Made by a program: the position numbers and the translations under genes | From: a virus | DNA length: 64,000 nucleotides | IMG/VR virus record: IMGVR_UViG_3300036790_000551 | Location: 1-64,000 of that record | Strand: one strand, 5' to 3' | The notes under the pieces: model-generated | What the model was told of the DNA's origin: nothing | Database searches by the model: none | What the model saw: the letters and a program-made list of their open reading frames with translations, nothing else | Shown: one piece after another, positions 1 through 64,000 of the stretch | Layout of the letters: every line of letters starts with the position of its first letter | How positions within the stretch are numbered: position 1 is the first letter of the stretch

Positions 1-7432: not shown

Positions 7433-10400
7433 GTGGCGGGTTATAAGTCAGATTTCGCGGGCAACGTCGACTACGCGTTCGGGGGTCGGACCCGCGACAT
7501 CGCGGGAAACCTAGAGCGGGGAGTCGCCAATGCGACCGCCGGCGCGGGCGGCCTCGCGGCCACGGTCAAACAGGCCGCGGCAGCGCGTCGCAGCATTAAG
7601 GACCTGACGACGGAGATGAACGCCTGGCAGCAGGCCCAGGCCCAGGTCGCGCAGGGGACGCCGCAGTGGGTGGCCCTGCAACAGAAGATTGACGGCGTGC
7701 GGAAGAGCATCGGTGGCCTCCAGAAGGACATGCGGCAGATGCCGTTCGACGTCCTCGAGAAGGGCTTCGGCAAACTAACGAAGGGCCTTATCGGCTTCAA
7801 CACCTCGCTGCTCGCGATTGGATTCGACTTCCTCATCGACTCCATTAAGCGCGTCTACGAACTACAGGAGCGTTGGACGAAGGCCGTCGGCGGCTTCAAC
7901 ATGAAGATTGGAGGCTCCACCGTCGGCCTCAAGTCCATGACTAAGGCCGCGGTCTCCCTCTCCGGTCAACTTCGCGGGTTGACCAACGGTGACATCGCCG
8001 ACGCCATCCAGGGCTTCGGTGAGTTCAACGACGCGCTGGGTAGCACGACGGACAAGGCCGTCAAGTTCGCCCAGACCAGCCTGCAACTCAGTCGAGGCTT
8101 CGACCTCGGTTGGTCGGGGGCGGGCAAGTTGGTGAAGGGCCTCTCCTCGATGGGTGACGGCGTCGGTGACGTCGATGAGACCATGAAGGACCTCGTGAAG
8201 GGGGCCAACGCCGCCGGCGTTTCCACGAACATGGTCGCCAAGGACGTCGAGGAGGCGTCCACGTACATGGTTCGGTTCGGTAAGGAGAACCAGAAGATGT
8301 TCGTGCAGGGCGCCGCGTACGCCCGGAAGTACGGCATCTCCATTGGAGAGGTCCAGAAGTCCGTCGAGGGCCTGGACATGTTCGATGAGGCCACGAAGAC
8401 CGCCGCAAAGTTAAACACCGTCTTCGGAACGATGATTAACTCCATGGACCTCATGATGGAGGACGACCCGGCCAAGCGCCTGGAGACGATTAGACAGCAG
8501 TTCCTGGCCCAGGGCGCCACCTACGACAAACTCACCCCGAAGCAGCGCCGGTTCCTCAGCGAGACCCTGCATCTGAACGAGGAGCAGACGGCGGCCCTCC
8601 TCGACCAGAAGAACGCCAACCAGAGTTACGCTGACTTCCAGGCCAAGGCCGCCGCGAAGGAGAAGGCGGAGATTTCCGCGAAGAAACTGATGCAGCAGCA
8701 ACTTCAGGCGACCTCCCAGACGATGTACGCCTTCGGTGCGGCCTTCGACCGCATCACCGTGGCCATCGCCAACGCCATCAAACCCCTGCTCAGGGTCTTC
8801 GGTCTGGCCAGCGACGGCAACAAGAAGTTCAAGAGTTTCGGGGAGGTCATGGCGTCGGTCACCACGACCGTCGAGTCTTTCTTCAACTCCCTGGCCAAGG
8901 ACCCGAAGTGGCAATCGTTCATGGAGGAACTCGGCCACGACCTCCAGCGCGCTGGGGCCGGCCTCAAGGAGTTCGTGATGGACGGCCGCGCCGCGCAACT
9001 CGTTGGCGACATCGCCTCCGGCATGCACAGTTTCTATAACACGGTTCGGGACCTGGCCATGAAGGCCGTTCCGTTCTTCAAGCCCGTCCTCGACGTCATC
9101 CTGACTCTCTCGAACCACATCGGTCTCCTGGCCACCGCGTGGGGCGGCCTGAAACTCTTCAACGGCCTGGGAGGAATAAACGGCCTCGGTGGAAAGGGAC
9201 TCTCCCTCCTCGGTAAGGGCATGGGCGCCCTCGGCGGCGGCTCGAAGTTGCTCGGCGCGGGCCGGTTGGGCTTCGCCGGCGCGGCGGGAGCGGCCGGCGC
9301 GGCCGTCGGAGGAACGGGCGCCGGCATCGGCTCGGGAGTCGGCGGCCTAATCGGCAGTTTCTTCGGACCGATTGGAATGGCCGCGGGTCCCATCCTCGGT
9401 GGCATCCTCGGTCACGCGATTGAGAGGGCGTTCTTCACCAAGGACAAGACCGCCGTCGAGCGCGCCCACGAGCAGACCCTTCAGACGATGGAGGAGGAGT
9501 CCAAGAAGAGGGAGCAACTCACGGGGGTCGTAGACATGGCGACCTCGCACCAGGAGATTACCGACCGGATTCACAACTCACAGGACCGAATCCTGCAGTC
9601 GATGCATGACTCGGCCATCAAGCAGACGGGACAGCAGTTGACCCTCAACTCGGATGAGGTCGACATGTTGAAGTCCCGACGTGACGAACTCGCTCGCTTC
9701 TCGAAGAGTTCCGAGGTGACCCGCAAACTCATCGACGGGCTGGGCGCCGGCAGCCAACTCAGCGCCTCCCAACTCCAAGACCTCCTGACGGCGGCCCAGG
9801 GGTCGACCGACAGCCTCACGAGGCTCCGCGACGTCGCTAAGCAGCAGGCCGACCTGGAGAGCGCCCAACTCGAGGTCAGCGGGCTCGGACTCAAGAAGGA
9901 GTCCATGGAGTCCACGCAGAAACTCCGCGATTTGCAGATTAAGCAGGCGGAGGCAGACCTCAAGCGAATGGGAGGTAGGGTCGACGTTCGCAACGAGGTC
10001 GGTTCCGACATCAAGGACCTCTATGGTGGCGGCGGCGCGAAGGCCGTCCTCCAGGCAATCAGCCGTCGCGCCGCCACCGGCGGCGTCGCCGTGGACTCGA
10101 AGGTCCTCCAACGCCTGGAGGCCGAGGCGAAACTCGACGACCTACGTGAGCAGAGCGAGAAGGGAGCCCAGGACCTCCAGCGGCTGCAGACCGACTTCGT
10201 TAAGCAGCAGACCATCATCACACTCAGGTCCGCGGTCCGTCAGGACGCGGACTTCCGAACTTTCGCGGGTTCCGCCGGTGAGAAAGACAAGTCACCCGAG
10301 CAACAGATGCTGGACTTCCTTAAGACTCCGGAGGGACTGGCGGCGGTCGGCGGCGAGGGCGGAGCCGCGCTGCTTCGCGAGGGTAACAACTTCGCGCCGG

Positions 10401-10633
10401 TCAGTCGCGCGCAGGCGCTCCCAAGCAACTCCGTGTTCAACACGTCGCCGTCGCCGTACGTGTCAAACCTCCCGCAGCAGACGAACTTCGCCGCTCCGAC
10501 GGGCGGCTCGGGACCGGCCTCACCCATCGTGGTGAACGTGAACACCCACATCGACGGCAAGCAGGTCGGCCGGTCGAGTTCGGTCGTCTCCGGCATGGCG
10601 CAGGGCCTCGTCTGGAACCCGGTTGGAATTTGA
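7433..10633 (+). CDS. tape measure protein
   Basis: 1066 aa, helical, Ala/Gly-rich with central hydrophobic Gly-rich segment; C-terminal VNVNTHIDGKQV; position after chaperones. Confidence 0.85.
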   Translation: MAGYKSDFAGNVDYAFGGRTRDIAGNLERGVANATAGAGGLAATVKQAAAARRSIKDLTTEMNAWQQAQAQVAQGTPQWVALQQKIDGVRKSIGGLQKDMRQMPFDVLEKGFGKLTKGLIGFNTSLLAIGFDFLIDSIKRVYELQERWTKAVGGFNMKIGGSTVGLKSMTKAAVSLSGQLRGLTNGDIADAIQGFGEFNDALGSTTDKAVKFAQTSLQLSRGFDLGWSGAGKLVKGLSSMGDGVGDVDETMKDLVKGANAAGVSTNMVAKDVEEASTYMVRFGKENQKMFVQGAAYARKYGISIGEVQKSVEGLDMFDEATKTAAKLNTVFGTMINSMDLMMEDDPAKRLETIRQQFLAQGATYDKLTPKQRRFLSETLHLNEEQTAALLDQKNANQSYADFQAKAAAKEKAEISAKKLMQQQLQATSQTMYAFGAAFDRITVAIANAIKPLLRVFGLASDGNKKFKSFGEVMASVTTTVESFFNSLAKDPKWQSFMEELGHDLQRAGAGLKEFVMDGRAAQLVGDIASGMHSFYNTVRDLAMKAVPFFKPVLDVILTLSNHIGLLATAWGGLKLFNGLGGINGLGGKGLSLLGKGMGALGGGSKLLGAGRLGFAGAAGAAGAAVGGTGAGIGSGVGGLIGSFFGPIGMAAGPILGGILGHAIERAFFTKDKTAVERAHEQTLQTMEEESKKREQLTGVVDMATSHQEITDRIHNSQDRILQSMHDSAIKQTGQQLTLNSDEVDMLKSRRDELARFSKSSEVTRKLIDGLGAGSQLSASQLQDLLTAAQGSTDSLTRLRDVAKQQADLESAQLEVSGLGLKKESMESTQKLRDLQIKQAEADLKRMGGRVDVRNEVGSDIKDLYGGGGAKAVLQAISRRAATGGVAVDSKVLQRLEAEAKLDDLREQSEKGAQDLQRLQTDFVKQQTIITLRSAVRQDADFRTFAGSAGEKDKSPEQQMLDFLKTPEGLAAVGGEGGAALLREGNNFAPVSRAQALPSNSVFNTSPSPYVSNLPQQTNFAAPTGGSGPASPIVVNVNTHIDGKQVGRSSSVVSGMAQGLVWNPVGI

Positions 10634-10644
10634 GGGCATAGGAC

Positions 10645-12720
10645 ATGGCCGACGAACCGAAAATCACGCCAGACGCACCTCCGGCCCAGCCGTTTAACGT
10701 TAGAGTGTCCCCCGACCCCCCTCCCGCGGTCCCGTTCGACGTGCCGAACTACCCGGACGGACCGCCGGCGCGGCCGTTCGACGTCAAGGTCACGCCCGAC
10801 GGACCGCCGCTGGTCCCGTTCGATGTCCCGACGAACCCAGACTCGCCTCCTGCGGCTCCGTTCAACGTCCCCACGCGTCCCGATGCGCCCCCGGTTTCGC
10901 CCCACCAGGTGCCGAACTACCCGGATGCGCCGCCCAGCGTCCCGTTCGATGTCCCGACGAACCCGGACGGTCCCCCTGGGGTTCCATACGACGTCCCCAC
11001 GACGCCGGACGGCCCTCCCGCGGTGCCCTATGACGTTCCGACGGCTCCGGACGGTCCCCCGGGGGTCCCGTTCAACGTCCCCACGTATCCCGACGGGCCG
11101 CCCAGCGTCCCGTTCGACGTTCTCACGACACCGGACGGACCCCCGGCCGTCCCCGTCGACGTCGCGGTCTCTCCCGACGCGCCGCCGGCGGCTCCGTTCG
11201 ACGTCCCGACCTATCCGGACCTGCCGGCGCTACAGATTCCAGGCCAAGCGGGTGACACGCCGACCGCGCAGGAGATTATCAACGCCGTCTCTAGGTTCGA
11301 TTCGAGCCTCGGTGGTCTCTTGAACGACCTGTTCAACTCGTCGCCGCTGTCGATTTCCACTCCGTACGTCGGGGCGCTCGACCCGGTGTTACTCGCTGAC
11401 TGGTTCGTCAACTATCAGCAGGCGGTTGGGTCGGCCGGAGTCGCGAAGTTCATCGCCGAGCAGTCCGTCCTGTACGCCATGAACCCGGTGGCCGGTAAGG
11501 TGTTCGACCCGGGGTACTTCATTGCGATGGCGATACCCGGGTCGATGGGAAACTACACGACGACCATCGACGTCGCCGCCGGCATCAACACCCAGACTGT
11601 TGCGTTGGCGGCGGACGCGGCCTTGACCCTTGAGGTGAGTTCCTCGCCGCTCGCTGGCGAGGACCTGAACACCTACGGGCCCCGCAACACGTTCAAGGAC
11701 GGCCAGGACTTCACCGTCGATGACCTCGTGGACGCGACGCTCTCTCCCGGCGGCGGAACCAGTGCCTCAAGTCGCTTCCTGAAGAGCGTTCCGGCGGCGG
11801 CGGGAATCGGTGGGAGCATCCAGCGCTTCGATGCCACGAAATACTTCCAAGACCGGGACCCCTCCGGCGGGTCGACGGTTAGGGGGACCGTCAAGGCCCT
11901 CGCCGCCTCGGGAGTCACGCAGGTCTTCAGCACGACCCTCGCCCGCTCGTCGTTCATCGACGGCGTCGTGCGCGTTCCGGTCGGTTCAGGGGAAACGGCC
12001 GACGGAACGGTGCGCACGACCTCCCAAGACCCGTCCGGAGTCGCCCAGGAAGAGGTCGACGACGACGACGCCCGCATCCCGCTGTGCTTCACAGACCTCC
12101 GCAAGGACCCTAAGACGAACTCGTATCGGTCGGTCTACTTTCGGCCGCTCAATCTCAACTTCAGTGAGGCGTTCGCCCCCGAATACAGCGAGGAGGGCGT
12201 CTTCGGACGGGTTGACCCCGTGATTGCCTATCGTCGCACGACTCGGACCGCGAACGTCTCCTTCGAGGTGCACGCCTTCGCGGTTGAGGACCTCCAGGTG
12301 ATGTACAACAAGATGGTCTGGCTCTCGTCGATGGTCTATCCGTCATACGGGTCGGACAGCCTCATTCAATCGGGTCCCGTGTGTCGGCTCCGCGTCGGCG
12401 ACGTCATCTCCAGTGACGAGGGCGGCATTCCGGGAGTGATTAAGAGCCTCAACTTCGATTACGGCGATGCCCTTTGGGAGTTGCGTAAGGGAATGAAGGT
12501 CCCCCGCTCGTTCAAGGTCTCCCTTGACTACACGTTCCTCCACGAGGGACCGGTCGGGCTCCTCAACGGCGTCTTCGGCGTCTTTCAGTTGCCTGGAACG
12601 ATGGACCAGAACACGAACCTGCTCGGGGGACCGACAGACAGCCGTGACGGCACCGTGCCAATCACGCAGAGCACGATGCTGCCGGGAAAGTTTCGCAGGT
12701 TCGGTGAGCCAAAGGGTTAA
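10645..12720 (+). CDS. baseplate or tube-initiator protein with N-terminal Pro-rich repeats
   Basis: C-terminal FSE.F...Y....VFGRVDP..AY..T.R...VSF...LSSMVYP.Y...P.CRLRVGD typical of contractile-tail tube initiators. Confidence 0.7.
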   Translation: MADEPKITPDAPPAQPFNVRVSPDPPPAVPFDVPNYPDGPPARPFDVKVTPDGPPLVPFDVPTNPDSPPAAPFNVPTRPDAPPVSPHQVPNYPDAPPSVPFDVPTNPDGPPGVPYDVPTTPDGPPAVPYDVPTAPDGPPGVPFNVPTYPDGPPSVPFDVLTTPDGPPAVPVDVAVSPDAPPAAPFDVPTYPDLPALQIPGQAGDTPTAQEIINAVSRFDSSLGGLLNDLFNSSPLSISTPYVGALDPVLLADWFVNYQQAVGSAGVAKFIAEQSVLYAMNPVAGKVFDPGYFIAMAIPGSMGNYTTTIDVAAGINTQTVALAADAALTLEVSSSPLAGEDLNTYGPRNTFKDGQDFTVDDLVDATLSPGGGTSASSRFLKSVPAAAGIGGSIQRFDATKYFQDRDPSGGSTVRGTVKALAASGVTQVFSTTLARSSFIDGVVRVPVGSGETADGTVRTTSQDPSGVAQEEVDDDDARIPLCFTDLRKDPKTNSYRSVYFRPLNLNFSEAFAPEYSEEGVFGRVDPVIAYRRTTRTANVSFEVHAFAVEDLQVMYNKMVWLSSMVYPSYGSDSLIQSGPVCRLRVGDVISSDEGGIPGVIKSLNFDYGDALWELRKGMKVPRSFKVSLDYTFLHEGPVGLLNGVFGVFQLPGTMDQNTNLLGGPTDSRDGTVPITQSTMLPGKFRRFGEPKG
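10666..11211 (+). repeat. 13 x 42-bp (14-aa) coding tandem repeat xPDGPPxVPFDVPT
   Basis: counted in the translation. Confidence 0.9.
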
Positions 12721-12723
12721 GCC

Positions 12724-13026
12724 ATGGGTAAGAGCAGGTACACGAACACCGAGGTCATCGACGGGAACCACTACGGGACCTGGACCGACCCGACAGCGGG
12801 AAACCCGTTGGGACCCGACATCCTGGACGGCGTGGAGACCGTGGACCACATCCTCGTCGCCGGAGAGCGTCTCGACTCGCTCGCGTACCAGTACTACGGA
12901 GACTCTGAGTACTGGTGGGTGATTGCGCTCGCCAATCGCATCATGGACCCGTTCGCTTTGACCCCGGGAACCCGGCTTCGCATTCCGTCGAACGCGAACT
13001 CCATCGTTAACCAAGTGACTCGCTGA
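12724..13026 (+). CDS. LysM-like baseplate wedge protein (gp53/tail X-like)
   Basis: GERLDSLAYQYYGDSEYWWVIALANRI.DP..L.PG..LRIP. Confidence 0.85.
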   Translation: MGKSRYTNTEVIDGNHYGTWTDPTAGNPLGPDILDGVETVDHILVAGERLDSLAYQYYGDSEYWWVIALANRIMDPFALTPGTRLRIPSNANSIVNQVTR

Positions 13027-14685
13027 ATGCCGTTCCAAACCGGACCAAACATTCGCCCGTTCGAGTCGTTCTCACAGGACGCCATTGAACTCCTTGAGTC
13101 GATAACGCCTATTCAGAAGGCCTCGGCGGTTCCGCGCATAGTCATCACCAAGATAGACTTTCGCACCGGTCGACCCGACACCAGCGTACGGCCGATGATG
13201 TTCGACCTGACGCAGACCCCGCAATTCGGCGCGCTCGACAGCCAGGACACGTTCGCAGAGAGAGCCAGCGTCTCCCTCATGTCCCTGGAGGTCATTTCGG
13301 AACTCCTGTACGGACCGACCGTTCTCAAGCACGTGAACCTGAAGTTCGTGGTCCACCGGCCCGACATCGTCTTCGTGAAGGACAGTCCAATCGCCTGGCG
13401 ACAGATTCTGGAAGAGAACAACTCGTTCTCCCTCCAGTACGGGTGGACAGCGGACCCAACCGTCTGCGACAATCCGCTCATGAACGGACAGGGGTACACC
13501 GCTGACAACGGCTACACGGTGAAGTCCGAGGAGACCGTCCTCTTAATCGTGGCTCGCTGGAACGTTCATCTCCGCCCGACGGGTGAGGTCGACGTCAACA
13601 TCGAGGCGTATGAGAACGGTGACATCGCACTCCGTGAGAGTCGATTCGCTGACGCCGCTGAGGCAGTCGTCGGCCGGCAGTCGAGCGACGATAACGCCGC
13701 GAAGTCCCTCTTCAACCTCCTGCAATCCGTTCCCATGGTGAAGGTCATCGGCCGCGGTAACATGGTTAGGCTCGGTGACGTGATGGACACCGTCATGGCT
13801 CCCATGATTGCGGCCGTGACCCGCGCCTACGGCTACGTGGGGGTCAACCTCTTCCTGGCGAACTTCAATGAGTCCGCTGGAAGCCAGTCCCAGGCATGGG
13901 GAGGTCGGTACATGGGCGGCGTGACCTCCCTGGCGGACTTCCTGATTCCCGTCTCGGCCCTTAAGGAACTGATGACGGAACACCTAGCGTCGGGCCGCGC
14001 GATGCTTCTCATCAACTTCTTCAACACGGTCATTACGACCATGAATCGACCGGAGGCCTGGGCCGCATCGAACACCGCTCTTCGGCCACACATCGGTGCT
14101 CGATGGGAGACCACGCAGGACGCCTCCGGTGCCTCGACCCTGTCGGGAGTCGTCTTCGACCGCAACTCGCTCGACGACGCGGTGAAGCGACTCACGGCGC
14201 TGCCGGCTGAGCAACAGAGCAAGGACGCGGTGATGCAGAAACTGCGCGGGGCCAACGTTCCCGTCATCGAGTTCGGTCGCGCCGGCTCGATGGTTCTTGA
14301 CGCGGCCTTCGAGATGCAGCCGCATCCCCTCATCCAGTCCATTCAGATTGAGACGGCCGAGCGCTCCCGAAAGGATAGGGGTCAGACGGCGGCCACACCC
14401 GACGTCGAGAGCCGGAAGGGGCAGGCCGCGCCGCATGACATCGTACCCGCGTCCATTCTTGAGGGTGACCTCACCCTCGTTGGAAACTTCGTTTTCGATG
14501 CCTTTCGTCGGCTCTGGATTGAGTTCTACGGAGCCAGCAGCATCAGCGGCATCTTCAACGTCATGACGAAGACCGACCGAATCGAGGCCGGAGTGTTCAC
14601 CTCCGCCTTGCATCTCGTTAGCGACGGCGCCGACCCGCTTGGCACCCGCCAGCGTCCCGGCTTCGACCCGACCGCGAAGCCGTAA
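13027..14685 (+). CDS. putative baseplate hub protein
   Basis: LQYGW motif; C-terminal GDLTLVGN...SGIFNV...TDRIEAG.FTS; position in the tail module. Confidence 0.6.
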   Translation: MPFQTGPNIRPFESFSQDAIELLESITPIQKASAVPRIVITKIDFRTGRPDTSVRPMMFDLTQTPQFGALDSQDTFAERASVSLMSLEVISELLYGPTVLKHVNLKFVVHRPDIVFVKDSPIAWRQILEENNSFSLQYGWTADPTVCDNPLMNGQGYTADNGYTVKSEETVLLIVARWNVHLRPTGEVDVNIEAYENGDIALRESRFADAAEAVVGRQSSDDNAAKSLFNLLQSVPMVKVIGRGNMVRLGDVMDTVMAPMIAAVTRAYGYVGVNLFLANFNESAGSQSQAWGGRYMGGVTSLADFLIPVSALKELMTEHLASGRAMLLINFFNTVITTMNRPEAWAASNTALRPHIGARWETTQDASGASTLSGVVFDRNSLDDAVKRLTALPAEQQSKDAVMQKLRGANVPVIEFGRAGSMVLDAAFEMQPHPLIQSIQIETAERSRKDRGQTAATPDVESRKGQAAPHDIVPASILEGDLTLVGNFVFDAFRRLWIEFYGASSISGIFNVMTKTDRIEAGVFTSALHLVSDGADPLGTRQRPGFDPTAKP

Positions 14686-14721
14686 GCCGTCATCGACCGG
14701 TGGCTGAGGTATGATTGGCGT

Positions 14722-14955
14722 ATGGGTCTCTACCTCGAATATCGTGACCGCCAGGGGGTCGTTAGGAACCGCTCCCGCTTCTTCGACGGACTGGTGACAT
14801 GGACCCTCGACTGTCCCGACGAGGAGCGGTGGACTCACGAACGGGTCCGCGAACTCGTTAGGCCGTCGGCCCATCTTCCCATTGAGCAACGGGAGTGGGC
14901 CCTCCGCGTCGTTCCTGACGAATGGGACGACGGCGAGTGGCGGCGGACTTCCTGA
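14722..14955 (+). CDS. hypothetical protein, in frame with the downstream PolA-like ORF
   Basis: ATG 6 nt after TATGAT; its TGA directly abuts an in-frame GTG. Confidence 0.45.
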   Translation: MGLYLEYRDRQGVVRNRSRFFDGLVTWTLDCPDEERWTHERVRELVRPSAHLPIEQREWALRVVPDEWDDGEWRRTS

Positions 14956-15987
14956 GTGCAACTCGACGGCTGGATTCACCACAGCGTGGCCGATGACTTC
15001 GGTCCGCTGCTCAAGTTGGCCCTGACCGGCAGTCGGCCGCTCGCCTGCCTCGGTCCGGTCTATGAGACCGACCCGGCCCATGAACTTCTGGAACCCTTTC
15101 GGAGGTCGGCTCGGGAGTCCGGCCATCCGTGGACCTCGGAGGAGGAAATGATACCCCCTCAGACGCTCCTGCAGGCCCGAGAACTTAGGCTAGCGGAGTC
15201 CCGGGTTCGGGTTCCCTTTCTCGACTGGGATAAGGCCGTGGAGTGGACCCGTGCCGGCCTGGTTCTTGAGGTTTGTCGACGCCGCGGAGTCCGAGTCCGC
15301 GGCCACGGGACCGTCCATGTGCCCTGGAGACTCAAGGGAACCGTGACCGGTCGCTTCGGGGTTGAACCCGTGCGAATCTCGGGTGACCGGTTGTTCAATC
15401 CGATGATTATACCGACCGACGACCGCTGGACGGTTGTCCCGAGCGCTCCCGGTCGGTCAATCGTCGTGCTTGACTTCATGGCGATGGACCTGTGTTCCCT
15501 CGTGTCCCTGTTGCCTGGGCTCTACGAGCGACTAAAGGGGAACTTCTTTAGTGGGATAAGAATCAGTCACGGGGTGATTGCCGACCACCTAAACGTGGAG
15601 GCGGACGTCGCTAAGCGGGAACTCTTCGTCCACGCCTACGGCGGCCGCTCCCCGCTCGCCGCTGAGTTCGACAGGCATTTCCCTGAGATTTCCGAGGCCC
15701 GTCGTTCACTGGACCACGGTGACATGGCTCGAGTCGTGCAGGAGACGTCAGCCATCGCCTTTCGAGCGGCCCTCTCGCGAGCGCTTCCCCTCCTTCTCGG
15801 CGACGATGTGATGCCTATGTTCACCGTGCACGACGAACTCGTCCTTGACGTTGGACCGGACACCGACCCTGCGATACTCAAACTCTGTTGCGAACTCGAG
15901 GACGGGGCCACGGAGCGCATCGGTGTTCCGTACGGAGTCCGCTGCTCGAGCGGTTCGTCGTACGCGGAGGCGAAGAGGAAACCATGA
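14956..15987 (+). CDS. family A DNA polymerase-like protein (short, polymerase domain only)
   Basis: GTVTGRF; motif A VLDFMAMD; motif B AKRELF..AYG; VQETSA; motif C TVHDELV. Confidence 0.75.
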   Translation: MQLDGWIHHSVADDFGPLLKLALTGSRPLACLGPVYETDPAHELLEPFRRSARESGHPWTSEEEMIPPQTLLQARELRLAESRVRVPFLDWDKAVEWTRAGLVLEVCRRRGVRVRGHGTVHVPWRLKGTVTGRFGVEPVRISGDRLFNPMIIPTDDRWTVVPSAPGRSIVVLDFMAMDLCSLVSLLPGLYERLKGNFFSGIRISHGVIADHLNVEADVAKRELFVHAYGGRSPLAAEFDRHFPEISEARRSLDHGDMARVVQETSAIAFRAALSRALPLLLGDDVMPMFTVHDELVLDVGPDTDPAILKLCCELEDGATERIGVPYGVRCSSGSSYAEAKRKP

Positions 15988-16265
15988 GTTGTCCGAACTG
16001 CGGAGCACGCATGATTCCGTTGCTAACGAGCCTCGTCTGCGCCAACGAATGCGACCGCACCGTCGTTGGGGCCCCTCCGACCGCCGCGGCGCTTGAGTCC
16101 GCGCTCGACTTCGATGCCGAGGAAATCACCCTTGACCTCTGGGTGACCAATCCGTCGTCCCCGACGCCGACGATGTGTGACAAGTGCGGCTCCACGAACG
16201 TGGGACCGTTCGACGTCATGGGTATCCCCCGTACGCATTGCATTCCGTGCGGGCACGTGTGGTGA
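15984..16265 (+). CDS. Zn-ribbon protein
   Basis: CPNC, CANEC, CDKC, CIPC. Confidence 0.5.
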   Translation: MSCPNCGARMIPLLTSLVCANECDRTVVGAPPTAAALESALDFDAEEITLDLWVTNPSSPTPTMCDKCGSTNVGPFDVMGIPRTHCIPCGHVW

Positions 16266-16277
16266 TAGGATTCCGCA

Positions 16278-16496
16278 ATGGCTAAGGCAACCATCACAAT
16301 CACTGACGAGGACGGCGGCGTCGTTCACGTCAGCGCAGAGTTCGAACCCGAAATCAATGCGGACGCGGGAACCCCCGCGCAACACGCCACCATGGACGCC
16401 CTGCGATTCATGCAGGCGAATGCCCAGGGCTTGCTCGAGGAATTATTCGAGGAGTTGCTTGACGAGATTGAGGAGTCCGATGACCAAGCAGAGTGA
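16278..16496 (+). CDS. hypothetical protein
   Basis: ATG 6 nt after TAGGAT. Confidence 0.5.
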   Translation: MAKATITITDEDGGVVHVSAEFEPEINADAGTPAQHATMDALRFMQANAQGLLEELFEELLDEIEESDDQAE

Positions 16497-17118
16497 AAGC
16501 GACGACGCTTACTGGAAACAGGGTGAACTCATGCTCGCCCAGATGATTGTCGAGATGGATTCCATCATCGGTCTTTTCCCCGAGGAGAAGCGGAAGTGCG
16601 TTAGCACCATGATGGAGGGCCCAATCGGAGAGCAGTTCGTCATGGCCCCGGCCTCGACCCGGCGACACTACCACAACGCGTTCCCCTGCGGCCTCCTGGC
16701 CCACTCGCTCGGTGTTGTCAAGAACGCCCTAAGGCTGTCGAAGGCCCTCTGGCCCGGCCGCTGGCCGACCTGGAAGGTCGCCTTCGTGGCCCTCTTCCAT
16801 GACCTCGGAAAGGCCGGGGCGCCCGGCAAGCCGTTCTACGTCCTCACTAAGGAGGAATGGAAGCGGAAGAAGGGCGAGCACTGGGAGGTCTCCAAGGACG
16901 AGTACATGCCGAACCCAGAGCGGGCCATATTCACCCTCCTCAGCCACGGCGTGTCCTTGGACTATGAGGAGTACCAAGCCATTCGTCTGAACGACGGTGC
17001 TGCGGCGGAGGGGAACAAGGACTTCGCCTTCAAGGAGAACCCGCTCTCTCTCATCGTGCACTGGGCTGACCACGCTACGATGATGGACGAGAAGGACGCG
17101 GAGCGAGAGTCCGAGTAG
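16480..17118 (+). CDS. HD-domain phosphohydrolase (YhaM-like)
   Basis: APAS..HYHNAF..GLLAHSL.V, FHDLGK, IVHWAD. Confidence 0.85.
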   Translation: MTKQSESDDAYWKQGELMLAQMIVEMDSIIGLFPEEKRKCVSTMMEGPIGEQFVMAPASTRRHYHNAFPCGLLAHSLGVVKNALRLSKALWPGRWPTWKVAFVALFHDLGKAGAPGKPFYVLTKEEWKRKKGEHWEVSKDEYMPNPERAIFTLLSHGVSLDYEEYQAIRLNDGAAAEGNKDFAFKENPLSLIVHWADHATMMDEKDAERESE

Positions 17119-17276
17119 GTCAACGGAGCCAGTTGCTCGTCCGGTTCGAGTTAATCGTTCTATTGATAGTTGCGGTTTGGGCCTTCACGCCTCGTCGCAA
17201 CAGTGGGCCTTAGAGCCGCCCCGGTGCCACCGCCGCTAGTTAAGCGGATGAGCCGCATGATTCCGGGAGTTAAGCC

Positions 17277-17837
17277 GTGAGAATCACACGACAAGAGTTG
17301 GCTGAGATGGTCGTGACTGAGGTCCGCCGTCGCCTCCATGAGTTGCACGAGGCCGAGTCCGGGTCAGACAAGCCCAAGAGGAAGAACAGGAAGCCGTCGA
17401 CGAACTCCGCCGACGAGGACCCCGTCCGCAAGGGACCGGGGGTCTCCGGTCCGCAGCCGTCGGGCGACGACGACGACACCGGGCCGAACACCCCGGACCC
17501 CTCCACTCCCGCCGTGGACCAGGACAAGGACCCCGGCGAACCCAGCGTCGACGGCGACCAACCCGACCCGGACGCCGAGGAGCAGGAGGACCAGGACCAG
17601 GACGACGCGGTGGACGCGGACGGCGACAACGGTGAGGAGCCCTCCGGAGCCGTCAATGACTTCGCCAGCGGGAAGACCGTGCAGGCGATAACGATTGAGC
17701 CTGAGAGTTCCATCCTGCCGGGTGCCAAGGAGGTCGTGCTCACGTTTAACGAGACGACGGATTCCATTCGCATACTTGTGACTCCCACCGGCCAAGTGAA
17801 GTTCTTTGCACAGGGTCAGTTGCACGACCTGCCGTGA
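17277..17837 (+). CDS. acidic putative internal head protein
   Basis: MRITRQELAEMVVTEV...LHELHEAE N-terminus with L/V-x-E sites; CTAGTTAA upstream. Confidence 0.55.
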   Translation: MRITRQELAEMVVTEVRRRLHELHEAESGSDKPKRKNRKPSTNSADEDPVRKGPGVSGPQPSGDDDDTGPNTPDPSTPAVDQDKDPGEPSVDGDQPDPDAEEQEDQDQDDAVDADGDNGEEPSGAVNDFASGKTVQAITIEPESSILPGAKEVVLTFNETTDSIRILVTPTGQVKFFAQGQLHDLP

Positions 17838-17851
17838 GGGAGTAGAAGCGC

Positions 17852-18157
17852 ATGCCGAACGAGAACGACGAAACGTCTCGGACCGTCTCGCAGCAGGAGG
17901 TCTACATGACCCTGGCTCGACTCGAGGCCGTGGCTGCGACCACCGCGAACGACGTCGGCCAACTCAAGCACACGCTGCTTGAGGGCAACGGAGTCCCGTC
18001 AATCACGGTTCAGGTTGCGACGCTGAACGCCGACATGGCGACGGTGAAACAGCAACTCGCTGACCATCGGATTCCCCGGTCCACGATGATTCCCATGCTC
18101 ATCACAATCATCATCGCGGTGGCGGACATCCTGATGAACTTTCATATGAAGGTCTGA
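17852..18157 (+). CDS. coiled-coil protein with C-terminal TM helix (lysis-related?)
   Basis: heptad pattern then MIPMLITIIIAVADIL. Confidence 0.5.
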   Translation: MPNENDETSRTVSQQEVYMTLARLEAVAATTANDVGQLKHTLLEGNGVPSITVQVATLNADMATVKQQLADHRIPRSTMIPMLITIIIAVADILMNFHMKV

Positions 18158-18159
18158 GA

Positions 18160-20418
18160 GTGGCCGGTCGCGAGAACTCCACCGCCATGGCCGTGCTCCC
18201 CGGTGACCCGCCCGGGAGGAACGCCTGCGCCTGGATTCGCGGCCTGCTCGGTGACCGCTCCAAGTTAATCGTTGTAGCCCAGAGCGGGAAACTCGCGCCT
18301 GGCAACTTCGAGCGGCTCCTGCGGGCCTCGATGCCTGACTGCGAGAAGAAACTCCGGGTGATGGACGCGGGCGGCTCCGGACTGGCCGCCGCCGTCAACT
18401 CGGCCGAGCGCAATCGCCTCTATCGACCCGGCCAGGCCCTGCAGGTCTTCTGCGACCGCGAACTCGGCGAGCGGTTCACGCATGAAGTCAAGTCCGGTCA
18501 ACTCAAGTTCGACCCGACCGTCATTCAGGTCCTGCCCTCGGACGTCCCCCGGGACGACCTAAAGGGAATCCTGACCGCGGCGAAGGGCGATGACCTGGCC
18601 GCCCTGCATCGCGTCCTCGACCCCCATGTCTTCTCCAGCCCGGAGGGCGTCGGCGAGTATAAGTCCGCGCTCTTCGATGGACCCGCCGACCCGGACGACG
18701 CCCTCTTCTCCAGCGTCGTCTCGTCGGGACCGCCGCCGAAGCCAAAGAAGAAGAACGAGGGCATCGTGGAGCCCACGTTGGACAGCCAAGCCATCGACGA
18801 GGCCCCCGACAAGATGGTCTCGCTTCAGGCCGCGGAGAAGCGCTGGCCCGACGCCGTCCCGATGATGGACCGCGACCTTCCGCAGGGGGCCGGTAACATC
18901 ACGCTGTTCGTGACTCCCGTGGGGGACCTCGTGGCGAACGTCCGGGGGAGCGGCCAGTATTTTTGGAGCCAAGACGCCGGAGCCTGGATTCCCGGGACCA
19001 AGCCGGGGCAGACGCGCGCCGACCAGGGAAAGCATCGAAGGCGTTGGGCGGTGTGGAACTTCCACGACAACAACCTCTCAGCGACTGAGGCTCAAACTCC
19101 GCAGGAGGCCTTAGAACACTTCTTTGATACCTCACGGGGTGGTGAGAAACTCTCTCGCTTTCGTCCGACCGTTGGCAACCACCCTGTACATTGGGAGTGG
19201 AGTGACTGGGACGTCTATGACGTCTCAACGCCGCAGAAGTTGGCCGCGGTCGCACTGGAGATTGGTAATCAGTTCATCAACCGCGGTGATGCACCGGAGG
19301 ACTTCGCTAGTCACTGGGAGCCCGAGTTCGGTCAGGTGCCGCCATCGGTGATGGACCAGTTGACTGCGCGCTTTGACGCCGCCGGACCAGACGGCGCTGA
19401 TGAGTTAGACGCGTGGTGCCCACACTGTCACTACGTCGGGTATCCGAACCTAGTCGGTGAGCCGTGTCCGGTATGCGCTGATGAGGGTCGACGTACTGTG
19501 ATGACCGCGATGCCTGATAGGAACGAGACCCTCGTCCGCGAGTTCTGGACCGACATCGCTCCCTCCAAGGAGGTGGGCGTCCTCATGGTCCATGACCTGC
19601 TGCGGGCAGTAATGGGTGACCGGGACTTCGAGTCCCTCGAGTACCTGGGCAGCGGTCGCAACGGCTCCGCCTATCGGACGCCCGAGGGACCGGTCCTCAA
19701 GGTCACGACGGACATGGCCGAGGTCGGCTCCGCGATGCGCTTGATTGGCCGGCGGCTGACCCACATCCACGAGGTCTATCGGGTGGCCCCCATCGGCGAC
19801 CCCCCAGGTCGTCTGTACGCCATCCTCCAGGAGGGGGGCCTTGGGGAAGTCCCGGCCTCCTATCGGGAGGAACTCGACCTAGCCTGCGCCATCGTGGAGG
19901 CCGCCGGGGCCTCCCGCTCCCTCCAATGCGGGGACGAGGACGACCTGCTGGCCCGATTGGCGGAGTTCCCGGACGATGAGATGGCCGAGTTCGCGGCCGG
20001 CGTCCTCGACATGTTCTCCGTTCCCGGGATGATGCTGGAGGCCCGGCAGTTCGGGCTCCGCATCGACCTGCACGGGGGCAACGTCCGCCTCCGGGACGGC
20101 TTTCCGGTCCTCGTGGACCTCGGCACGGTCGGCGATGACCCAGAGAGCGAGTCCGAGGGCAATGGCGTGCCTCCTGACCAAGGCGACCGGCTAAGTGAGT
20201 ACGGCACCGGTTCACCGGGGTCAGGCGCGAACGGTCCGCCCACGATGCGGAGTTCCAACTCGTCGTCCTGGTCCTGTGGGGTCGGCGCCCTGAAGCAGCC
20301 GCAGAACCACGTACCCACGGACGACAATGCAACAGAGGACGACCTCGCTCTCGACACCGACATCGTCGGTGGCGGCCTCGACTGGGGCCCCGGCCGCCGA
20401 AACGGCAGCAGTTACTAA
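18160..20418 (+). CDS. multidomain protein with C-terminal protein kinase-like domain
   Basis: LGSGRNGSAY, VLKVT, DLHGGNV, LVDLG; CPHC/CPVC Zn ribbon. Confidence 0.7.
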   Translation: MAGRENSTAMAVLPGDPPGRNACAWIRGLLGDRSKLIVVAQSGKLAPGNFERLLRASMPDCEKKLRVMDAGGSGLAAAVNSAERNRLYRPGQALQVFCDRELGERFTHEVKSGQLKFDPTVIQVLPSDVPRDDLKGILTAAKGDDLAALHRVLDPHVFSSPEGVGEYKSALFDGPADPDDALFSSVVSSGPPPKPKKKNEGIVEPTLDSQAIDEAPDKMVSLQAAEKRWPDAVPMMDRDLPQGAGNITLFVTPVGDLVANVRGSGQYFWSQDAGAWIPGTKPGQTRADQGKHRRRWAVWNFHDNNLSATEAQTPQEALEHFFDTSRGGEKLSRFRPTVGNHPVHWEWSDWDVYDVSTPQKLAAVALEIGNQFINRGDAPEDFASHWEPEFGQVPPSVMDQLTARFDAAGPDGADELDAWCPHCHYVGYPNLVGEPCPVCADEGRRTVMTAMPDRNETLVREFWTDIAPSKEVGVLMVHDLLRAVMGDRDFESLEYLGSGRNGSAYRTPEGPVLKVTTDMAEVGSAMRLIGRRLTHIHEVYRVAPIGDPPGRLYAILQEGGLGEVPASYREELDLACAIVEAAGASRSLQCGDEDDLLARLAEFPDDEMAEFAAGVLDMFSVPGMMLEARQFGLRIDLHGGNVRLRDGFPVLVDLGTVGDDPESESEGNGVPPDQGDRLSEYGTGSPGSGANGPPTMRSSNSSSWSCGVGALKQPQNHVPTDDNATEDDLALDTDIVGGGLDWGPGRRNGSSY

Positions 20419-21220
20419 CAACAGCAACAGCAGCAGAAGCGAGACCCGCTTCGGGTGGCGACCGCTGGCCGCCTTCCTGCTCAATGCCGAGTCTCCCCAT
20501 GAGACCGAGGCTCGGCTTGAACTGACGCTCGTGGACGCCCTGGGCCAGGACATAGTCAAGCGAGCCGGGGAGCGGACCCAGAGTCACGACCTGGAAATCA
20601 AGAACAGTGTCTATGCCCGGGTCTTCGGCCTGAGCGAGGGCAAGTACGAGGTCAAGGGTCTCTGGCGAAGGAACGAGTCCTCGGTGTTCGACCGTCGCTT
20701 CAAACTCGGGCGTCGCGGGGAGACGGTTTACGGCCGTCGGGACGCGGCTGTCAAGGCCTTCGCCCTCGGGCTGGAGTCCGAGATTGACGACATCTTGGAG
20801 CACTCTGTCTTCGTGGATAGAAACATCTCCGCTGGGTCCGGTCCGGACGCCCTCCGTAGGTTCGTGGACGACACGCACGACTTCATTGACCGGGCCCTGA
20901 CTCGCCGACATTCCAAGTCATTCGTTGTCCGACTCGAGCGGCTCGCGCGCTCCTCACTGGGAATTCCCAAACTGACGGACGCTGCGCGTCGGGTCCTATC
21001 ATCTGCCGTCCAAGGGCCTGATATCATGGCTGGATTTGCCGATATCGCGGGAGTCTTTTTCGCCGCTGGTCCTATTTACACGTTGGTCAGTCACGACGAG
21101 ATACCGCATTTTCTGTTCTTCGATAGCGCGAGTTCCGAGGGACCGAGGTTGCGATTCGAGGGTGCAGTACCATCCGAAGCAACGTCACTGTCGAAACGAA
21201 AAAGGAAAGAAACGAAATGA
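20327..21220 (+). CDS. hypothetical protein (start uncertain)
   Basis: long ORF filling the gap and overlapping the SSB start (ATGA). Confidence 0.45.
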   Translation: MQQRTTSLSTPTSSVAASTGAPAAETAAVTNNSNSSRSETRFGWRPLAAFLLNAESPHETEARLELTLVDALGQDIVKRAGERTQSHDLEIKNSVYARVFGLSEGKYEVKGLWRRNESSVFDRRFKLGRRGETVYGRRDAAVKAFALGLESEIDDILEHSVFVDRNISAGSGPDALRRFVDDTHDFIDRALTRRHSKSFVVRLERLARSSLGIPKLTDAARRVLSSAVQGPDIMAGFADIAGVFFAAGPIYTLVSHDEIPHFLFFDSASSEGPRLRFEGAVPSEATSLSKRKRKETK

Positions 21221-22083
21221 AACTCGATGAGATTCGCGCCCGCCTGAAGACCCTGCAGGAGGGTCGCCCCAAGAGCAAACGCTGGAAGCCCAAGGACGAG
21301 CACCAGGTCCGCACGCTCCCGCTTCCCGGTGAGGAGGACCTCGCCACGGTCGTGAAGTGGCACTACGGCGTCGACGGCGGCCGCCAGATGTACTGCCCGA
21401 CCACCGACGGCAACGAGTGTGCCTTCTGTGACTTCGTGTCCTACCTTCGCTCGTGGAAGGACGAGAACGGCAAGGACAAGACGAAGGACCGCCGGGACAA
21501 GGACTGGGAGACCATCAAGAAGTTGGACGCGGCGACCAAGCACTACGTTCCAATCGTGGTCCGGAAGAAGGACTCGACGGACGTCGAGGGTCCGTTCCTC
21601 TGGGAGATGACCCCGAAGGTCTATCAGGAACTCCTGAAGATTTGCACGAACGACGACCGCAACGAGGACCACCCGGACGGCGGTGCCCTCCGCGTCCTGA
21701 CCTCAATCATGCACGGCGTCGACCTGACGGTGTCCCTCAAGAAGGCGAACACACCGGGCAACACGACGAGTTACGACAAGACCGAGGTCGAGCCTCGCAT
21801 CAAGTCGAGTCACCTGGTGAAGGGTGACAGGGCGGCGGGTGAGGCCCTAGTGGCCCGCATCCCGTCGATTGACGAGGTTGCCAAGGCCGTCTCCTCCGAG
21901 GAGGCCCAACGGGTCTTCGACGCCTGGATGAGCGGCTCCAGCGCGACCCCGGCCGACAGCGGTGACGCGGGCGTCGAGCACGCCAGCAACAGCGCCGAGA
22001 CCGCGGCGGCGGGCGGCGGCAGCGTCGACGACGTCATCAAGCGCCTCGAGGGCATGCTCGGCGACGACCAGCCGAAGGCCTGA
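21217..22083 (+). CDS. single-stranded DNA-binding protein (T4 gp32-like)
   Basis: WKP...VR.LP, HY...CP....EC.FC Zn site, G.DLTV, acidic C-tail. Confidence 0.8.
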   Translation: MKLDEIRARLKTLQEGRPKSKRWKPKDEHQVRTLPLPGEEDLATVVKWHYGVDGGRQMYCPTTDGNECAFCDFVSYLRSWKDENGKDKTKDRRDKDWETIKKLDAATKHYVPIVVRKKDSTDVEGPFLWEMTPKVYQELLKICTNDDRNEDHPDGGALRVLTSIMHGVDLTVSLKKANTPGNTTSYDKTEVEPRIKSSHLVKGDRAAGEALVARIPSIDEVAKAVSSEEAQRVFDAWMSGSSATPADSGDAGVEHASNSAETAAAGGGSVDDVIKRLEGMLGDDQPKA

Positions 22084-22113
22084 GCCCGCGCTGCACGGTC
22101 GCTGAACGATAGA

Positions 22114-22141
22114 GAGGGAGGGCGCCTGCGGCCCTCCCCTT
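22114..22141 (+). terminator. hairpin downstream of SSB
   Basis: GGGAGGGC...GCCCTCCC inverted repeat then CTT. Confidence 0.45.
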
Positions 22142-22167
22142 CCACAACTTTGTCTGGAGCCTGACAC

Positions 22168-22677
22168 ATGCATGATTCCTGGTATCGGGTCATCGACCCA
22201 CTCTCCCCACTCTTCGGCTGCGACGTCAAGGGCGCGCCCGTCGTAAACCTGGGTCTCCCCATGGGCGAGTATCTCTCTATTTCCGCTCTCCGGCGCGTTG
22301 ACGTCTTCGTCGGCAACCGCCCGTTCCAACTGGTCGCTCCCGAGGGCCTGTTCCTCGGCCTCCTGATTGACGTTGAGCAACTCGAACTTTCACCGATTCA
22401 AGACGATGTGGTCGAACTCGCGGATGACCGTCCGTTCGGACGCTGCATCGACGAGTCTGAGATGACCCGCGCCGACGGCCTCACACTTCGAATCGCTCGG
22501 TACGAGCGCGGCCAACAGGTCGCCCTCGATGAAGGCCTCGGCGGTAAACTGCTGGCCTCGCGAACGTTCGGAGCCCCTGACGGCGCGGACTCGACCGGTC
22601 TGCGAGCGGTCATCAACATGTTCGCCGACGAGCGGCCGGTCGACGACATCACGTACGAGTTGAAGCGGAGGGACTGA
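22168..22677 (+). CDS. hypothetical protein
   Basis: ORF between SSB and RecA with GGAG RBS. Confidence 0.55.
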   Translation: MHDSWYRVIDPLSPLFGCDVKGAPVVNLGLPMGEYLSISALRRVDVFVGNRPFQLVAPEGLFLGLLIDVEQLELSPIQDDVVELADDRPFGRCIDESEMTRADGLTLRIARYERGQQVALDEGLGGKLLASRTFGAPDGADSTGLRAVINMFADERPVDDITYELKRRD

Positions 22678-22680
22678 GGA

Positions 22681-23913
22681 ATGCCACCGAAGAAGATGAG
22701 CGAGGTCGAGGCGGCCAGCGCCACCAAGGCCGTCGACCCCAAGACGATGGCGAACGCCATCCGGAAGTCGCTCAACAAGGACGACGAGGACAAGGTCGCC
22801 TGGGACCTCACGAAGGACGACAGCCCGACGTACATCCGCGACTGGGTCTCGACCGGCTCCACGATACTGGACTACATCATCAGCAACCGCCGCAACGGCG
22901 GCATTCCCTGCGGCAAGATAACCGAGTTGCAGGGTGAGGAGAGCAGCGGCAAGTCCCTGCTCTGCGCACACATCATCGCGAACACCCAGAAGAAGGGCGG
23001 CATCGCGGTCTACTTGGACACGGAGAACGCCTCGAACCCGGACTTCATGCGCCGCATCGGCGTGGACCTGGAGAAACTAATCTACGTCCAGCCGGGAACC
23101 ATCGAGAAGTCCTTTGAAATCATCGAGCAGATTGTGGCGACGCTCCGGGCCAAGGCCCCGACGCAGCCGGTGACTATTCTCTGGGACAGCGTCGGCAACA
23201 CCCCGCCGCAGGCGGAGATTGAGGGCGACTACGACCCGAACAGCCGCATGGGCCTGGGTGCCAAGGCGATGGCCAAGGGGCTCCGCAAAATCACCGACAT
23301 GATTGGCAAGGAGCAGATTACGATGGTCTTCACCCAGCCGCTCACGTACCGGATGGACGCCGGCATGTACGGCGACCCGCTGGGAACGAAGTACGGGAAG
23401 GCGCTGCCCTACCACTCCAGCGTCCGGCTCCGCGTCTCGTCCAGCACGAAACTGAAGGACAAGAGCGGTGAGATTTACGGCCTGGTCACGAACGGTCGCG
23501 TCATCAAGAGCCGGCTCGGAACGTCGCATCGGACCTGCAAGTTCGAGATTCACTTCGACTTCGGCATCGACGACGAGGCCTCGTGGTTCCTCGTGCTGCA
23601 CGAGGCCGGCGTGATTGAGAAGGACAACGGCTACTGCTACATCCCCGCGTTGCCGAGCGGTCGTGTCTGGGACAAGGGCGTGCACGCCGGCAAGGACCGC
23701 GGCATCCAGTTCCGAGAGGCCGAGTTCGGGCAACTCTGTCGGGAGGACAAGCGGGTCCGGGCCTGGGCGCTCGACGCCCTAGAGGCCCTGCTCATCGTGA
23801 AGTACGCCGAGCAGCGGCCGATTCGCGAGGGCGAGGAGGTCCCGAACGAGGAGGCCCAGGTCCCGATTAAGACGCCGCCGCCCAACGACGCCCCGGCCGC
23901 GGAGGACGACTAA
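22681..23913 (+). CDS. recA: RecA/UvsX recombinase
   Basis: STGS..LD, GGIPCGKITELQGEESSGKS, YLDTE, WDSV, GKAL.YHSSVRL. Confidence 0.93.
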   Translation: MPPKKMSEVEAASATKAVDPKTMANAIRKSLNKDDEDKVAWDLTKDDSPTYIRDWVSTGSTILDYIISNRRNGGIPCGKITELQGEESSGKSLLCAHIIANTQKKGGIAVYLDTENASNPDFMRRIGVDLEKLIYVQPGTIEKSFEIIEQIVATLRAKAPTQPVTILWDSVGNTPPQAEIEGDYDPNSRMGLGAKAMAKGLRKITDMIGKEQITMVFTQPLTYRMDAGMYGDPLGTKYGKALPYHSSVRLRVSSSTKLKDKSGEIYGLVTNGRVIKSRLGTSHRTCKFEIHFDFGIDDEASWFLVLHEAGVIEKDNGYCYIPALPSGRVWDKGVHAGKDRGIQFREAEFGQLCREDKRVRAWALDALEALLIVKYAEQRPIREGEEVPNEEAQVPIKTPPPNDAPAAEDD

Positions 23914-23915
23914 CG

Positions 23916-24167
23916 ATGCTTGACGAAGTAACGCAAGCGAAGCCCGACCCCGAGTACGGGCTGCTTCTGCTTCTCATCGAGCCGAAGATGGCCCAGCACC
24001 CACGACCGTGGCGCATCGAGTACGATTGGACGGTCGCGGTGCTTGACGCCGATGGCGTCTGCGTCCTCGAGTGCCACAACACACAGGAGGCCGAGATGCT
24101 CATCGGCCTGGCCGGCGACGCGGACGACTACTGTTTCAGGGAGATGTTCGAAAAGGAGTACGCTTGA
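23916..24167 (+). CDS. hypothetical protein
   Basis: ORF with HPRPWR motif and GAGG RBS. Confidence 0.45.
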   Translation: MLDEVTQAKPDPEYGLLLLLIEPKMAQHPRPWRIEYDWTVAVLDADGVCVLECHNTQEAEMLIGLAGDADDYCFREMFEKEYA

Positions 24168-24468
24168 TGTCATTGAAACTAACGCGCACGGTGGTTATTA
24201 ACTCAGAGCGACAGGCGCTGCATGATGAACAGTACGAACAGGTCAACTCGAAATGCACGAGTTTCACTGAATTTGTGTTGCCTAAGGCTAATATTCGTCT
24301 GAAGTGGAAACCTGAGGTCACGTTCGTCCCGCACGACGACGCTCCCGTTCCAATGGAATTGGGATTGAAACCATGCGGGTACGTCAACAGTCGGCCTTGC
24401 TACATCCTGCAGCACAAGGATGTCTTCGTGTTCAGGGACAAGTTAAAACTCTGTGTGGGACACTTCTC

Positions 24469-25026
24469 ATGCTAGGACAACGCTTCGAGGCCGGCCAATT
24501 CATCACGTTCGTGTACAACCCGCCTCCTCCCCCGCCCCCGAGGGTCCGGCCGGCCCGGGTCGAGAACCAACGCCAGCCCGACGGCTCACTCAAGCAGGTC
24601 GTGATTCCCGCCCGAGTGCCCCCTCCCCCGCCGCCGCCCAGCGACCGGAACAAGGAGGTCTTCGTGTTGCACCCGGCCTGGCATGGAAAACTCCATGCCC
24701 TGGACATGGGGCACCTGACCCCCGCTGAGGGTCAAATCGTGCGGGCCATGATGGACCCCGAGGTGAAGGCCCAGATTGACGCCGGGAAGTGGCCGGTCGA
24801 GGGGGCTCCGCCTTACCCCCTCCTACGTGACATTTTGCATCGCTCGAACCCGGTTGAACTCATCAAAAATCCTCTCGCGTTCTACCAGCAGCTCATCAAA
24901 CCTTTCATCAGACAGAGCGACGCATACCGGCAGTACTGGCCCCAGTACGTGAGCAACGTGCGGGTCGTCCAGGAGTCGAAGGTGCAGGGGCACGTGATGA
25001 ATGTAAAGCCGCTATTTCACAAGTGA
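24469..25026 (+). CDS. possible DNA end-protector (T4 gp2-like)
   Basis: GQFITFVY...LHALD..HL...IKP....AYRQY pattern; weak resemblance. Confidence 0.35.
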   Translation: MLGQRFEAGQFITFVYNPPPPPPPRVRPARVENQRQPDGSLKQVVIPARVPPPPPPPSDRNKEVFVLHPAWHGKLHALDMGHLTPAEGQIVRAMMDPEVKAQIDAGKWPVEGAPPYPLLRDILHRSNPVELIKNPLAFYQQLIKPFIRQSDAYRQYWPQYVSNVRVVQESKVQGHVMNVKPLFHK

Positions 25027-25049
25027 TAGCCGTCGTATAATTCGTTTAA

Positions 25050-25568
25050 ATGGGTAACAAAAGAAACGAAAATGGAGCCGAAGCTGAATCGTTTGTTCGA
25101 ACTGAACTGAAGAAGTTTTGTGACAAACATCCTGAGGTGGAGTTCACTGCAAATGCTCCGTCGACTCATTGGCTGCTGGCGAAAACTCCAACTGGGAAAA
25201 CTAGAAAGAGGCGTAAGGAGTTTCGACTCAGTAGTCCATCAGGACTACAGGTTTGTGTTGAAGTTAGAGTATCAGGCGGAGGCAGCCTCGATATCCCAAA
25301 GGCTGCCGATGAGGCTCTGAGTTGCTTCTCGTCTGGAAATCAAACACTCGTAGTGATACAGTCAGAAGTGTTTGCTGAGAAACACGGTTATAAATCCAGC
25401 GCCGCAATTGAAATGTTGCATGCGTATGAATACGCAGCGGAACTGATTGGATGCCAACTACGTGTTGCGAAAATGAATGACATGTTTGCTGTTCTTGAGG
25501 AGATGCTCAAACTTGAAACCGCTATTGAAATGGGTGGGGGGAAAGCGTCGCATCCTTCCGGAGGTTGA
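25050..25568 (+). CDS. PD-(D/E)xK restriction endonuclease-like protein
   Basis: NG..AE.FV...L helix; VEVRVSGGGS.D..K; AT-rich; overlaps the methylase fragment. Confidence 0.45.
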   Translation: MGNKRNENGAEAESFVRTELKKFCDKHPEVEFTANAPSTHWLLAKTPTGKTRKRRKEFRLSSPSGLQVCVEVRVSGGGSLDIPKAADEALSCFSSGNQTLVVIQSEVFAEKHGYKSSAAIEMLHAYEYAAELIGCQLRVAKMNDMFAVLEEMLKLETAIEMGGGKASHPSGG

Positions 25569-25704
25569 ACAGGCTCTTCGAGATGTCGGTTATGTTGAAG
25601 GCTCAACATTAGTTGAGCCTTTTTGCGGAGGAATGGCAGTTACACTTTCTCTTTTACCGAAGACCTCCATCATTGGAGATATCGGATGGTCAGATGCCAT
25701 CTGA
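25513..25704 (+). pseudogene. dam: truncated Dam-family adenine methyltransferase (N-terminal 63 aa)
   Basis: KPLLKWVGGK...LVEPFCGG.AV...IIGDI then stop; no DPPY half found. Confidence 0.8.
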
Positions 25705-26215
25705 CTTTGAAAAAATCTCTCTAACGTTTTCGCAAACTGCAGATGTTTTAGGCAATTTTTGTGGTTCCGGTGGAGCAGAAAAACAATGGTTTTCTACATT
25801 TCCACTTCTAAAAACGATTGATGGAACATTGAGGGAGTTTGCAGATGCCAATGCGTTTGATGTTCCATGCGAATTGAAAAAGGGGAAATCACGCGGAACC
25901 TTTGTTGATGCACACAAAATTCCAATTCATGATAATGATGTGAATCCGTATTTGCTTTATCTTCAATATGAAGCCAAGACGGGAAGACCAAAGGAATTGT
26001 TCGGTTCATCATTTGGTTTTTTAACGAAGTTTATTTTTGCCAATAAAATTCTATTAGATGAAGGCTGGGAAATTTCAAATATCATTGAAATGAAGAAGAG
26101 GAAGAAAATGCATTCTAAAATGCAGACTAAACTGCCAACACATTTTTTAGATGTGTTTCGTCAGATGTTGGTGAGTGGTGTGCCGGAGGTCTTTTATCGT
26201 GAGTTTAATGTCTAA
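25694..26215 (+). CDS. hypothetical protein (AT-rich)
   Basis: ORF in the low-GC island. Confidence 0.5.
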   Translation: MPSDFEKISLTFSQTADVLGNFCGSGGAEKQWFSTFPLLKTIDGTLREFADANAFDVPCELKKGKSRGTFVDAHKIPIHDNDVNPYLLYLQYEAKTGRPKELFGSSFGFLTKFIFANKILLDEGWEISNIIEMKKRKKMHSKMQTKLPTHFLDVFRQMLVSGVPEVFYREFNV

Positions 26216-26637
26216 ACCACACAAATGGAACATCGGCGACGAAATCGACGTCGATGTTAGCGTTCGTCGCGCGCAGGACCCAAGATATCCGCATGTCCAT
26301 GTGCCGAAGTATGAATTGATGACCGTCACGGAATTGAACGATAGCAGCGAGCCTTGCCGTGCTCAGCGCAAGGACTGTTCGTTTTGTTCTCTTCTCGGTA
26401 GGAAAATCAGGATTCCGCAGTGAAGGTTACACCAGAACAGAGGCGACGGTGTAATGCGGCACTCTTGGATTGGCTGTTGAAAACAGGATGTAAAGACCTA
26501 GAAGGTGTTAAATTCAGTCAACTCGTTCATGATTGGTTTCTAGCGAGAGAACGATTGAATGAACCAATCAACTTCAGTATTTTACGTGTGGAACCGGATT
26601 GGGAACTCTGGGAACATTACTTCGAAAAGTATCTCGG

Positions 26638-27846
26638 ATGACCAAAGCCATCGGTCCCCTTGTCCTAATTGACGGGCACAATTCATTCATTAGGAATTTT
26701 GTCCGCTCTCCCTACATGAACGCCCACGGCGAGCGGGCCGGCGGAACGGTGGGCATGGTCGTCTCGGTGCGTAAAATCATCAACGACTTCGGGGCCTCCA
26801 ACTGCCTCGTGGTCTGGGACGGCGAGGGCGGGAGCCAGCGCCGGAAGGCCATCTATAGCAACTACAAGGCGGGCCGGACCGTCCGCATGAACAAGCGCGA
26901 GGACGACATGGCCGAGACCCCGGAGGAGCAACTCGCCAACCTCCGGAAGCAGGTGGCGGACGCGAAGGAGTACCTCTCCCTCCTCGGCGTTCCGCAGGTC
27001 CGGTGCGACGGGGTGGAGGCCGACGACGTCATGGCCTACGTCGCCGGGAAGATGGACCACCCGAACGGCTGCATCATGGTGACGACGGACCAGGACATGC
27101 TGCAACTGATTCGGGAGAAGAGCCAACAGCACACCGAGGAGTGTGAATTGCGCTACACGCAGATGCAGCCACATGGAGCGCTGTCGGTTCCGCTCGACCT
27201 CACCGGTTACGACCTTAATTCACCGTTGATGACCAGGTACGCGACGACTAAATTGCGAAAGGACTACTACGGTCTGGTTCGTATCTGCGATTGTCCCTCC
27301 TCGTCTGAGGTGAGGGTCTACTCCCCGGTGAAGAAGGTCATGTATGACCGCAAGACGTTCATCTCAGACTACTCTGGGGTCCTGCCGGAGAACTGGCGCC
27401 TCGTCAAGGCGCTCACGGGAGACTCCAGTGATAATATCGAAGGCGTACGGGGGTTCGGACTGAAGACCGTCGTCAAGTCGTTCCCGTTCCTGCTCGAGAG
27501 GCGGGCGACGGCGGACGAGGTGATGGCGGCCGCCAACGGGCTTAAGGGCGTCGCGGGAAAGCGGCTCGTCGAGGACGAAAGTCGATTCCGTGAGAACCTG
27601 ACGCTCATGGACCTATCTGAACCCATGCTCAGCGCCACGGCGGCGAGGCAGGCGCGCGACGCCCTGCGACACGACCTCGGTTGCCGTGAGGTCGAGTTCC
27701 GCGTCCGCGTGGTCCGCGACGGGGTGTCGTTCACCGGTGACAACTTCGTGGGACCGTTCCGGGACCACGTTATTCGCCGCCGCTGGCTGCTGGGTGAGTT
27801 GTACGGGAAGACCGAAGAGTCCGATGACGGGGAGACGCAAGAGTGA
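26638..27846 (+). CDS. 5'-3' exonuclease / flap endonuclease (T4 RNase H-like) with internal insertion
   Basis: LIDGHN, VWDG, YKAGR, EADD, TTDQDMLQL, ALTGDSSDNIEGV.GFG.KT. Confidence 0.92.
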   Translation: MTKAIGPLVLIDGHNSFIRNFVRSPYMNAHGERAGGTVGMVVSVRKIINDFGASNCLVVWDGEGGSQRRKAIYSNYKAGRTVRMNKREDDMAETPEEQLANLRKQVADAKEYLSLLGVPQVRCDGVEADDVMAYVAGKMDHPNGCIMVTTDQDMLQLIREKSQQHTEECELRYTQMQPHGALSVPLDLTGYDLNSPLMTRYATTKLRKDYYGLVRICDCPSSSEVRVYSPVKKVMYDRKTFISDYSGVLPENWRLVKALTGDSSDNIEGVRGFGLKTVVKSFPFLLERRATADEVMAAANGLKGVAGKRLVEDESRFRENLTLMDLSEPMLSATAARQARDALRHDLGCREVEFRVRVVRDGVSFTGDNFVGPFRDHVIRRRWLLGELYGKTEESDDGETQE

Positions 27847-29291
27847 GTGAACTGCAGTCGTTTGAGGAACTTGGCCGCGGCTACCAAGAGAAGTGTGTCC
27901 AGGCGCTTTTCGAGGACCACTTGTACGCTGAGATGATGGCCGACGTCATCGACCCGGAGTACTTCACCTTCACCCACTTGAAGTCCGTGGTGCGGACGTT
28001 CTTCGACTACAAGTCCCGCTATCGCGAGTTCCCGAGCCTCGAGGTCACGCTGATGCAACTCAAGGAGGCGGTCTCGGACGACCCCGCGCTGCTGCAACTC
28101 GCCGCGGAGTTCGCTAAGAAGATGCTGACGACGCCGCTCAACGGCGACAAGGGCTGGGTCCAGGAGAGTTCGCTTGAGTTCTGTAAGCGTCAGAAACTCA
28201 TCGCCGCAATCGGCAAGTGCCTGGAGCAGGTACAGAACCAGCGGTACGAGTCCATCGCCGGCACTATTCGTGAGGCGCTCGACCGAGGCTCCCCCCGCGA
28301 CCACGGACACGAGTACTCCGAGGAACTCGACAGTCGCGCCGTCAAGTCCGTTCGTGAGCCCATCAGCACCGGTTGGCCCGTCCTCGACGGCTACCTGGGT
28401 GGAGGCTATGAGCGGAAGACGATAACGACGTTCATCGCTCCCACCGGCGCCGGTAAGTCCATGTTCCTGGTCAACGCCGCCTGCGCGCTCGTCGAGCAGG
28501 GCCTCAACGTCCTCTACGTGACGCTCGAGATGGCGGACTACAAGATTGGCCTCCGCGCGGACAGTTGGTACTCCGGCGTCAGCATCGACGACATCCCCAA
28601 GAGAAAGGAGGAGGTCAAGAGCGCAATCGGAGCCCGCGCCAAGGGCCGCCTCATCATCAAGGAGTGGCCGACGAAGCGGGCCACCGTCGACACGATTCGG
28701 AGCCACGTGCAGCGGTTGGCCCAGACCAAGGACTTCAAGGTCGACGCGGTCATCGTGGACTACCCGGACCTCCTGCGTAGCGTGAAGAGTTATGGGGAGA
28801 AGCGGCACGAACTCGAGGGAAACTACGAGGAACTCCGCGGCCTCGCTCAGGAGAGCAACTGCGTCATGATTGTGGCCGACCAGACGAACCGCAGCGGCCT
28901 CGACCTCGAACTCGTCACCATCGGAGCCATTTCCGAGGCCTACTCGAAGGCAACGGTCTGCGACCTCATCCTCACCATTAGCCGCACCCCGGAGGACAAG
29001 CAGAACGGGACCGGTCGCCTCTTCATCGCGAAGAGCCGCCTCGGCTCGGACGGCATCGTTCTGCCCTTCACCCTGAAGACCTCTGCAAACGTACGGGTTG
29101 AGGTCTTCGAGAGCAACACGAGCGCCATCGAGTTGGCCCTCAAGGACCCCGAGACGCTGAAGAGGCACATGGCCCAGTCCTTCGCGGGCTACAAGAAGAT
29201 GAAGGTCCAGCAGGACCTCGATGAGAGGAACGCCACGGAACTCATGAAACTCTCCGAGGTTGGCGGCAGCGTTGGAGGAGCGACGAAGTGA
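27843..29291 (+). CDS. replicative DNA helicase (DnaB/gp41-like)
   Basis: STGW..LD, APTGAGKS, YVTLEM, IIKEWP, IVDYPD, QTNR, KSR.G. Confidence 0.92.
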   Translation: MSELQSFEELGRGYQEKCVQALFEDHLYAEMMADVIDPEYFTFTHLKSVVRTFFDYKSRYREFPSLEVTLMQLKEAVSDDPALLQLAAEFAKKMLTTPLNGDKGWVQESSLEFCKRQKLIAAIGKCLEQVQNQRYESIAGTIREALDRGSPRDHGHEYSEELDSRAVKSVREPISTGWPVLDGYLGGGYERKTITTFIAPTGAGKSMFLVNAACALVEQGLNVLYVTLEMADYKIGLRADSWYSGVSIDDIPKRKEEVKSAIGARAKGRLIIKEWPTKRATVDTIRSHVQRLAQTKDFKVDAVIVDYPDLLRSVKSYGEKRHELEGNYEELRGLAQESNCVMIVADQTNRSGLDLELVTIGAISEAYSKATVCDLILTISRTPEDKQNGTGRLFIAKSRLGSDGIVLPFTLKTSANVRVEVFESNTSAIELALKDPETLKRHMAQSFAGYKKMKVQQDLDERNATELMKLSEVGGSVGGATK

Positions 29292-31327
29292 TTGCGGGAC
29301 TTTCGTTTCGCCTCGACCCCGACTTCATCTCCGGTTTCATCGGTCAACAACCGAATTGGGGACCCATCGGGTACGTTACGTACAAGCGGACATACGCCCG
29401 TCCGCTTGACACCCTCTATCTGTCACACCGTGAGTTTGCGGCCTTCGCGAGCCTCCAGCGGTCGGAGGAGTTCTGGCTGACCCTCTTACGGGTAGTCGAA
29501 GGCACGTTCAGCATCATCCAGGACCACTGCGCCTCCCTCCGACTGCCGTGGGACCCGCATAGGGCCCAGGAAATGGCGAAGGAGATGTACGTCCTGATGT
29601 GGACGTTCCGGTTCACGCCGCCCGGCCGCGGACTCTGGATGATGGGCACGCCGGCGGTTGCCAAGATTGGTGCCGCTGCGCTTATGAACTGCGGCATGGT
29701 CTCCACCGCCAACATCGACGTCGACTTCGCGGACCCGTTCTGTTTCCTGGCGGACATGTCAATGCTGGGCGTCGGCGTCGGGGGGGATACGAAGGGGGCC
29801 GGAAAGGTCCGCTTGGTCGTCCCCGTCTGTGACCCGAGTCCCCACGTCGTGGCCGATTCCAGGGAGGGTTGGGTCGCACTCATTCGTCGGGTCCTCAACT
29901 CGTTCGTGGGGAAGGCCACCCTCCCACTCAACGTAGACTACTCCTTAGTCCGGCCCGCTGGGGCGCCCATCATGACATTCGGAGGGACGGCGTCGGGTCC
30001 GGAGCCGCTGCAGGAACTCATCACCAGCCTGACCACCGTCCTCATGCGTCGGGCCCTCTCAGACAACCCAACCATCACCAGTGACGACATCGTGGACGTC
30101 TTTAACCTCGAGGGTCGCTGCGTTGTGGCCGGTAACGTCCGGCGCTCAGCCGAGATAATGCTCGGGGAGCCCACCGACGACGGCTTCCTGGAATTGAAAG
30201 ACCGGGAGAAGAACGCCGCGGCGCTGGACGGCTGGCGCTGGGCGTCGAACAACTCCATCATCGCTCAGGTCGGGCAGTCGTACGCGAAGGCCGCTCGACA
30301 GACCTCGAAGAACGGCGAGCCCGGCTTCTTCTGGTTGGAGAACGCCCGCCGGTTCGGACGGATGGGACGGGAGCCGAACGGCAAGGACGCGAAGGCCGTC
30401 GGAACGAATCCCTGTTCCGAGCAAACGCTCTTCGATTACGAACTCTGCAACCTCGTGGAGACGTATCCGGCCCACTGTAAGAATGTGACGGAGTACAAGC
30501 ACGCGGTTAAGTTCGCGTACCTCTATGCGAAGGCCGTGACCCTGGTCACGACCCATAACCCGAAGACCAACGCGGTAACGATGAAGAACCGTCGCATCGG
30601 CTGCTCAATGTCCGGCATCGTCCAGGCGATGTCAAAGTTCGGGCGTCGAAGGTTCTTTGAGATGTGCGACGAGGCCTACGACTACATTCAGGCCCTCGAC
30701 GAGGAGTACAGCGGCTGGCTATGCGTTCCGCTGTCCATCAAGACCACGTCCGTCAAGCCTAGCGGGACGGTCTCCCTCCTCTGTGGAGCGACCCCCGGCA
30801 TCCATCATCCCATCGCCCATCGCTATTGGCGGGTCATCCGGTTCGCCAACGACAGTTACATGGTTCCGATACTGCAGGAGGCCGGTTATCCAGTCCATGT
30901 GCTGGACCCAGCCAAGGAGCCGAACACAACGGCGGTTTACTTCCCTGTCGAGGAGCAGAACTTCGAGCGTTCCGAGGATGACGTCTCGATGTGGGAGCAA
31001 CTGGAATACGCGGCCCAGATGCAGGAGCACTGGGCCGACAACCAGGTCTCCGTGACCATCAAGTTCGACCGGGGGGCTGAGGGGCGAGACATCGTTCGGG
31101 CCTTGGAACTCTTCGAGACCCGCCTTAAGGGTGTGTCGTTCCTTCCCAAGGACGACCACGGCTTCGAGCACGCTCCGTATCAGCCCATTAGTCGAGAGCA
31201 GTACCAGGAGGCCGTGGCCAGGCTGCGACCGTTCGACCTAAACGGCTCGACCACTGAGGTTGAGGACAGGTTCTGTGACAGCGATAAGTGCGCGACGCCG
31301 TGGAAAAGTCAGTCGCAACAGGCGTAA
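29288..31327 (+). CDS. nrdJ: class II (B12-dependent) ribonucleoside-triphosphate reductase
   Basis: YKRTYAR, PPGRGLW, NPCSEQ, CNLVE, VKPSGTVS, C-terminal FCDSDKC. Confidence 0.93.
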   Translation: MIAGLSFRLDPDFISGFIGQQPNWGPIGYVTYKRTYARPLDTLYLSHREFAAFASLQRSEEFWLTLLRVVEGTFSIIQDHCASLRLPWDPHRAQEMAKEMYVLMWTFRFTPPGRGLWMMGTPAVAKIGAAALMNCGMVSTANIDVDFADPFCFLADMSMLGVGVGGDTKGAGKVRLVVPVCDPSPHVVADSREGWVALIRRVLNSFVGKATLPLNVDYSLVRPAGAPIMTFGGTASGPEPLQELITSLTTVLMRRALSDNPTITSDDIVDVFNLEGRCVVAGNVRRSAEIMLGEPTDDGFLELKDREKNAAALDGWRWASNNSIIAQVGQSYAKAARQTSKNGEPGFFWLENARRFGRMGREPNGKDAKAVGTNPCSEQTLFDYELCNLVETYPAHCKNVTEYKHAVKFAYLYAKAVTLVTTHNPKTNAVTMKNRRIGCSMSGIVQAMSKFGRRRFFEMCDEAYDYIQALDEEYSGWLCVPLSIKTTSVKPSGTVSLLCGATPGIHHPIAHRYWRVIRFANDSYMVPILQEAGYPVHVLDPAKEPNTTAVYFPVEEQNFERSEDDVSMWEQLEYAAQMQEHWADNQVSVTIKFDRGAEGRDIVRALELFETRLKGVSFLPKDDHGFEHAPYQPISREQYQEAVARLRPFDLNGSTTEVEDRFCDSDKCATPWKSQSQQA

Positions 31328-31342
31328 GCGGTATGATGGGTC

Positions 31343-31579
31343 ATGGCGTACATTCCCGTGGCTCCCGAACTGGCAGAGAAAAGAGCGAGGCTCCAAGAGA
31401 ACCTCATTGAGGCCGCTGCGGCTCTTGGACGAGCGAAGGCCCTCGCCGATGAAATCGGTGTAGAGTTCACTTTCCTGGACCGGACGTACCATCCGAAGCA
31501 ACAGAAAGTCATCGAGGGCGGTTGGGACTACGAAGACGCTGATGACTGGCAGAGTTCCGGTCCTGGGATTGGGTGTTGA
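31343..31579 (+). CDS. WxxS..C family small protein A
   Basis: helix...ADEIGVEFTF...WQSSGPGIGC*. Confidence 0.7.
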   Translation: MAYIPVAPELAEKRARLQENLIEAAAALGRAKALADEIGVEFTFLDRTYHPKQQKVIEGGWDYEDADDWQSSGPGIGC

Positions 31580-31616
31580 TGTGTGGGAGCACATCGGACA
31601 GACTGCTCTAGGGTCC

Positions 31617-31871
31617 ATGACCAAGGACGAGGGCCAGCAGCGAGCCCAGGAACTCTTGAGCCAGGCCGAGAAGTTGGTCCGTGAGGCCCAGGACATCGGC
31701 GAACACTTCGGCTTCGACCTCAACTTTCTCGGTGCCCGCTACGACGGAAGTGATGAGATGTGGAGCGTCACTCGGTTCGAGCATACCGTCGAGTGGTCTT
31801 CGTCCTCTTTCTGTATCGAGGACCTCGGCCCGCAGGACTTCAAGCGTCGGATGGAGGGAAAGAGACCGTGA
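31617..31871 (+). CDS. WxxS..C family small protein B
   Basis: QELLSQA...GEHFGFDLNFLG.RY...WSSSSFC; alternative start 31581. Confidence 0.65.
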   Translation: MTKDEGQQRAQELLSQAEKLVREAQDIGEHFGFDLNFLGARYDGSDEMWSVTRFEHTVEWSSSSFCIEDLGPQDFKRRMEGKRP

Positions 31872-32212
31872 TGGACGATAAAAAGAAGACCGAACTGCAG
31901 AAGGAAGCGCAGTCGCTTCTTAGCGAGGCCAAGAAGTTATTGAATCAGGCAGGAGCGCTCGCTAGTCAGGGCGGCTTCACCCTCCATTTTGCGGGCGGAG
32001 GCGACTACATCCCGAAGAAACTCATGAACCTCGAGTACTGGCGCGCCCTCGCTGTCGAGGAACTCAAGCAGGAGGGAATAGAGGACCCGGATGAAGAGAG
32101 GGTCAACGACCTAGCCACCGACATGCGTGGCGACTGCGACATTCCGTACACGTATCTTGAGTACGCCGATGAGGACGATGGCGACGTCTGGTGGCAGCCC
32201 TCAAGTTGCTGA
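31871..32212 (+). CDS. WxxS..C family small protein C
   Basis: QSLLSEA...ASQGGFTLHFAG...WQPSSC*. Confidence 0.7.
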   Translation: MDDKKKTELQKEAQSLLSEAKKLLNQAGALASQGGFTLHFAGGGDYIPKKLMNLEYWRALAVEELKQEGIEDPDEERVNDLATDMRGDCDIPYTYLEYADEDDGDVWWQPSSC

Positions 32213-32228
32213 GGGGCTTGGTTTCATC

Positions 32229-32694
32229 CATGCTTATCCGGTTAACACCCAAGGAGTGACGTAATGCGCAAGAAAGATGAGCTAGACAAGAAGAACACCT
32301 GCATGTCGCACGCCCACTCCAAAGAAATGGTGTTCGTGCTGCTGAGCCGCGATGCGGCGGCGCCTGTCGCTATTCGTGCGTGGGTCGCCGAGCGCCTGCG
32401 GCTCGGCAAGAACGTCGAAAGCGACGAGCAGGTCGTCGAGGCGCTGGCGTGCGCGCAGACGATGGAAACCGAGGGACGCAAGTGGGTTGGCCATCCCGAG
32501 CACTATCCGTTCGGCATGGGTGAGGAATCGCGGCGGTTGCACCGTGAATACGACCGACTTGTTCGCGAGCAAGCGGCCGGAGCCAAGAATGGCGCAGAAG
32601 TCCGCAGGTTGACTGACGAGTGCGAGGCGAAGGGCATCATCCTTGTCACGGGTGGCGAGAACCTGTGACGTTGGGTGACAACCGGATAAGCATG
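32229..32694. mobile_element. non-autonomous insertion cassette (MIC/MITE-like) with one passenger gene
   Basis: TIRs 32229-32252 and 32671-32694 (22/24 match); GTTTCATC direct repeat at 32221-32228 and 32695-32702; no transposase. Confidence 0.85.
32264..32668 (+). CDS. passenger protein of the cassette
   Basis: AAGGAG RBS at the TIR edge; EMVFVLLSRDAAAP.AIRAW motif. Confidence 0.7.
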   Translation: MRKKDELDKKNTCMSHAHSKEMVFVLLSRDAAAPVAIRAWVAERLRLGKNVESDEQVVEALACAQTMETEGRKWVGHPEHYPFGMGEESRRLHREYDRLVREQAAGAKNGAEVRRLTDECEAKGIILVTGGENL

Positions 32695-32722
32695 GTTTCA
32701 TCTACACGGGAAGGATTCACGA

Positions 32723-33043
32723 ATGCCTATGAAGTCTACGGACAAGCATGAGAAGTCTACGGACAAGCATGAGAAGCACCTACAGACGCTCCTGGTGAAG
32801 GCCCAGGAGGCATTGGACGAGGTCAAGCACTATGCCGTGCTTCACAACCTGGAGTTCGAGTTCGCAGGCCTCCGTCGAGGCTTGGAGGGTAGAGACTACG
32901 GACCCGTCACCCGAGAGGACTTCGGTGGCGAGGACGATGAGTATCTCCAGCGTGAAATCAAGGCCGGCCGATACAGCGTCAAGGTAAGCAGCCTCGACTT
33001 CGATAGCAAATGGATGGGCTCCTGGTCCCCGGGATGCGGCTGA
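32723..33043 (+). CDS. WxxS..C family small protein D
   Basis: QTLLVKA...AVLHNLEFEFAG...WMGSWSPGCG*. Confidence 0.7.
   Translation: MPMKSTDKHEKSTDKHEKHLQTLLVKAQEALDEVKHYAVLHNLEFEFAGLRRGLEGRDYGPVTREDFGGEDDEYLQREIKAGRYSVKVSSLDFDSKWMGSWSPGCG
32731..32772 (+). repeat. perfect 21-bp tandem duplication
   Basis: GAAGTCTACGGACAAGCATGA x2 (KSTDKHE x2). Confidence 0.9.
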
Positions 33044-33046
33044 GCC

Positions 33047-33448
33047 GTGACCGACGATGTTCATGAACCGGGACCTGTCAGACCGCTGACTGCGGTCGAA
33101 CTCCGACGGGAGGAGGGCCATGCGAAGATGCAGGCGCTCCTGGTCTCCCTCAAGGAGACCATCGACGTCATGTGGGACGTCGCGACTGAGCACGGCATCG
33201 AACGGGTCGAGTTCATGGGAAACTACCTCCACTTCGGGACGGACTTCGGGTACGGCAACTGGGACAGTTTCTCTAATCGCTTTGTCAAGACCGAGGATGG
33301 GTTCGAGGCCGCTGTCGGCGGTCCGGTTCTCAACGATGAGTATTGGTCGCAATCCTCCTATGGCTGCTGGATTGATGATAAGGCTCGGGCGTGGATGTGG
33401 GGACCTGACCCTGCGAAATGGCGGAAGACGAGTTACGATGAAGACTGA
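33047..33448 (+). CDS. WxxS..C family small protein E
   Basis: QALLVSL...ATEHGIERVEFMGNY...WSQSSYGC. Confidence 0.65.
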   Translation: MTDDVHEPGPVRPLTAVELRREEGHAKMQALLVSLKETIDVMWDVATEHGIERVEFMGNYLHFGTDFGYGNWDSFSNRFVKTEDGFEAAVGGPVLNDEYWSQSSYGCWIDDKARAWMWGPDPAKWRKTSYDED

Positions 33449-33472
33449 CGACGGCTGCGGTATGATGTCCGC

Positions 33473-34468
33473 ATGCTTCTCATCGGTTCCAAGGCGCTGA
33501 GGCTTCGAGGCATCGACACCGGACGGCCGCCTCTCGACGTCGACGTCATCGCGACCTTCGACGAACTTGGCAAACTCACGCGATGGATGTCGGCCCGCAG
33601 TCGGACGGTTTCGATTCCCCTCTCCGTCAACAAGACGGTCCTTAAGTCTGTTGATGGAACGATAGTTGAGGTCGAGATTGCCTGGCCGGACACCGCGGCC
33701 CACTCCCTCCTCACCGAGGGGAGCGTCTGGGCCCCTGACGTCAAGGACGACTGGTTGATGTCCGCGAACGGGTTCCCGCATCCGTTCGACGTTCAGGTCG
33801 CCACCCTGGACCAACTCTATGCACTGAAGATGTCCCATCGGTACCTGAAGAACAGTCCGCACTTCCTGAAGACGATGCGTGACATCCAACTGATGCGGAG
33901 CATGGGTGCCAAGGTCGTCAGCGCAGACTGGCTGAAGCGGCGTGAACTCGAGACCTACACCTACAAGCATCCGAAGTTGAACGTGATGAAGAAGGACTTC
34001 TTCACGGGCGACGGCGTCCAGTACGTCTTCGAACACGACGACATCCACGTCGCGATGGCTCACTTCAGCGGTAAGTGTGGTGACCCTGTTCCTGCCTACA
34101 CCCTCTACGCTAAGGACGGTGAGCAGGTTAAGAGCGACAAAGTCAAGTTCCTCTCTCTCTCAGAGGATGTTCGCCTCTACGGCGTCCTCGAGGAGGCCCA
34201 GGTCCTGGCCTTGGAGCGCAGCCAGATACCCTTCCGTGGTAAGGTGGAGGCACGTCGGTCGTTCGACATCGCGCTGATGAAGGTCTGTACCAGCATCACG
34301 AGCGGTTGGTTCCGGGAGTATGCCTGGGAGAATTTCGACCGCGTGAACCTGCTCTACGAGAACGACTACGTAGAGCGTTTCTGGAGGGCCGTCGACGACG
34401 GACACGTGAGGAAGATTGCTGAAGCCGACCGACAGGACCCTGTTAGTAACCCACAAAAATTGCCTTGA
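33473..34468 (+). CDS. Pol-beta-type nucleotidyltransferase-like protein
   Basis: LIGSKA.........PLDVDVI (GS + DxD); LKMSHRY; FEHDDIH; EEAQVLALER; CTSITSGWFR. Confidence 0.65.
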   Translation: MLLIGSKALRLRGIDTGRPPLDVDVIATFDELGKLTRWMSARSRTVSIPLSVNKTVLKSVDGTIVEVEIAWPDTAAHSLLTEGSVWAPDVKDDWLMSANGFPHPFDVQVATLDQLYALKMSHRYLKNSPHFLKTMRDIQLMRSMGAKVVSADWLKRRELETYTYKHPKLNVMKKDFFTGDGVQYVFEHDDIHVAMAHFSGKCGDPVPAYTLYAKDGEQVKSDKVKFLSLSEDVRLYGVLEEAQVLALERSQIPFRGKVEARRSFDIALMKVCTSITSGWFREYAWENFDRVNLLYENDYVERFWRAVDDGHVRKIAEADRQDPVSNPQKLP

Positions 34469-35342
34469 CGGCACCGGTTCCGCGTTCGTCTTCGTGAAGG
34501 CCGGCGGCCTGCAGGCCAACGTTCGCTTTCGGTTGCCGAACAACTGCGTCCTCAAGCCCAATGACGTCATGGGCCTCGACGAGGTGTGGTTCGTTGACGT
34601 CTGCCCATCGGACCTGACCGACCCGGCCGGCGGACTTCCGTTTCGGGTCATCGACCATCACGTGACGAACGTCCGTCGATTCGATGGTGACCCCCGCTGC
34701 ACGTTCTCCCTGGACCACAGCGGAACGTCGCTGTTGGCCCGAGAGGTCGGGCTCGTGGGCTTTGACCGCCTAGTTCGGGCCCTGGAGGCGTACGACCTCG
34801 GGCGGTTCCATGACGCCGACGGCATGCTGCTAGCCGACCTCGCCTCGACATACGCCCAGGACGAGATGCTGAATCGACTCGTCGGAAGGCTTTCGAAGTC
34901 TGAGAACCTTTACGACAGCCATCCGATTCTCGATAGCGAGTACTTCGTGGCCCGCGCCGAGGGGGTCGCGGGAATGCGTGATGATTGGGCCCGGCGCTGC
35001 GCCCGGTCTGCCTACGTCTTCATCCTCGATGACAACTATGCCCTCGACGACCGCCGGTTCGTGGCAGCCCTCGCGGTCTGTCCGCCTAACTGGACAAACG
35101 CCGTCTCCCAGGCCATCATGGACCGGGACGACTTCAGGTACTGCGGAGCGGACGTGTCAGTGCAGGTCGCCGTCTGCGTCGACCCAAACGGTGGACAGGT
35201 GAGCCTGCGGACCCGGGACGACGCCGTCGACTGTAGTAGGATAGCCGAGGGCTTCGGCGGCGGCGGGCACCGTAAGGCAGCAGGTTTTCGGACCGTCGGC
35301 GGCACCGGCCTCCGCGGTCTCATTGAGGAGATATTCGAATGA
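34416..35342 (+). CDS. DHH/DHHA1 phosphoesterase
   Basis: H..CLDG, FVD, IDHH, SG..L, SLR, GGGGHRKAAGF. Confidence 0.88.
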   Translation: MLKPTDRTLLVTHKNCLDGTGSAFVFVKAGGLQANVRFRLPNNCVLKPNDVMGLDEVWFVDVCPSDLTDPAGGLPFRVIDHHVTNVRRFDGDPRCTFSLDHSGTSLLAREVGLVGFDRLVRALEAYDLGRFHDADGMLLADLASTYAQDEMLNRLVGRLSKSENLYDSHPILDSEYFVARAEGVAGMRDDWARRCARSAYVFILDDNYALDDRRFVAALAVCPPNWTNAVSQAIMDRDDFRYCGADVSVQVAVCVDPNGGQVSLRTRDDAVDCSRIAEGFGGGGHRKAAGFRTVGGTGLRGLIEEIFE

Positions 35343-36373
35343 GCCTCAGGGTTTACGGCGACAGTCTGAACTTCATCCATCGGGCGTTGATGCGAGAGTT
35401 AGCGGAGGACCCGGAGTGCGAGAGCGCTCCCCGAGGCAAACCAATCAAGGAACTCATCGCGTCGTCGTTCACGTTGACGGACCCTCGAAACCGGCTCATT
35501 ACGAGTCCGGCCCGGAAGATGAACTACGGGTTCAGCGTCGGGGAGTTCTGTTGGTACCTCCGGGGAGACACGGACCTCGAGACGATGGTCTATTACAACA
35601 AGCGGATGGCCCAGTTCTCTGATGACGGAAAGACCATCAACTCCGCCTACGGAGACAGGATGTTCAATCCGACGCCGGGATACGCCTACGGCGTCATCAA
35701 CGGGAAGTTTGGGCCATACTCCCCGTTCGAGTTTGTGATGGCGGAACTCAAGAGGGACCCCGACAGTCGTCGGGCCGTGATGCACATTAACCGGTCCCAT
35801 GACCTCATCAACGCTGTCTCCAACGGGTCCAAGGACGTCCCCTGTACTATGTCCCTGCAACTCCTCGTCAGGAACCGGAAGTTGCATATGCACGTGCTGA
35901 TGAGGAGCAGCGACATCAATTGGGGGCTTCCTCACGATGTCTTTAGTTTCACGTGCCTCCAAGAGGTCTTTCTCTATGAGTTACAGGCCGCCGGGGTGCC
36001 GGTCGATGACCTGGGGGAGTACCACCACACGGCAGGCTCCCTCCACCTCTATGAGCCATTTTACGGCCTGGCCAAGGAGATAGCGGCCGAGCCCCTTGAG
36101 ACCCCTGCTCCGATGAGCCCGTTCACTCTGGCACAGGTCCAGGGACTGGCTGAGGTGATTGAGCCGGCCATTCGGAACGGAGACCGAGGCAACCTCCTCA
36201 ACGTTGGAACCTCAGAGGGAACGGAGACGCTCTCGTGGATGACCGACCGCCTACTCGACCATCGCGTGAAGCGAGAAGCCGAGGAGGTTGAGCGCAACCG
36301 AAAGGACGCCGCTTTGAACGAACTTAGTCGATTGTCTGAAGAGATTCTTGCCGAGAAGGAGACCGAGAAGTGA
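35339..36373 (+). CDS. thymidylate synthase homologue, probable dCMP hydroxymethylase or hydroxylase
   Basis: SAYG.R, DSRRA, KDVPCT, MRSSD..WGLPHD (Asp at the ThyA Asn177 position), GSLHLY. Confidence 0.85.
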   Translation: MSLRVYGDSLNFIHRALMRELAEDPECESAPRGKPIKELIASSFTLTDPRNRLITSPARKMNYGFSVGEFCWYLRGDTDLETMVYYNKRMAQFSDDGKTINSAYGDRMFNPTPGYAYGVINGKFGPYSPFEFVMAELKRDPDSRRAVMHINRSHDLINAVSNGSKDVPCTMSLQLLVRNRKLHMHVLMRSSDINWGLPHDVFSFTCLQEVFLYELQAAGVPVDDLGEYHHTAGSLHLYEPFYGLAKEIAAEPLETPAPMSPFTLAQVQGLAEVIEPAIRNGDRGNLLNVGTSEGTETLSWMTDRLLDHRVKREAEEVERNRKDAALNELSRLSEEILAEKETEK

Positions 36374-36783
36374 GCAGTCGCCCCGACATCGAACTTGCCC
36401 TGGACGTCCGCAGCCATGAGCGCGTCGTCGTGCTGGCTTCCTCGGACTCCGAGTATGAGTATCCGGAGCATTGGATTCGTCCGTCCCGAGCCGCGGAACT
36501 TGAGCAGATAGACGAGGCCACTGTGGTCATCGTCGACCGCGCCGAGTTGCAGCGCCGCACCCTGACGACGGTCGCTGAGCGCCGTCCGCGGCTCCTGGCC
36601 GTCTCTCCGAACGGAGTGGAGGGGGAGAAGGCCGCTCGCCGGATGTTGACATCGCTCTTTCCGTGGTCCGAGGTCTGGACGATACAGACGGCGTTCGGTC
36701 GACTCCTGGTCACGAAGGACGCGGTCGGGCCGGTGTACGACCGAGAGCAACTCGTTGACATGAGAACGTCCGGAGCGGCCTGA
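36370..36783 (+). CDS. hypothetical protein in the modification cluster
   Basis: coupled ORF (GTGA overlap). Confidence 0.55.
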   Translation: MSSRPDIELALDVRSHERVVVLASSDSEYEYPEHWIRPSRAAELEQIDEATVVIVDRAELQRRTLTTVAERRPRLLAVSPNGVEGEKAARRMLTSLFPWSEVWTIQTAFGRLLVTKDAVGPVYDREQLVDMRTSGAA

Positions 36784-36784
36784 G

Positions 36785-37150
36785 ATGGCAGACAAATTGG
36801 ACAAGGTCTTTGTGAAGCAGCGCGAGTTCGTCGACATGCTCGTCGAGCACGACAAGTTTCCGGAGTATCCGGTCGACTTGACGACAAAAATCGGGCAACG
36901 GTTTGCCAAGGAGGTCATCTTCAATCTTTCTGAAGAACTCTTTGAGGCTTCGTTTACCCTGAAGAACCGTCAGCACAAGTTGAGCAACGACAACGAGTTG
37001 GACTTCGAACACTATCGTGAAGAACTCGGTGATGCGTTCGCGTACTTCATTGAACTCTGTCTCATCAGCGGCATCTCGGCCGACGACATCTACGAGGAGT
37101 ACACCCGAAAGAACGCTATCGTGAAGCAGCGATTGGCGGACGGGTACTGA
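36785..37150 (+). CDS. MazG-like all-alpha dNTP pyrophosphatase (possible dCTPase)
   Basis: EELFEA...EELGD...Y..KN....R. Confidence 0.8.
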   Translation: MADKLDKVFVKQREFVDMLVEHDKFPEYPVDLTTKIGQRFAKEVIFNLSEELFEASFTLKNRQHKLSNDNELDFEHYREELGDAFAYFIELCLISGISADDIYEEYTRKNAIVKQRLADGY

Positions 37151-37371
37151 TGTTGTATCCGTGGCCGTGCTTCATCTGTCTCTCAGTCGACTGCTGTCCC
37201 CGTAACCATCAGAACGAGTTGCTTAACGATGAGCAAACGCTTCGCTTAGCAAAGGAGATGTTCGATGACAAAGGCCTCAGGGCCGGCCGCGGCCGCATGC
37301 TGGCACGCTGCGTCATTGTTCGATTGACCGGTGTTGACCCCGGTCCTGCCTTTCCTAATGATTATTGAGGA

Positions 37372-37764
37372 TTGAATTCATTGAAGTTCCTTCGCAAGGA
37401 TAAGGACGGCGGCCCAAAATCGACCGTCACGGGATACTGGCTGACTGAGTTAAAAAGGCTCTTCAGCGTCGTGTTGTTGAAGTTCGAGAACGGAAGCCGC
37501 GAAGAATACCACTCCCATGCCTTCACGAGCCTAAACTGGGTCCTCAGTGGCCGAGTTGTTGAGCAACACGTCCAGGGAATCGAGCAGGTCCATGGGCCGA
37601 GCGTCTGGCCGGTCATTACGCACCGTCACACGTACCATCGGGTGGTGAGTGAGGGGACGACCTGGGTCTTCTCTCTCCGCGGACCATGGGCCAAGACCTG
37701 GCTTGAGTTCGACCCGAAGACGAAGCGGGAGACCACTCTGACGCACGGCCGAAAGGAAGTCTGA
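37372..37764 (+). CDS. cupin-fold protein
   Basis: YHSHAF....VLSG...E...TYHRV. Confidence 0.55.
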   Translation: MNSLKFLRKDKDGGPKSTVTGYWLTELKRLFSVVLLKFENGSREEYHSHAFTSLNWVLSGRVVEQHVQGIEQVHGPSVWPVITHRHTYHRVVSEGTTWVFSLRGPWAKTWLEFDPKTKRETTLTHGRKEV

Positions 37765-37944
37765 TGCTACGCTGTAGTCGGTACGTTTATCATGACTGCC
37801 CGAACCCCCCGACGCTAGTCGGACTTCCGTGGCCGACTCCGCTGTGTGAGGAGTGCGCCGTGGGTTGGTGTGACGGACCGAATCCGTTAGGACAGAAGGA
37901 AGTTCGTCCGATGACTGAGGATGAGTTGCGAAGGGTTAGAGAGA

Positions 37945-38529
37945 ATGGGTGACTGCGCTGACGATACGATGAACTGGGAGGACGAGCCTGGAGACCACTA
38001 CGTCGGCGACGGCGGTTTGAGTGACCAACGGCTAGATGAGTATATTCGCGGGCCTGACCGGTTTCGGCGGACATCGACGTATGACCCGAACTCGGAGCGG
38101 GCTAGGTTCGGTCGCGGTTCCGAGGTCTTCCTCGTTGGTCAGTTGAACAAACTCTGTCCCCAGGGAATGCGTCGCGTTCAACTGCTCACCGACAAACAGT
38201 TCCTCACGGCACGGGAAGCCATCGAGAACTCGCGCAACGGCGATGCCGTCGTTCAGGAAATGATTCCCGGGATGGGTTGGCGGCGCCGGCGAACGTTAGA
38301 ACTGAAGTCATCCGACGGCTGGCCGAACGTCACGATTTCAGACAGCGAGTTGGCAGAGAGTGAGGCCGAGTTCATCGTGGCCCTCACCGTCGTTAAGAAC
38401 GACCTGGCCATCTGGGCCTGCACAATGGAAAGCGCACGTGAACACTCCTTCATGCCAGGCAATGCCCGCTTCTGGGTCGTGCCTCGAGACCGAGTGCCGA
38501 CCGTACCCTTGCGAGAGGTGCTGCAGTGA
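37945..38529 (+). CDS. hypothetical protein
   Basis: ORF coupled to neighbours; start uncertain. Confidence 0.45.
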   Translation: MGDCADDTMNWEDEPGDHYVGDGGLSDQRLDEYIRGPDRFRRTSTYDPNSERARFGRGSEVFLVGQLNKLCPQGMRRVQLLTDKQFLTAREAIENSRNGDAVVQEMIPGMGWRRRRTLELKSSDGWPNVTISDSELAESEAEFIVALTVVKNDLAIWACTMESAREHSFMPGNARFWVVPRDRVPTVPLREVLQ

Positions 38530-38606
38530 GGGTCGCCTTCACCGGCCACCGGCCGGACAGGATTAACCATCGCGTCAACGAGGTCTATTCGGCCATCCAC
38601 GGATGA
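38526..38606 (+). pseudogene. 26-codon remnant of a YspA/SLOG-family gene
   Basis: (M)RVAFTGHRPDRI N-terminal motif, then early stop. Confidence 0.55.
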
Positions 38607-38625
38607 TTAAGTGGGAGAACGATGA

Positions 38626-41600
38626 GTGATTACTCAGATGACTGACCGACGCATCTCCAACCTGCACGGTCATTCATGCTTCAGTTTCCAAGACGGAATC
38701 TGCACTCCCGAGGAAATAATCGAGGCCGCTAAGGCCAAGGGCCTCCGCTCTGTGGCGCTCACGGACCACGGTCACGCACACGGCCACGGCAGGTTCTACT
38801 TGGCCGGCAAGAAGGCCGGAGTCCGCACCCTTCTCGGAATGGAGGCCTATTGCATCAATGACTTCGCCGAGTGGCATGAGTTCAAGGACAAGGTGGCTGA
38901 GGAGAAGCGGGCCCAGAAGGCCGCCGGCAAGGGCGTCGTCCCGTCAATCGACCCGAACGAGGAGCCTGAGGGGCCTGTCGATAAGGCCGCGCTTCTCAAG
39001 GCCATGTCCAAGGTCCTCTATCGCAAGGGCCACCTCGTCCTCCTTGCCCAGAACCGAACCGGCCTCGCGAACATCTACCGCCTCCAGTTCAAGGCCCACA
39101 AGCACGGGTACTACCAGAAGCCGCGCATCGACAAGCGGATGTTGGCCGAGCACGCCGAGGGCATCGTGGCCTCGTCGGCCTGCATGGGCGGAATTCTAAG
39201 CCAGAAAATCTGGGGATTGGAGCGCGGCGAACTCGAGTGGAGCGACGTGGTTCGTGAGGCCCAGGAGTACGCTGAGATATTTCCCGGTCGCTTCTTCCTC
39301 GAACTACAGAGCAACGAGGCGGCGGGCCAACGCTACATCAACGAGCACCTCATCCGGCTCTCCCAGGAGACGGGACTGCCGTTAAACGTCACGATGGACG
39401 CCCACTACGTGGACCCGGAGGACTGGCGCTCACAGCAGATGCTCCACATGCTGATGACCCACCGGGGCGGAAAGGCCCTGACTTTGAACAACCTGCCAGA
39501 GGGTTATTCGTTCGACGTGCGGTCGCTGTTCATCAAGAGCGGCGACGAGTTGTGGGAGAGTTTCCGCCGCCTGAACCCTGAAGTCGACGAGACCACGCTG
39601 GCGCGGGCCTTCGACAACACCCTTTACGCAGACAGTCTCATCAGTGACTTCGAGCCGGACACCTCGATGCGCCTTCCGTCCCTGCCGTATGAGGACACGC
39701 TCGCCGAACTTAGGAGGTCTGCCGCGGCCGGGCTCGTGGCCAAGGGCCTGGTGACCAACGACCAGTACATCGAGCGCCTCAAGTACGAACTCGGCGTCAT
39801 CAAGGAGAAGGGAATCGCGAATTACTTCCTAGTGGTCCGTAACATCTGTGACAGCGCCCGGAAGGAAATGCGCATCGGACCTGGGAGAGGCTCGAGTGCA
39901 GGGTCTTTGATTTGCTACCTGACCGGCATCACGAACATTGACCCGATAGAACACAAGTTGATGTTCGAGCGGTTCATCAACCTGGACCGAGTTGAGTTGC
40001 CGGACATCGACCTCGACTTCGAGGACGTGGACCGCATCAAGGACATTCTCCGTCGCGACTTCGGTGAGGACAACGTTGCGTGTCTCAGCGCCTTCGGAAC
40101 GTCCCAGATTAAGGGCCTGATGAAGGACGTCTGCCGCGTGCACGGCATCGACCACCAGGAGTGCAACCGCACAAACGCCCTCATCGAGCGGGAGATGAAG
40201 GCCCTTTACTCCGAGGGGGAGGGCGTCACTCGGTCGGCAATCACGATTAAACTCGACGACGTCTATCGTCTCAGTCCGTCGTTCAACGCCTTCATCGAGA
40301 AGTATCCCCAGATAGAGCGGGCCATCAAGTCCCTGTACGGCCGCGAGCACCACGTCAGCCGGCACGCCTCAGGCGTCGTCATCGGCGACGACCTGCCGGC
40401 CGAGACCTCTGTCTTCACGTCAAAGGGCGTGGTCCAGGCCTCGTTCACGGACGGAATCGTCGGAAAGACGGCGAGCAGCATGGGCCTGGTGAAGTTCGAC
40501 ATCCTGTCGCTCGCCACGCTCAAGGTCATCGCCAAGGCCCTCGAACTAATTGCCGAACGGACAGGGCGGACCGTGTCCGACGTCGACCGTGAAATCGACC
40601 CGAAAGTCATGGACTTTAACAATCTAGACGTCCTGAAGAAGGTCTTCTGGGAGGGCAACACAACCGGCATCTTCTCCGTGACTTCCGCTGGCATGGTTAA
40701 ACTCTTCCAGCGAGTAAAACCGACCTCATTCGATGACGTTGCCGCCGTTACGGCCCTCTTCCGCCCGGGCCCACTCGGCTCGAAGATGGACGTGATGTTC
40801 GCCAATCGCAAGAACGGCCTCGAGGAGGTCACGTACGACCATCCGATACTCGAGAGCATCATGAAGGACACCTACGGATGTCTCGTCTATCAAGAGCAGA
40901 TGCTGGAAATCGGCCGTCTGATGGGAAAGATGTCATGGAAGGACACCAACCGGCTCCGCAAGTTATTCCTCAAGAAGGACAAGAGCAAGGCGGACGGCTA
41001 CATCGACGAGGAGGAGCGGTACCTCAAGTCCACCCTCATCAAGGGCGTCGTCGAGAATGGGCTCACCGAAGAGCACGGGGAGAAACTCTGGGAGATGTGC
41101 GGGAAGTTCGGGGGCTACGGGTTTAACCGTTCACATTCATATGCCTACGCCATGGTCACGATGCAGACCGCGTACCTGCGCTACCACTACCCGCTCGAGT
41201 TCTTCGCGGCGTTGCTTACGGTCGGTCAGGCCGTCGACCTTCAGACGTACGTGAACGAGATTCGGGCCCAGGGCTTCGAGGTGCTGCCGGTCGACGTCAA
41301 CAGGTCCAAGGCCGCGCACGTCATGGAAGGCAACGCCATCAGGCTCGCCCTCTCCTCTGTGAAGGGCATCGGGCCATCCGCCGTGCAGAAGATTGTGGAC
41401 CACCAGCCCTACGCGGACTGGGAGGCCTTCCTTCTCGACAGCACCTGCTCGAAGACCATCGTGAACGCACTCATCGGTTGCGGGGCCTTCACGGAACTCT
41501 GTCCGGGCCTCTCCGTACGCACCCTGGACGCCCGCCACACCCACTTTCGTGGGGACAAGAAACTCTCCCACAAGAAGAACCGAGACACCGTCCGACCCAC

Positions 41601-42084
41601 GCTGGAGGCCATCTGGGCCGATGCGGATGACCCCATCGAACTGATGGAGCGGGAGCGTGAACTGCTCGGCTTCAACCTTCGCGGGACTCCCTTCGGCATC
41701 AACGGCCGTTACGACAAGGTCGACCGGCTCGTTGAGCAAGGCATCTGCTCCCGCGGTTGGGCTGAGTTCGTCGAGGACCAGTCAGAGCCTGTGCTTGTGG
41801 CCCCGCTCCTGGTGAAGTCCATCAAGGAGCGGGCGCAGAAGAACGGAAAACTCATGGCTTTCCTTCGACTAGAGGACCGTGACGGCAACGATTACGAGGC
41901 ACCGGCGTTCGGTAACGTCTGGGGGCACGTCCGGGAGCACGTCCGGCAGGGGGACGTCTACGTGTGCATCCTCCACCGCAAGGAGGAGGAACCGGACCGG
42001 TTCATCGTGGGGCGGCCGGGTTGGGCCCAGACCGCGAAGTCGGCCCAGCAGAGTTTCATTCCGATTGACAGGCTCACCGTTTAG
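38626..42084 (+). CDS. dnaE: DNA polymerase III alpha subunit
   Basis: PHP domain LHGHS.FS..DG/TDHG; GRGSSAGS; PDIDLDF; HASGV; KFDIL; YGFNRSHS; OB fold. Confidence 0.95.
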   Translation: MITQMTDRRISNLHGHSCFSFQDGICTPEEIIEAAKAKGLRSVALTDHGHAHGHGRFYLAGKKAGVRTLLGMEAYCINDFAEWHEFKDKVAEEKRAQKAAGKGVVPSIDPNEEPEGPVDKAALLKAMSKVLYRKGHLVLLAQNRTGLANIYRLQFKAHKHGYYQKPRIDKRMLAEHAEGIVASSACMGGILSQKIWGLERGELEWSDVVREAQEYAEIFPGRFFLELQSNEAAGQRYINEHLIRLSQETGLPLNVTMDAHYVDPEDWRSQQMLHMLMTHRGGKALTLNNLPEGYSFDVRSLFIKSGDELWESFRRLNPEVDETTLARAFDNTLYADSLISDFEPDTSMRLPSLPYEDTLAELRRSAAAGLVAKGLVTNDQYIERLKYELGVIKEKGIANYFLVVRNICDSARKEMRIGPGRGSSAGSLICYLTGITNIDPIEHKLMFERFINLDRVELPDIDLDFEDVDRIKDILRRDFGEDNVACLSAFGTSQIKGLMKDVCRVHGIDHQECNRTNALIEREMKALYSEGEGVTRSAITIKLDDVYRLSPSFNAFIEKYPQIERAIKSLYGREHHVSRHASGVVIGDDLPAETSVFTSKGVVQASFTDGIVGKTASSMGLVKFDILSLATLKVIAKALELIAERTGRTVSDVDREIDPKVMDFNNLDVLKKVFWEGNTTGIFSVTSAGMVKLFQRVKPTSFDDVAAVTALFRPGPLGSKMDVMFANRKNGLEEVTYDHPILESIMKDTYGCLVYQEQMLEIGRLMGKMSWKDTNRLRKLFLKKDKSKADGYIDEEERYLKSTLIKGVVENGLTEEHGEKLWEMCGKFGGYGFNRSHSYAYAMVTMQTAYLRYHYPLEFFAALLTVGQAVDLQTYVNEIRAQGFEVLPVDVNRSKAAHVMEGNAIRLALSSVKGIGPSAVQKIVDHQPYADWEAFLLDSTCSKTIVNALIGCGAFTELCPGLSVRTLDARHTHFRGDKKLSHKKNRDTVRPTLEAIWADADDPIELMERERELLGFNLRGTPFGINGRYDKVDRLVEQGICSRGWAEFVEDQSEPVLVAPLLVKSIKERAQKNGKLMAFLRLEDRDGNDYEAPAFGNVWGHVREHVRQGDVYVCILHRKEEEPDRFIVGRPGWAQTAKSAQQSFIPIDRLTV

Positions 42085-42396
42085 TGATATGATTGAATGG
42101 GATGCATGAGTACGCGGAGCCCGATAGGTGGGGACGGACGTTCCGCACCTGCACAGCGTGCTTCTATCGGGCCCGTCGCGACGACCGGTACACGATAATT
42201 GACAACGCGTGTCCCGCCTGCAACGGGGGCACGTTGGTCCTTGAGAGCGACCTCCCTGCCTGCTTCTGGGGCGTGATGTGGCTCTGCTTCATTGTTCGAA
42301 TCGTGATGACCGGCTGGCACGCTGAGTTGATGCAGGACGATGCGAGGCTCCGGTTCTCGCTGATGGAATTGGATTGAAAGGTGATAGGATACCGGC

Positions 42397-43383
42397 ATGG
42401 CTGACACCGCACTCGTCGTACCCAGCATTCGGGAGGACAGCCTCAAGAGGTTCATCCGTGAGTGGGAACCGACCGGTTTATTCGACCGCGTCGACCTCAT
42501 AATCATGGAGGACAATTCGCAGAAGTCATTCGAGACGCCTGCGGCCGCCAAACTCCATCTCTGCTGGGAGGACATCGATAACCACGACTGGGGTTGGATA
42601 ATCCCGCGACGGTCAGACACCGTGCGGTCGTACGCCTACTGGCGGGCCTGGAGCGACGGCTACGACTACCTGATGTCGTTTGACGATGACGTCTACCCCG
42701 AGCCCGGGTACGAACCGGTCGATGAAATACACAAGTCGATGCTCACCCGAACCAAGTGGTTCAACACGTTGAACAGCGTGCGACCCCGTGGCACACCGTA
42801 CTACAACCTCGGTCAGCGCCAGGTCCACGTCAACCACGGGCTCTGGACCGGTGTGCTCGACTACGACGCCCCGCAGCAACTGGTGAACCCGATACCCGAG
42901 ACGTTCACCCATGACAACCGCATCGTTCCGCACGGAGCGTTCTTCTCCTTCTGTGGAATGAACGTGATTTTCCGTCGCGAGGCGATGGTGCTCAGTTACC
43001 ACCTCATGATGGGCCAGATGATGACCGACAGCGGTCAACTCGAACGGCTCTTTGCGGATAGAATGGGGGACATTTGGTGCGGCATCATCATGAAGAAGGT
43101 CTGCGACCACCTCCGCTGGGCCGTCAGCAGCGGCACCCCGTACATCCACCACGACCGAGCATCGAACCCGTTCACCAATCTTAGGAAGGAGGCTCCAGGA
43201 ATTGAGGTGAACGAGTGGTTCTGGCAACGCATCGATGAAATCAGGCTCACCGCTAAGACTGCAGTCGGATGCTACAAACAGATAGCGAACGGCGTCCGGG
43301 GCTTCGGCGGTGAACACGCCGCATACTGGGACCGGCTCGCCGAGGCGATGGACGTCTGGGCCTCGCTGTTCATTGGCGGCTGA
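42397..43383 (+). CDS. RGP / UDP-arabinopyranose mutase family protein (GT75)
   Basis: PSIR, FDDD, RGTPY, HGLW....DYDAPQQL, CGMN, DIWCG...KKVCDHL, PYIHH.RASNPF.NL.KE..GI match the plant RGP consensus. Confidence 0.88.
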   Translation: MADTALVVPSIREDSLKRFIREWEPTGLFDRVDLIIMEDNSQKSFETPAAAKLHLCWEDIDNHDWGWIIPRRSDTVRSYAYWRAWSDGYDYLMSFDDDVYPEPGYEPVDEIHKSMLTRTKWFNTLNSVRPRGTPYYNLGQRQVHVNHGLWTGVLDYDAPQQLVNPIPETFTHDNRIVPHGAFFSFCGMNVIFRREAMVLSYHLMMGQMMTDSGQLERLFADRMGDIWCGIIMKKVCDHLRWAVSSGTPYIHHDRASNPFTNLRKEAPGIEVNEWFWQRIDEIRLTAKTAVGCYKQIANGVRGFGGEHAAYWDRLAEAMDVWASLFIGG

Positions 43384-43835
43384 TGTCATACTCGGGAACC
43401 TATAAGGGAGTTCGCTTCCGGTCGCTGCTGGAACTGTCAGTCATCAAAAACCTCGAATCCGCCGGGTTTGTGTTGGGTGCCACGATGCTCTACGAGACGA
43501 CTAGGATTCCCTATGGAAAGACTAGGGTGAGGACCTACATCGTCGACCTAACGCTCCCTCAGATGAAAACGTTAGTCGAGGTGAAGCCCAGTTCCCGAGC
43601 CGACAATCGAAACAACCGAGCCAAGCGGTCCGCCGCGGAGGCCTGGTGTCTCGCGAACGGCTGGACGTACGTCATCGTCACCGAGGAGGAGTTGCACGAG
43701 TGCGGCCACGGCATCACCCTCGAGGAGGCAGCGACGATGCCTGACGTGGAGTTGAACGAGCGGGCCAAGCGAGCGAACCGGCGAAAGGCCGCTGCACGGG
43801 CCCGACGGCGTGTTAAGATGAAGGGAAAGAAATGA
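43383..43835 (+). CDS. TnsA-like / gp4-like PD-(D/E)xK endonuclease
   Basis: FRS.LE, YE...IPY, TY.VD, LVEVKP, K..AA..WC, VTE.EL. Confidence 0.75.
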   Translation: MSYSGTYKGVRFRSLLELSVIKNLESAGFVLGATMLYETTRIPYGKTRVRTYIVDLTLPQMKTLVEVKPSSRADNRNNRAKRSAAEAWCLANGWTYVIVTEEELHECGHGITLEEAATMPDVELNERAKRANRRKAAARARRRVKMKGKK

Positions 43836-43995
43836 GCGTAAGGCCAAAACAAGACCCGTTTCGGAGGGTCAGCGGTGACCCGCGGGTCCAACACCAACTC
43901 CTCGCTCGTCGTGTGACTGAACTCGAGGGGACCGTCATAATCCTCGACGCACGGGTGAAACTGCTTGAGGAACTCGTCGCTCATCTCCAAGGTAC

Positions 43996-44535
43996 TTGAG
44001 ATTGACTGACGTTCGTTCAATCATCGTCGAGGGCCCCGATAGGGTCGGCAAGACCACAATCGTCAAGCATCTGTCCCAGTGGATGTACCTGCCTGCCTTC
44101 AAGGCACCCTCCGAGAAGATAATCTTCAAAGAGGGAGGCCGACAGTCCCTGGTGTTCGATTACACCCTCACCCACTTCCTGGCGCAGACCGGTCATAGGT
44201 TCATCAGCGACCGTAGTTATCCAAGTGAGTGCGTGTACTCGAAGGTCTTCGAACGGGACACCGATTGGGACCTCTTGAACCGCATCGATGAGGCCCACTC
44301 CAGCATCGGAACGACGATTCTCTACCTCTACTCGTCGACCGAGCCCACGGAGAAGGACGACCTCGTACCCGACGGGATGTACTGGACGGTCAAGGAGCGG
44401 TACGATTGGTTCCGCGACTGGACCGACTGCCGGGTAGTCTCCTACGATACCGCGGACATGCTGAAGGCATTCGGTGAGGGCTACGACGACAGTCCCCTAC
44501 ACGTCCATCGAATTATGAGGGAAATTTTGAAATGA
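43996..44535 (+). CDS. deoxynucleoside monophosphate kinase
   Basis: IIVEGPDRVGKTT P-loop; ISDRSYPSE.VY. Confidence 0.85.
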   Translation: MRLTDVRSIIVEGPDRVGKTTIVKHLSQWMYLPAFKAPSEKIIFKEGGRQSLVFDYTLTHFLAQTGHRFISDRSYPSECVYSKVFERDTDWDLLNRIDEAHSSIGTTILYLYSSTEPTEKDDLVPDGMYWTVKERYDWFRDWTDCRVVSYDTADMLKAFGEGYDDSPLHVHRIMREILK

Positions 44536-44936
44536 CAGACAGGAAACCGCTACCGACCCTTGTTCAAATCGCCAAGGGCGAGGCTGAGTTCGAGTTCTAT
44601 TCCGATGGAAAGATGCAGTATAGGCTGTGGTGGAGTGAACACGACGACTTCGAGCGTGACCCGGTGTGGCATGAGTTTCACGTCCCCATTCCCGTCGCTG
44701 ATACCGGCGGGGGATTCTTCAATCCCACGATGAAGGGCCTCGAGTTGATGCGTTGGGCTCGTAAGGAACTCGCTCGCCTTCAAGAGGAGGCCGAAATGGT
44801 CGCTAAGGCCCGTGAGGAGTGGTTGACTGAGCAGGACGCGATGATGACGATTATCGAAGCCGACGTTGCCGCCCTCTCCATCACCGAGCGTGGAATTGAA
44901 CTTGATGGCTTCATCAAAAACAAAAAGACGAAGTAG
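44532..44936 (+). CDS. hypothetical protein
   Basis: coupled ORF (ATGA overlap). Confidence 0.5.
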   Translation: MTDRKPLPTLVQIAKGEAEFEFYSDGKMQYRLWWSEHDDFERDPVWHEFHVPIPVADTGGGFFNPTMKGLELMRWARKELARLQEEAEMVAKAREEWLTEQDAMMTIIEADVAALSITERGIELDGFIKNKKTK

Positions 44937-45222
44937 CAAGCGTCGAGGCAATTGCTACGTGACCGCCGAGGCGCTCTACCACCTGTTGGGCGGCAAGGCG
45001 GGCGGCTACACGCCGCACACCGTCCGGCACGAGGGCGCGGTCCACTGGTACCTTGTGCAGAACCTCGATGGGTTCGTCCCGGGCGCGAGGCAGGTCATCG
45101 ACCCAACGGCAGCGCAGTTCAAGACACCGCCGCCGTACCATGAAGGCCGCGGTCGCGGCTTCCTGACGAAGGTCCCGAGCAGGCGGACCCGAGAGATGAT
45201 GAAGAGGATGCTCTACGGATGA
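44905..45222 (+). CDS. small papain/transglutaminase-like protein
   Basis: GNCYVTAEALYH, HWYL, IDPTA.QF (Cys-His-Asp). Confidence 0.5.
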   Translation: MASSKTKRRSSKRRGNCYVTAEALYHLLGGKAGGYTPHTVRHEGAVHWYLVQNLDGFVPGARQVIDPTAAQFKTPPPYHEGRGRGFLTKVPSRRTREMMKRMLYG

Positions 45223-46403
45223 GGATAGGCTATCTCTTCCGCGGTTACCTTGGTGACGTCAAGTGGGACGCGGCCGGCAACGAGGTCTCCACTCCTGACG
45301 GCAATGCCACATACTCGTGGTCAATCGAGCATGAGTGTGAACGGAGGAAGCATAAACTGATTCCACTCGGAGAGAACCTCGACGCGCCGGCAGCCGCATC
45401 CCTCGGGCCCGACCTCTTCAAGGCCTTCAGCGGCTCCAAGCGGGCCAAGTCATACGAGCGGATGCTCCGTCGCGGCTGGTCCCGGCTCTCTGAACGAACG
45501 TTTCCTGCGCTCGACCTGGTCCTCGTGGAGTGGCGCTGGCCCATTCCCGGTCGAAACACCCCAGCGGACCGAGAGAGCGTCGACTACCGGCGTGACCTCG
45601 AGCGACAATGGGAGGTCCTCAGACACTACTCCAATGCCGGCACCCCCATAGTGGTCTGGGACCTCGACCACAAACTGACCGAGTTGGACGTGGAGATGAT
45701 GCAGGCGGCCGACATGCCGGTCCGCTTCATTGAGACCGCAGTCAAGCCTAAGGCTTGGGCCCGACGAGTTGAGCCTCCGACGCTCGTCGCGGACCTCTGC
45801 CAGCACGACATCAACCCCCGCCTGCCCTCTCACCACCTGGGCTACGTCGGCTCCCGTTACGAGCGGGACGAGACGATAGACAAGTGGATTCACCCCATCG
45901 CGAACGTGAACGGGCATCGGGCCAAGTTCTGGGGAAAATGGGAGCCCTCTGATGAGGTCCGGACCCGCTGGCCGGGAATCACCTTTGCGGGCAGGATTGG
46001 AGTCAGGGACTTCTATGATGCTTATTCAAGAGTTGCAGCGGTTCCGTTGCTGGCAAAGCAGTCGTACTACAGGTCCGGCTTCATTACCCCTCGAGTTTGG
46101 GAGGCGGTCCTGTTCGGCTCCATTCCCATTGGGCTCGCCGGCCACCGCGGCATCGGTCAATACGTGGAGCGGGTGGCCATTGACTCACGGGGCCTCCTTG
46201 AGGCGGCCACGGAGATTCGCAACATCTCATCAATCCGCCGTCGCGTTCTGCGGGAGGAGGCGGCGCATAGGTTATCCCATATGGACGCTCGGCATTTCGT
46301 CGACGTTCTCGAGGGGTTGGTAGATGCGGTGGCCAAGGATTTTGAGTCGACCGCTGAAGTTCCTGAGACGCAAGAAGGCACAGAACATGGCAACCAAGAG
46401 TAA
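45219..46403 (+). CDS. GT-B glycosyltransferase, candidate DNA glycosyltransferase
   Basis: VVWDLD, LGYVGSRYER, FAGRI, FITPRVWEA..FG.IP resemble the T4 BGT-like C-terminal domain. Confidence 0.7.
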   Translation: MRIGYLFRGYLGDVKWDAAGNEVSTPDGNATYSWSIEHECERRKHKLIPLGENLDAPAAASLGPDLFKAFSGSKRAKSYERMLRRGWSRLSERTFPALDLVLVEWRWPIPGRNTPADRESVDYRRDLERQWEVLRHYSNAGTPIVVWDLDHKLTELDVEMMQAADMPVRFIETAVKPKAWARRVEPPTLVADLCQHDINPRLPSHHLGYVGSRYERDETIDKWIHPIANVNGHRAKFWGKWEPSDEVRTRWPGITFAGRIGVRDFYDAYSRVAAVPLLAKQSYYRSGFITPRVWEAVLFGSIPIGLAGHRGIGQYVERVAIDSRGLLEAATEIRNISSIRRRVLREEAAHRLSHMDARHFVDVLEGLVDAVAKDFESTAEVPETQEGTEHGNQE

Positions 46404-46770
46404 CAACAACCCCGAGGCAAACCTCAAGATTCAGTGGCACCTGGACGGCGACGGCATGCGGCCGGTTGAGACCGCGTTCGGGTACGCGGTCCGCAACCCG
46501 CTCGTGGCTTCGATTCCCCCGGGGGCGACCCGCCGGATTGACTTACACGTCGCCACCGACCATCCGATGCACGTGTGGCCCACTCGCGCTCACGCCCCTC
46601 ATTCTCGGGTTGTGAGTGTGGTCCCGGGAATCCTTCAGCCGGGTGAGGACCTGATGATTGACATCGAGAATAAGAGTCAGCACGTCACCCTCACCGTGGA
46701 GACCAAGGAGGTCCTCGTGAACCTCTCTCCCGTCGTCCTACCGGCCGGTATCGCGACGGAGGTCGCGTGA
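46387..46770 (+). CDS. degenerate trimeric dUTPase-like protein
   Basis: IPPGATRRIDL.V...PR-like and PGI...G motifs; catalytic motifs eroded. Confidence 0.4.
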   Translation: MATKSNNNPEANLKIQWHLDGDGMRPVETAFGYAVRNPLVASIPPGATRRIDLHVATDHPMHVWPTRAHAPHSRVVSVVPGILQPGEDLMIDIENKSQHVTLTVETKEVLVNLSPVVLPAGIATEVA

Positions 46771-46771
46771 G

Positions 46772-47161
46772 ATGAAGCGGACGTTCCGACGACCCGACGG
46801 CGCAGAGGAGACCCTCGAGGGAACCCCCGAGGAGTTGGCCGAGCACGAGCGTCGGCTTCGAGAGCAATCCCAGCCCGTCAAGGCTCCGCCTGACCAGACC
46901 CGAGACGTTCTCCTCGGTAAGACGATGGAGGAGTGGAAGCAATGGCTCGACGAACTCAAGAAGTTGAATCCGTCGTTTCCGCCGCTTCCGCAACCCGAAC
47001 CGTTAATCCACCCTGGGCCAATCTGGATTGTTTCTTGCAGTCTGTGTCAATCCTATCCGTGTCGTTGCAAATCTCTCGGGTGGCCGCATGGGACCATCAC
47101 CGTCACCGGCACGACTGCTTTCATACCCCGGATTGACACGCAGGGTTGGCTGCTGGACTGA
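46772..47161 (+). CDS. hypothetical protein
   Basis: EGTPEELA motif; CxxC..PCxC. Confidence 0.45.
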   Translation: MKRTFRRPDGAEETLEGTPEELAEHERRLREQSQPVKAPPDQTRDVLLGKTMEEWKQWLDELKKLNPSFPPLPQPEPLIHPGPIWIVSCSLCQSYPCRCKSLGWPHGTITVTGTTAFIPRIDTQGWLLD

Positions 47162-47505
47162 CCGTGTCCGAGATACAGCGACTGCTACGGGTCGCGCAGC
47201 GCCGGTCGACGGCGCGTGAGTATCGCTTTCCGCGATTCAAACTCCAGCGCTCACTGGAGGAGCGGCTGCGGGTCCGGCTCAAGGAGTTGAACATCAGTTC
47301 CGCTGCCTTCATGGAGGCCGTCGTCACGGGCTTCGTGGAGGGCCATCCCTCCGTCATGGCCATGATTGACCAATGGACGCGGGAGAACGAGACCGATTTC
47401 CAGGACGAGAAGCCCTCGCTGCGCTTGAAGGAGTTAGGCGAGGTCTACGGCGCCATCGCGGCCGGCGATGGCCTTATGACTGATGAGGAGAAGGACAATG
47501 AGTAA
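47146..47505 (+). CDS. possible ribbon-helix-helix DNA-binding protein
   Basis: FKLQRSLEERL...LKELNISSAAFMEAVV. Confidence 0.35.
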   Translation: MAAGLTVSEIQRLLRVAQRRSTAREYRFPRFKLQRSLEERLRVRLKELNISSAAFMEAVVTGFVEGHPSVMAMIDQWTRENETDFQDEKPSLRLKELGEVYGAIAAGDGLMTDEEKDNE

Positions 47506-47836
47506 CAGGACCATCGAACGCAGCGTCGCCCGTGCTCTCTACGCTAAGTTCTCGCGGGACTGGAGGGACCACCTCCGTGCGTCAGGAAAGTACGGTGAGC
47601 CGAAGTCTCCGAAGCGCCCGACTTTCTCCCAGTGGTACGCACTCCACGAGCGCAACCGAGCGATGATGGAGCAGTCCAAGGCCGCGGACGTTCTCGAGTT
47701 CCTGCAGGCCGACCCCTGGGAGCGCTTCGCCAACGAGCACCCGGAGGAGGCCCAGGCCTCGTCTGAGGACGCTTCGGACGATGAACGTGGAGTGGTTCAC
47801 ATCGACCTGAGGACGGGTGAGGAGACGAAGGAGTGA
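47498..47836 (+). CDS. hypothetical protein
   Basis: AAGGA RBS; coupled ORF. Confidence 0.5.
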   Translation: MSNRTIERSVARALYAKFSRDWRDHLRASGKYGEPKSPKRPTFSQWYALHERNRAMMEQSKAADVLEFLQADPWERFANEHPEEAQASSEDASDDERGVVHIDLRTGEETKE

Positions 47837-48060
47837 GGGCCCTCCTGCTCTCCCTCCTGCTCGCCGCCGGTTGCCTGGTCACGACCAATAGGCCGGGTGT
47901 GATAGTCTGCGAGGACATCAACTACGAGGCACCGAGTTGCGCGGGGTACTACGACTGGGTCCCCGGCTTCTGGGCCGGCGGCGTCTGGAACCGCGGCCAC
48001 TACACGCACCGCTACCGCGGCCCACGCTTCAATCACGTCCGCTCCGGTCGCCGTCGCTAG
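47833..48060 (+). CDS. small lipoprotein with WxxGxW repeats
   Basis: LLAAGC lipobox; YDWVPGFW, VWNRGHY. Confidence 0.6.
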   Translation: MRALLLSLLLAAGCLVTTNRPGVIVCEDINYEAPSCAGYYDWVPGFWAGGVWNRGHYTHRYRGPRFNHVRSGRRR

Positions 48061-48319
48061 GGGCCTCCGCGGTTGGAAGACGAACCCCGTATCATCCGGC
48101 TCGCCCGGAGGAGGATGCTTGTGACTCCCGTTAGGAAACCACCCGAGAAGATTCGAATTCCCGTTCGGGGGTCGACCCGTAAGAAGCCGACCAGGATTGT
48201 GAAGTCAACGACCGTTGCACCGGCCAAACCGAGGCTCAAGCCAAACCACCGGTAAGCGTGTTATGATGCCCTCGGTGAGCAAGTTAACCGAGGAAGAGCG
48301 AAAGACGACGTGCTGCTAG

Positions 48320-48997
48320 ATGCGTCTAGTTCACTTCTCAGATTTACATTGGTCTGGGTTTGACCGTCTTCCCGAAGCGGACCTGTATGTCTGCACGGGC
48401 GATATGATGGCCGACCACGTTAGTAAGGTCAAGACCGGGTTCCCCGGCGTCTACTCCTGGGACATCGTTCCTGGTCACGCTAAGCACGTGCAGGAGGAGC
48501 AGGCCCGACGCTTCGTGGAACGCGACGGCGGTTACCGTAAGTTCCTCGGGAGCCCCGATGCCCCGCTCGTCTGTGTCCGCGGCAACCATGACTTCACAGA
48601 CCTCCGACACCTGTTCGTCGGCTGTAACCTCGTGCATGAGTTCATCGACAACGAGTTCATCGAGGTGGCCGGTCTGCGGGTCACGGGTCATCGCGGCATT
48701 CCATACATCTACGGCGGTTGGAACGACGAGGTCATGCGCGCGGACCTGCTTGACCGCGCCCGTCGAATGCCGAACGCCGACCTCTTCCTGACGCACTACC
48801 CGCCGCTCGGTATCCTCGACGGCGGGCCGCTGGCATACGGCCTCGAGGGCCTCGCAGCCGTCCTCCAGGGTAAAATGGACGGGCCGGTCGGGGTCCACTG
48901 CTTCGGTCACATCCATGAGAGCCGTGCGGTTCATCGTCCGAGCGATTCAATCGTCTTCTCGAACGCGGCAACGTACTTCAACGTAATCGATATTTGA
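48320..48997 (+). CDS. calcineurin-like metallophosphoesterase
   Basis: SDLH, TGD, GNHD, TH.PP, FGHIHE. Confidence 0.9.
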   Translation: MRLVHFSDLHWSGFDRLPEADLYVCTGDMMADHVSKVKTGFPGVYSWDIVPGHAKHVQEEQARRFVERDGGYRKFLGSPDAPLVCVRGNHDFTDLRHLFVGCNLVHEFIDNEFIEVAGLRVTGHRGIPYIYGGWNDEVMRADLLDRARRMPNADLFLTHYPPLGILDGGPLAYGLEGLAAVLQGKMDGPVGVHCFGHIHESRAVHRPSDSIVFSNAATYFNVIDI

Positions 48998-49424
48998 GGA
49001 CCATGTCAGCAAAGACCATGCTCTCTGTCTTATTCGTGTTCATACTGCTCGCTTGGGCCGGCGTAATCGCGTTTGGAGTCGTCACGCACGACTTGGGGCC
49101 AATCCTCGGCGCAACGTTTATGTTCGGAGGCGCGACGTTCGTCATCGTCGTTCTCCAGCGCGACTTGGAGTCCTGAAATGGTATTCAAGGTCGTCTACGG
49201 ATTAGAGCACATAAACTTTGGCATCGGCGACGAGCGCAGCGGCTGGTGGATTGTACGCTACCTCTTGAATACATCAAGCAACACGTTGTGGACACAAAGC
49301 CGATTGCGCAGTTTCCGTATGGGCCGGCGAGCGCGCACGACCTGTCGGACTTCGAGGCCTACTGCTTGGAGGGACACGCGGTGCTGAAGCGTAATGCAAC
49401 GATTGAAGACATGAGGGATGCTTA

Positions 49425-50303
49425 ATGCTGATTTCCGCACGCGTCATCGCTGACTCAATCAACCCGGACGGCGACCGCCTGACGACGGTCGAGGCGGTCT
49501 TCAATAGGTGGATACTGGCCGAACTCAACACCCATCGCATGCTGAGTCGGAACTCCGCCAGTTCCCGAGCCATCCCAGTCGCGCGCGTGCTGAAGCAGGT
49601 CTGGCGGGAGCCGGCCTACCCCGTGCACTGGGGCAAGAACCAGGCGGGAATGCAGAGTAAGAGTGAACTCGGAGGACTGCGTCTCTGGTTGGCGAAGCGC
49701 CTCTTCTTCTGGGCCCGCGTCCCCGCGCTGGTCCTCGTTTGGCTCCTCAGCAAGGTCGGCCTCCACAAGCAGGTAGCCAACCGCATTCTGGAGCCCTGGG
49801 TCTGGCACACGGCAATCATCAGCAGCACGACCTGGCACAACTTCTTCAAGTTGCGAGCGCATCCGGATGCCCAGCCCGAGTTCAAGGAGTTGGCTTATAA
49901 GATGAACCAAGCCATTAACTGCAGCGAACCTCGAAGGTTGGAATGGGGTGAGTGGCACCTGCCGTACGCTGACGGGTTGGACGTCAAGACGGCTTCCGGC
50001 GCCGCCGTCCTGCCTTCAATGGTGAAGGTCTCGGCCGCGTGCTGCGCTAGGGTCTCCTACGTTCGACAGAATGACCGGAAGTCTATCGAAGAGGACGTGA
50101 CGCTTTCCGACAGGCTCGGCGCGAACGGACACTTCTCTCCCCTCGAGCATCCGGCCCGGGCGGAGCGCGGCCAATGGGGGAACTTCCGGGGCTGGAAGCA
50201 GGCGCGAAAGTTTTACGCCAATGAATCAGGCGAACCGAAACAGAAGTGCCTCTGTGAGAACGACCTCTACACGTCAGGCTGCCCGACCCACGGGCACAGT
50301 TGA
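49425..50303 (+). CDS. thyX: flavin-dependent thymidylate synthase
   Basis: ELNTHRMLSRNSASSR, HKQ..NRILEP, NFFKLR.HPDAQPE, CARVSY, HFSPLEH. Confidence 0.9.
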   Translation: MLISARVIADSINPDGDRLTTVEAVFNRWILAELNTHRMLSRNSASSRAIPVARVLKQVWREPAYPVHWGKNQAGMQSKSELGGLRLWLAKRLFFWARVPALVLVWLLSKVGLHKQVANRILEPWVWHTAIISSTTWHNFFKLRAHPDAQPEFKELAYKMNQAINCSEPRRLEWGEWHLPYADGLDVKTASGAAVLPSMVKVSAACCARVSYVRQNDRKSIEEDVTLSDRLGANGHFSPLEHPARAERGQWGNFRGWKQARKFYANESGEPKQKCLCENDLYTSGCPTHGHS

Positions 50304-50329
50304 AGCCTATCTGTACGCAAAGGAAGCGC

Positions 50330-50635
50330 ATGTCAGACGACTGGAACGTTCCCGACGACGATGAGGACGAGATGCTGGAACTTCCGGGTCTTGACACCGA
50401 GGCCGGTCGCGACGGATGGATTGAGATTCTCGCGCAACAGGACGAGGAGAGCATCGCTGCGAACGGCGGTTGGATTCAAATGATTATCGTCTCGGACGAG
50501 AAGCCTGAGAACGGTGTGATGCGCGTGCGTTACGCCGACGGAACCGAGGACATCTTCGACGTTCAAATCAGACGTAAGATTGGCCTCGTGACTGAGAACG
50601 ACCTCGTGACGGACAACGACAGCGAGAGGAACTGA
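50330..50635 (+). CDS. hypothetical acidic protein
   Basis: AAGGA RBS before ATG. Confidence 0.5.
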   Translation: MSDDWNVPDDDEDEMLELPGLDTEAGRDGWIEILAQQDEESIAANGGWIQMIIVSDEKPENGVMRVRYADGTEDIFDVQIRRKIGLVTENDLVTDNDSERN

Positions 50636-50636
50636 C

Positions 50637-51680
50637 GTGGCCACCCTTTCCACGACGCTTGACATCCATCAGCCCGATGCCAGTTTCACGCCGGACCAAC
50701 TCCATGTTATTGCGGTGGTCCACAACCCGCTCCGCTTCAGGAGCCGAGACGTGCTCTTCCAGCAGTTCGTGCAACACATGCAAGCGGCGGGCGTGACGCT
50801 GCACGTGGTCGAGGCCGCCTTCGGAGAGCGACACCACCGTCACTCCGACCTGGGTGCCCACACCCACACCCTTTTCCAGCACTCGAATGAGATATGGATG
50901 AAGGAGGCGATGATTAACGCGGGGTTCAGTCGGCTTCCAGACGACTGGAAGTACGCCGCGTGGATAGACGGCGACGTCCACTTCGCCCGACCCGATTGGG
51001 CGACCGAAACGATTCACCAGTTGCAACACTATCGGGTCGTCCAGATGTTTCAGACCGCCGCGGACCTCGGTCCGACCGGAGAGATTGTCGACGTTCATAA
51101 CAGTTTCGGCTGGTCTTATGCCGCAGGACTACCGAAGTGGGTGCACGGCAACGCCCCAGAGGCTGCCGTTCATGACGGCCTCGATTACTACTTCTATGAC
51201 GACAGCGAGAGTCTCGGTGGCACCCGACCGGCGGGAAAGTTCTGGCATCCGGGATACGCCTGGGCCATTCGTCGCAAGGCCTTCGATGACCTCGGCGGTC
51301 TGATAGACTGGTCAGGCCTCGGTTCGGCCGACCACATGATGGCGCTAGCGATGATTGGAGAGGTTGAGAAGTCGATTCCAGGAAACCTCCATCCGAACTA
51401 CCTTCGTCACGCTCGACTGTGGCAGGAACTCGCCGCCGAGCACATCCGCGGTGACATGGGGTTCGTTCCGGGGACCATCACTCATTCCTGGCACGGTCGC
51501 AAGCGGGAGCGCTTCTATGTTCCTCGATGGGAGATTTTACGGAAGCATGCCTATGACCCCGAGCGGGACATCCGGCGTGACCACCAGCGCATGGTTCACT
51601 TCACTCGTCCCGGTGAGCGGCTTCGTGACGACATGCGGACCTATTTCAGGTCCCGTAATGAAGACGGAGTCGAGTTGTAA
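50637..51680 (+). CDS. GT-A-like glycosyltransferase
   Basis: W.KE.MIN.G, YAAWIDGD (DxD), AWAIRR..FD.LGGL, GSAD, H.WHG. Confidence 0.7.
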   Translation: MATLSTTLDIHQPDASFTPDQLHVIAVVHNPLRFRSRDVLFQQFVQHMQAAGVTLHVVEAAFGERHHRHSDLGAHTHTLFQHSNEIWMKEAMINAGFSRLPDDWKYAAWIDGDVHFARPDWATETIHQLQHYRVVQMFQTAADLGPTGEIVDVHNSFGWSYAAGLPKWVHGNAPEAAVHDGLDYYFYDDSESLGGTRPAGKFWHPGYAWAIRRKAFDDLGGLIDWSGLGSADHMMALAMIGEVEKSIPGNLHPNYLRHARLWQELAAEHIRGDMGFVPGTITHSWHGRKRERFYVPRWEILRKHAYDPERDIRRDHQRMVHFTRPGERLRDDMRTYFRSRNEDGVEL

Positions 51681-52096
51681 TGTTGACATGTCCCGTGTGC
51701 GGCGAGTACTCATGTAAATACTGGCAATGGTGCAAGATGAATACAGGACCGAAACAATCGACGCCAGTTCCCTCGGGACAGATGAAGACCGACGGAGATA
51801 CCACTCATCGAGTTCCCCGTTTCGAGCCGGAGGCCTTGCCTGAGATATACGGTGAGTCACTCGAGGAGCGTGACAACGACCCAGTGAACCACCCATCGCA
51901 TTACACTGCCAGTGGCATTGAAACGATTGATGTCATCGAGGCATGGGACCTAGACTTCTGTTTGGGGAACGCCGTGAAGTACATCTCTCGTGCCGGCAAG
52001 AAGGACCCCGAGAAGGAACTGGAAGACCTCAAGAAGGCTCGGTGGTACGTTGACCGTCGCATCGAGCAAATTCAAAATCGAGGAAAAACCGGATGA
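51680..52096 (+). CDS. DUF3310 (T7 gp1.7-like nucleotide kinase domain) protein
   Basis: DPVNHPSHY, IETID, FCLGNAVKYISRAGKK, EDLKKARWY. Confidence 0.85.
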   Translation: MLTCPVCGEYSCKYWQWCKMNTGPKQSTPVPSGQMKTDGDTTHRVPRFEPEALPEIYGESLEERDNDPVNHPSHYTASGIETIDVIEAWDLDFCLGNAVKYISRAGKKDPEKELEDLKKARWYVDRRIEQIQNRGKTG

Positions 52097-52725
52097 TTTC
52101 ATTACGCTTGCTCGTCAATAATGAGGTCTGTTGCGACGTCGACGGCGTCGTGGCAGACCTCGTGGGCGGCCTGCAGGGGTGGCTCCTCACGACCTATGGC
52201 GTTGAGATGGACCGGTCTCGGGTCGTCTATCACAACGACATGGGTCGCTCTCCCGGCATCAGGGAGACAACGGCTCGAAAACTGATGAGGTTCTTTCCAA
52301 GCGCAGAGACCCCGGAGCAGGCGTTCTCCTTCGCGTTCGAGGCCTTCATGAAGGACCGCGACGTCTACGGTCGCTACATCCCCGTCATTCCCGGGGCGCT
52401 TGAGGGAATCGCGGCCATCCAGCAGAGGTACGAGGTGGTCTTCGTGACCGCCCTCATGAAGAAGGCCCGCGACCACTTTCGCTCCAAGATGGAGTGGATT
52501 GAGCGATGGTTTCCCGGTTGCGAGGTCATCACGGCCACGGCCAGCAAGAAGCGCATGGTCCGCGGCCGGTATGCTATCGATGACCGCTACGACACCTGCG
52601 CCATGTATAGGGCGGCCGGCACCGAGCCCCTGCTCTTCGAACAGCCATGGAACGAGGTTCCCGACGGCGTCGTCGAGCCAAGTTACGACTGGAAGGGAAT
52701 CGTGCAGAGGATATGCGATGAGTGA
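52093..52725 (+). CDS. HAD-family 5'(3')-deoxyribonucleotidase
   Basis: DVDGVVAD, FVTA, K.EW...F, IDDR, QPWN. Confidence 0.85.
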   Translation: MISLRLLVNNEVCCDVDGVVADLVGGLQGWLLTTYGVEMDRSRVVYHNDMGRSPGIRETTARKLMRFFPSAETPEQAFSFAFEAFMKDRDVYGRYIPVIPGALEGIAAIQQRYEVVFVTALMKKARDHFRSKMEWIERWFPGCEVITATASKKRMVRGRYAIDDRYDTCAMYRAAGTEPLLFEQPWNEVPDGVVEPSYDWKGIVQRICDE

Positions 52726-53059
52726 AATCGACGGAAAGGTTGCTCCACCGCCGGCCGGGTACACCTCGGTTCGCCTCGGCGCGGCCTTTCTGATGCCTGC
52801 CGACGAGGCCGACCACTACGAACTCTTTCGACAGACTGTGACGGTGGCCAATGAGGGCGACCGGACGGTCAAGAGCGAGGCAATCGGAACCCCGATTGGA
52901 CCCCTGGCTCGCTATCGACGAAAGGGACGGGGTGACAAGACCCCGAAGCACCTGGCCTCGGTGAGCGGGCCACCCCTGGAGATGAAGACTACGGACGCGA
53001 AGGGACAGCCCATGACTTTAATTTTGCTCTGGTGGCCGGGAATGGATAACAACAAATGA
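52718..53059 (+). CDS. hypothetical protein
   Basis: coupled ORF. Confidence 0.45.
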   Translation: MSEIDGKVAPPPAGYTSVRLGAAFLMPADEADHYELFRQTVTVANEGDRTVKSEAIGTPIGPLARYRRKGRGDKTPKHLASVSGPPLEMKTTDAKGQPMTLILLWWPGMDNNK

Positions 53060-53182
53060 CAGGCGAAGAGAAAGTCGGTCTCGTGTTCATTGTGATGTGG
53101 GCCCTCTCGGTCCTCGCGAGCCTAGCCATGTCCGCGGCCGTCGTTTACGTTCTGATTCATTTTCTTTCAAAGTATTGGTGAG

Positions 53183-53938
53183 ATGACCGACGTCCAGTTG
53201 TTCAGCGAGCGTCTCACCCAGACGCTGGGGCTCTTGTCCTGGGAAGTGCGTAACGCCCTGTTGGTCAAAATCGGTCACATGGAGTTGCAGATGCGAAGCA
53301 ACGGCCAATGCCAGCCGGTCTGGACCGGTCCCGTGCCCGAGGTCCAGTTGCTGGGTCGCGAGGTCGTTGTACCGACCGACGTCGGCGAGCGACGGGGCAT
53401 CGTCGTCTGCTTCGGAGTCATGAACATGGGCGCTGAGTATGAGCGGTCCGTGGTCGTGCACGTCCCGGCCTCTGGCACCGTCCATGAGGCCCCGGGCTCC
53501 TCCACCAGGCTGGCGTCTGCAGAGGACTCCAGACGCATCCAGGAGGAACTGGCGATGGCTCGGAAGTTGAGCGAGGCGACCGAACGGGTGCAGGCGGAGC
53601 CGCCGGCCGGCAAGGCCAGGCGTCGCGGCCACAAGGACCCCGCCCTTCAGAAGTGGATGCTCGAGCACGGAGCGGCCCATCCCAACGTCCGTCAAGCGGT
53701 TGAGGGCGGCGGCTGCCTTAAGTTGGTCGGTCTCGATGGTGACAAGCGCCTTTACGTCTTTCGCGGACAACTTCGGGTCGACGTCAGCGGCTTCGTCGTC
53801 GGTCATCCGTCCGTTCGTCAGATATCCGAGGCCGAGGCCAAGGAGATGCACCTCGGAAAGGTCCGCGGACAGTTCATCTTCGAGGACCCCGCCGCGGCTC
53901 GTGAGGCCTTCGAACTCGCTCTCTCCCTCCTCGGTTAG
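53183..53938 (+). CDS. hypothetical protein
   Basis: 251-aa ORF with phage codon use. Confidence 0.55.
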   Translation: MTDVQLFSERLTQTLGLLSWEVRNALLVKIGHMELQMRSNGQCQPVWTGPVPEVQLLGREVVVPTDVGERRGIVVCFGVMNMGAEYERSVVVHVPASGTVHEAPGSSTRLASAEDSRRIQEELAMARKLSEATERVQAEPPAGKARRRGHKDPALQKWMLEHGAAHPNVRQAVEGGGCLKLVGLDGDKRLYVFRGQLRVDVSGFVVGHPSVRQISEAEAKEMHLGKVRGQFIFEDPAAAREAFELALSLLG

Positions 53939-53982
53939 ACGTTTGCGACGGACGTCCGTCGCCGTTGTGGTACAATGGACGC

Positions 53983-54234
53983 ATGCCGCAACAGGTAATG
54001 CCGCCCTACGTCGAGACCGAGGCCCTTCGCCAGGACCGAATCATTCGTGTGATTGAGTTCATCATGGAGACCGAGAGCGATGTGACGCTCGAGAACGGGC
54101 CGCTGACGATGACTGTCCGCGGCCACGAAATCAAGGTCCGCGACAACAAGACCGGGTTCCTAGTGGCCTATTCCATGACCAAGGCGGACTTTGAGCAGTC
54201 CGTCGATGAGTTCGTCTCCGACTTCATGGCCTGA
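53983..54234 (+). CDS. hypothetical protein
   Basis: ATG 6 nt after TG-G-TACAAT. Confidence 0.55.
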   Translation: MPQQVMPPYVETEALRQDRIIRVIEFIMETESDVTLENGPLTMTVRGHEIKVRDNKTGFLVAYSMTKADFEQSVDEFVSDFMA

Positions 54235-54281
54235 ACGGCGGTGGAGCGGGCGGAAGTCCGCGGACGGCGGTACCTATTCGC

Positions 54282-55403
54282 ATGTCCGGTTCCTGGATGC
54301 AACTTCGCGGCCTCCTCCTGGTGGGAGAGGCCAAGACCTCGGTCGACTACAAGAACGCCCTGGCGCGGTACATGGTCGGTCGGTACGGTGAGCACGCGGC
54401 CGATGAGGCCATATCGCTCCTGCAGCGCAGCCGTCCACAGGACTTCCAGAAGCAGTTGGCTCTGAAGTACATGGACAGTCGGCTCGACGGTATCGTTAAG
54501 GACCTCGTGAAGTCCATGACGCCGACGACGAACGCCCCCAAGTCGAAGGACGAACCCGAGGCAGGCTTCAAGGCTGCGGACGACGACGAAGAAAGCGACG
54601 ACGGACCGGCCTTCAAGACCCCCGATGAGGTGGCTGCGCAGCGAGCGAAGACGACCGCCACCGCCGCGAGCCGTCCGGACCGGGCCGGCACGACCTCCAA
54701 CGTGCAGCGGCCCGCCGGCGGCGGCACCAGGGCCGAGCCCGGTAAGGCGACCGCGAGCGTCATGGGCACCGCCGGCCAGTACCAGATAAAGAAGCCGAGC
54801 GCTGACCCCAGCATCAAGCCGACGGTGAAGGCTAAGCCCGGAGAGTCGGGAATGTCTAACTCCCAGAAGAAGGTCGACTACGTCACCCAGACGTACGGTC
54901 AGGCCACCGGTGACCGCCTCGCCAAGAAACTGGGTGTTCCGACATCCGCCGAGCGCGGCGGTGTACTCGGAGTCGGAATGGGGTCCCCCTGGAAGACCAA
55001 GCCGAAGGTCGTCTCCGGTCAGGCCGCCCAGAAGGCAGCCGACCCGGACTCCCCGACAGCGGCACCCACTCCGCGAAACGCCCGCGATATTCCACCCAGG
55101 CCGGTCGCTCAACGACCGGGCGGTAGCAACGGTAAGCCGCTGGTGCGAACGAGGAACCCCGAGACCGGTGAGGACGAGGTCGGGGTGCGGCCGGGGGACT
55201 TCGTCGGCCAGCGCTGGAAGCCGCACGGCATCTCCAAGAAGGTAGCCACGGCCCGTCCAGACGCGGCCACTGGCAACTTCCAGCGCGGCAGTCGACTCAC
55301 GAACCCCTCCCAGGAGGGACAGGAAATGGTCTGGGACGGCAGTGACTGGGTCCTCCCGAGCGTCTACGCCGCCTCCCGGGCCCAAGCGAAAGCGAGCAAC
55401 TGA
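54282..55403 (+). CDS. low-complexity putative internal head protein
   Basis: SWMQL...VGEA N-terminus; K/P/A-rich; TACCTA motif just upstream. Confidence 0.55.
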   Translation: MSGSWMQLRGLLLVGEAKTSVDYKNALARYMVGRYGEHAADEAISLLQRSRPQDFQKQLALKYMDSRLDGIVKDLVKSMTPTTNAPKSKDEPEAGFKAADDDEESDDGPAFKTPDEVAAQRAKTTATAASRPDRAGTTSNVQRPAGGGTRAEPGKATASVMGTAGQYQIKKPSADPSIKPTVKAKPGESGMSNSQKKVDYVTQTYGQATGDRLAKKLGVPTSAERGGVLGVGMGSPWKTKPKVVSGQAAQKAADPDSPTAAPTPRNARDIPPRPVAQRPGGSNGKPLVRTRNPETGEDEVGVRPGDFVGQRWKPHGISKKVATARPDAATGNFQRGSRLTNPSQEGQEMVWDGSDWVLPSVYAASRAQAKASN

Positions 55404-56015
55404 ATGCGTCTCCCCCTCTCTCCAATGCTGGCCCTCGCCGTCGGGGCCTGCGTCCACATGCCGCGACTGAACCCCGAGTATCGCCTGGAGACCGACCAGG
55501 AGCGATACGCCGTGGTCGTCGAGTCCGGTTGCGCCGAGGACGCGCCGATTCCGAATCACCTGCCGATTGAGTGGAGGCCCGGGCGCCACGGCTCGGGCGT
55601 GCTCATCGACGGCCGCCACGTCCTGACGGCCCTTCACGTCGTAGACTGCCCGATTCTGCCGGCGGTAACGGTCTACCTCGAGGACGGTACACCCTTCTTT
55701 ATGAACGTGGTCCGTGAGGACCGCGACCGGGACCTCGCCCTCCTCGAGGTGGCGTCCCAGGGAAACATCTCGAACCGCGTTGCTCCGCCGACCCTGGGTT
55801 TGCCTGAGGGTCGGCTCTGCTCCCAGGCCGCGTGGCCGTATCGAATGAGTCGCTGTGGGGAGTTCGATTCGCCCGACGGCTTCTGGACAGCGAGCGTCAG
55901 GGGCAACTCGGGGGCCGGCGTCTACGATGAGTTCGGTGCCCTGGTCGGCATCGTGACGCGCTCCACCGAAGCGGAGACCACGTTTAGTCGCCTCGACAGC
56001 GACTGGGTCCGTTAA
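55404..56015 (+). CDS. trypsin-like serine protease, lipoprotein
   Basis: AVGAC lipobox, GSGVLI...VLTALHVV, DLALL, GNSGAG. Confidence 0.85.
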   Translation: MRLPLSPMLALAVGACVHMPRLNPEYRLETDQERYAVVVESGCAEDAPIPNHLPIEWRPGRHGSGVLIDGRHVLTALHVVDCPILPAVTVYLEDGTPFFMNVVREDRDRDLALLEVASQGNISNRVAPPTLGLPEGRLCSQAAWPYRMSRCGEFDSPDGFWTASVRGNSGAGVYDEFGALVGIVTRSTEAETTFSRLDSDWVR

Positions 56016-56061
56016 CGCTTCCAGCACCGGTCCCCGCTTGCCCTCGAGGTATGATGGCCGC

Positions 56062-56334
56062 ATGCTTCGACGCATCCTCAATGCCGCCGCCGTTCTCCTT
56101 GAGGACGGGATAGAACGCTGGGCCAACCTGAACCGGGGAACCGTGCGGGTTGACCGCGCGACGATTGACCGCGCCGCGGAACTGGCCCTCGAGAACGCTC
56201 GCCTTCGGGACGAGGTGGCGCGGCTCCATGCCGCTCTGTTTGTGAGCGATGACCCCGGTCAAGACGTTGATGCGGATTGGCTCGCGAAGTGGTGTGACTC
56301 AATCGAATCAATTAAACCTGAGGACCCGTTCTGA
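56062..56334 (+). CDS. hypothetical coiled-coil protein
   Basis: ATG 6 nt after TATGAT. Confidence 0.5.
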   Translation: MLRRILNAAAVLLEDGIERWANLNRGTVRVDRATIDRAAELALENARLRDEVARLHAALFVSDDPGQDVDADWLAKWCDSIESIKPEDPF

Positions 56335-56579
56335 TGTCGGACAAGTCGGGGCCGGTCGACCACGGGCTCATGATGCGAATCGGACACGCAATCGATGCGT
56401 TGGCCCATCAGTTGATTGAACTGGGAGACAGACTGACTCCGGAGCAGGAGGACGCGCTGCTCGCCGGCGCGCTGGGCGGAGCACCACTCGTGGAGTTGAT
56501 GAACTCGCTCTCCCTCGTCGTTGAGGTGCAGAACGAGACCGGGTTCATGAACGTCTTCCTCAACGAGGGAGTGAACTGA
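56334..56579 (+). CDS. hypothetical protein
   Basis: coupled ORF. Confidence 0.5.
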   Translation: MSDKSGPVDHGLMMRIGHAIDALAHQLIELGDRLTPEQEDALLAGALGGAPLVELMNSLSLVVEVQNETGFMNVFLNEGVN

Positions 56580-56580
56580 G

Positions 56581-56952
56581 ATGGCGGACACCAAGCAGGT
56601 CATCGTGATGCGAACTGACCTCAACATGAGAAAGGGAAAGATGGTTGCCCAGGGCTCCCATGCCTCCCTGGGTGCCGTCCTTCGCATTCAGGACGAGGGC
56701 AACCACGACTGGACTGCGGCCTTGAGCGAATGGCTCGACTCGTCCTTCAAGAAAATCTGCGTTGGGGTCGATAGCGACACGACCCTGTTGGAACTCAAGG
56801 CGGCCCTCGATGCCGCCGGCCTGCCGTGCAAACTGGTCACGGACCTCGGTCACACCGAGTTCCATGGCAAACCCACAGTCACGTGCCTCGCGGTGGGCCC
56901 GTACTACTCAGACGTGATTGACAGGTTCACGGGAGGGTTGAGGCTGCTATGA
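56581..56952 (+). CDS. pth2: peptidyl-tRNA hydrolase 2
   Basis: KQVIVMRTDLNMRKGKMVAQGSHAS, KKIC, VTD.GHTEF, T.TCLAVGP, ID.FTG.L.LL. Confidence 0.93.
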   Translation: MADTKQVIVMRTDLNMRKGKMVAQGSHASLGAVLRIQDEGNHDWTAALSEWLDSSFKKICVGVDSDTTLLELKAALDAAGLPCKLVTDLGHTEFHGKPTVTCLAVGPYYSDVIDRFTGGLRLL

Positions 56953-57113
56953 AGACCATTAAGGAAACGCTGCGGAGGTTCCTTGCTCTGGCGCATCTCG
57001 TCCTTGAGACGGCCACGGGGCTCATGGCGCTTCTCCTGGCGTTCACGCTCTGCACTTGGCTCGTCACTCTGTTAGCGACACGCATCATCAAACTGATGTA
57101 ATACGATGGCCTC

Positions 57114-57437
57114 ATGGCAGGCCTTCGAGTCACCCTCGGCGAGCGTCTCGGTGGATACCGGGATGTCGCCATTGTGCATCAACCGAAACCCGTCTCAGAC
57201 GAAACGGAGGGGGCTCCGGAGTACGTGGAACTCGAGTTGGCCGGGCCGGTCGTCAAGTTGGCCCAATGCCGGTCCGCGACGCTTCCCTTCGGTGCTCCGT
57301 TCGAGCGACCCGACGACGACGGACCCGCTCGGGTCCGAGGAGAGATGGTTTGGACTCACAAGACCGCGCCGACCCTCGTCATTGAGGGTAGGCCGGGAAT
57401 GACCGCGGACGAGTACGCTGCGGGGAGGAGGCGTTGA
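57114..57437 (+). CDS. hypothetical protein
   Basis: ATG 6 nt after TACGAT. Confidence 0.5.
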   Translation: MAGLRVTLGERLGGYRDVAIVHQPKPVSDETEGAPEYVELELAGPVVKLAQCRSATLPFGAPFERPDDDGPARVRGEMVWTHKTAPTLVIEGRPGMTADEYAAGRRR

Positions 57438-57612
57438 TGTCGAGCAAAGAGGCTTGGGTTAGGTTCAACATACCAGCGCTGCTTGTCGTCCTCGTCGTCG
57501 CCATGGCGCTCGGGTTCATCGGCGGCCTGCTGCTCGGACACGCCGACGGTGTCAACGACGGCTGGACGCAGGCGGCCCAGGCCTTCAGGCACGACGGAGA
57601 CTTTAAGTCGCC

Positions 57613-64000: not shown

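Follow-up and report, generated by a model that had tools for sequence, protein, structure and literature searches.

Small acidic phage proteins with a conserved cysteine tail are genetically linked to a MenT-like nucleotidyltransferase

In the present study, we analysed a 64,000-nt stretch of viral DNA (positions 1 to 64,000 of IMG/VR record IMGVR_UViG_3300036790_000551; hereafter the window) and found that five small ORFs within it belong to one large phage-borne family, that the genes of this family are tightly linked in both directions to a downstream nucleotidyltransferase (NTase) gene, and that the NTase has a Pol-beta fold with an intact catalytic motif. As a tentative explanation, which we regard as possible rather than probable, we propose that the family is coupled to this MenT-like NTase, that its C-terminal tail is recognised and nucleotidylated on a Ser, that one enzyme serves several clients, and that the adjoining DHH phosphoesterase is unrelated. 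No description of the tail-NTase module was found in the searchable literature, in agreement with the preliminary description of this DNA, which knew of none. The features are as follows:

31343..31579, plus strand: paralogue A, 78 aa, ending WQSSGPGIGC-stop; family HMM E-value 5.7e-10
31617..31871, plus strand: paralogue B, 84 aa, with W-S-S-S-S-F-C at residues 60-66; family HMM E-value 1.5e-10
31871..32212, plus strand: paralogue C, 113 aa, ending WWQPSSC-stop; family HMM E-value 6.2e-7
32264..32668, plus strand: unrelated intervening ORF between C and D, 134 aa
32723..33043, plus strand: paralogue D, 106 aa, ending WMGSWSPGC-G-stop; family HMM E-value 1.2e-6
33047..33448, plus strand: paralogue E, 133 aa from a GTG start; family HMM E-value 1.8e-3
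33473..34468, plus strand: NTase of Pol-beta fold, 331 aa, with DUF7277 at residues 1-80 and DUF7275 at residues 115-300; phrog_2141
34416..35342, plus strand: DHH/DHHA1 phosphoesterase, 308 aa from a TTG start; distant member of phrog_4771

The preliminary description had listed five plus-strand ORFs as paralogues, and all five were present at their starts. A family HMM was built from 119 proteins from outside the window and was run against the 1071 window ORFs. It matched exactly these five (E-values from 1.5e-10 to 1.8e-3), with the next best ORF at 0.28, and when the whole 92.8-kb record was searched by profile, the same five ORFs alone were returned (paralogue E there at E-value 4e-14). 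In addition, four of the five proteins matched phrog_899 (E-values from 3e-5 to 0.02). Pairwise BLAST among the five was weak, B-C alone reaching 5e-5, and the loose tail motif by itself had chance occurrences throughout the window. The similarity captured by the family profile took in the N-terminal helix and the tail as well as the hairpin (G-L-x-F-x-F ... Y-G-M-G-G-x-Y). The common helix that had been proposed was real: its Q, L and F were invariant in the alignment, and in the structure model of C, residues 3-34 form a helix and 38-46 a hairpin, the acidic middle is a helical insertion and the tail is flexible. These results confirmed that one large phage-borne family of small acidic proteins includes all five ORFs as diverged members.

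At large, the family comprised 1694 clusters at 50% identity (E-value ≤1e-3), was phage-borne and virus-only, and consisted of proteins of 7-15 kDa. Among the best 150 of the 1694 representatives, 146 were Cys-terminal, 142 ended in W..SS..C-stop, and the mean charge was -7.7; at the examined loci, Cys was the last residue in 134 of 145 family proteins. Family members share an N-terminal helix and a hairpin; their middle is variable, and their tail normally reads W-x-x-S-S-x-x-Cys-COOH. The five window copies carried net charges from -4 to -13, the latter value being that of C. The motif had been described as lying at or near the C-terminus of all five: the Cys is terminal in A and C, a single Gly separates it from the stop in D, and in B and E it is followed by 18 and 26 residues; such extensions are rare in the family. 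The spacing in A and C was atypical, the Ser-to-Cys spacer of A being longer than in the canonical W-x-x-S-S-x-x-C. The motif of E was itself canonical (W-S-Q-S-S-Y-G-C, residues 100-107), the TGG codon right after its Cys is one transition from TGA, and an alternative ATG start at 33128 has a better Shine-Dalgarno sequence than the GTG start. The reading frames of B and E were still open although their Cys is no longer terminal, and these two copies may represent clients that are in decay or have diverged.

The linkage between tails and NTase was quantified by counting a strict tail pattern among the ORFs at 80 NTase-homologue loci. Within 2 kb upstream of the NTase on the same strand, 132 of 1238 ORFs (10.7%) carried the pattern; elsewhere it was seen in 1 of 4061 distant ORFs on the same strand and in 5 of 8519 on the opposite one (0.02-0.06%). 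At least one upstream tail-pattern ORF was found at 69 of the 80 loci. In the reverse test, all nine loci picked via the tail protein alone had an NTase downstream at a distance of about 1.1 kb or less; these loci came from Ackermannviridae, Phapecoctavirus, Straboviridae, Otagovirus and two jumbo phages. NTase carriers accounted for 715 of 50,697 sequenced phage records; among 185,579 prokaryote species genomes, seven carried the NTase, all on MAG contigs and all with adjoining tails. In the window, the NTase starts 24 nt downstream of the end of E, and A starts 2.1 kb upstream of the NTase. The linkage, which is strongly supported in both directions, suggested that the small proteins and the NTase probably form a functionally coupled two-part module.

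The window NTase matched DUF7275 (PF23940; 210.1 bits against a cut-off of 27, E-value 4e-62), DUF7277 (PF23942; 37.9 bits against a cut-off of 27, E-value 3e-9) and phrog_2141 (E-value 7.9e-98). DUF7275 and DUF7277, together with phrog_899 for the tails and phrog_2141 for the NTase, cover these same proteins as automatic or placeholder families with neither a function nor a recorded mutual link. The catalytic motif was read as I4-G5-S6-x15-D22-V-D24, with R18 four residues ahead of D22; G5, S6, D22 and D24 were invariant across 43 NTase homologues, and the window protein deviated at just Y186F and D187E from the columns common to at least 85% of the other homologues. The structure model (pLDDT 90) showed a confident Pol-beta nucleotidyltransferase fold, which bore out the earlier assignment made from the GS...DxD motif. 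Its best solved match was MenT1 (8an4_B; Z 11.2, rmsd 3.6 Å over 150 residues; Foldseek E-value 6e-4), and further matches were ANT(2'')-Ia (Z 9.7), TglT/MenT3 (Z 9.7), LnuA (Z 8.9) and MenT4 (Z 8.6). The NTase had no match to PF08843 (DUF1814) or PF10127 (RlaP) in Pfam at E ≤1, and a profile of the 43 homologues matched no PDB sequence at E ≤1. DUF1814 motifs I and II are defined as hG[G/S]-x15-D-h-D with an Arg within motif II (PMC3985639), and both are present in the window NTase when its sequence is read against this definition. The counterpart of motif III (K-L-x-A-a-x-x-R) is K119-M-S-H-R-Y-L-K126, a partial fit with an invariant K119 and hydrophobic surroundings. Motif IV (+DxxD) is lacking its second Asp both in the window (R136-D137-I-Q-L140) and in the family consensus (T-M-R-D-I-x-x-M).

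MenT-type, ANT and Lnu relatives transfer NMP to hydroxyls of tRNA 3' ends, aminoglycosides and lincosamides, respectively. In parallel with these nearest structural relatives of the NTase, a Ser hydroxyl is proposed as the acceptor here. The NTase would recognise the invariant tail and take it into its active site, where an NMP (or phosphate) would be joined to either of the two tail Ser hydroxyls. A single NTase would have between one and five clients, with different functions residing in their variable bodies. Nucleotidylation of a tail Ser or Cys is plausible, and the finding of one to five partners per NTase, with an invariant tail and variable bodies, fits an enzyme with clients better than a one-to-one inhibitor. 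As counterpoints, MenA1-MenT1 likewise has a small partner that is encoded upstream and carries a long N-terminal helix, Ser O-nucleotidylation does not obviously call for a Cys at the very end, and the terminal Cys is missing in two of the five window copies though their genes are open. The terminal Cys could instead serve metal binding or active-site plugging. That the variable middles are adaptors or decoys is speculation. A more specific form, which we consider unlikely, is tag-directed protein nucleotidylation, in which the NTase would covalently couple a nucleotide to the tail Ser-Ser of several clients, or prime synthesis of a short oligonucleotide there, and the conjugates would function early in infection, for instance as decoys that divert host defences directed at nucleotides or tRNA.

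Alternatively, the system may resemble MenAT1 of Mycobacterium tuberculosis (PDB 8AN4/8AN5), a reading that we hold to be doubtful but worth serious attention. In this case, the NTase would act on RNA, such as tRNA 3' ends, and the small proteins would regulate the NTase or inhibit it as pseudo-substrates: their N-terminal helix would dock onto it, the acidic body and tail would fill the nucleic-acid or nucleotide site, and a toxic activity would be timed or restrained during infection. The top structural match to MenT1, the DUF1814-specific x15 spacing with the motif II Arg, and the position of a small helix-led partner directly upstream on the same strand, as in MenA-MenT and AbiEi-AbiEii, are all consistent with this reading. 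MenA1 is a 7.4-kDa protein, and its helix 1-32 alone induces MenT1 autophosphorylation (PMC11375011); the tail proteins are of 7-15 kDa, and the helix in the model of C spans residues 3-34. Their strong acidity suits nucleic-acid mimicry, and RNA ligase or polynucleotide kinase genes near the module in RSP15, Kaldavass and XbC2 hint at an RNA substrate. However, as many as five diverged partners accompany a single enzyme, and the most conserved element of these partners is the extreme C-terminal tail, the invariant W-x-x-S-S-x-x-Cys having no counterpart in MenA1, MenA3 or AbiEi. In addition, the phage NTase differs from MenAT/AbiE enzymes in that DUF1814 sequence similarity is undetectable, motif IV is half present, and a further conserved C-terminal helical domain (DUF7275) is found; the tail-NTase module is also phage-only and is known here from sequence and predicted fold. 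A fold search with the tail-protein model gave no significant match, MenA1 being absent, although little is usually learned from models of this small, helical kind. The regulator reading and the substrate reading are equally consistent with the architecture.

Other known systems were also compared. ANT(2'')-Ia and LnuA, the second-tier fold matches, share the NMP-to-hydroxyl chemistry proposed for the tail serines, but they are single-domain antibiotic-resistance enzymes without a protein partner, and the alignment covers residues 1-160 only of the phage NTase. RlaP (PF10127) is a Pol-beta NTase that is associated with RNA ligase in the RNA-repair cassettes of phages (PMC7824862). It is likewise phage-encoded, and some carriers of the tail module have an RNA ligase or polynucleotide kinase gene at a distance of a few kb or less; however, RlaP is without Cys-tailed partners, and no RNA ligase was found in the neighbourhood of the window NTase.

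The module is widespread, its carriers including T4 relatives and laboratory-cultivable phages of E. coli, Pseudomonas, Acinetobacter and Myxococcus, and an invariant C-terminal tag of eight residues that is paired with a single enzyme makes a sharply testable hypothesis. If nucleotidylation is true, the tag would define a new phage post-translational mark with its own recognition signal in well above a thousand phage lineages. Bacteria use the MenT/AbiE nucleotidyltransferase toxin logic against phages; if the regulator reading is true, the module would be a phage-borne version of it. The natural variants in the window, with longer spacers or tails buried by 18-26 residues, are possible built-in controls for the need for a terminal Cys.

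Quite improbably, the tails would be read by something else (a host factor, a protease or a metal, for instance), and their linkage to the NTase would be mere co-inheritance in an early-gene block. Phage early regions do retain gene order over long periods, but the linkage persists across very different phage groups with differing surrounding genes. Moreover, the tails alone recurred beside the NTase across 98 loci, the next commonest neighbour being present in 19. Presence and absence agreed over whole genomes as well: T4 lacked both the NTase and the tails, and Mx1, CLB_P2 and M5.1 carried both, with the tails solely beside the NTase.

The preliminary description had also proposed a three-part module in which the NTase writes a mark, the tails are its substrates and the DHH enzyme removes it. 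The DHH gene does overlap the NTase gene by 53 nt, its product carries H-x-N-C-x-D-G, V-I-D-H-H and G-G-G-G-H, and it matched phrog_4771 (E-value 3.2e-22) and, slightly below the cut-off of 25.9, Pfam DHHA1 (24.4 bits). In one unrelated phage (L050/L051), a phrog_4771 DHH gene likewise lies directly 3' of the NTase, and the N-terminal H-x-N-C-x-D-G is common to the window protein and this strong phrog_4771 member from L050. However, about 100 other NTase loci had no DHH gene in the surrounding 6-10 kb, and the window's DHH type occurred in 123 phage records, mostly from Caulobacter, Vibrio, EL-like and Serratia groups, which are not prominent among NTase carriers. Five complete DHH-bearing phages had neither NTase nor tails by the same models that scored in positive controls, and both cases of adjacency lie inside a replication and nucleotide-metabolism block. 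As a conserved system, the three-part module is largely refuted, and the eraser role is highly improbable; the DHH phosphoesterase is a neighbour gene of that block. The ORF at 32264-32668 fell outside the family and is no part of the module, in whose absence it is highly conserved elsewhere.

The small tail proteins and the nucleotidyltransferase (NTase) constituted a two-gene-family module, in which one intact Pol-beta NTase was accompanied by one to five partners, whose C-terminal tag was invariant and whose bodies varied. The window lies in a 92.8-kb record of an uncultivated phage, which was judged to be about 45% complete. The preliminary description had located five small ORFs (A-E), the NTase and a DHH gene; on checking the sequence, its coordinates and motifs for these genes were correct. 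The features of the window were as follows.

4788-4862, + strand: tRNA-Lys(UUU)
4969-5046, + strand: tRNA-Ile, anticodon read as AAU
27843-29291, + strand: DnaB-like helicase
29288-31327, + strand: B12-type ribonucleotide reductase, directly before small ORFs A, B and C
31343-31579, + strand: small ORF A
31617-31871, + strand: small ORF B
31871-32212, + strand: small ORF C
32264-32668, + strand: unrelated 134-aa ORF between C and D
32723-33043, + strand: small ORF D
33047-33448, + strand: small ORF E
33473-34468, + strand: nucleotidyltransferase-like protein of 331 aa, after D and E
34416-35342, + strand: DHH/DHHA1 phosphoesterase, after the NTase
Downstream of the DHH gene, + strand: thymidylate-synthase-like protein, then dUTPase/MazG-like protein

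The five small ORFs had been proposed to be mutually related. In pairwise BLAST among A-E, only the B-C pair reached 5e-5, and a regular expression for the loose tail motif gave about 70 chance matches within the window; thus the motif alone was not evidence of relatedness. A profile HMM was built from 119 non-redundant small ORFs of other phages, which were picked solely by their position and C-terminal pattern. Among the 1071 ORFs of the window, this HMM recovered exactly A-E, with E-values of 1.5e-10, 5.7e-10, 6.2e-7, 1.2e-6 and 1.8e-3, and the next ORF scored 0.28. These results indicated that the five ORFs were related, the pairwise BLAST results notwithstanding. Four of the five also matched phrog_899, the tail family, and all had the same architecture, made up of a long helix at the N-terminus (residues 3-34 in the model predicted for C), a G-x-x-F-x-F hairpin, an acidic middle that varied and a tail with little order.

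To size the family, a profile was searched exhaustively against 1.84 billion representative proteins; 1694 clusters passed E<=1e-3, of which 517 passed E<=1e-10. Among the best 150 representatives, 146 carried a terminal Cys and 142 ended in W-x-x-S-S-x-x-C-stop; the four without a terminal Cys had one extra residue each. The members derived from loci were Cys-terminal in 134 of 145 cases, and the rest mostly had 1-4 extra residues. In the protein atlas, only unnamed viral clusters were matched. No close relatives of copy C were found among 50,697 phage records, its predicted model gave no significant match in a fold search, and no close relatives of copy E were found in IMG/VR. Some members contained two tail motifs within one protein (L001:6623-6979, L002:1365-1589, L053:5751-5981 and L025:5714-5983 in loci of other phages or contigs), as exemplified by E-W-Y-S-S-D-E-G-W-V-S-S-S-Q-N-C in Mx1 and W-L-N-S-S-C ... 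W-Y-P-S-S-C in CLB_P2.

What was particular to the window was its atypical and buried tails, the conserved ORF breaking the array and the testing of its DHH gene. Compared with the family, the Ser-to-Cys spacer was unusually long in A (W-Q-S-S-G-P-G-I-G-C) and unusually short in C (W-Q-P-S-S-C), D carried a single Gly beyond the Cys, and the Cys was buried in B and E, with 18 and 26 residues beyond it, respectively. In E (33365-33448, + strand), the motif Cys codon was followed by TGG, which is a single transition away from TGA; read-through following loss of the stop codon may thus be a simple explanation for the 26-residue extension. The extension of B began with ATC, a codon more than one step away from any stop codon. 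The interrupting ORF (32264-32668) had no Pfam family and was far better conserved than its neighbours, and it hit 618 database proteins at E<=1e-3, among them many of equal length that shared 70-89% identity with it. Its N-terminal ~80 residues also occurred in four IMG/VR contigs without NTase, tails or DHH, and its relatives were labelled 'deoxycytidylate deaminase' in a few sources. Elsewhere in the window, a 350-aa ORF (60276-61325, + strand) ending in W-V-A-S-N-G-F-C-stop did not belong to the family (profile E 3.6), and its ending was probably due to chance.

The genomic linkage of the small proteins with the NTase was examined in other phages in both directions. In the forward test, 80 IMG/VR loci were retrieved via the NTase, and the strict tail pattern was scored at ORF ends. 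The pattern occurred in 132 of 1238 same-strand ORFs within 2 kb upstream (10.7%), compared with 1 of 4061 far same-strand ORFs and 5 of 8519 opposite-strand ORFs. At least one tail was present in 69 of the 80 loci, and upstream sequence was absent for two of the exceptions. In the reverse test, loci were picked via the tail protein alone from IMG/VR and INPHARED, with few loci per single tail protein; they came from Ralstonia RSP15, Escherichia nieznany, Erwinia Kaldavass, Acinetobacter Acj9, Xanthomonas XbC2, Pseudomonas PHB09 and IMG/VR contigs. The NTase was found within about 1.1 kb downstream in all nine loci, against a background frequency of 715 in 50,697 phage records. Both tests bore out the linkage.

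The linkage had first been noticed at the closest homologue of the window NTase, that of Myxococcus phage Mx1 (48% identity), directly upstream of which was encoded a 118-aa protein ending in G-W-V-S-S-S-Q-N-C. The same adjacency was then observed in Pseudomonas phage M5.1, and a T4-like Dhakavirus carried five tandem tail copies beside the NTase. In the whole genomes of Mx1, CLB_P2 and M5.1, both families were present and the tails lay solely beside the NTase. Neither gene was found in the whole T4 genome, and therefore there are no T4 genetics on the module. Among 185,579 cellular species genomes, the NTase occurred in seven, all on MAG contigs, and tails adjoined it in each. When neighbouring ORFs of 98 loci were clustered, nothing recurred comparably to the tails. 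No description of the pairing was found in full-text searches of the literature, which also covered a jumbo-phage comparative review.

The NTase contained DUF7277 and DUF7275, and its AlphaFold model, based on 43 homologues, reached a pLDDT of 90 and a pTM of 0.87. The solved structures nearest to the model were those of MenT1 (Z 11.2; rmsd 3.6 Å over 150 residues; Foldseek E 6e-4), ANT(2'')-Ia (Z 9.7), TglT/MenT3 (Z 9.7), LnuA (Z 8.9) and MenT4 (Z 8.6). At the sequence level, it matched no PDB chain and no DUF1814, and an identity as RlaP was ruled out by the lack of such a match. The published DUF1814 motifs I-IV include a family-specific x15 spacing and Arg (PMC3985639). The NTase contained motifs I and II (I4-G5-S6 ... 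R18 ... D22-V-D24) with the x15 spacing and the Arg, a partial fit in the motif III region (K119-M-S-H-R-Y-L-K) and only half of motif IV (R-D-I-Q-L). Based on the structure matches, the absent sequence-level matches and the motif comparison, the modelled NTase shares its structural plan with MenT/AbiEii, yet represents a separate family. Its predicted catalytic residues were intact, and among the columns that 85% or more of the remaining homologues have in common, it departed solely at Y186F and D187E.

As to mechanism, we tentatively favour a reading in which the tail proteins are clients of the NTase. The enzyme would recognise the C-terminal tag, the tail would enter the active site, and a Ser hydroxyl would accept an NMP or a phosphate. 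This reading was preferred because the tag rather than the body was conserved, because several diverged partners accompanied a single enzyme, and because the structural kin of the NTase all transfer to hydroxyl groups. Co-folding of the NTase with copy C gave a score of 0.05 against a mark of 0.32, which spoke neither for nor against binding. The main rival, which we consider only somewhat less likely, is that the tail proteins control an RNA-directed NTase in the manner of MenAT1. MenA1 is as small as the tail proteins and is likewise encoded upstream, and its N-terminal helix induces autophosphorylation of the active-site Thr of the toxin (PMC11375011). Under such control, the acidic bodies (net charge of -4 to -13 in A-E) could act as nucleic-acid mimics, and the terminal Cys as a plug for the metal site.

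The preliminary description had further cast the DHH phosphoesterase as an eraser. The protein was a distant member of the DHH family phrog_4771 (E 3e-22) and contained both the DHH and the GGGH motif; a tblastn search of the phage collection gave no relatives at E<=1e-5. Across about 100 further NTase loci, only one phage (L050/L051), unrelated to that of the window, had a DHH gene; there, a phrog_4771 DHH gene (L050:7095-7931) lay directly after the NTase and before a DNA polymerase, and the two DHH proteins were only weakly alike (29% identity over 161 residues). DHH proteins of this type were present in 123 phage records, most of them from phages of Caulobacter, Vibrio, EL-like Pseudomonas and Serratia, and were typically encoded in replication blocks. 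Five complete DHH-bearing phage genomes contained no NTase and no tails, although the models used did score in the positive controls. Because the adjacency was rare and these genomes lacked both families, an eraser as a conserved part of the module found no comparative support. The 53-nt overlap of the NTase and DHH genes is ordinary phage gene packing.

Several minor features were observed around the module. The next commonest neighbour was a calcineurin-like metallophosphoesterase of the Ser/Thr-phosphatase type, found in 19 loci (e.g., L040:1879-2613) out of a partly redundant set of 98. Annotations place it close to the module in phages nieznany and Kaldavass as well, but the link is too weak to call. 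An antisense frame of at least 70 aa opposite the NTase gene clustered across 37 loci (e.g., L108:6085-6537, - strand) and probably resulted from conservation on the sense strand. Genes for RNA ligase, polynucleotide kinase or both lay 1-5 kb from the module in Ralstonia RSP15, Erwinia Kaldavass and Xanthomonas XbC2 (L112:7803-8825, L114:1-2645 and L116:755-3544), which may hint at a function on RNA ends.

Follow-up and report, generated by a model that had tools for sequence, protein, structure and literature searches.

Passenger-carrying IS1595 elements and cassettes that lack a transposase are both known in bacteria. The former, called 'transporter' elements and comprising the ISNwi1 and ISNha5 groups of bacterial genomes, were reportedly described by Siguier, Gagnevin and Chandler in 2009; among the latter is MIC231, the mobile insertion cassette of IS231 in Bacillus cereus. 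From mycobacteriophages, Sampson et al. are said to have described in 2009 the ultra-small elements MPME1/2, which are ~440 bp long and have short inverted repeats and one small ORF. The gain by phages of single accessory genes ('morons') is, to our knowledge, mostly unexplained. Insertion sequences are considered uncommon in phages, and vMITEs, non-autonomous elements with terminal inverted repeats (TIRs) and target duplications, have been found in IMG/VR phages, 99 of them in phages assigned to Acidobacteriae; the paper that describes them mentions neither IS1595 nor cargo (PMC11602168). Mobile insertion cassettes (MICs) of the Tn3 type have been described in Xanthomonas (PMC4337579). Our literature search found no description of a phage-borne family of cassettes with IS1595 ends.

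We analysed a 64-kb stretch of viral DNA (64,000 nucleotides, hereafter the window) that belongs to the 92,831-bp record of a soil phage. A 466-bp segment of it is very probably derived from a DDE transposon of the IS1595 family as a non-autonomous element with a single gene, i.e. a mobile insertion cassette. Like the MICs, it has IS ends around a passenger gene, no transposase and presumed mobilisation in trans, whereas the MICs belong to another IS family and have bacterial hosts. The MIC traits that we found in it are IS-type inverted repeats and a duplication without a transposase, together with a passenger unrelated to transposition, the family of which is also found free. The transporter IS1595 elements resemble full-length phage relatives of the segment (L024, L031, L116 and others) in their ends, in the 8-bp duplication and in having passengers inside; they keep the transposase and are bacterial, whereas the window cassette has lost the transposase and has a phage host.

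Comparison with ISAcr1, a member of the IS1595 family annotated by NCBI on Acidiphilium plasmids, revealed agreement at 13 of 15 core end positions and an 8-bp duplication in both. However, ISAcr1 is a 1080-bp autonomous IS of bacterial plasmids with a transposase gene only, whereas the element in the window lacks a transposase, holds a passenger gene and is phage-borne. MPME1/2 reportedly differ in having 11-bp repeats, no 8-bp duplication and an ORF thought to serve their own mobility. MITEs are non-coding by definition, and we rejected a MITE identity because one 134-aa ORF, of a conserved protein family with more than 600 members, fills 86% of the element.

The window's element is one ordinary member of its end family. 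Recognised by its ends and 8-bp duplications, this one transposon family marks dozens of unrelated genes in at least 120 phage contig stretches. It offers a concrete route for phage-to-phage gene flow, and whatever its ends enclose becomes a candidate accessory or anti-defence gene.

Anatomy and insertion site of the element

Reading of the sequence from 31900 to 33100, together with a repeat finder, placed the element at 32229-32694. With the flanking C/G included, the inverted-repeat arms (32228-32252 and 32671-32695) are 25 nt long and 92% complementary; counted from CATG, the repeat is 24 nt long and 22 of the 24 positions are paired. The left arm reads CATGCTTATCCGGTTAACACCCAA, its inverted counterpart forms the right arm, and both arms are directly abutted by a perfect 8-bp direct repeat (Table 1). 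All 15 family-invariant positions are kept at both ends. The two mismatches between the arms fall at positions 16-17, which are variable across the whole end family, and thus do not represent decay. A single sensible ORF lies between the arms, with AAGGAG 7 nt 5' of its ATG and its stop codon 2 nt short of the right arm. These results confirmed the structure proposed in the first-pass annotation, namely 24-nt TIRs and an 8-bp duplication around a single 134-aa gene.

Even when up to 3 mismatches were allowed, the 15-nt terminus was found at only two sites in the window, one per strand, and the element is single-copy in the viral record. No DDE_Tnp_IS1595 domain was detected in this record, which is ~45% complete by CheckV estimate, and a blastn search of the element against 50,697 GenBank phage records gave no match.

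Table 1. Features of the element and its surroundings (positions in the window)
Feature	Position	Strand	Remark
Upstream flanking gene, 114 aa, of a small paralogous array, outside the element	31868..32212	+	phrog_899, E 1.8e-5
Terminator-like hairpin where the upstream gene ends; its GCTTGGTTTC tail contains the target site	32198..32215	+	consensus match only, no proof of function
Left target-site duplication GTTTCATC	32221..32228	.	8 bp = duplication length in 59 of 79 listed relatives
Left terminal inverted repeat (IRL), 24 nt	32229..32252	+	first 15 nt = family-wide core CATGCTTATCCGGTT; 162-end consensus; resembles the ISAcr1 end
Leader with Shine-Dalgarno AAGGAG (32251-32256, overlaps the inner TIR) at 7 nt from the start codon	32251..32263	+	identical in L155, one mismatch in L146
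Cargo gene, 134 aa, all-helical, modules ~1-76 and ~80-134	32264..32668	+	without Pfam, NCBIfam, PDB or BFVD match
AGCT, one of three in the 64-kb window	32280..32283	.	AACT in the L146 copy
Right terminal inverted repeat (IRR), 24 nt	32671..32694	-	26/30 identical to one end of the autonomous L024 element
Right target-site duplication GTTTCATC	32695..32702	.	abuts the right arm
Downstream flanking gene, 106 aa, also of that paralogous array	32723..33043	+	phrog_899, E 1.5e-3

The target was a 40-nt spacer between two co-oriented small phage genes. The cargo ORF is co-oriented with both, and the ribosome-binding site of the downstream gene was left undamaged by the insertion. Both neighbours belong to an array of five small co-oriented genes (31343-33448) that have in common W..S..C-type C-terminal endings. 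Weak matches to phrog_899 were obtained for four of the five (E 1.8e-5 to 6e-3), and a 41-nt repeat, D1 (71% identity, 263-nt spacing), also marks the paralogy of the array. The first pass had placed the insertion within a WxxS..C array, and the phrog_899 matches and the 41-nt repeat bear this out.

The region in which the cassette landed is one of replication and nucleotide metabolism, with genes for a helicase, a ribonucleotide reductase and a thymidylate-synthase-like protein. Downstream of the array, positions 33473-36373 encode a DUF7277/DUF7275 protein (331 aa), a DHHA1-domain protein (308 aa) and the thymidylate-synthase-like protein (344 aa). The match of the last to PF00303 is merely moderate (E 1e-17), and it could be a nucleotide-modifying relative.

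Counts of 4-nt palindromes in the window revealed 3 AGCT sites, where ~152 were expected, and 0 GATC sites, where ~230 were expected; the remaining palindromes occur at 0.74-1.38 of expectation. The depletion of AGCT and GATC suggests strong selection against two restriction-type sites. The scarcity of AGCT, with one site inside the cassette, had been remarked on earlier and agrees with these counts. The cassette makes up 0.73% of the window, and the chance that at least one of the three AGCT sites falls inside it is ~2%; its AGCT points only weakly to a foreign origin or to incomplete amelioration. The first pass had called the same site consistent with a recent arrival. Such an arrival is weakly suggested by the AGCT and by the perfect duplication, and the nearest other copy is 89% identical.

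The end family and its IS1595 relatives

The exact 15-nt terminus was found in at least 120 contig stretches of IMG/VR. Each + end match was paired with the next - match, which yielded at least 84 pairs, at least 79 of them unique, of 184-2253 bp. Among the 79 listed elements, 59 have a perfect 8-bp direct repeat directly outside the ends and 4 more have a repeat matching at 7 of 8 positions. The duplicated octamers differ from element to element and are unrelated, with A/T favoured at positions 2, 3, 6 and 7. Over 162 ends, positions 1-15 are 93-100% conserved, positions 16-19 are variable and positions 20-23 read CACA or CCCA. In several cases two to five elements share a contig (L071, L038, L016, L033, L082 and L096). 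The cassettes of L013 and L074 are 98% identical and lie at different sites, indicating that the family is currently active.

Single-gene members have a compact arrangement: the ORF starts 24-63 nt from one end, after a GGAG-type motif, and stops 5-41 nt from the opposite end, sometimes within the repeat itself. The longest ORFs of the 79 listed elements fall into 60 sequence clusters, so the same ends do surround other cargo in metagenomes, as the first-pass annotation had anticipated. Compared with MICs, the phage cassettes are distinguished by a conserved leader with a ribosome-binding site, by usually having one gene and by this diversity of cargo. A family-wide tally of in-gene and intergenic insertions and of cargo orientation was dropped, because the ORF caller yields spurious antisense ORFs in GC-rich DNA; the same caller mistook the right-hand neighbour gene of the window's own element.

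We also searched bacterial genomes for the 15-mer. It was found in 1 of 401 sampled Acidobacteriota genomes, which is the level of a reversed-pattern control, and two matches in MAGs were solo ends with no partner. The end family looks mainly phage-resident, the bacteria sampled being of one phylum, Acidobacteriota.

Each element of 1.6-2.25 kb codes for a protein of 343-357 aa with DDE_Tnp_IS1595 (E 1e-28 to 1e-34) and Zn_ribbon_IS1595 domains, and these proteins also match NCBIfam transpos_IS1595 (E 2e-54). All transposase-bearing elements have a common layout, consisting of the left end, a short leader, one to three small passenger ORFs, the transposase and the right end. In its ends, the L024 element comes nearest to the window's element (right end, Table 1), and its transposase shares 62% identity with the ISAcr1 transposase. 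Its first passenger, which is also 134 aa long, is unrelated to the window's cargo (E 45). Inside a 1983-bp element, L016:1267-2187 encodes a 307-aa protein in which an IS1595 zinc ribbon is combined with an HNH_3 endonuclease and an HTH, the DDE domain being replaced.

The borders of ISAcr1 were read in NC_015181.1. The element has ends CTTGCCTATCCGGTTG...CCCA and is bounded by a perfect 8-bp duplication, GAATCAGC. Its agreement with the phage ends over the 15-position core comes with ...CCCA in common, and its subterminal CTACTAGAT is similar to the leaders of many cassettes. The end pattern of the ISSod11 group, which we take to be nnnGCnTATC, fits CATGCTTATC of the window's element and CTTGCCTATC of ISAcr1. 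The ISSod11 group was not recovered as monophyletic, and the IS1595 family is defined by 8-bp duplications and a transposase with Zn-ribbon and DDE domains (PMC8101967). The full-length phage elements have 8-bp duplications and a Zn-ribbon/DDE transposase and thus belong to the IS1595 family as so defined. In the window's element, the 8-bp duplication and terminal inverted repeats like those of a curated member are present and the transposase domains are absent. Because its ORF has no Pfam or NCBIfam match and transposase domains are present in full-length elements with the same ends, we regard it as a non-autonomous derivative and not as an IS. Taken together, the ends shared with IS1595 transposase elements, the ISAcr1-like ends, the 8-bp duplications around many different cargos and the further sites of the cassette described below uphold the first-pass view of a transposase-less cassette derived from IS1595 that brings accessory genes to phages.

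Other copies of the cassette, its mobility and competing explanations

We scanned metagenome contigs with an alignment of the cargo and obtained 80 loci, of which 8 had at least one end-core match at up to 3 mismatches. The locus L146 contains a 466-bp element with 89% DNA identity to the window's, a cargo 94% identical at the amino acid level and a leader with one change. This element is bounded by a GTTACATC duplication, and its flanks showed no similarity to those in the window by blastn or tblastx. A 463-bp version in L155, with 75% DNA and 72% protein identity, is bounded by GAATGAAG and also has unrelated flanks; left and right junctions as in L155 were seen in L159 and L162. Thus, cassette and cargo are found together at two other sites with unrelated flanks, demonstrating that they moved as a unit.

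The leader GGAGTGACGTAATG is common to the window-, L146- and L155-type copies, and cassettes of the same end subtype with other cargo (L020, L089 and L112) have a different one. As far as a shared leader can tell, these copies descend from one cassette lineage and have diverged since. The cargo protein tree supported the grouping of the window with L146 (99/98) and placed L155 without support; it gives no resolution between a single clade of the three cassette-borne copies and separate placements, or between one and several captures. At L159:2966-3500, on a 178-kb contig, the left junction and duplication are as in L155, the cargo diverges after approximately residue 99 and no right end lies within 3 kb. 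This locus may stem from a deletion, from recombination or from a chimeric assembly.

The phage itself was present in two soil runs, X1 and X2, the latter being an independent sample. One 37.9-kb contig from X1 runs across the whole 2.5-kb region with no differences. The X2 contigs break at the ends: the left flank stops at 32231, 3 nt into the end, and 100% identity was seen over the cargo interior (32264-32650). Further X2 contigs have the same ends around inserts of 188 bp and 1840 bp, indicating that the ends are multi-copy in the community and that an element of autonomous size is included. An empty-site allele, which the first-pass annotation had expected in related phages, did not turn up: IMG/VR yielded no relatives of either flanking gene, the reconstructed 24-nt empty-site junction had no exact match in the metagenome contigs, and the contigs of three soil runs contained no joint lacking the element, only other elements with the same ends.

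The likely history of a mobile insertion cassette at this locus can be outlined from these comparisons. Judged by the layout of the full-length elements, the most likely origin of the cassette is a passenger-carrying full-length element that lost its transposase gene. The cassette has retained the ~24-nt ends recognised by the transposase, the leader with its ribosome-binding site and a passenger. Its insertion into the 40-nt spacer between the small phage genes duplicated the 8-bp GTTTCATC. By analogy with the IS1595 family and with bacterial MICs, movement would require an IS1595 transposase of matching end type in trans, and its source might be an L024-type autonomous relative in the unsequenced part of the phage, a co-infecting phage or the host. 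The evidence for mobilisation in trans is indirect and consists of the three sites at which this cassette lies, each with its own duplication, and of the two sites occupied by the 98% identical cassettes of L013 and L074. Read-through transcripts of the replication-module operon presumably serve for translation of the cargo from its built-in Shine-Dalgarno, since a consensus scan revealed no promoter-like site inside the element and the cargo is co-oriented with its neighbours.

The arrival of the cassette by IS1595 transposition could also lie in the past, so that the window now holds an immobile, vertically inherited phage gene with old ends. The record contains no transposase, no empty site was found, no copy nearer than 89% identity was found elsewhere, and the identical phage with the identical insert recurs in an independent soil sample, all of which fit such a fossil. 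We nevertheless consider it doubtful, as the record in which a transposase was sought is less than half complete (~45%), the ends are intact at the 15 family-invariant positions, the duplication is perfect, autonomous-size elements with the same ends are present in the same soil samples, and near-identical sister cassettes at different sites indicate a family that is currently active.

Two further explanations are very improbable. An assembly chimera, in which the insert was joined to the phage contig through ends repeated in the metagenome, would account for X2 short-read contigs that break exactly at the ends, but the single X1 contig spans the region unchanged, the X2 left flank enters the first 3 nt of the end, the cargo interior is identical in X2, and a chimera would produce no perfect 8-bp duplication. 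A phage regulatory or structural signal (a terminator or operator pair, or the recombination sites of an integron-like or homing cassette) would agree with the overlap of the inner left repeat with the ribosome-binding site and with a position after a terminator-like hairpin, but it is contradicted by 8-bp duplications of unrelated sequence in 59 of 79 elements, by the same ends flanking IS1595 transposase genes and matching curated IS ends, and by their presence in phages with unrelated flanks.

Cargo of the window's cassette and of its sisters

A search with the cargo protein retrieved 618 homologues at E ≤1e-3; the best listed are 68-89% identical and nearly all 134 aa long. Among its invariant residues are C13, H18 and those of the motif HYPxGMGEESRRLH. 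The protein is modular: many phages have a ~76-aa protein that corresponds to residues 1-76 only, and residues 80-134 are fused to other, unrelated N-termini in L135:2102-2668 and L139:2270-2668, one of which has CxxC...CxC motifs; the signature of the C-terminal module in these two is HYPxGMGEESRRLH...GGENL. Among 15 full-length copies with readable context, 12 are free of the ends; these free copies belong to replication modules, and their neighbours are genes for an SNF2/ResIII helicase, ThyX or a family-A DNA polymerase.

The AlphaFold model of the cargo is all-helical with a disordered linker at 73-78 (mean pLDDT 75). Pfam and NCBIfam gave no match, and PHROGs gave only phrog_12354, 'transcriptional regulator', at E 0.003. 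A sequence-profile search of the PDB gave no hit with E ≤1. Foldseek searches of PDB and BFVD had a best E of ~2-3, and the absence of a match there is no proof of a new fold. A wide VIA-align comparison reached Z ≤5.3 with generic helical hairpins, and the ESM Atlas returned only unnamed viral clusters. The structure searches of PDB and BFVD thus gave no fold match in favour of a nucleotide-sponge protein, the kind of anti-defence protein with which the cargo was to be compared, or of any other named fold. We read the cargo as an ordinary small phage protein of the replication module that the transposon picked up once. An anti-defence role, suggested by association with the cargos of sister cassettes, seems rather unlikely.

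In domain scans of 55 single-gene cargos, those to which a name could be given were for the most part DNA methyltransferases (N6/N4, Dam-like and C5), together with Mom-like, PAPS-reductase-like, NADAR and MazG-like proteins and one TnpB. Judged by these predicted domains, the nameable minority of cargos is biased to DNA modification and counter-defence. A wider interpretation, which we offer tentatively and hold to be possible at most, is that the ends mark a largely phage-resident cassette exchange. A few IS1595 elements would supply the transposase, single-gene cassettes enriched in counter-defence functions would be shuffled between co-infecting phages, and the 134-aa cargo would be a new host-takeover or anti-defence protein. 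Such an exchange would be a transposon-based counterpart of integron cassettes, each cassette having a ready-made translation start, and the enriched cargo would be the DNA methyltransferases and the Mom, NADAR, MazG and PAPS-reductase-like proteins.

The TnpB-like gene is the sole cargo of a 1156-bp member at L061:1253-2408. It encodes a 367-aa protein with Cas12f1-like TNB and OrfB_IS605 domains, and the element is bounded by the 8-bp duplication ATATCAGA.

Follow-up and report, generated by a model that had tools for sequence, protein, structure and literature searches.

Bacteriophage T4 makes DNA containing glucosyl-5-hydroxymethylcytosine through the gp42 dCMP hydroxymethylase, the gp56 dCTPase, the gp1 dNMP kinase and alpha- and beta-glucosyltransferases, which use host UDP-glucose directly. 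In arabinosyl-5-hydroxycytosine (5hoC) phages of the RB69/DLP3/HY126 type, the thymidylate synthase (TS) homologues are flavin-dependent hydroxylases with a D169N substitution, which is present in all tested 5-hydroxy-dCMP synthases, and an isomerase, a kinase/pyrophosphorylase and a phosphatase turn ribulose-5-phosphate into UDP-D-arabinofuranose, with no mutase (PMC13326640). Rhizobium phage RL38J1 (Pootjesviridae) carries hexosyl-5-hydroxycytosine and, according to computational analysis, a predicted UDP-galactopyranose mutase (PMC13326640). Sugar-ring mutases of the GT75 (RGP) family comprise the plant UAM/RGP enzymes, acting on UDP-L-arabinose and UDP-D-galactose, and actinobacterial MtdL/Hyg20, acting on GDP-L-fucose and GDP-L-galactose (PMC9937993); plant GT75 enzymes also convert UDP-galactopyranose to UDP-galactofuranose. 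Known members serve cell walls or antibiotics, never DNA; the family has no prior link to DNA modification, and we found no link between GT75/RGP and phages in the literature.

Here we analysed a 64,000-nucleotide stretch of viral DNA (the window) from an uncultured soil phage which, judging from its sequence, probably uses T4-style genes to replace DNA cytosine with hydroxymethylcytosine and then adds a sugar. The presence of an RGP-family sugar-ring mutase among the modification genes is a hint that the DNA may contain a base with a furanose sugar that has not been described before. We give a probability of roughly one half to a pre-replicative cytosine replacement and glycosylation of the T4 kind, in which the GT75 enzyme would supply an NDP-furanose donor, and of which we infer every step. 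All the genes named in the original prediction are present on the + strand at the coordinates it gave (Table 1).

Table 1. Features of the putative modification locus and its surroundings in the window
Feature	Coordinates	Strand	Basis
DHH/DHHA1-like phosphoesterase	34416..35342	+	Pfam DHHA1 4.2e-5, just below cut-off
TS homologue, predicted dCMP 5-hydroxymethylase	35339..36373	+	Pfam Thymidylat_synt 1.3e-17
137-aa ORF between TS and MazG	36370..36783	+	no Pfam/PHROG match
MazG/dUTPase_2-type all-alpha NTP pyrophosphatase, candidate dCTPase	36785..37150	+	Pfam dUTPase_2, phrog_12184
Small cupin-like protein	37372..37764	+	phrog_4786 2.3e-17, no Pfam match
DnaE-type replicative polymerase	38626..42084	+	Pfam PHP, DNA_pol3_alpha, finger, HHH_6
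GT75/RGP enzyme, predicted metal-dependent NDP-pyranose to NDP-furanose mutase	42397..43383	+	Pfam RGP 4.8e-37, full length
TnsA/endonuclease-I-like nuclease between RGP and kinase	43383..43835	+	Pfam Tn7_TnsA-like_N 1.4e-8
P-loop nucleotide kinase (TMPK/dNK/YorR-like), candidate modified-dCMP kinase	43996..44535	+	GPDRVGKT motif
Two overlapping small ORFs (134 aa, 118 aa), kinase-GT interval	44532..45222	+	phrog_20427, phrog_12251, both 'unknown function'
GT-B of unnamed family, predicted DNA (5hmC) glycosyltransferase, 394 aa	45219..46403	+	AF2 model, fold comparison
ThyX-like flavin thymidylate synthase, separate dTMP supply	49425..50303	+	Pfam Thy1 2.6e-9
NT5C-type deoxypyrimidine 5'-nucleotidase, nucleotide-pool enzyme	52093..52725	+	Pfam NT5C 3.8e-9

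Proposed pathway and comparison with described systems

The locus follows the same logic as T4. Its predicted parts are a dCMP hydroxymethylase of the TS family, with Asp in place of Asn177, a pyrophosphatase that removes dCTP, a kinase acting on nucleotides and a glycosyltransferase (GT) of the GT-B type. However, sequence similarity to the T4 counterparts is undetectable for the GT, kinase and pyrophosphatase; the kinase resembles TMPK/YorR, the pyrophosphatase is of the MazG/dUTPase_2 type, the polymerase is DnaE, and a GT75 mutase is added. The kinase, GT-B and TS-homologue cluster also resembles that of the arabinosyl-5-hydroxycytosine phages, and a triad including the same kind of kinase occurs in DLP3, RB69 and RL38J1; among solved structures, MilA is again closest to the TS homologue, and a furanose on C5-oxygenated cytosine with a phage-encoded donor supply is predicted here. 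The analogy with RB69 drawn in the original prediction is nevertheless a loose one: the furanose may be common to both, but in RB69 the D-arabinofuranose is attached to 5-hydroxycytosine and no mutase takes part in making its donor, and the isomerase, kinase/pyrophosphorylase and phosphatase of that route were not seen here. RL38J1 shares the proposal of a phage-encoded pyranose-furanose mutase feeding a DNA glycosyltransferase, and its gp151 and the GT here have the same top Foldseek template (7fg9). Its mutase, however, is a flavin UGM (templates 4rpl, 5er9), unrelated to GT75 in fold and mechanism and encoded far from the TS-GT genes, and its base is 5hoC. The original prediction named no described phage system with this donor route, which agrees with our literature search as far as GT75/RGP is concerned; a flavin UGM route has been proposed for RL38J1.

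In the proposed route, the TS homologue would convert dCMP to 5-hydroxymethyl-dCMP, as its active-site residues suggest. The P-loop kinase, together with host NDP kinase, would raise the product to the triphosphate and the MazG-like pyrophosphatase would remove dCTP, roles consistent with their families and positions, and DnaE, which would have to accept modified dCTP, would synthesize 5hmC DNA. The GT-B enzyme may then move a sugar onto the hydroxymethyl group of DNA, an acceptor suggested by its strict linkage to TS homologues. The GT75 enzyme, via conserved Arg131, Asp225 and the Mn2+ site, would convert an NDP-pyranose to an NDP-furanose, serving as donor for the GT-B sugar or for a further sugar, and ThyX would keep dTMP synthesis apart. 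Candidate sugars are UDP-galactofuranose, from host UDP-galactose, and a 6-deoxyhexofuranose, which may be made via the phage's own RfbF-like and 4,6-dehydratase-like genes; nothing indicates arabinose. In this genome, GATC is absent (320 expected) and AGCT occurs 10 times (230 expected), and such near-complete avoidance is hard to reconcile with fully shielded cytosines and counts against the proposed route. The original prediction is partly supported, as regards the cytosine-specific TS homologue and the conserved gene set but not the 5-hydroxy option or a specifically plant-type mutase.

Properties of the individual enzymes

The TS homologue matches the MilA CMP hydroxymethylase best among PDB entries (8.5e-34, versus 6e-12 for a true TS). 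It has the catalytic Cys169, with Asp166, Asp192 and Asp200 at the positions of E. coli Leu143, Asp169 and Asn177, and the motif originally picked out, RSSD..WGLPHD, corresponds to R189-S-S-D192 ... G196-L-P-H-D200. Ser190 and Arg144 are residues of the deoxyribose type (PMC13326640, PMC5175136). In the literature, the combination of Cys169 with these three Asp residues marks 5hm-dCMP synthases and distinguishes them from 5ho-dCMP synthases. Asp at the Asn177 position is shared with T4 gp42 and MilA, in support of the predicted dCMP specificity, whereas Asn is kept in the SPO1 and SP-10 dUMP hydroxymethylases. Of the 5-hydroxy(methyl)-dCTP envisaged at first, the hydroxymethyl form is predicted but not the hydroxy form, since Asp192 is retained and, by the published D169N rule, the enzyme would not be a 5-hydroxycytosine synthase. 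The pyrophosphatase matches Pfam dUTPase_2 (7.3e-6; 26.8 bits, cut-off 22.9) and phrog_12184 'nucleotide pyrophosphohydrolase' (1.7e-14), and the family matches of the kinase are weak (phrog_761 'thymidylate kinase' 8.5e-11, TIGR00041 1.6e-5, PDB YorR E 0.05).

The RGP protein belongs to GT75 proper, being homologous to known GT75 mutases over its full length and sharing their fold. Its PDB matches include rice UAM2 (6.6e-18) and MtdL (6.8e-15), and the top seven fold matches of its model are MtdL entries and rice UAM2 (E ~1e-12, TM 0.67-0.69), the next fold following at 3e-4. With ~22% identity to both, it is equally distant from the plant and the actinobacterial enzyme, so the close match to the RGP/UAM consensus described originally was overstated and the protein is not specifically plant-type; its base-preference residues are likewise mixed (Pro9 plant-like, Ser73-Asp74 MtdL-like). 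D74, D96-D98, R131, D155, R222, D225, H252 and R254 correspond to catalytic residues of MtdL. All 28 close and 44 distant homologues share the DxD motif, the Arg that acts as nucleophile, both Asp, the His that binds Mn and the Arg that binds phosphate. In the model, pLDDT is <50 over 119-174 and 246-263, stretches containing catalytic residues. Most, but not all, residues shown to be important in MtdL are kept: MtdL Ser228/Gln229 are replaced by Gly187/Met188, and MtdL Q229A is inactive. The conserved peptide patterns of this RGP clade found no relative among 185,579 species genomes.

The 394-aa GT has no Pfam, PHROG or NCBIfam match, and its AlphaFold2 model (pLDDT 92.8) has the GT-B fold that had been called from sequence alone. 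T4 AGT and BGT are among the top Foldseek matches, with Z scores (VIA) of 21.4 for BGT (303 residues aligned at rmsd 3.6) and 19.6 for AGT; PimA, at 21.7, is on a par with BGT. Wherever distant homologues (28-38% identity) occur, a TS homologue bearing the same signature is found no more than ~4 kb away; in five other phage backbones, the TS homologue that adjoins the GT or lies <=4 kb from it has both Asp residues. Four phages (G005-G008, three of them >=91% complete) have the GT and the TS homologue without RGP, and the GT family is therefore not dependent on the RGP mutase.

Gene linkage and alternative explanations

The order DnaE-RGP-kinase-GT is found in 12/12 related viral contigs with GC contents of 34-65%, with the pyrophosphatase conserved (40-64% identity) in 10 of the 12. 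Both the window and all relatives that we examined have a TS homologue upstream. The MazG-like enzyme, the kinase, the GT-B enzyme and the GT75 mutase form a conserved set. The carriers form a large clade of uncultured phages with near-complete records of 185-197 kb, and 26 contig sizes of >=20 kb are common to the RGP and GT homologue lists. The TS-linked RGPs of this DnaE clade form a single clade, so the synteny may reflect inheritance, not function. An unrelated PolA-type phage (L038) has a contiguous operon of dCMP deaminase, TS, MazG-like, kinase, RGP, UDG-like, GT-B and PolA genes. At 68/74 viral RGP loci, both this GT family and TS homologues are missing within 10 kb, and most flanking genes of loci without these partners encode GT2, methyltransferases, radical-SAM proteins and SDR sugar enzymes, which suggests that glycan synthesis is the usual viral role of GT75. 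The expected co-occurrence of RGP with TS and GT thus fails for most viral RGPs and holds only for one well-supported RGP subclade and one PolA-type phage.

It is doubtful, if possible, that the GT-B enzyme glycosylates 5hmC DNA with a host pyranose donor (e.g., UDP-glucose, as in T4) and that the GT75 furanoses enter a separate glycan pathway, on virion proteins or a polysaccharide from a phage GT2/GT4/GT9 cluster, the place of RGP beside DnaE being an inherited order. Typical viral RGP neighbours are indeed glycan enzymes (17 GT2 in 113 flanking ORFs, no TS nearby), RGP lies amid sulfotransferases and methyltransferases in huge phage LR756511, the GT and TS pair occurs without RGP in G005-G008, and two near-complete relatives, G001 and G003, encode GalE-like and heptose-epimerase-like SDRs within large GT clusters, which could be the real users of the furanose donor. 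Yet RGP in L038 sits between kinase and GT-B in an overlapping-ORF operon of nucleotide and DNA enzymes only, no SDR sugar enzyme was seen in the 52.8 kb of that record, and RGP of the DnaE clade is always between DnaE and kinase, never beside a glycan cluster.

An acceptor other than 5hmC is improbable. The TS homologue would then make 5-methyl-dCMP, 5-hydroxy-dCMP or a dUMP derivative, as might be argued from the limited tested set behind the D169N rule and from the dUMP hydroxymethylase label of its nearest annotated phage homologues; but true dUMP hydroxymethylases (SPO1 gp29, SP-10) have Asn177, a position occupied by Asp in this protein and throughout its clade, Asp166 in place of L143 accompanies the water access of hydroxymethylation, Asp192 is retained contrary to all tested 5hoC synthases, and the best solved relatives are hydroxymethylases. 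We consider it quite improbable that GT75 is itself the pathway glycosyltransferase, adding the first or second DNA sugar or using an arginine of itself or another protein as primer: GT75 enzymes are GT-A-fold arginine glycosyltransferases besides mutases, and GT-A enzymes are frequent in phage DNA-glycosylation neighbourhoods, but the only known acceptor for GT75 members is their own arginine, and most MtdL mutase-activity residues are retained. Very improbable, finally, is the idea that GT-B and mutase act on a small molecule or protein and that bare 5hmC DNA is the product of the TS homologue by itself. By fold, T4 BGT is on a par with PimA, BshA, TarM and tetrahydrobiopterin glucosyltransferases as a match, and in sequence the GT resembles none of the known DNA glycosyltransferases; against this stand its linkage to TS homologues in six phage backbones, directly adjacent in L034 and L036, and its place inside the nucleotide operon of L038.

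Among the remaining genes, the DHH/DHHA1-like homologue lies immediately upstream of the TS homologue in L002, L003, L009, L011 and L014. The 137-aa ORF is conserved only in the closest relative, L013, which is also the only relative with the cupin-like protein. The TnsA-like nuclease, which just two of the 12 syntenic loci (L013 and L014) carry, is probably a mobile or homing-type insert outside the pathway. RfbF-like and 4,6-dehydratase-like genes lie just beyond the window, and the ThyX-like gene is conserved in L012, L013 and L014.

The predicted base and the enzymes that would make it

All the genes named in the original prediction are present at the locus, as judged by gene calls and by Pfam and PHROG searches, and together they describe a pathway that would work in T4 style, with dCMP hydroxymethylation, dCTP removal, a kinase and a DNA glycosyltransferase, although the kinase, pyrophosphatase and polymerase of the window phage are not homologous to those of T4. 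That prediction is thus partly supported: its observation is confirmed, whereas nothing points to arabinose as the sugar. We put at roughly 0.45 the probability that phages of this kind, for which there are hundreds of metagenomic relatives, carry a new base, 5hmC bearing a furanose (galactofuranose or 6-deoxyhexofuranose), with a donor produced by a metal-dependent GT75 mutase, the protein called RGP here.

Features of the window, of its source record (G000) and of related loci
Feature	Position	Observation
331-aa protein	window 33473-34468	DUF7277 and DUF7275 (3.6e-62); directly upstream of a DHH-like gene
Thymidylate synthase (TS) homologue	window 35339-36373 (+)	Pfam Thymidylat_synt match
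MazG-like protein	window 36785-37150	
DnaE	window 38626-42084	
RGP	window 42397-43383 (+)	predicted NDP-pyranose mutase
TnsA/endonuclease-I-like nuclease	window 43383-43835	lies between RGP and kinase; among 12 syntenic relatives, present only in two
P-loop kinase	window 43996-44535	
GT-B glycosyltransferase (GT)	window 45219-46403 (+)	394 aa
RfbF-like gene	within G000 64118-66619 (L045:2118-4619)	best match glucose-1-phosphate cytidylyltransferase, 4.9e-55, below equivalog cut-off
211-aa ORF	within G000 64118-66619	between RfbF-like and dehydratase-like genes
SDR (dehydratase-like)	within G000 64118-66619	best match dTDP- or CDP-glucose 4,6-dehydratase, about 1e-42
UDG-superfamily protein	L038:9252-10004	between RGP and GT-B, within the modification operon
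dCMP deaminase, clade member G002	G002:C1:42033-42368	about 1.5 kb from GT
dCMP deaminase, clade member G004	G004:C1:6003-6323	
RGP locus of LR756511.1	L004:13453-18136	flanked by two sulfotransferases, methyltransferases and a discoidin-domain protein
Glycosyltransferase cluster, relative G003	L048:895-15356	also in relative G001 (L047)

The best relative of known structure of the TS homologue is the CMP 5-hydroxymethylase MilA (8.5e-34), with true thymidylate synthases at 6e-12. Cys169, within a KDVPC motif, falls at the position of the catalytic Cys in MilA, TS and T4 gp42 (Cys146 in E. coli). The motif quoted in the original prediction, RSSD..WGLPHD, spans residues 189-200 and ends in Asp200, which occupies the E. 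coli Asn177 position and is placed by HMMER alignments against Asp179 of T4 gp42 and Asp186 of MilA. The cytosine specificity proposed from an Asn177-to-Asp exchange is therefore supported, as the tested dUMP hydroxymethylases of SPO1 (gp29) and SP-10 keep Asn here. Asp166, three residues N-terminal of the Cys, lies at the E. coli Leu143 position, which is acidic (Asp or Glu) in 17 of 17 aligned homologues from the clade or linked to the GT; an acidic residue at this place goes with water access and hydroxymethylation (Lee et al., 2026, PMC13326640). Asp192 (in MRSSD) corresponds to E. coli Asp169 and is likewise Asp in all aligned clade and GT-linked homologues, and the D169N exchange present in all tested 5-hydroxy-dCMP synthases (Lee et al., 2026, PMC13326640) is absent, which argues against such an enzyme. 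Of the 5-hydroxy(methyl)-dCTP first proposed, the hydroxymethyl form is thus the predicted one and the hydroxy form is not. Furthermore, Ser190 and Arg144 are of the deoxyribose-pocket type (E. coli Ser167 and Arg126'), as opposed to the Ala and Lys of CMP enzymes, a distinction drawn from MilA in comparison with T4 and E. coli. All aligned homologues, whether from the clade or linked to the GT, have this same hydroxymethylase signature. Together, Asp200, Asp166, the retained Asp192, the Ser190/Arg144 pair and the relationship to MilA predict 5-hydroxymethyl-dCMP as the product, rather than 5-hydroxy-dCMP, a ribonucleotide or a uracil derivative.

Asp also takes the place of E. coli Asn177 in TS homologues of Pseudoxanthomonas phage PW916 (L021) and Bacillus phage G (gp319; L020), whose annotations read deoxyuridylate hydroxymethyltransferase or thymidylate synthase. 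Both proteins may act on dCMP, so these annotations may be wrong.

The MazG-like protein scores 26.8 bits against dUTPase_2 (cut-off 22.9) and 1.7e-14 against phrog_12184, in a match that spans the C-terminal half only, and finds nothing among PDB sequences up to E 1; from these family matches it is a candidate dCTPase. The kinase has the P-loop GPDRVGKT, and its family matches all fall below curated cut-offs (Thymidylate_kin, 21 bits versus 27; TIGR00041, 24.7 versus 83).

A putative GT75 mutase and a GT-B glycosyltransferase

The RGP matches PF03214 at 128 bits (cut-off 23.8; 4.8e-37) over positions 7-336 of 342, and sequence searches recover rice UAM2 (8cid) in a full-length match at 6.6e-18 and MtdL at 6.8e-15. 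Its structural model is of moderate quality (pLDDT 73, weak over 119-174 and 246-263); in Foldseek, MtdL entries and rice UAM2 take the first seven places (about 1e-12, TM 0.67-0.69, 22% identity), and the next fold follows at 3e-4. These matches place the predicted protein in GT75, equally distant from the plant and actinobacterial members. The original assignment to a plant-type RGP consequently holds for the family, given the full-length match, but the protein is not specifically plant-type, MtdL being equally far.

Residues tested in MtdL were mapped onto the RGP through the MtdL/UAM2 sequence alignment. MtdL D87 corresponds to RGP D74, the Mn2+-binding DxD at D109-111 to D96-D97-D98, the autoglycosylated nucleophile R159 (Arg158 in rice UAM1) to R131 within R131-G-x-P, D195 to D155, R257 to R222, D260 to D225, the Mn2+ ligand H287 to H252, and R289 to R254. 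None of these residues varies among 28 close homologues, and the core set is likewise fixed in 44 distant ones: D96-D97-D98 and H252 are invariant in the former and conserved in the latter, and R131-G-x-P, D155 and D225 show no variation in either. The sugar- and phosphate-contacting Ser228/Gln229 of MtdL are not kept, the RGP having Gly187-Met188; this pair is not family-wide, since rice UAM2 has Gly-Ile at the aligned place. The positions associated with base preference are mixed (Pro9 is plant-like, Ser73-Asp74 MtdL-like), and because of this and the loss of Ser228/Gln229 the nucleotide and sugar used by the RGP cannot be read from its sequence. Known GT75 substrates are UDP-L-Ara, UDP-D-Gal, GDP-L-Fuc and GDP-L-Gal (PMC9937993). 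When 185,579 species genomes (GTDB) were scanned twice with conserved peptide patterns of the RGP clade, no relative came up, and looking up the clusters of ten distant RGP representatives gave almost no names.

The 394-aa protein has no match in Pfam, PHROG or NCBIfam and none by tblastn at E 1e-3 in a set of 50,697 phage records, and so falls within no known DNA glycosyltransferase sequence family covered by these searches. Its model, built with 47 homologues (pLDDT 92.8), has the two Rossmann domains of a GT-B fold, bearing out the GT-B glycosyltransferase named in the original prediction and ruling out a diverged sliding clamp. The best Foldseek matches include the T4 alpha- and beta-glucosyltransferases (Z 21.4 to BGT, with 303 of 351 residues aligned at rmsd 3.6; Z 19.6 to AGT), and the BGT score is tied with those of PimA and other non-DNA GT4 enzymes.

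Linkage of the putative mutase to the proposed DNA module

Metagenomes contain many close RGP homologues (60-79% identity), with contigs reaching 214 kb, and 26 contig sizes are common to the RGP and GT homologue lists. The order DnaE, RGP, kinase, GT is kept in 12 of 12 IMG/VR loci that range in GC from 34 to 65%, with the MazG-like gene upstream in 10 of them; a TS homologue is likewise upstream in the window and in all the relatives that were examined. Five other phages (L034-L038) have GT homologues that are more distant (28-38% identity); each is about 4 kb or less from a TS homologue with the Asp/Asp signature, and the two adjoin in L034 and L036. The GT is thereby genomically coupled to a predicted pyrimidine C5-modifying enzyme in all these phages. 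The same kinase-GT-TS arrangement has been published for DLP3, RB69 and RL38J1 (PMC13326640). Among the five phages only L038 also has an RGP, and it is the key case for the module: in this PolA-type phage (GC 36%), overlapping ORFs in one run encode a dCMP deaminase, the TS homologue, a MazG-like protein, a kinase, the RGP, a UDG-superfamily protein, a GT-B and PolA. A dCMP deaminase gene also occurs in some members of the window's clade (see the table), and none is detectable in G000 or its relatives G001 and G003.

The alternative is that the RGP serves some other glycan. In a wider scan of 74 viral RGP loci, the GT family was present within 10 kb in 6 and the TS homologue in 4, and all 6 GT-bearing loci belong to the window's clade or to L038. 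The neighbours of the remaining viral RGPs are mainly GT2, SDR sugar enzymes, methyltransferases, radical-SAM/B12 proteins and GT1. The co-occurrence of RGP with the TS/GT pair, named in the original prediction as a check, is therefore seen within 10 kb in the window's clade and L038 and at none of the other viral RGP loci; the count of links is a lower bound, because the HMMs used would miss other DNA glycosyltransferase families. In the RGP tree, those RGPs of the DnaE clade that are linked to TS group together as a single clade with 100% support, whereas the RGP of L038 takes no firm place and may or may not have been recruited independently. The sole INPHARED match to the RGP lies in a 595-kb phage, LR756511.1, where the sulfotransferase and methyltransferase neighbours suggest a sulfated, methylated furanose glycan. 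Moreover, the near-complete relatives G001 and G003 themselves bear large glycosyltransferase clusters. We regard it as an even chance that the predicted GT75 mutase feeds DNA glycosylation in the window phage.

The G001 and G003 clusters encode a 1050-1055-aa protein with GT4/GT9/GT2 domains, at least five more glycosyltransferases, a methyltransferase, and GalE-like and heptose-epimerase-like SDRs; their possible target is the virion, the host surface or DNA. Viral GT75/RGP proteins are widespread in IMG/VR (the 74 loci, L051-L124, some on contigs of 435-572 kb), and this large viral branch appears to be uncharacterised.

Donor supply, site avoidance and wider setting

Just beyond the window lies a three-gene cassette (RfbF-like gene, 211-aa ORF and SDR; see the table), from which a 6-deoxyhexose donor route in the window phage is possible. 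The same trio occurs in G001 (L050), about 20 kb from the RGP. It is not a fixed partner of the RGP, because of its genes just the dehydratase-like one is present in G003, and there is no SDR in the record of L038. In the ESM Atlas, every cluster matched by the 211-aa ORF is viral and unnamed. A plant-like supply of UDP-arabinose through UDP-xylose synthase and a 4-epimerase was considered and rejected, as no SDR in G000, G001 or G003 scored best as either. At E 0.001, PF01370 gave a single match in G000 and none near 70.7 kb, the place of a candidate degenerate SDR.

In the 92.8 kb of G000, GATC is observed 0 times against 320 expected and AGCT 10 times against 230 (Markov model), with other 4-base palindromes near expectation; this depletion is absent in six relatives (L013, L006, L012, L002, L014, L010). 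A sugar on every cytosine would be expected to block type II enzymes, and the avoidance is in tension with this. Either cytosine protection is incomplete at GATC and AGCT or another pressure acts.

Cytosine sugar-coating is a main phage escape from restriction enzymes and CRISPR, and it sets which defence systems see the phage. On 5hmC the known sugars are glucose-type hexoses; arabinofuranose or hexoses on 5hoC have joined them since 2018-2026. The window phage would differ from RB69 and DLP3 in donor synthesis and in its predicted base, which is 5hmC where theirs is 5hoC, and the nearest published idea to mutase-fed DNA glycosylation is the predicted flavin UGM of RL38J1. Full-text literature searches linked GT75/RGP to neither phages nor DNA modification, in keeping with the original remark that this donor route is not known from described phage systems. 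Furanose-5hmC made through GT75 would be a new base reached by a new enzyme logic. If true, it would be the first nucleic-acid-modification role for GT75, a second, non-homologous path to furanosyl DNA beside the flavin UGM and RB69 arabinose routes, and a first function, in DNA modification, for the viral GT75 branch; its compact five-gene kit could be tested in E. coli without phage culture.

The source record, of which the window is the first 64 kb, is a linear IMG/VR virus about 45% complete (CheckV), and the GC of the window is about 60%. The module is surrounded by a + strand block for replication and nucleotide metabolism that includes RecA, 5'-3' exonuclease, DnaB-like helicase, class II ribonucleotide reductase, DnaE, ThyX, NT5C nucleotidase and DUF3310. 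Megablast of the region against the 50,697 phage records gave zero matches, and DnaE shares no more than about 33% identity with any known phage DnaE; by these comparisons the window phage has no close cultured relative. A sequencing-run search found the window stretch in two soil metagenomes (DNA) and listed no RNA run containing it. The module occurs widely in metagenomes from soil and freshwater, and for this reason sequencing and restriction-based methods could give biased results on such samples. The TnsA/endonuclease-I-like gene looks like a mobile or homing-type insertion.
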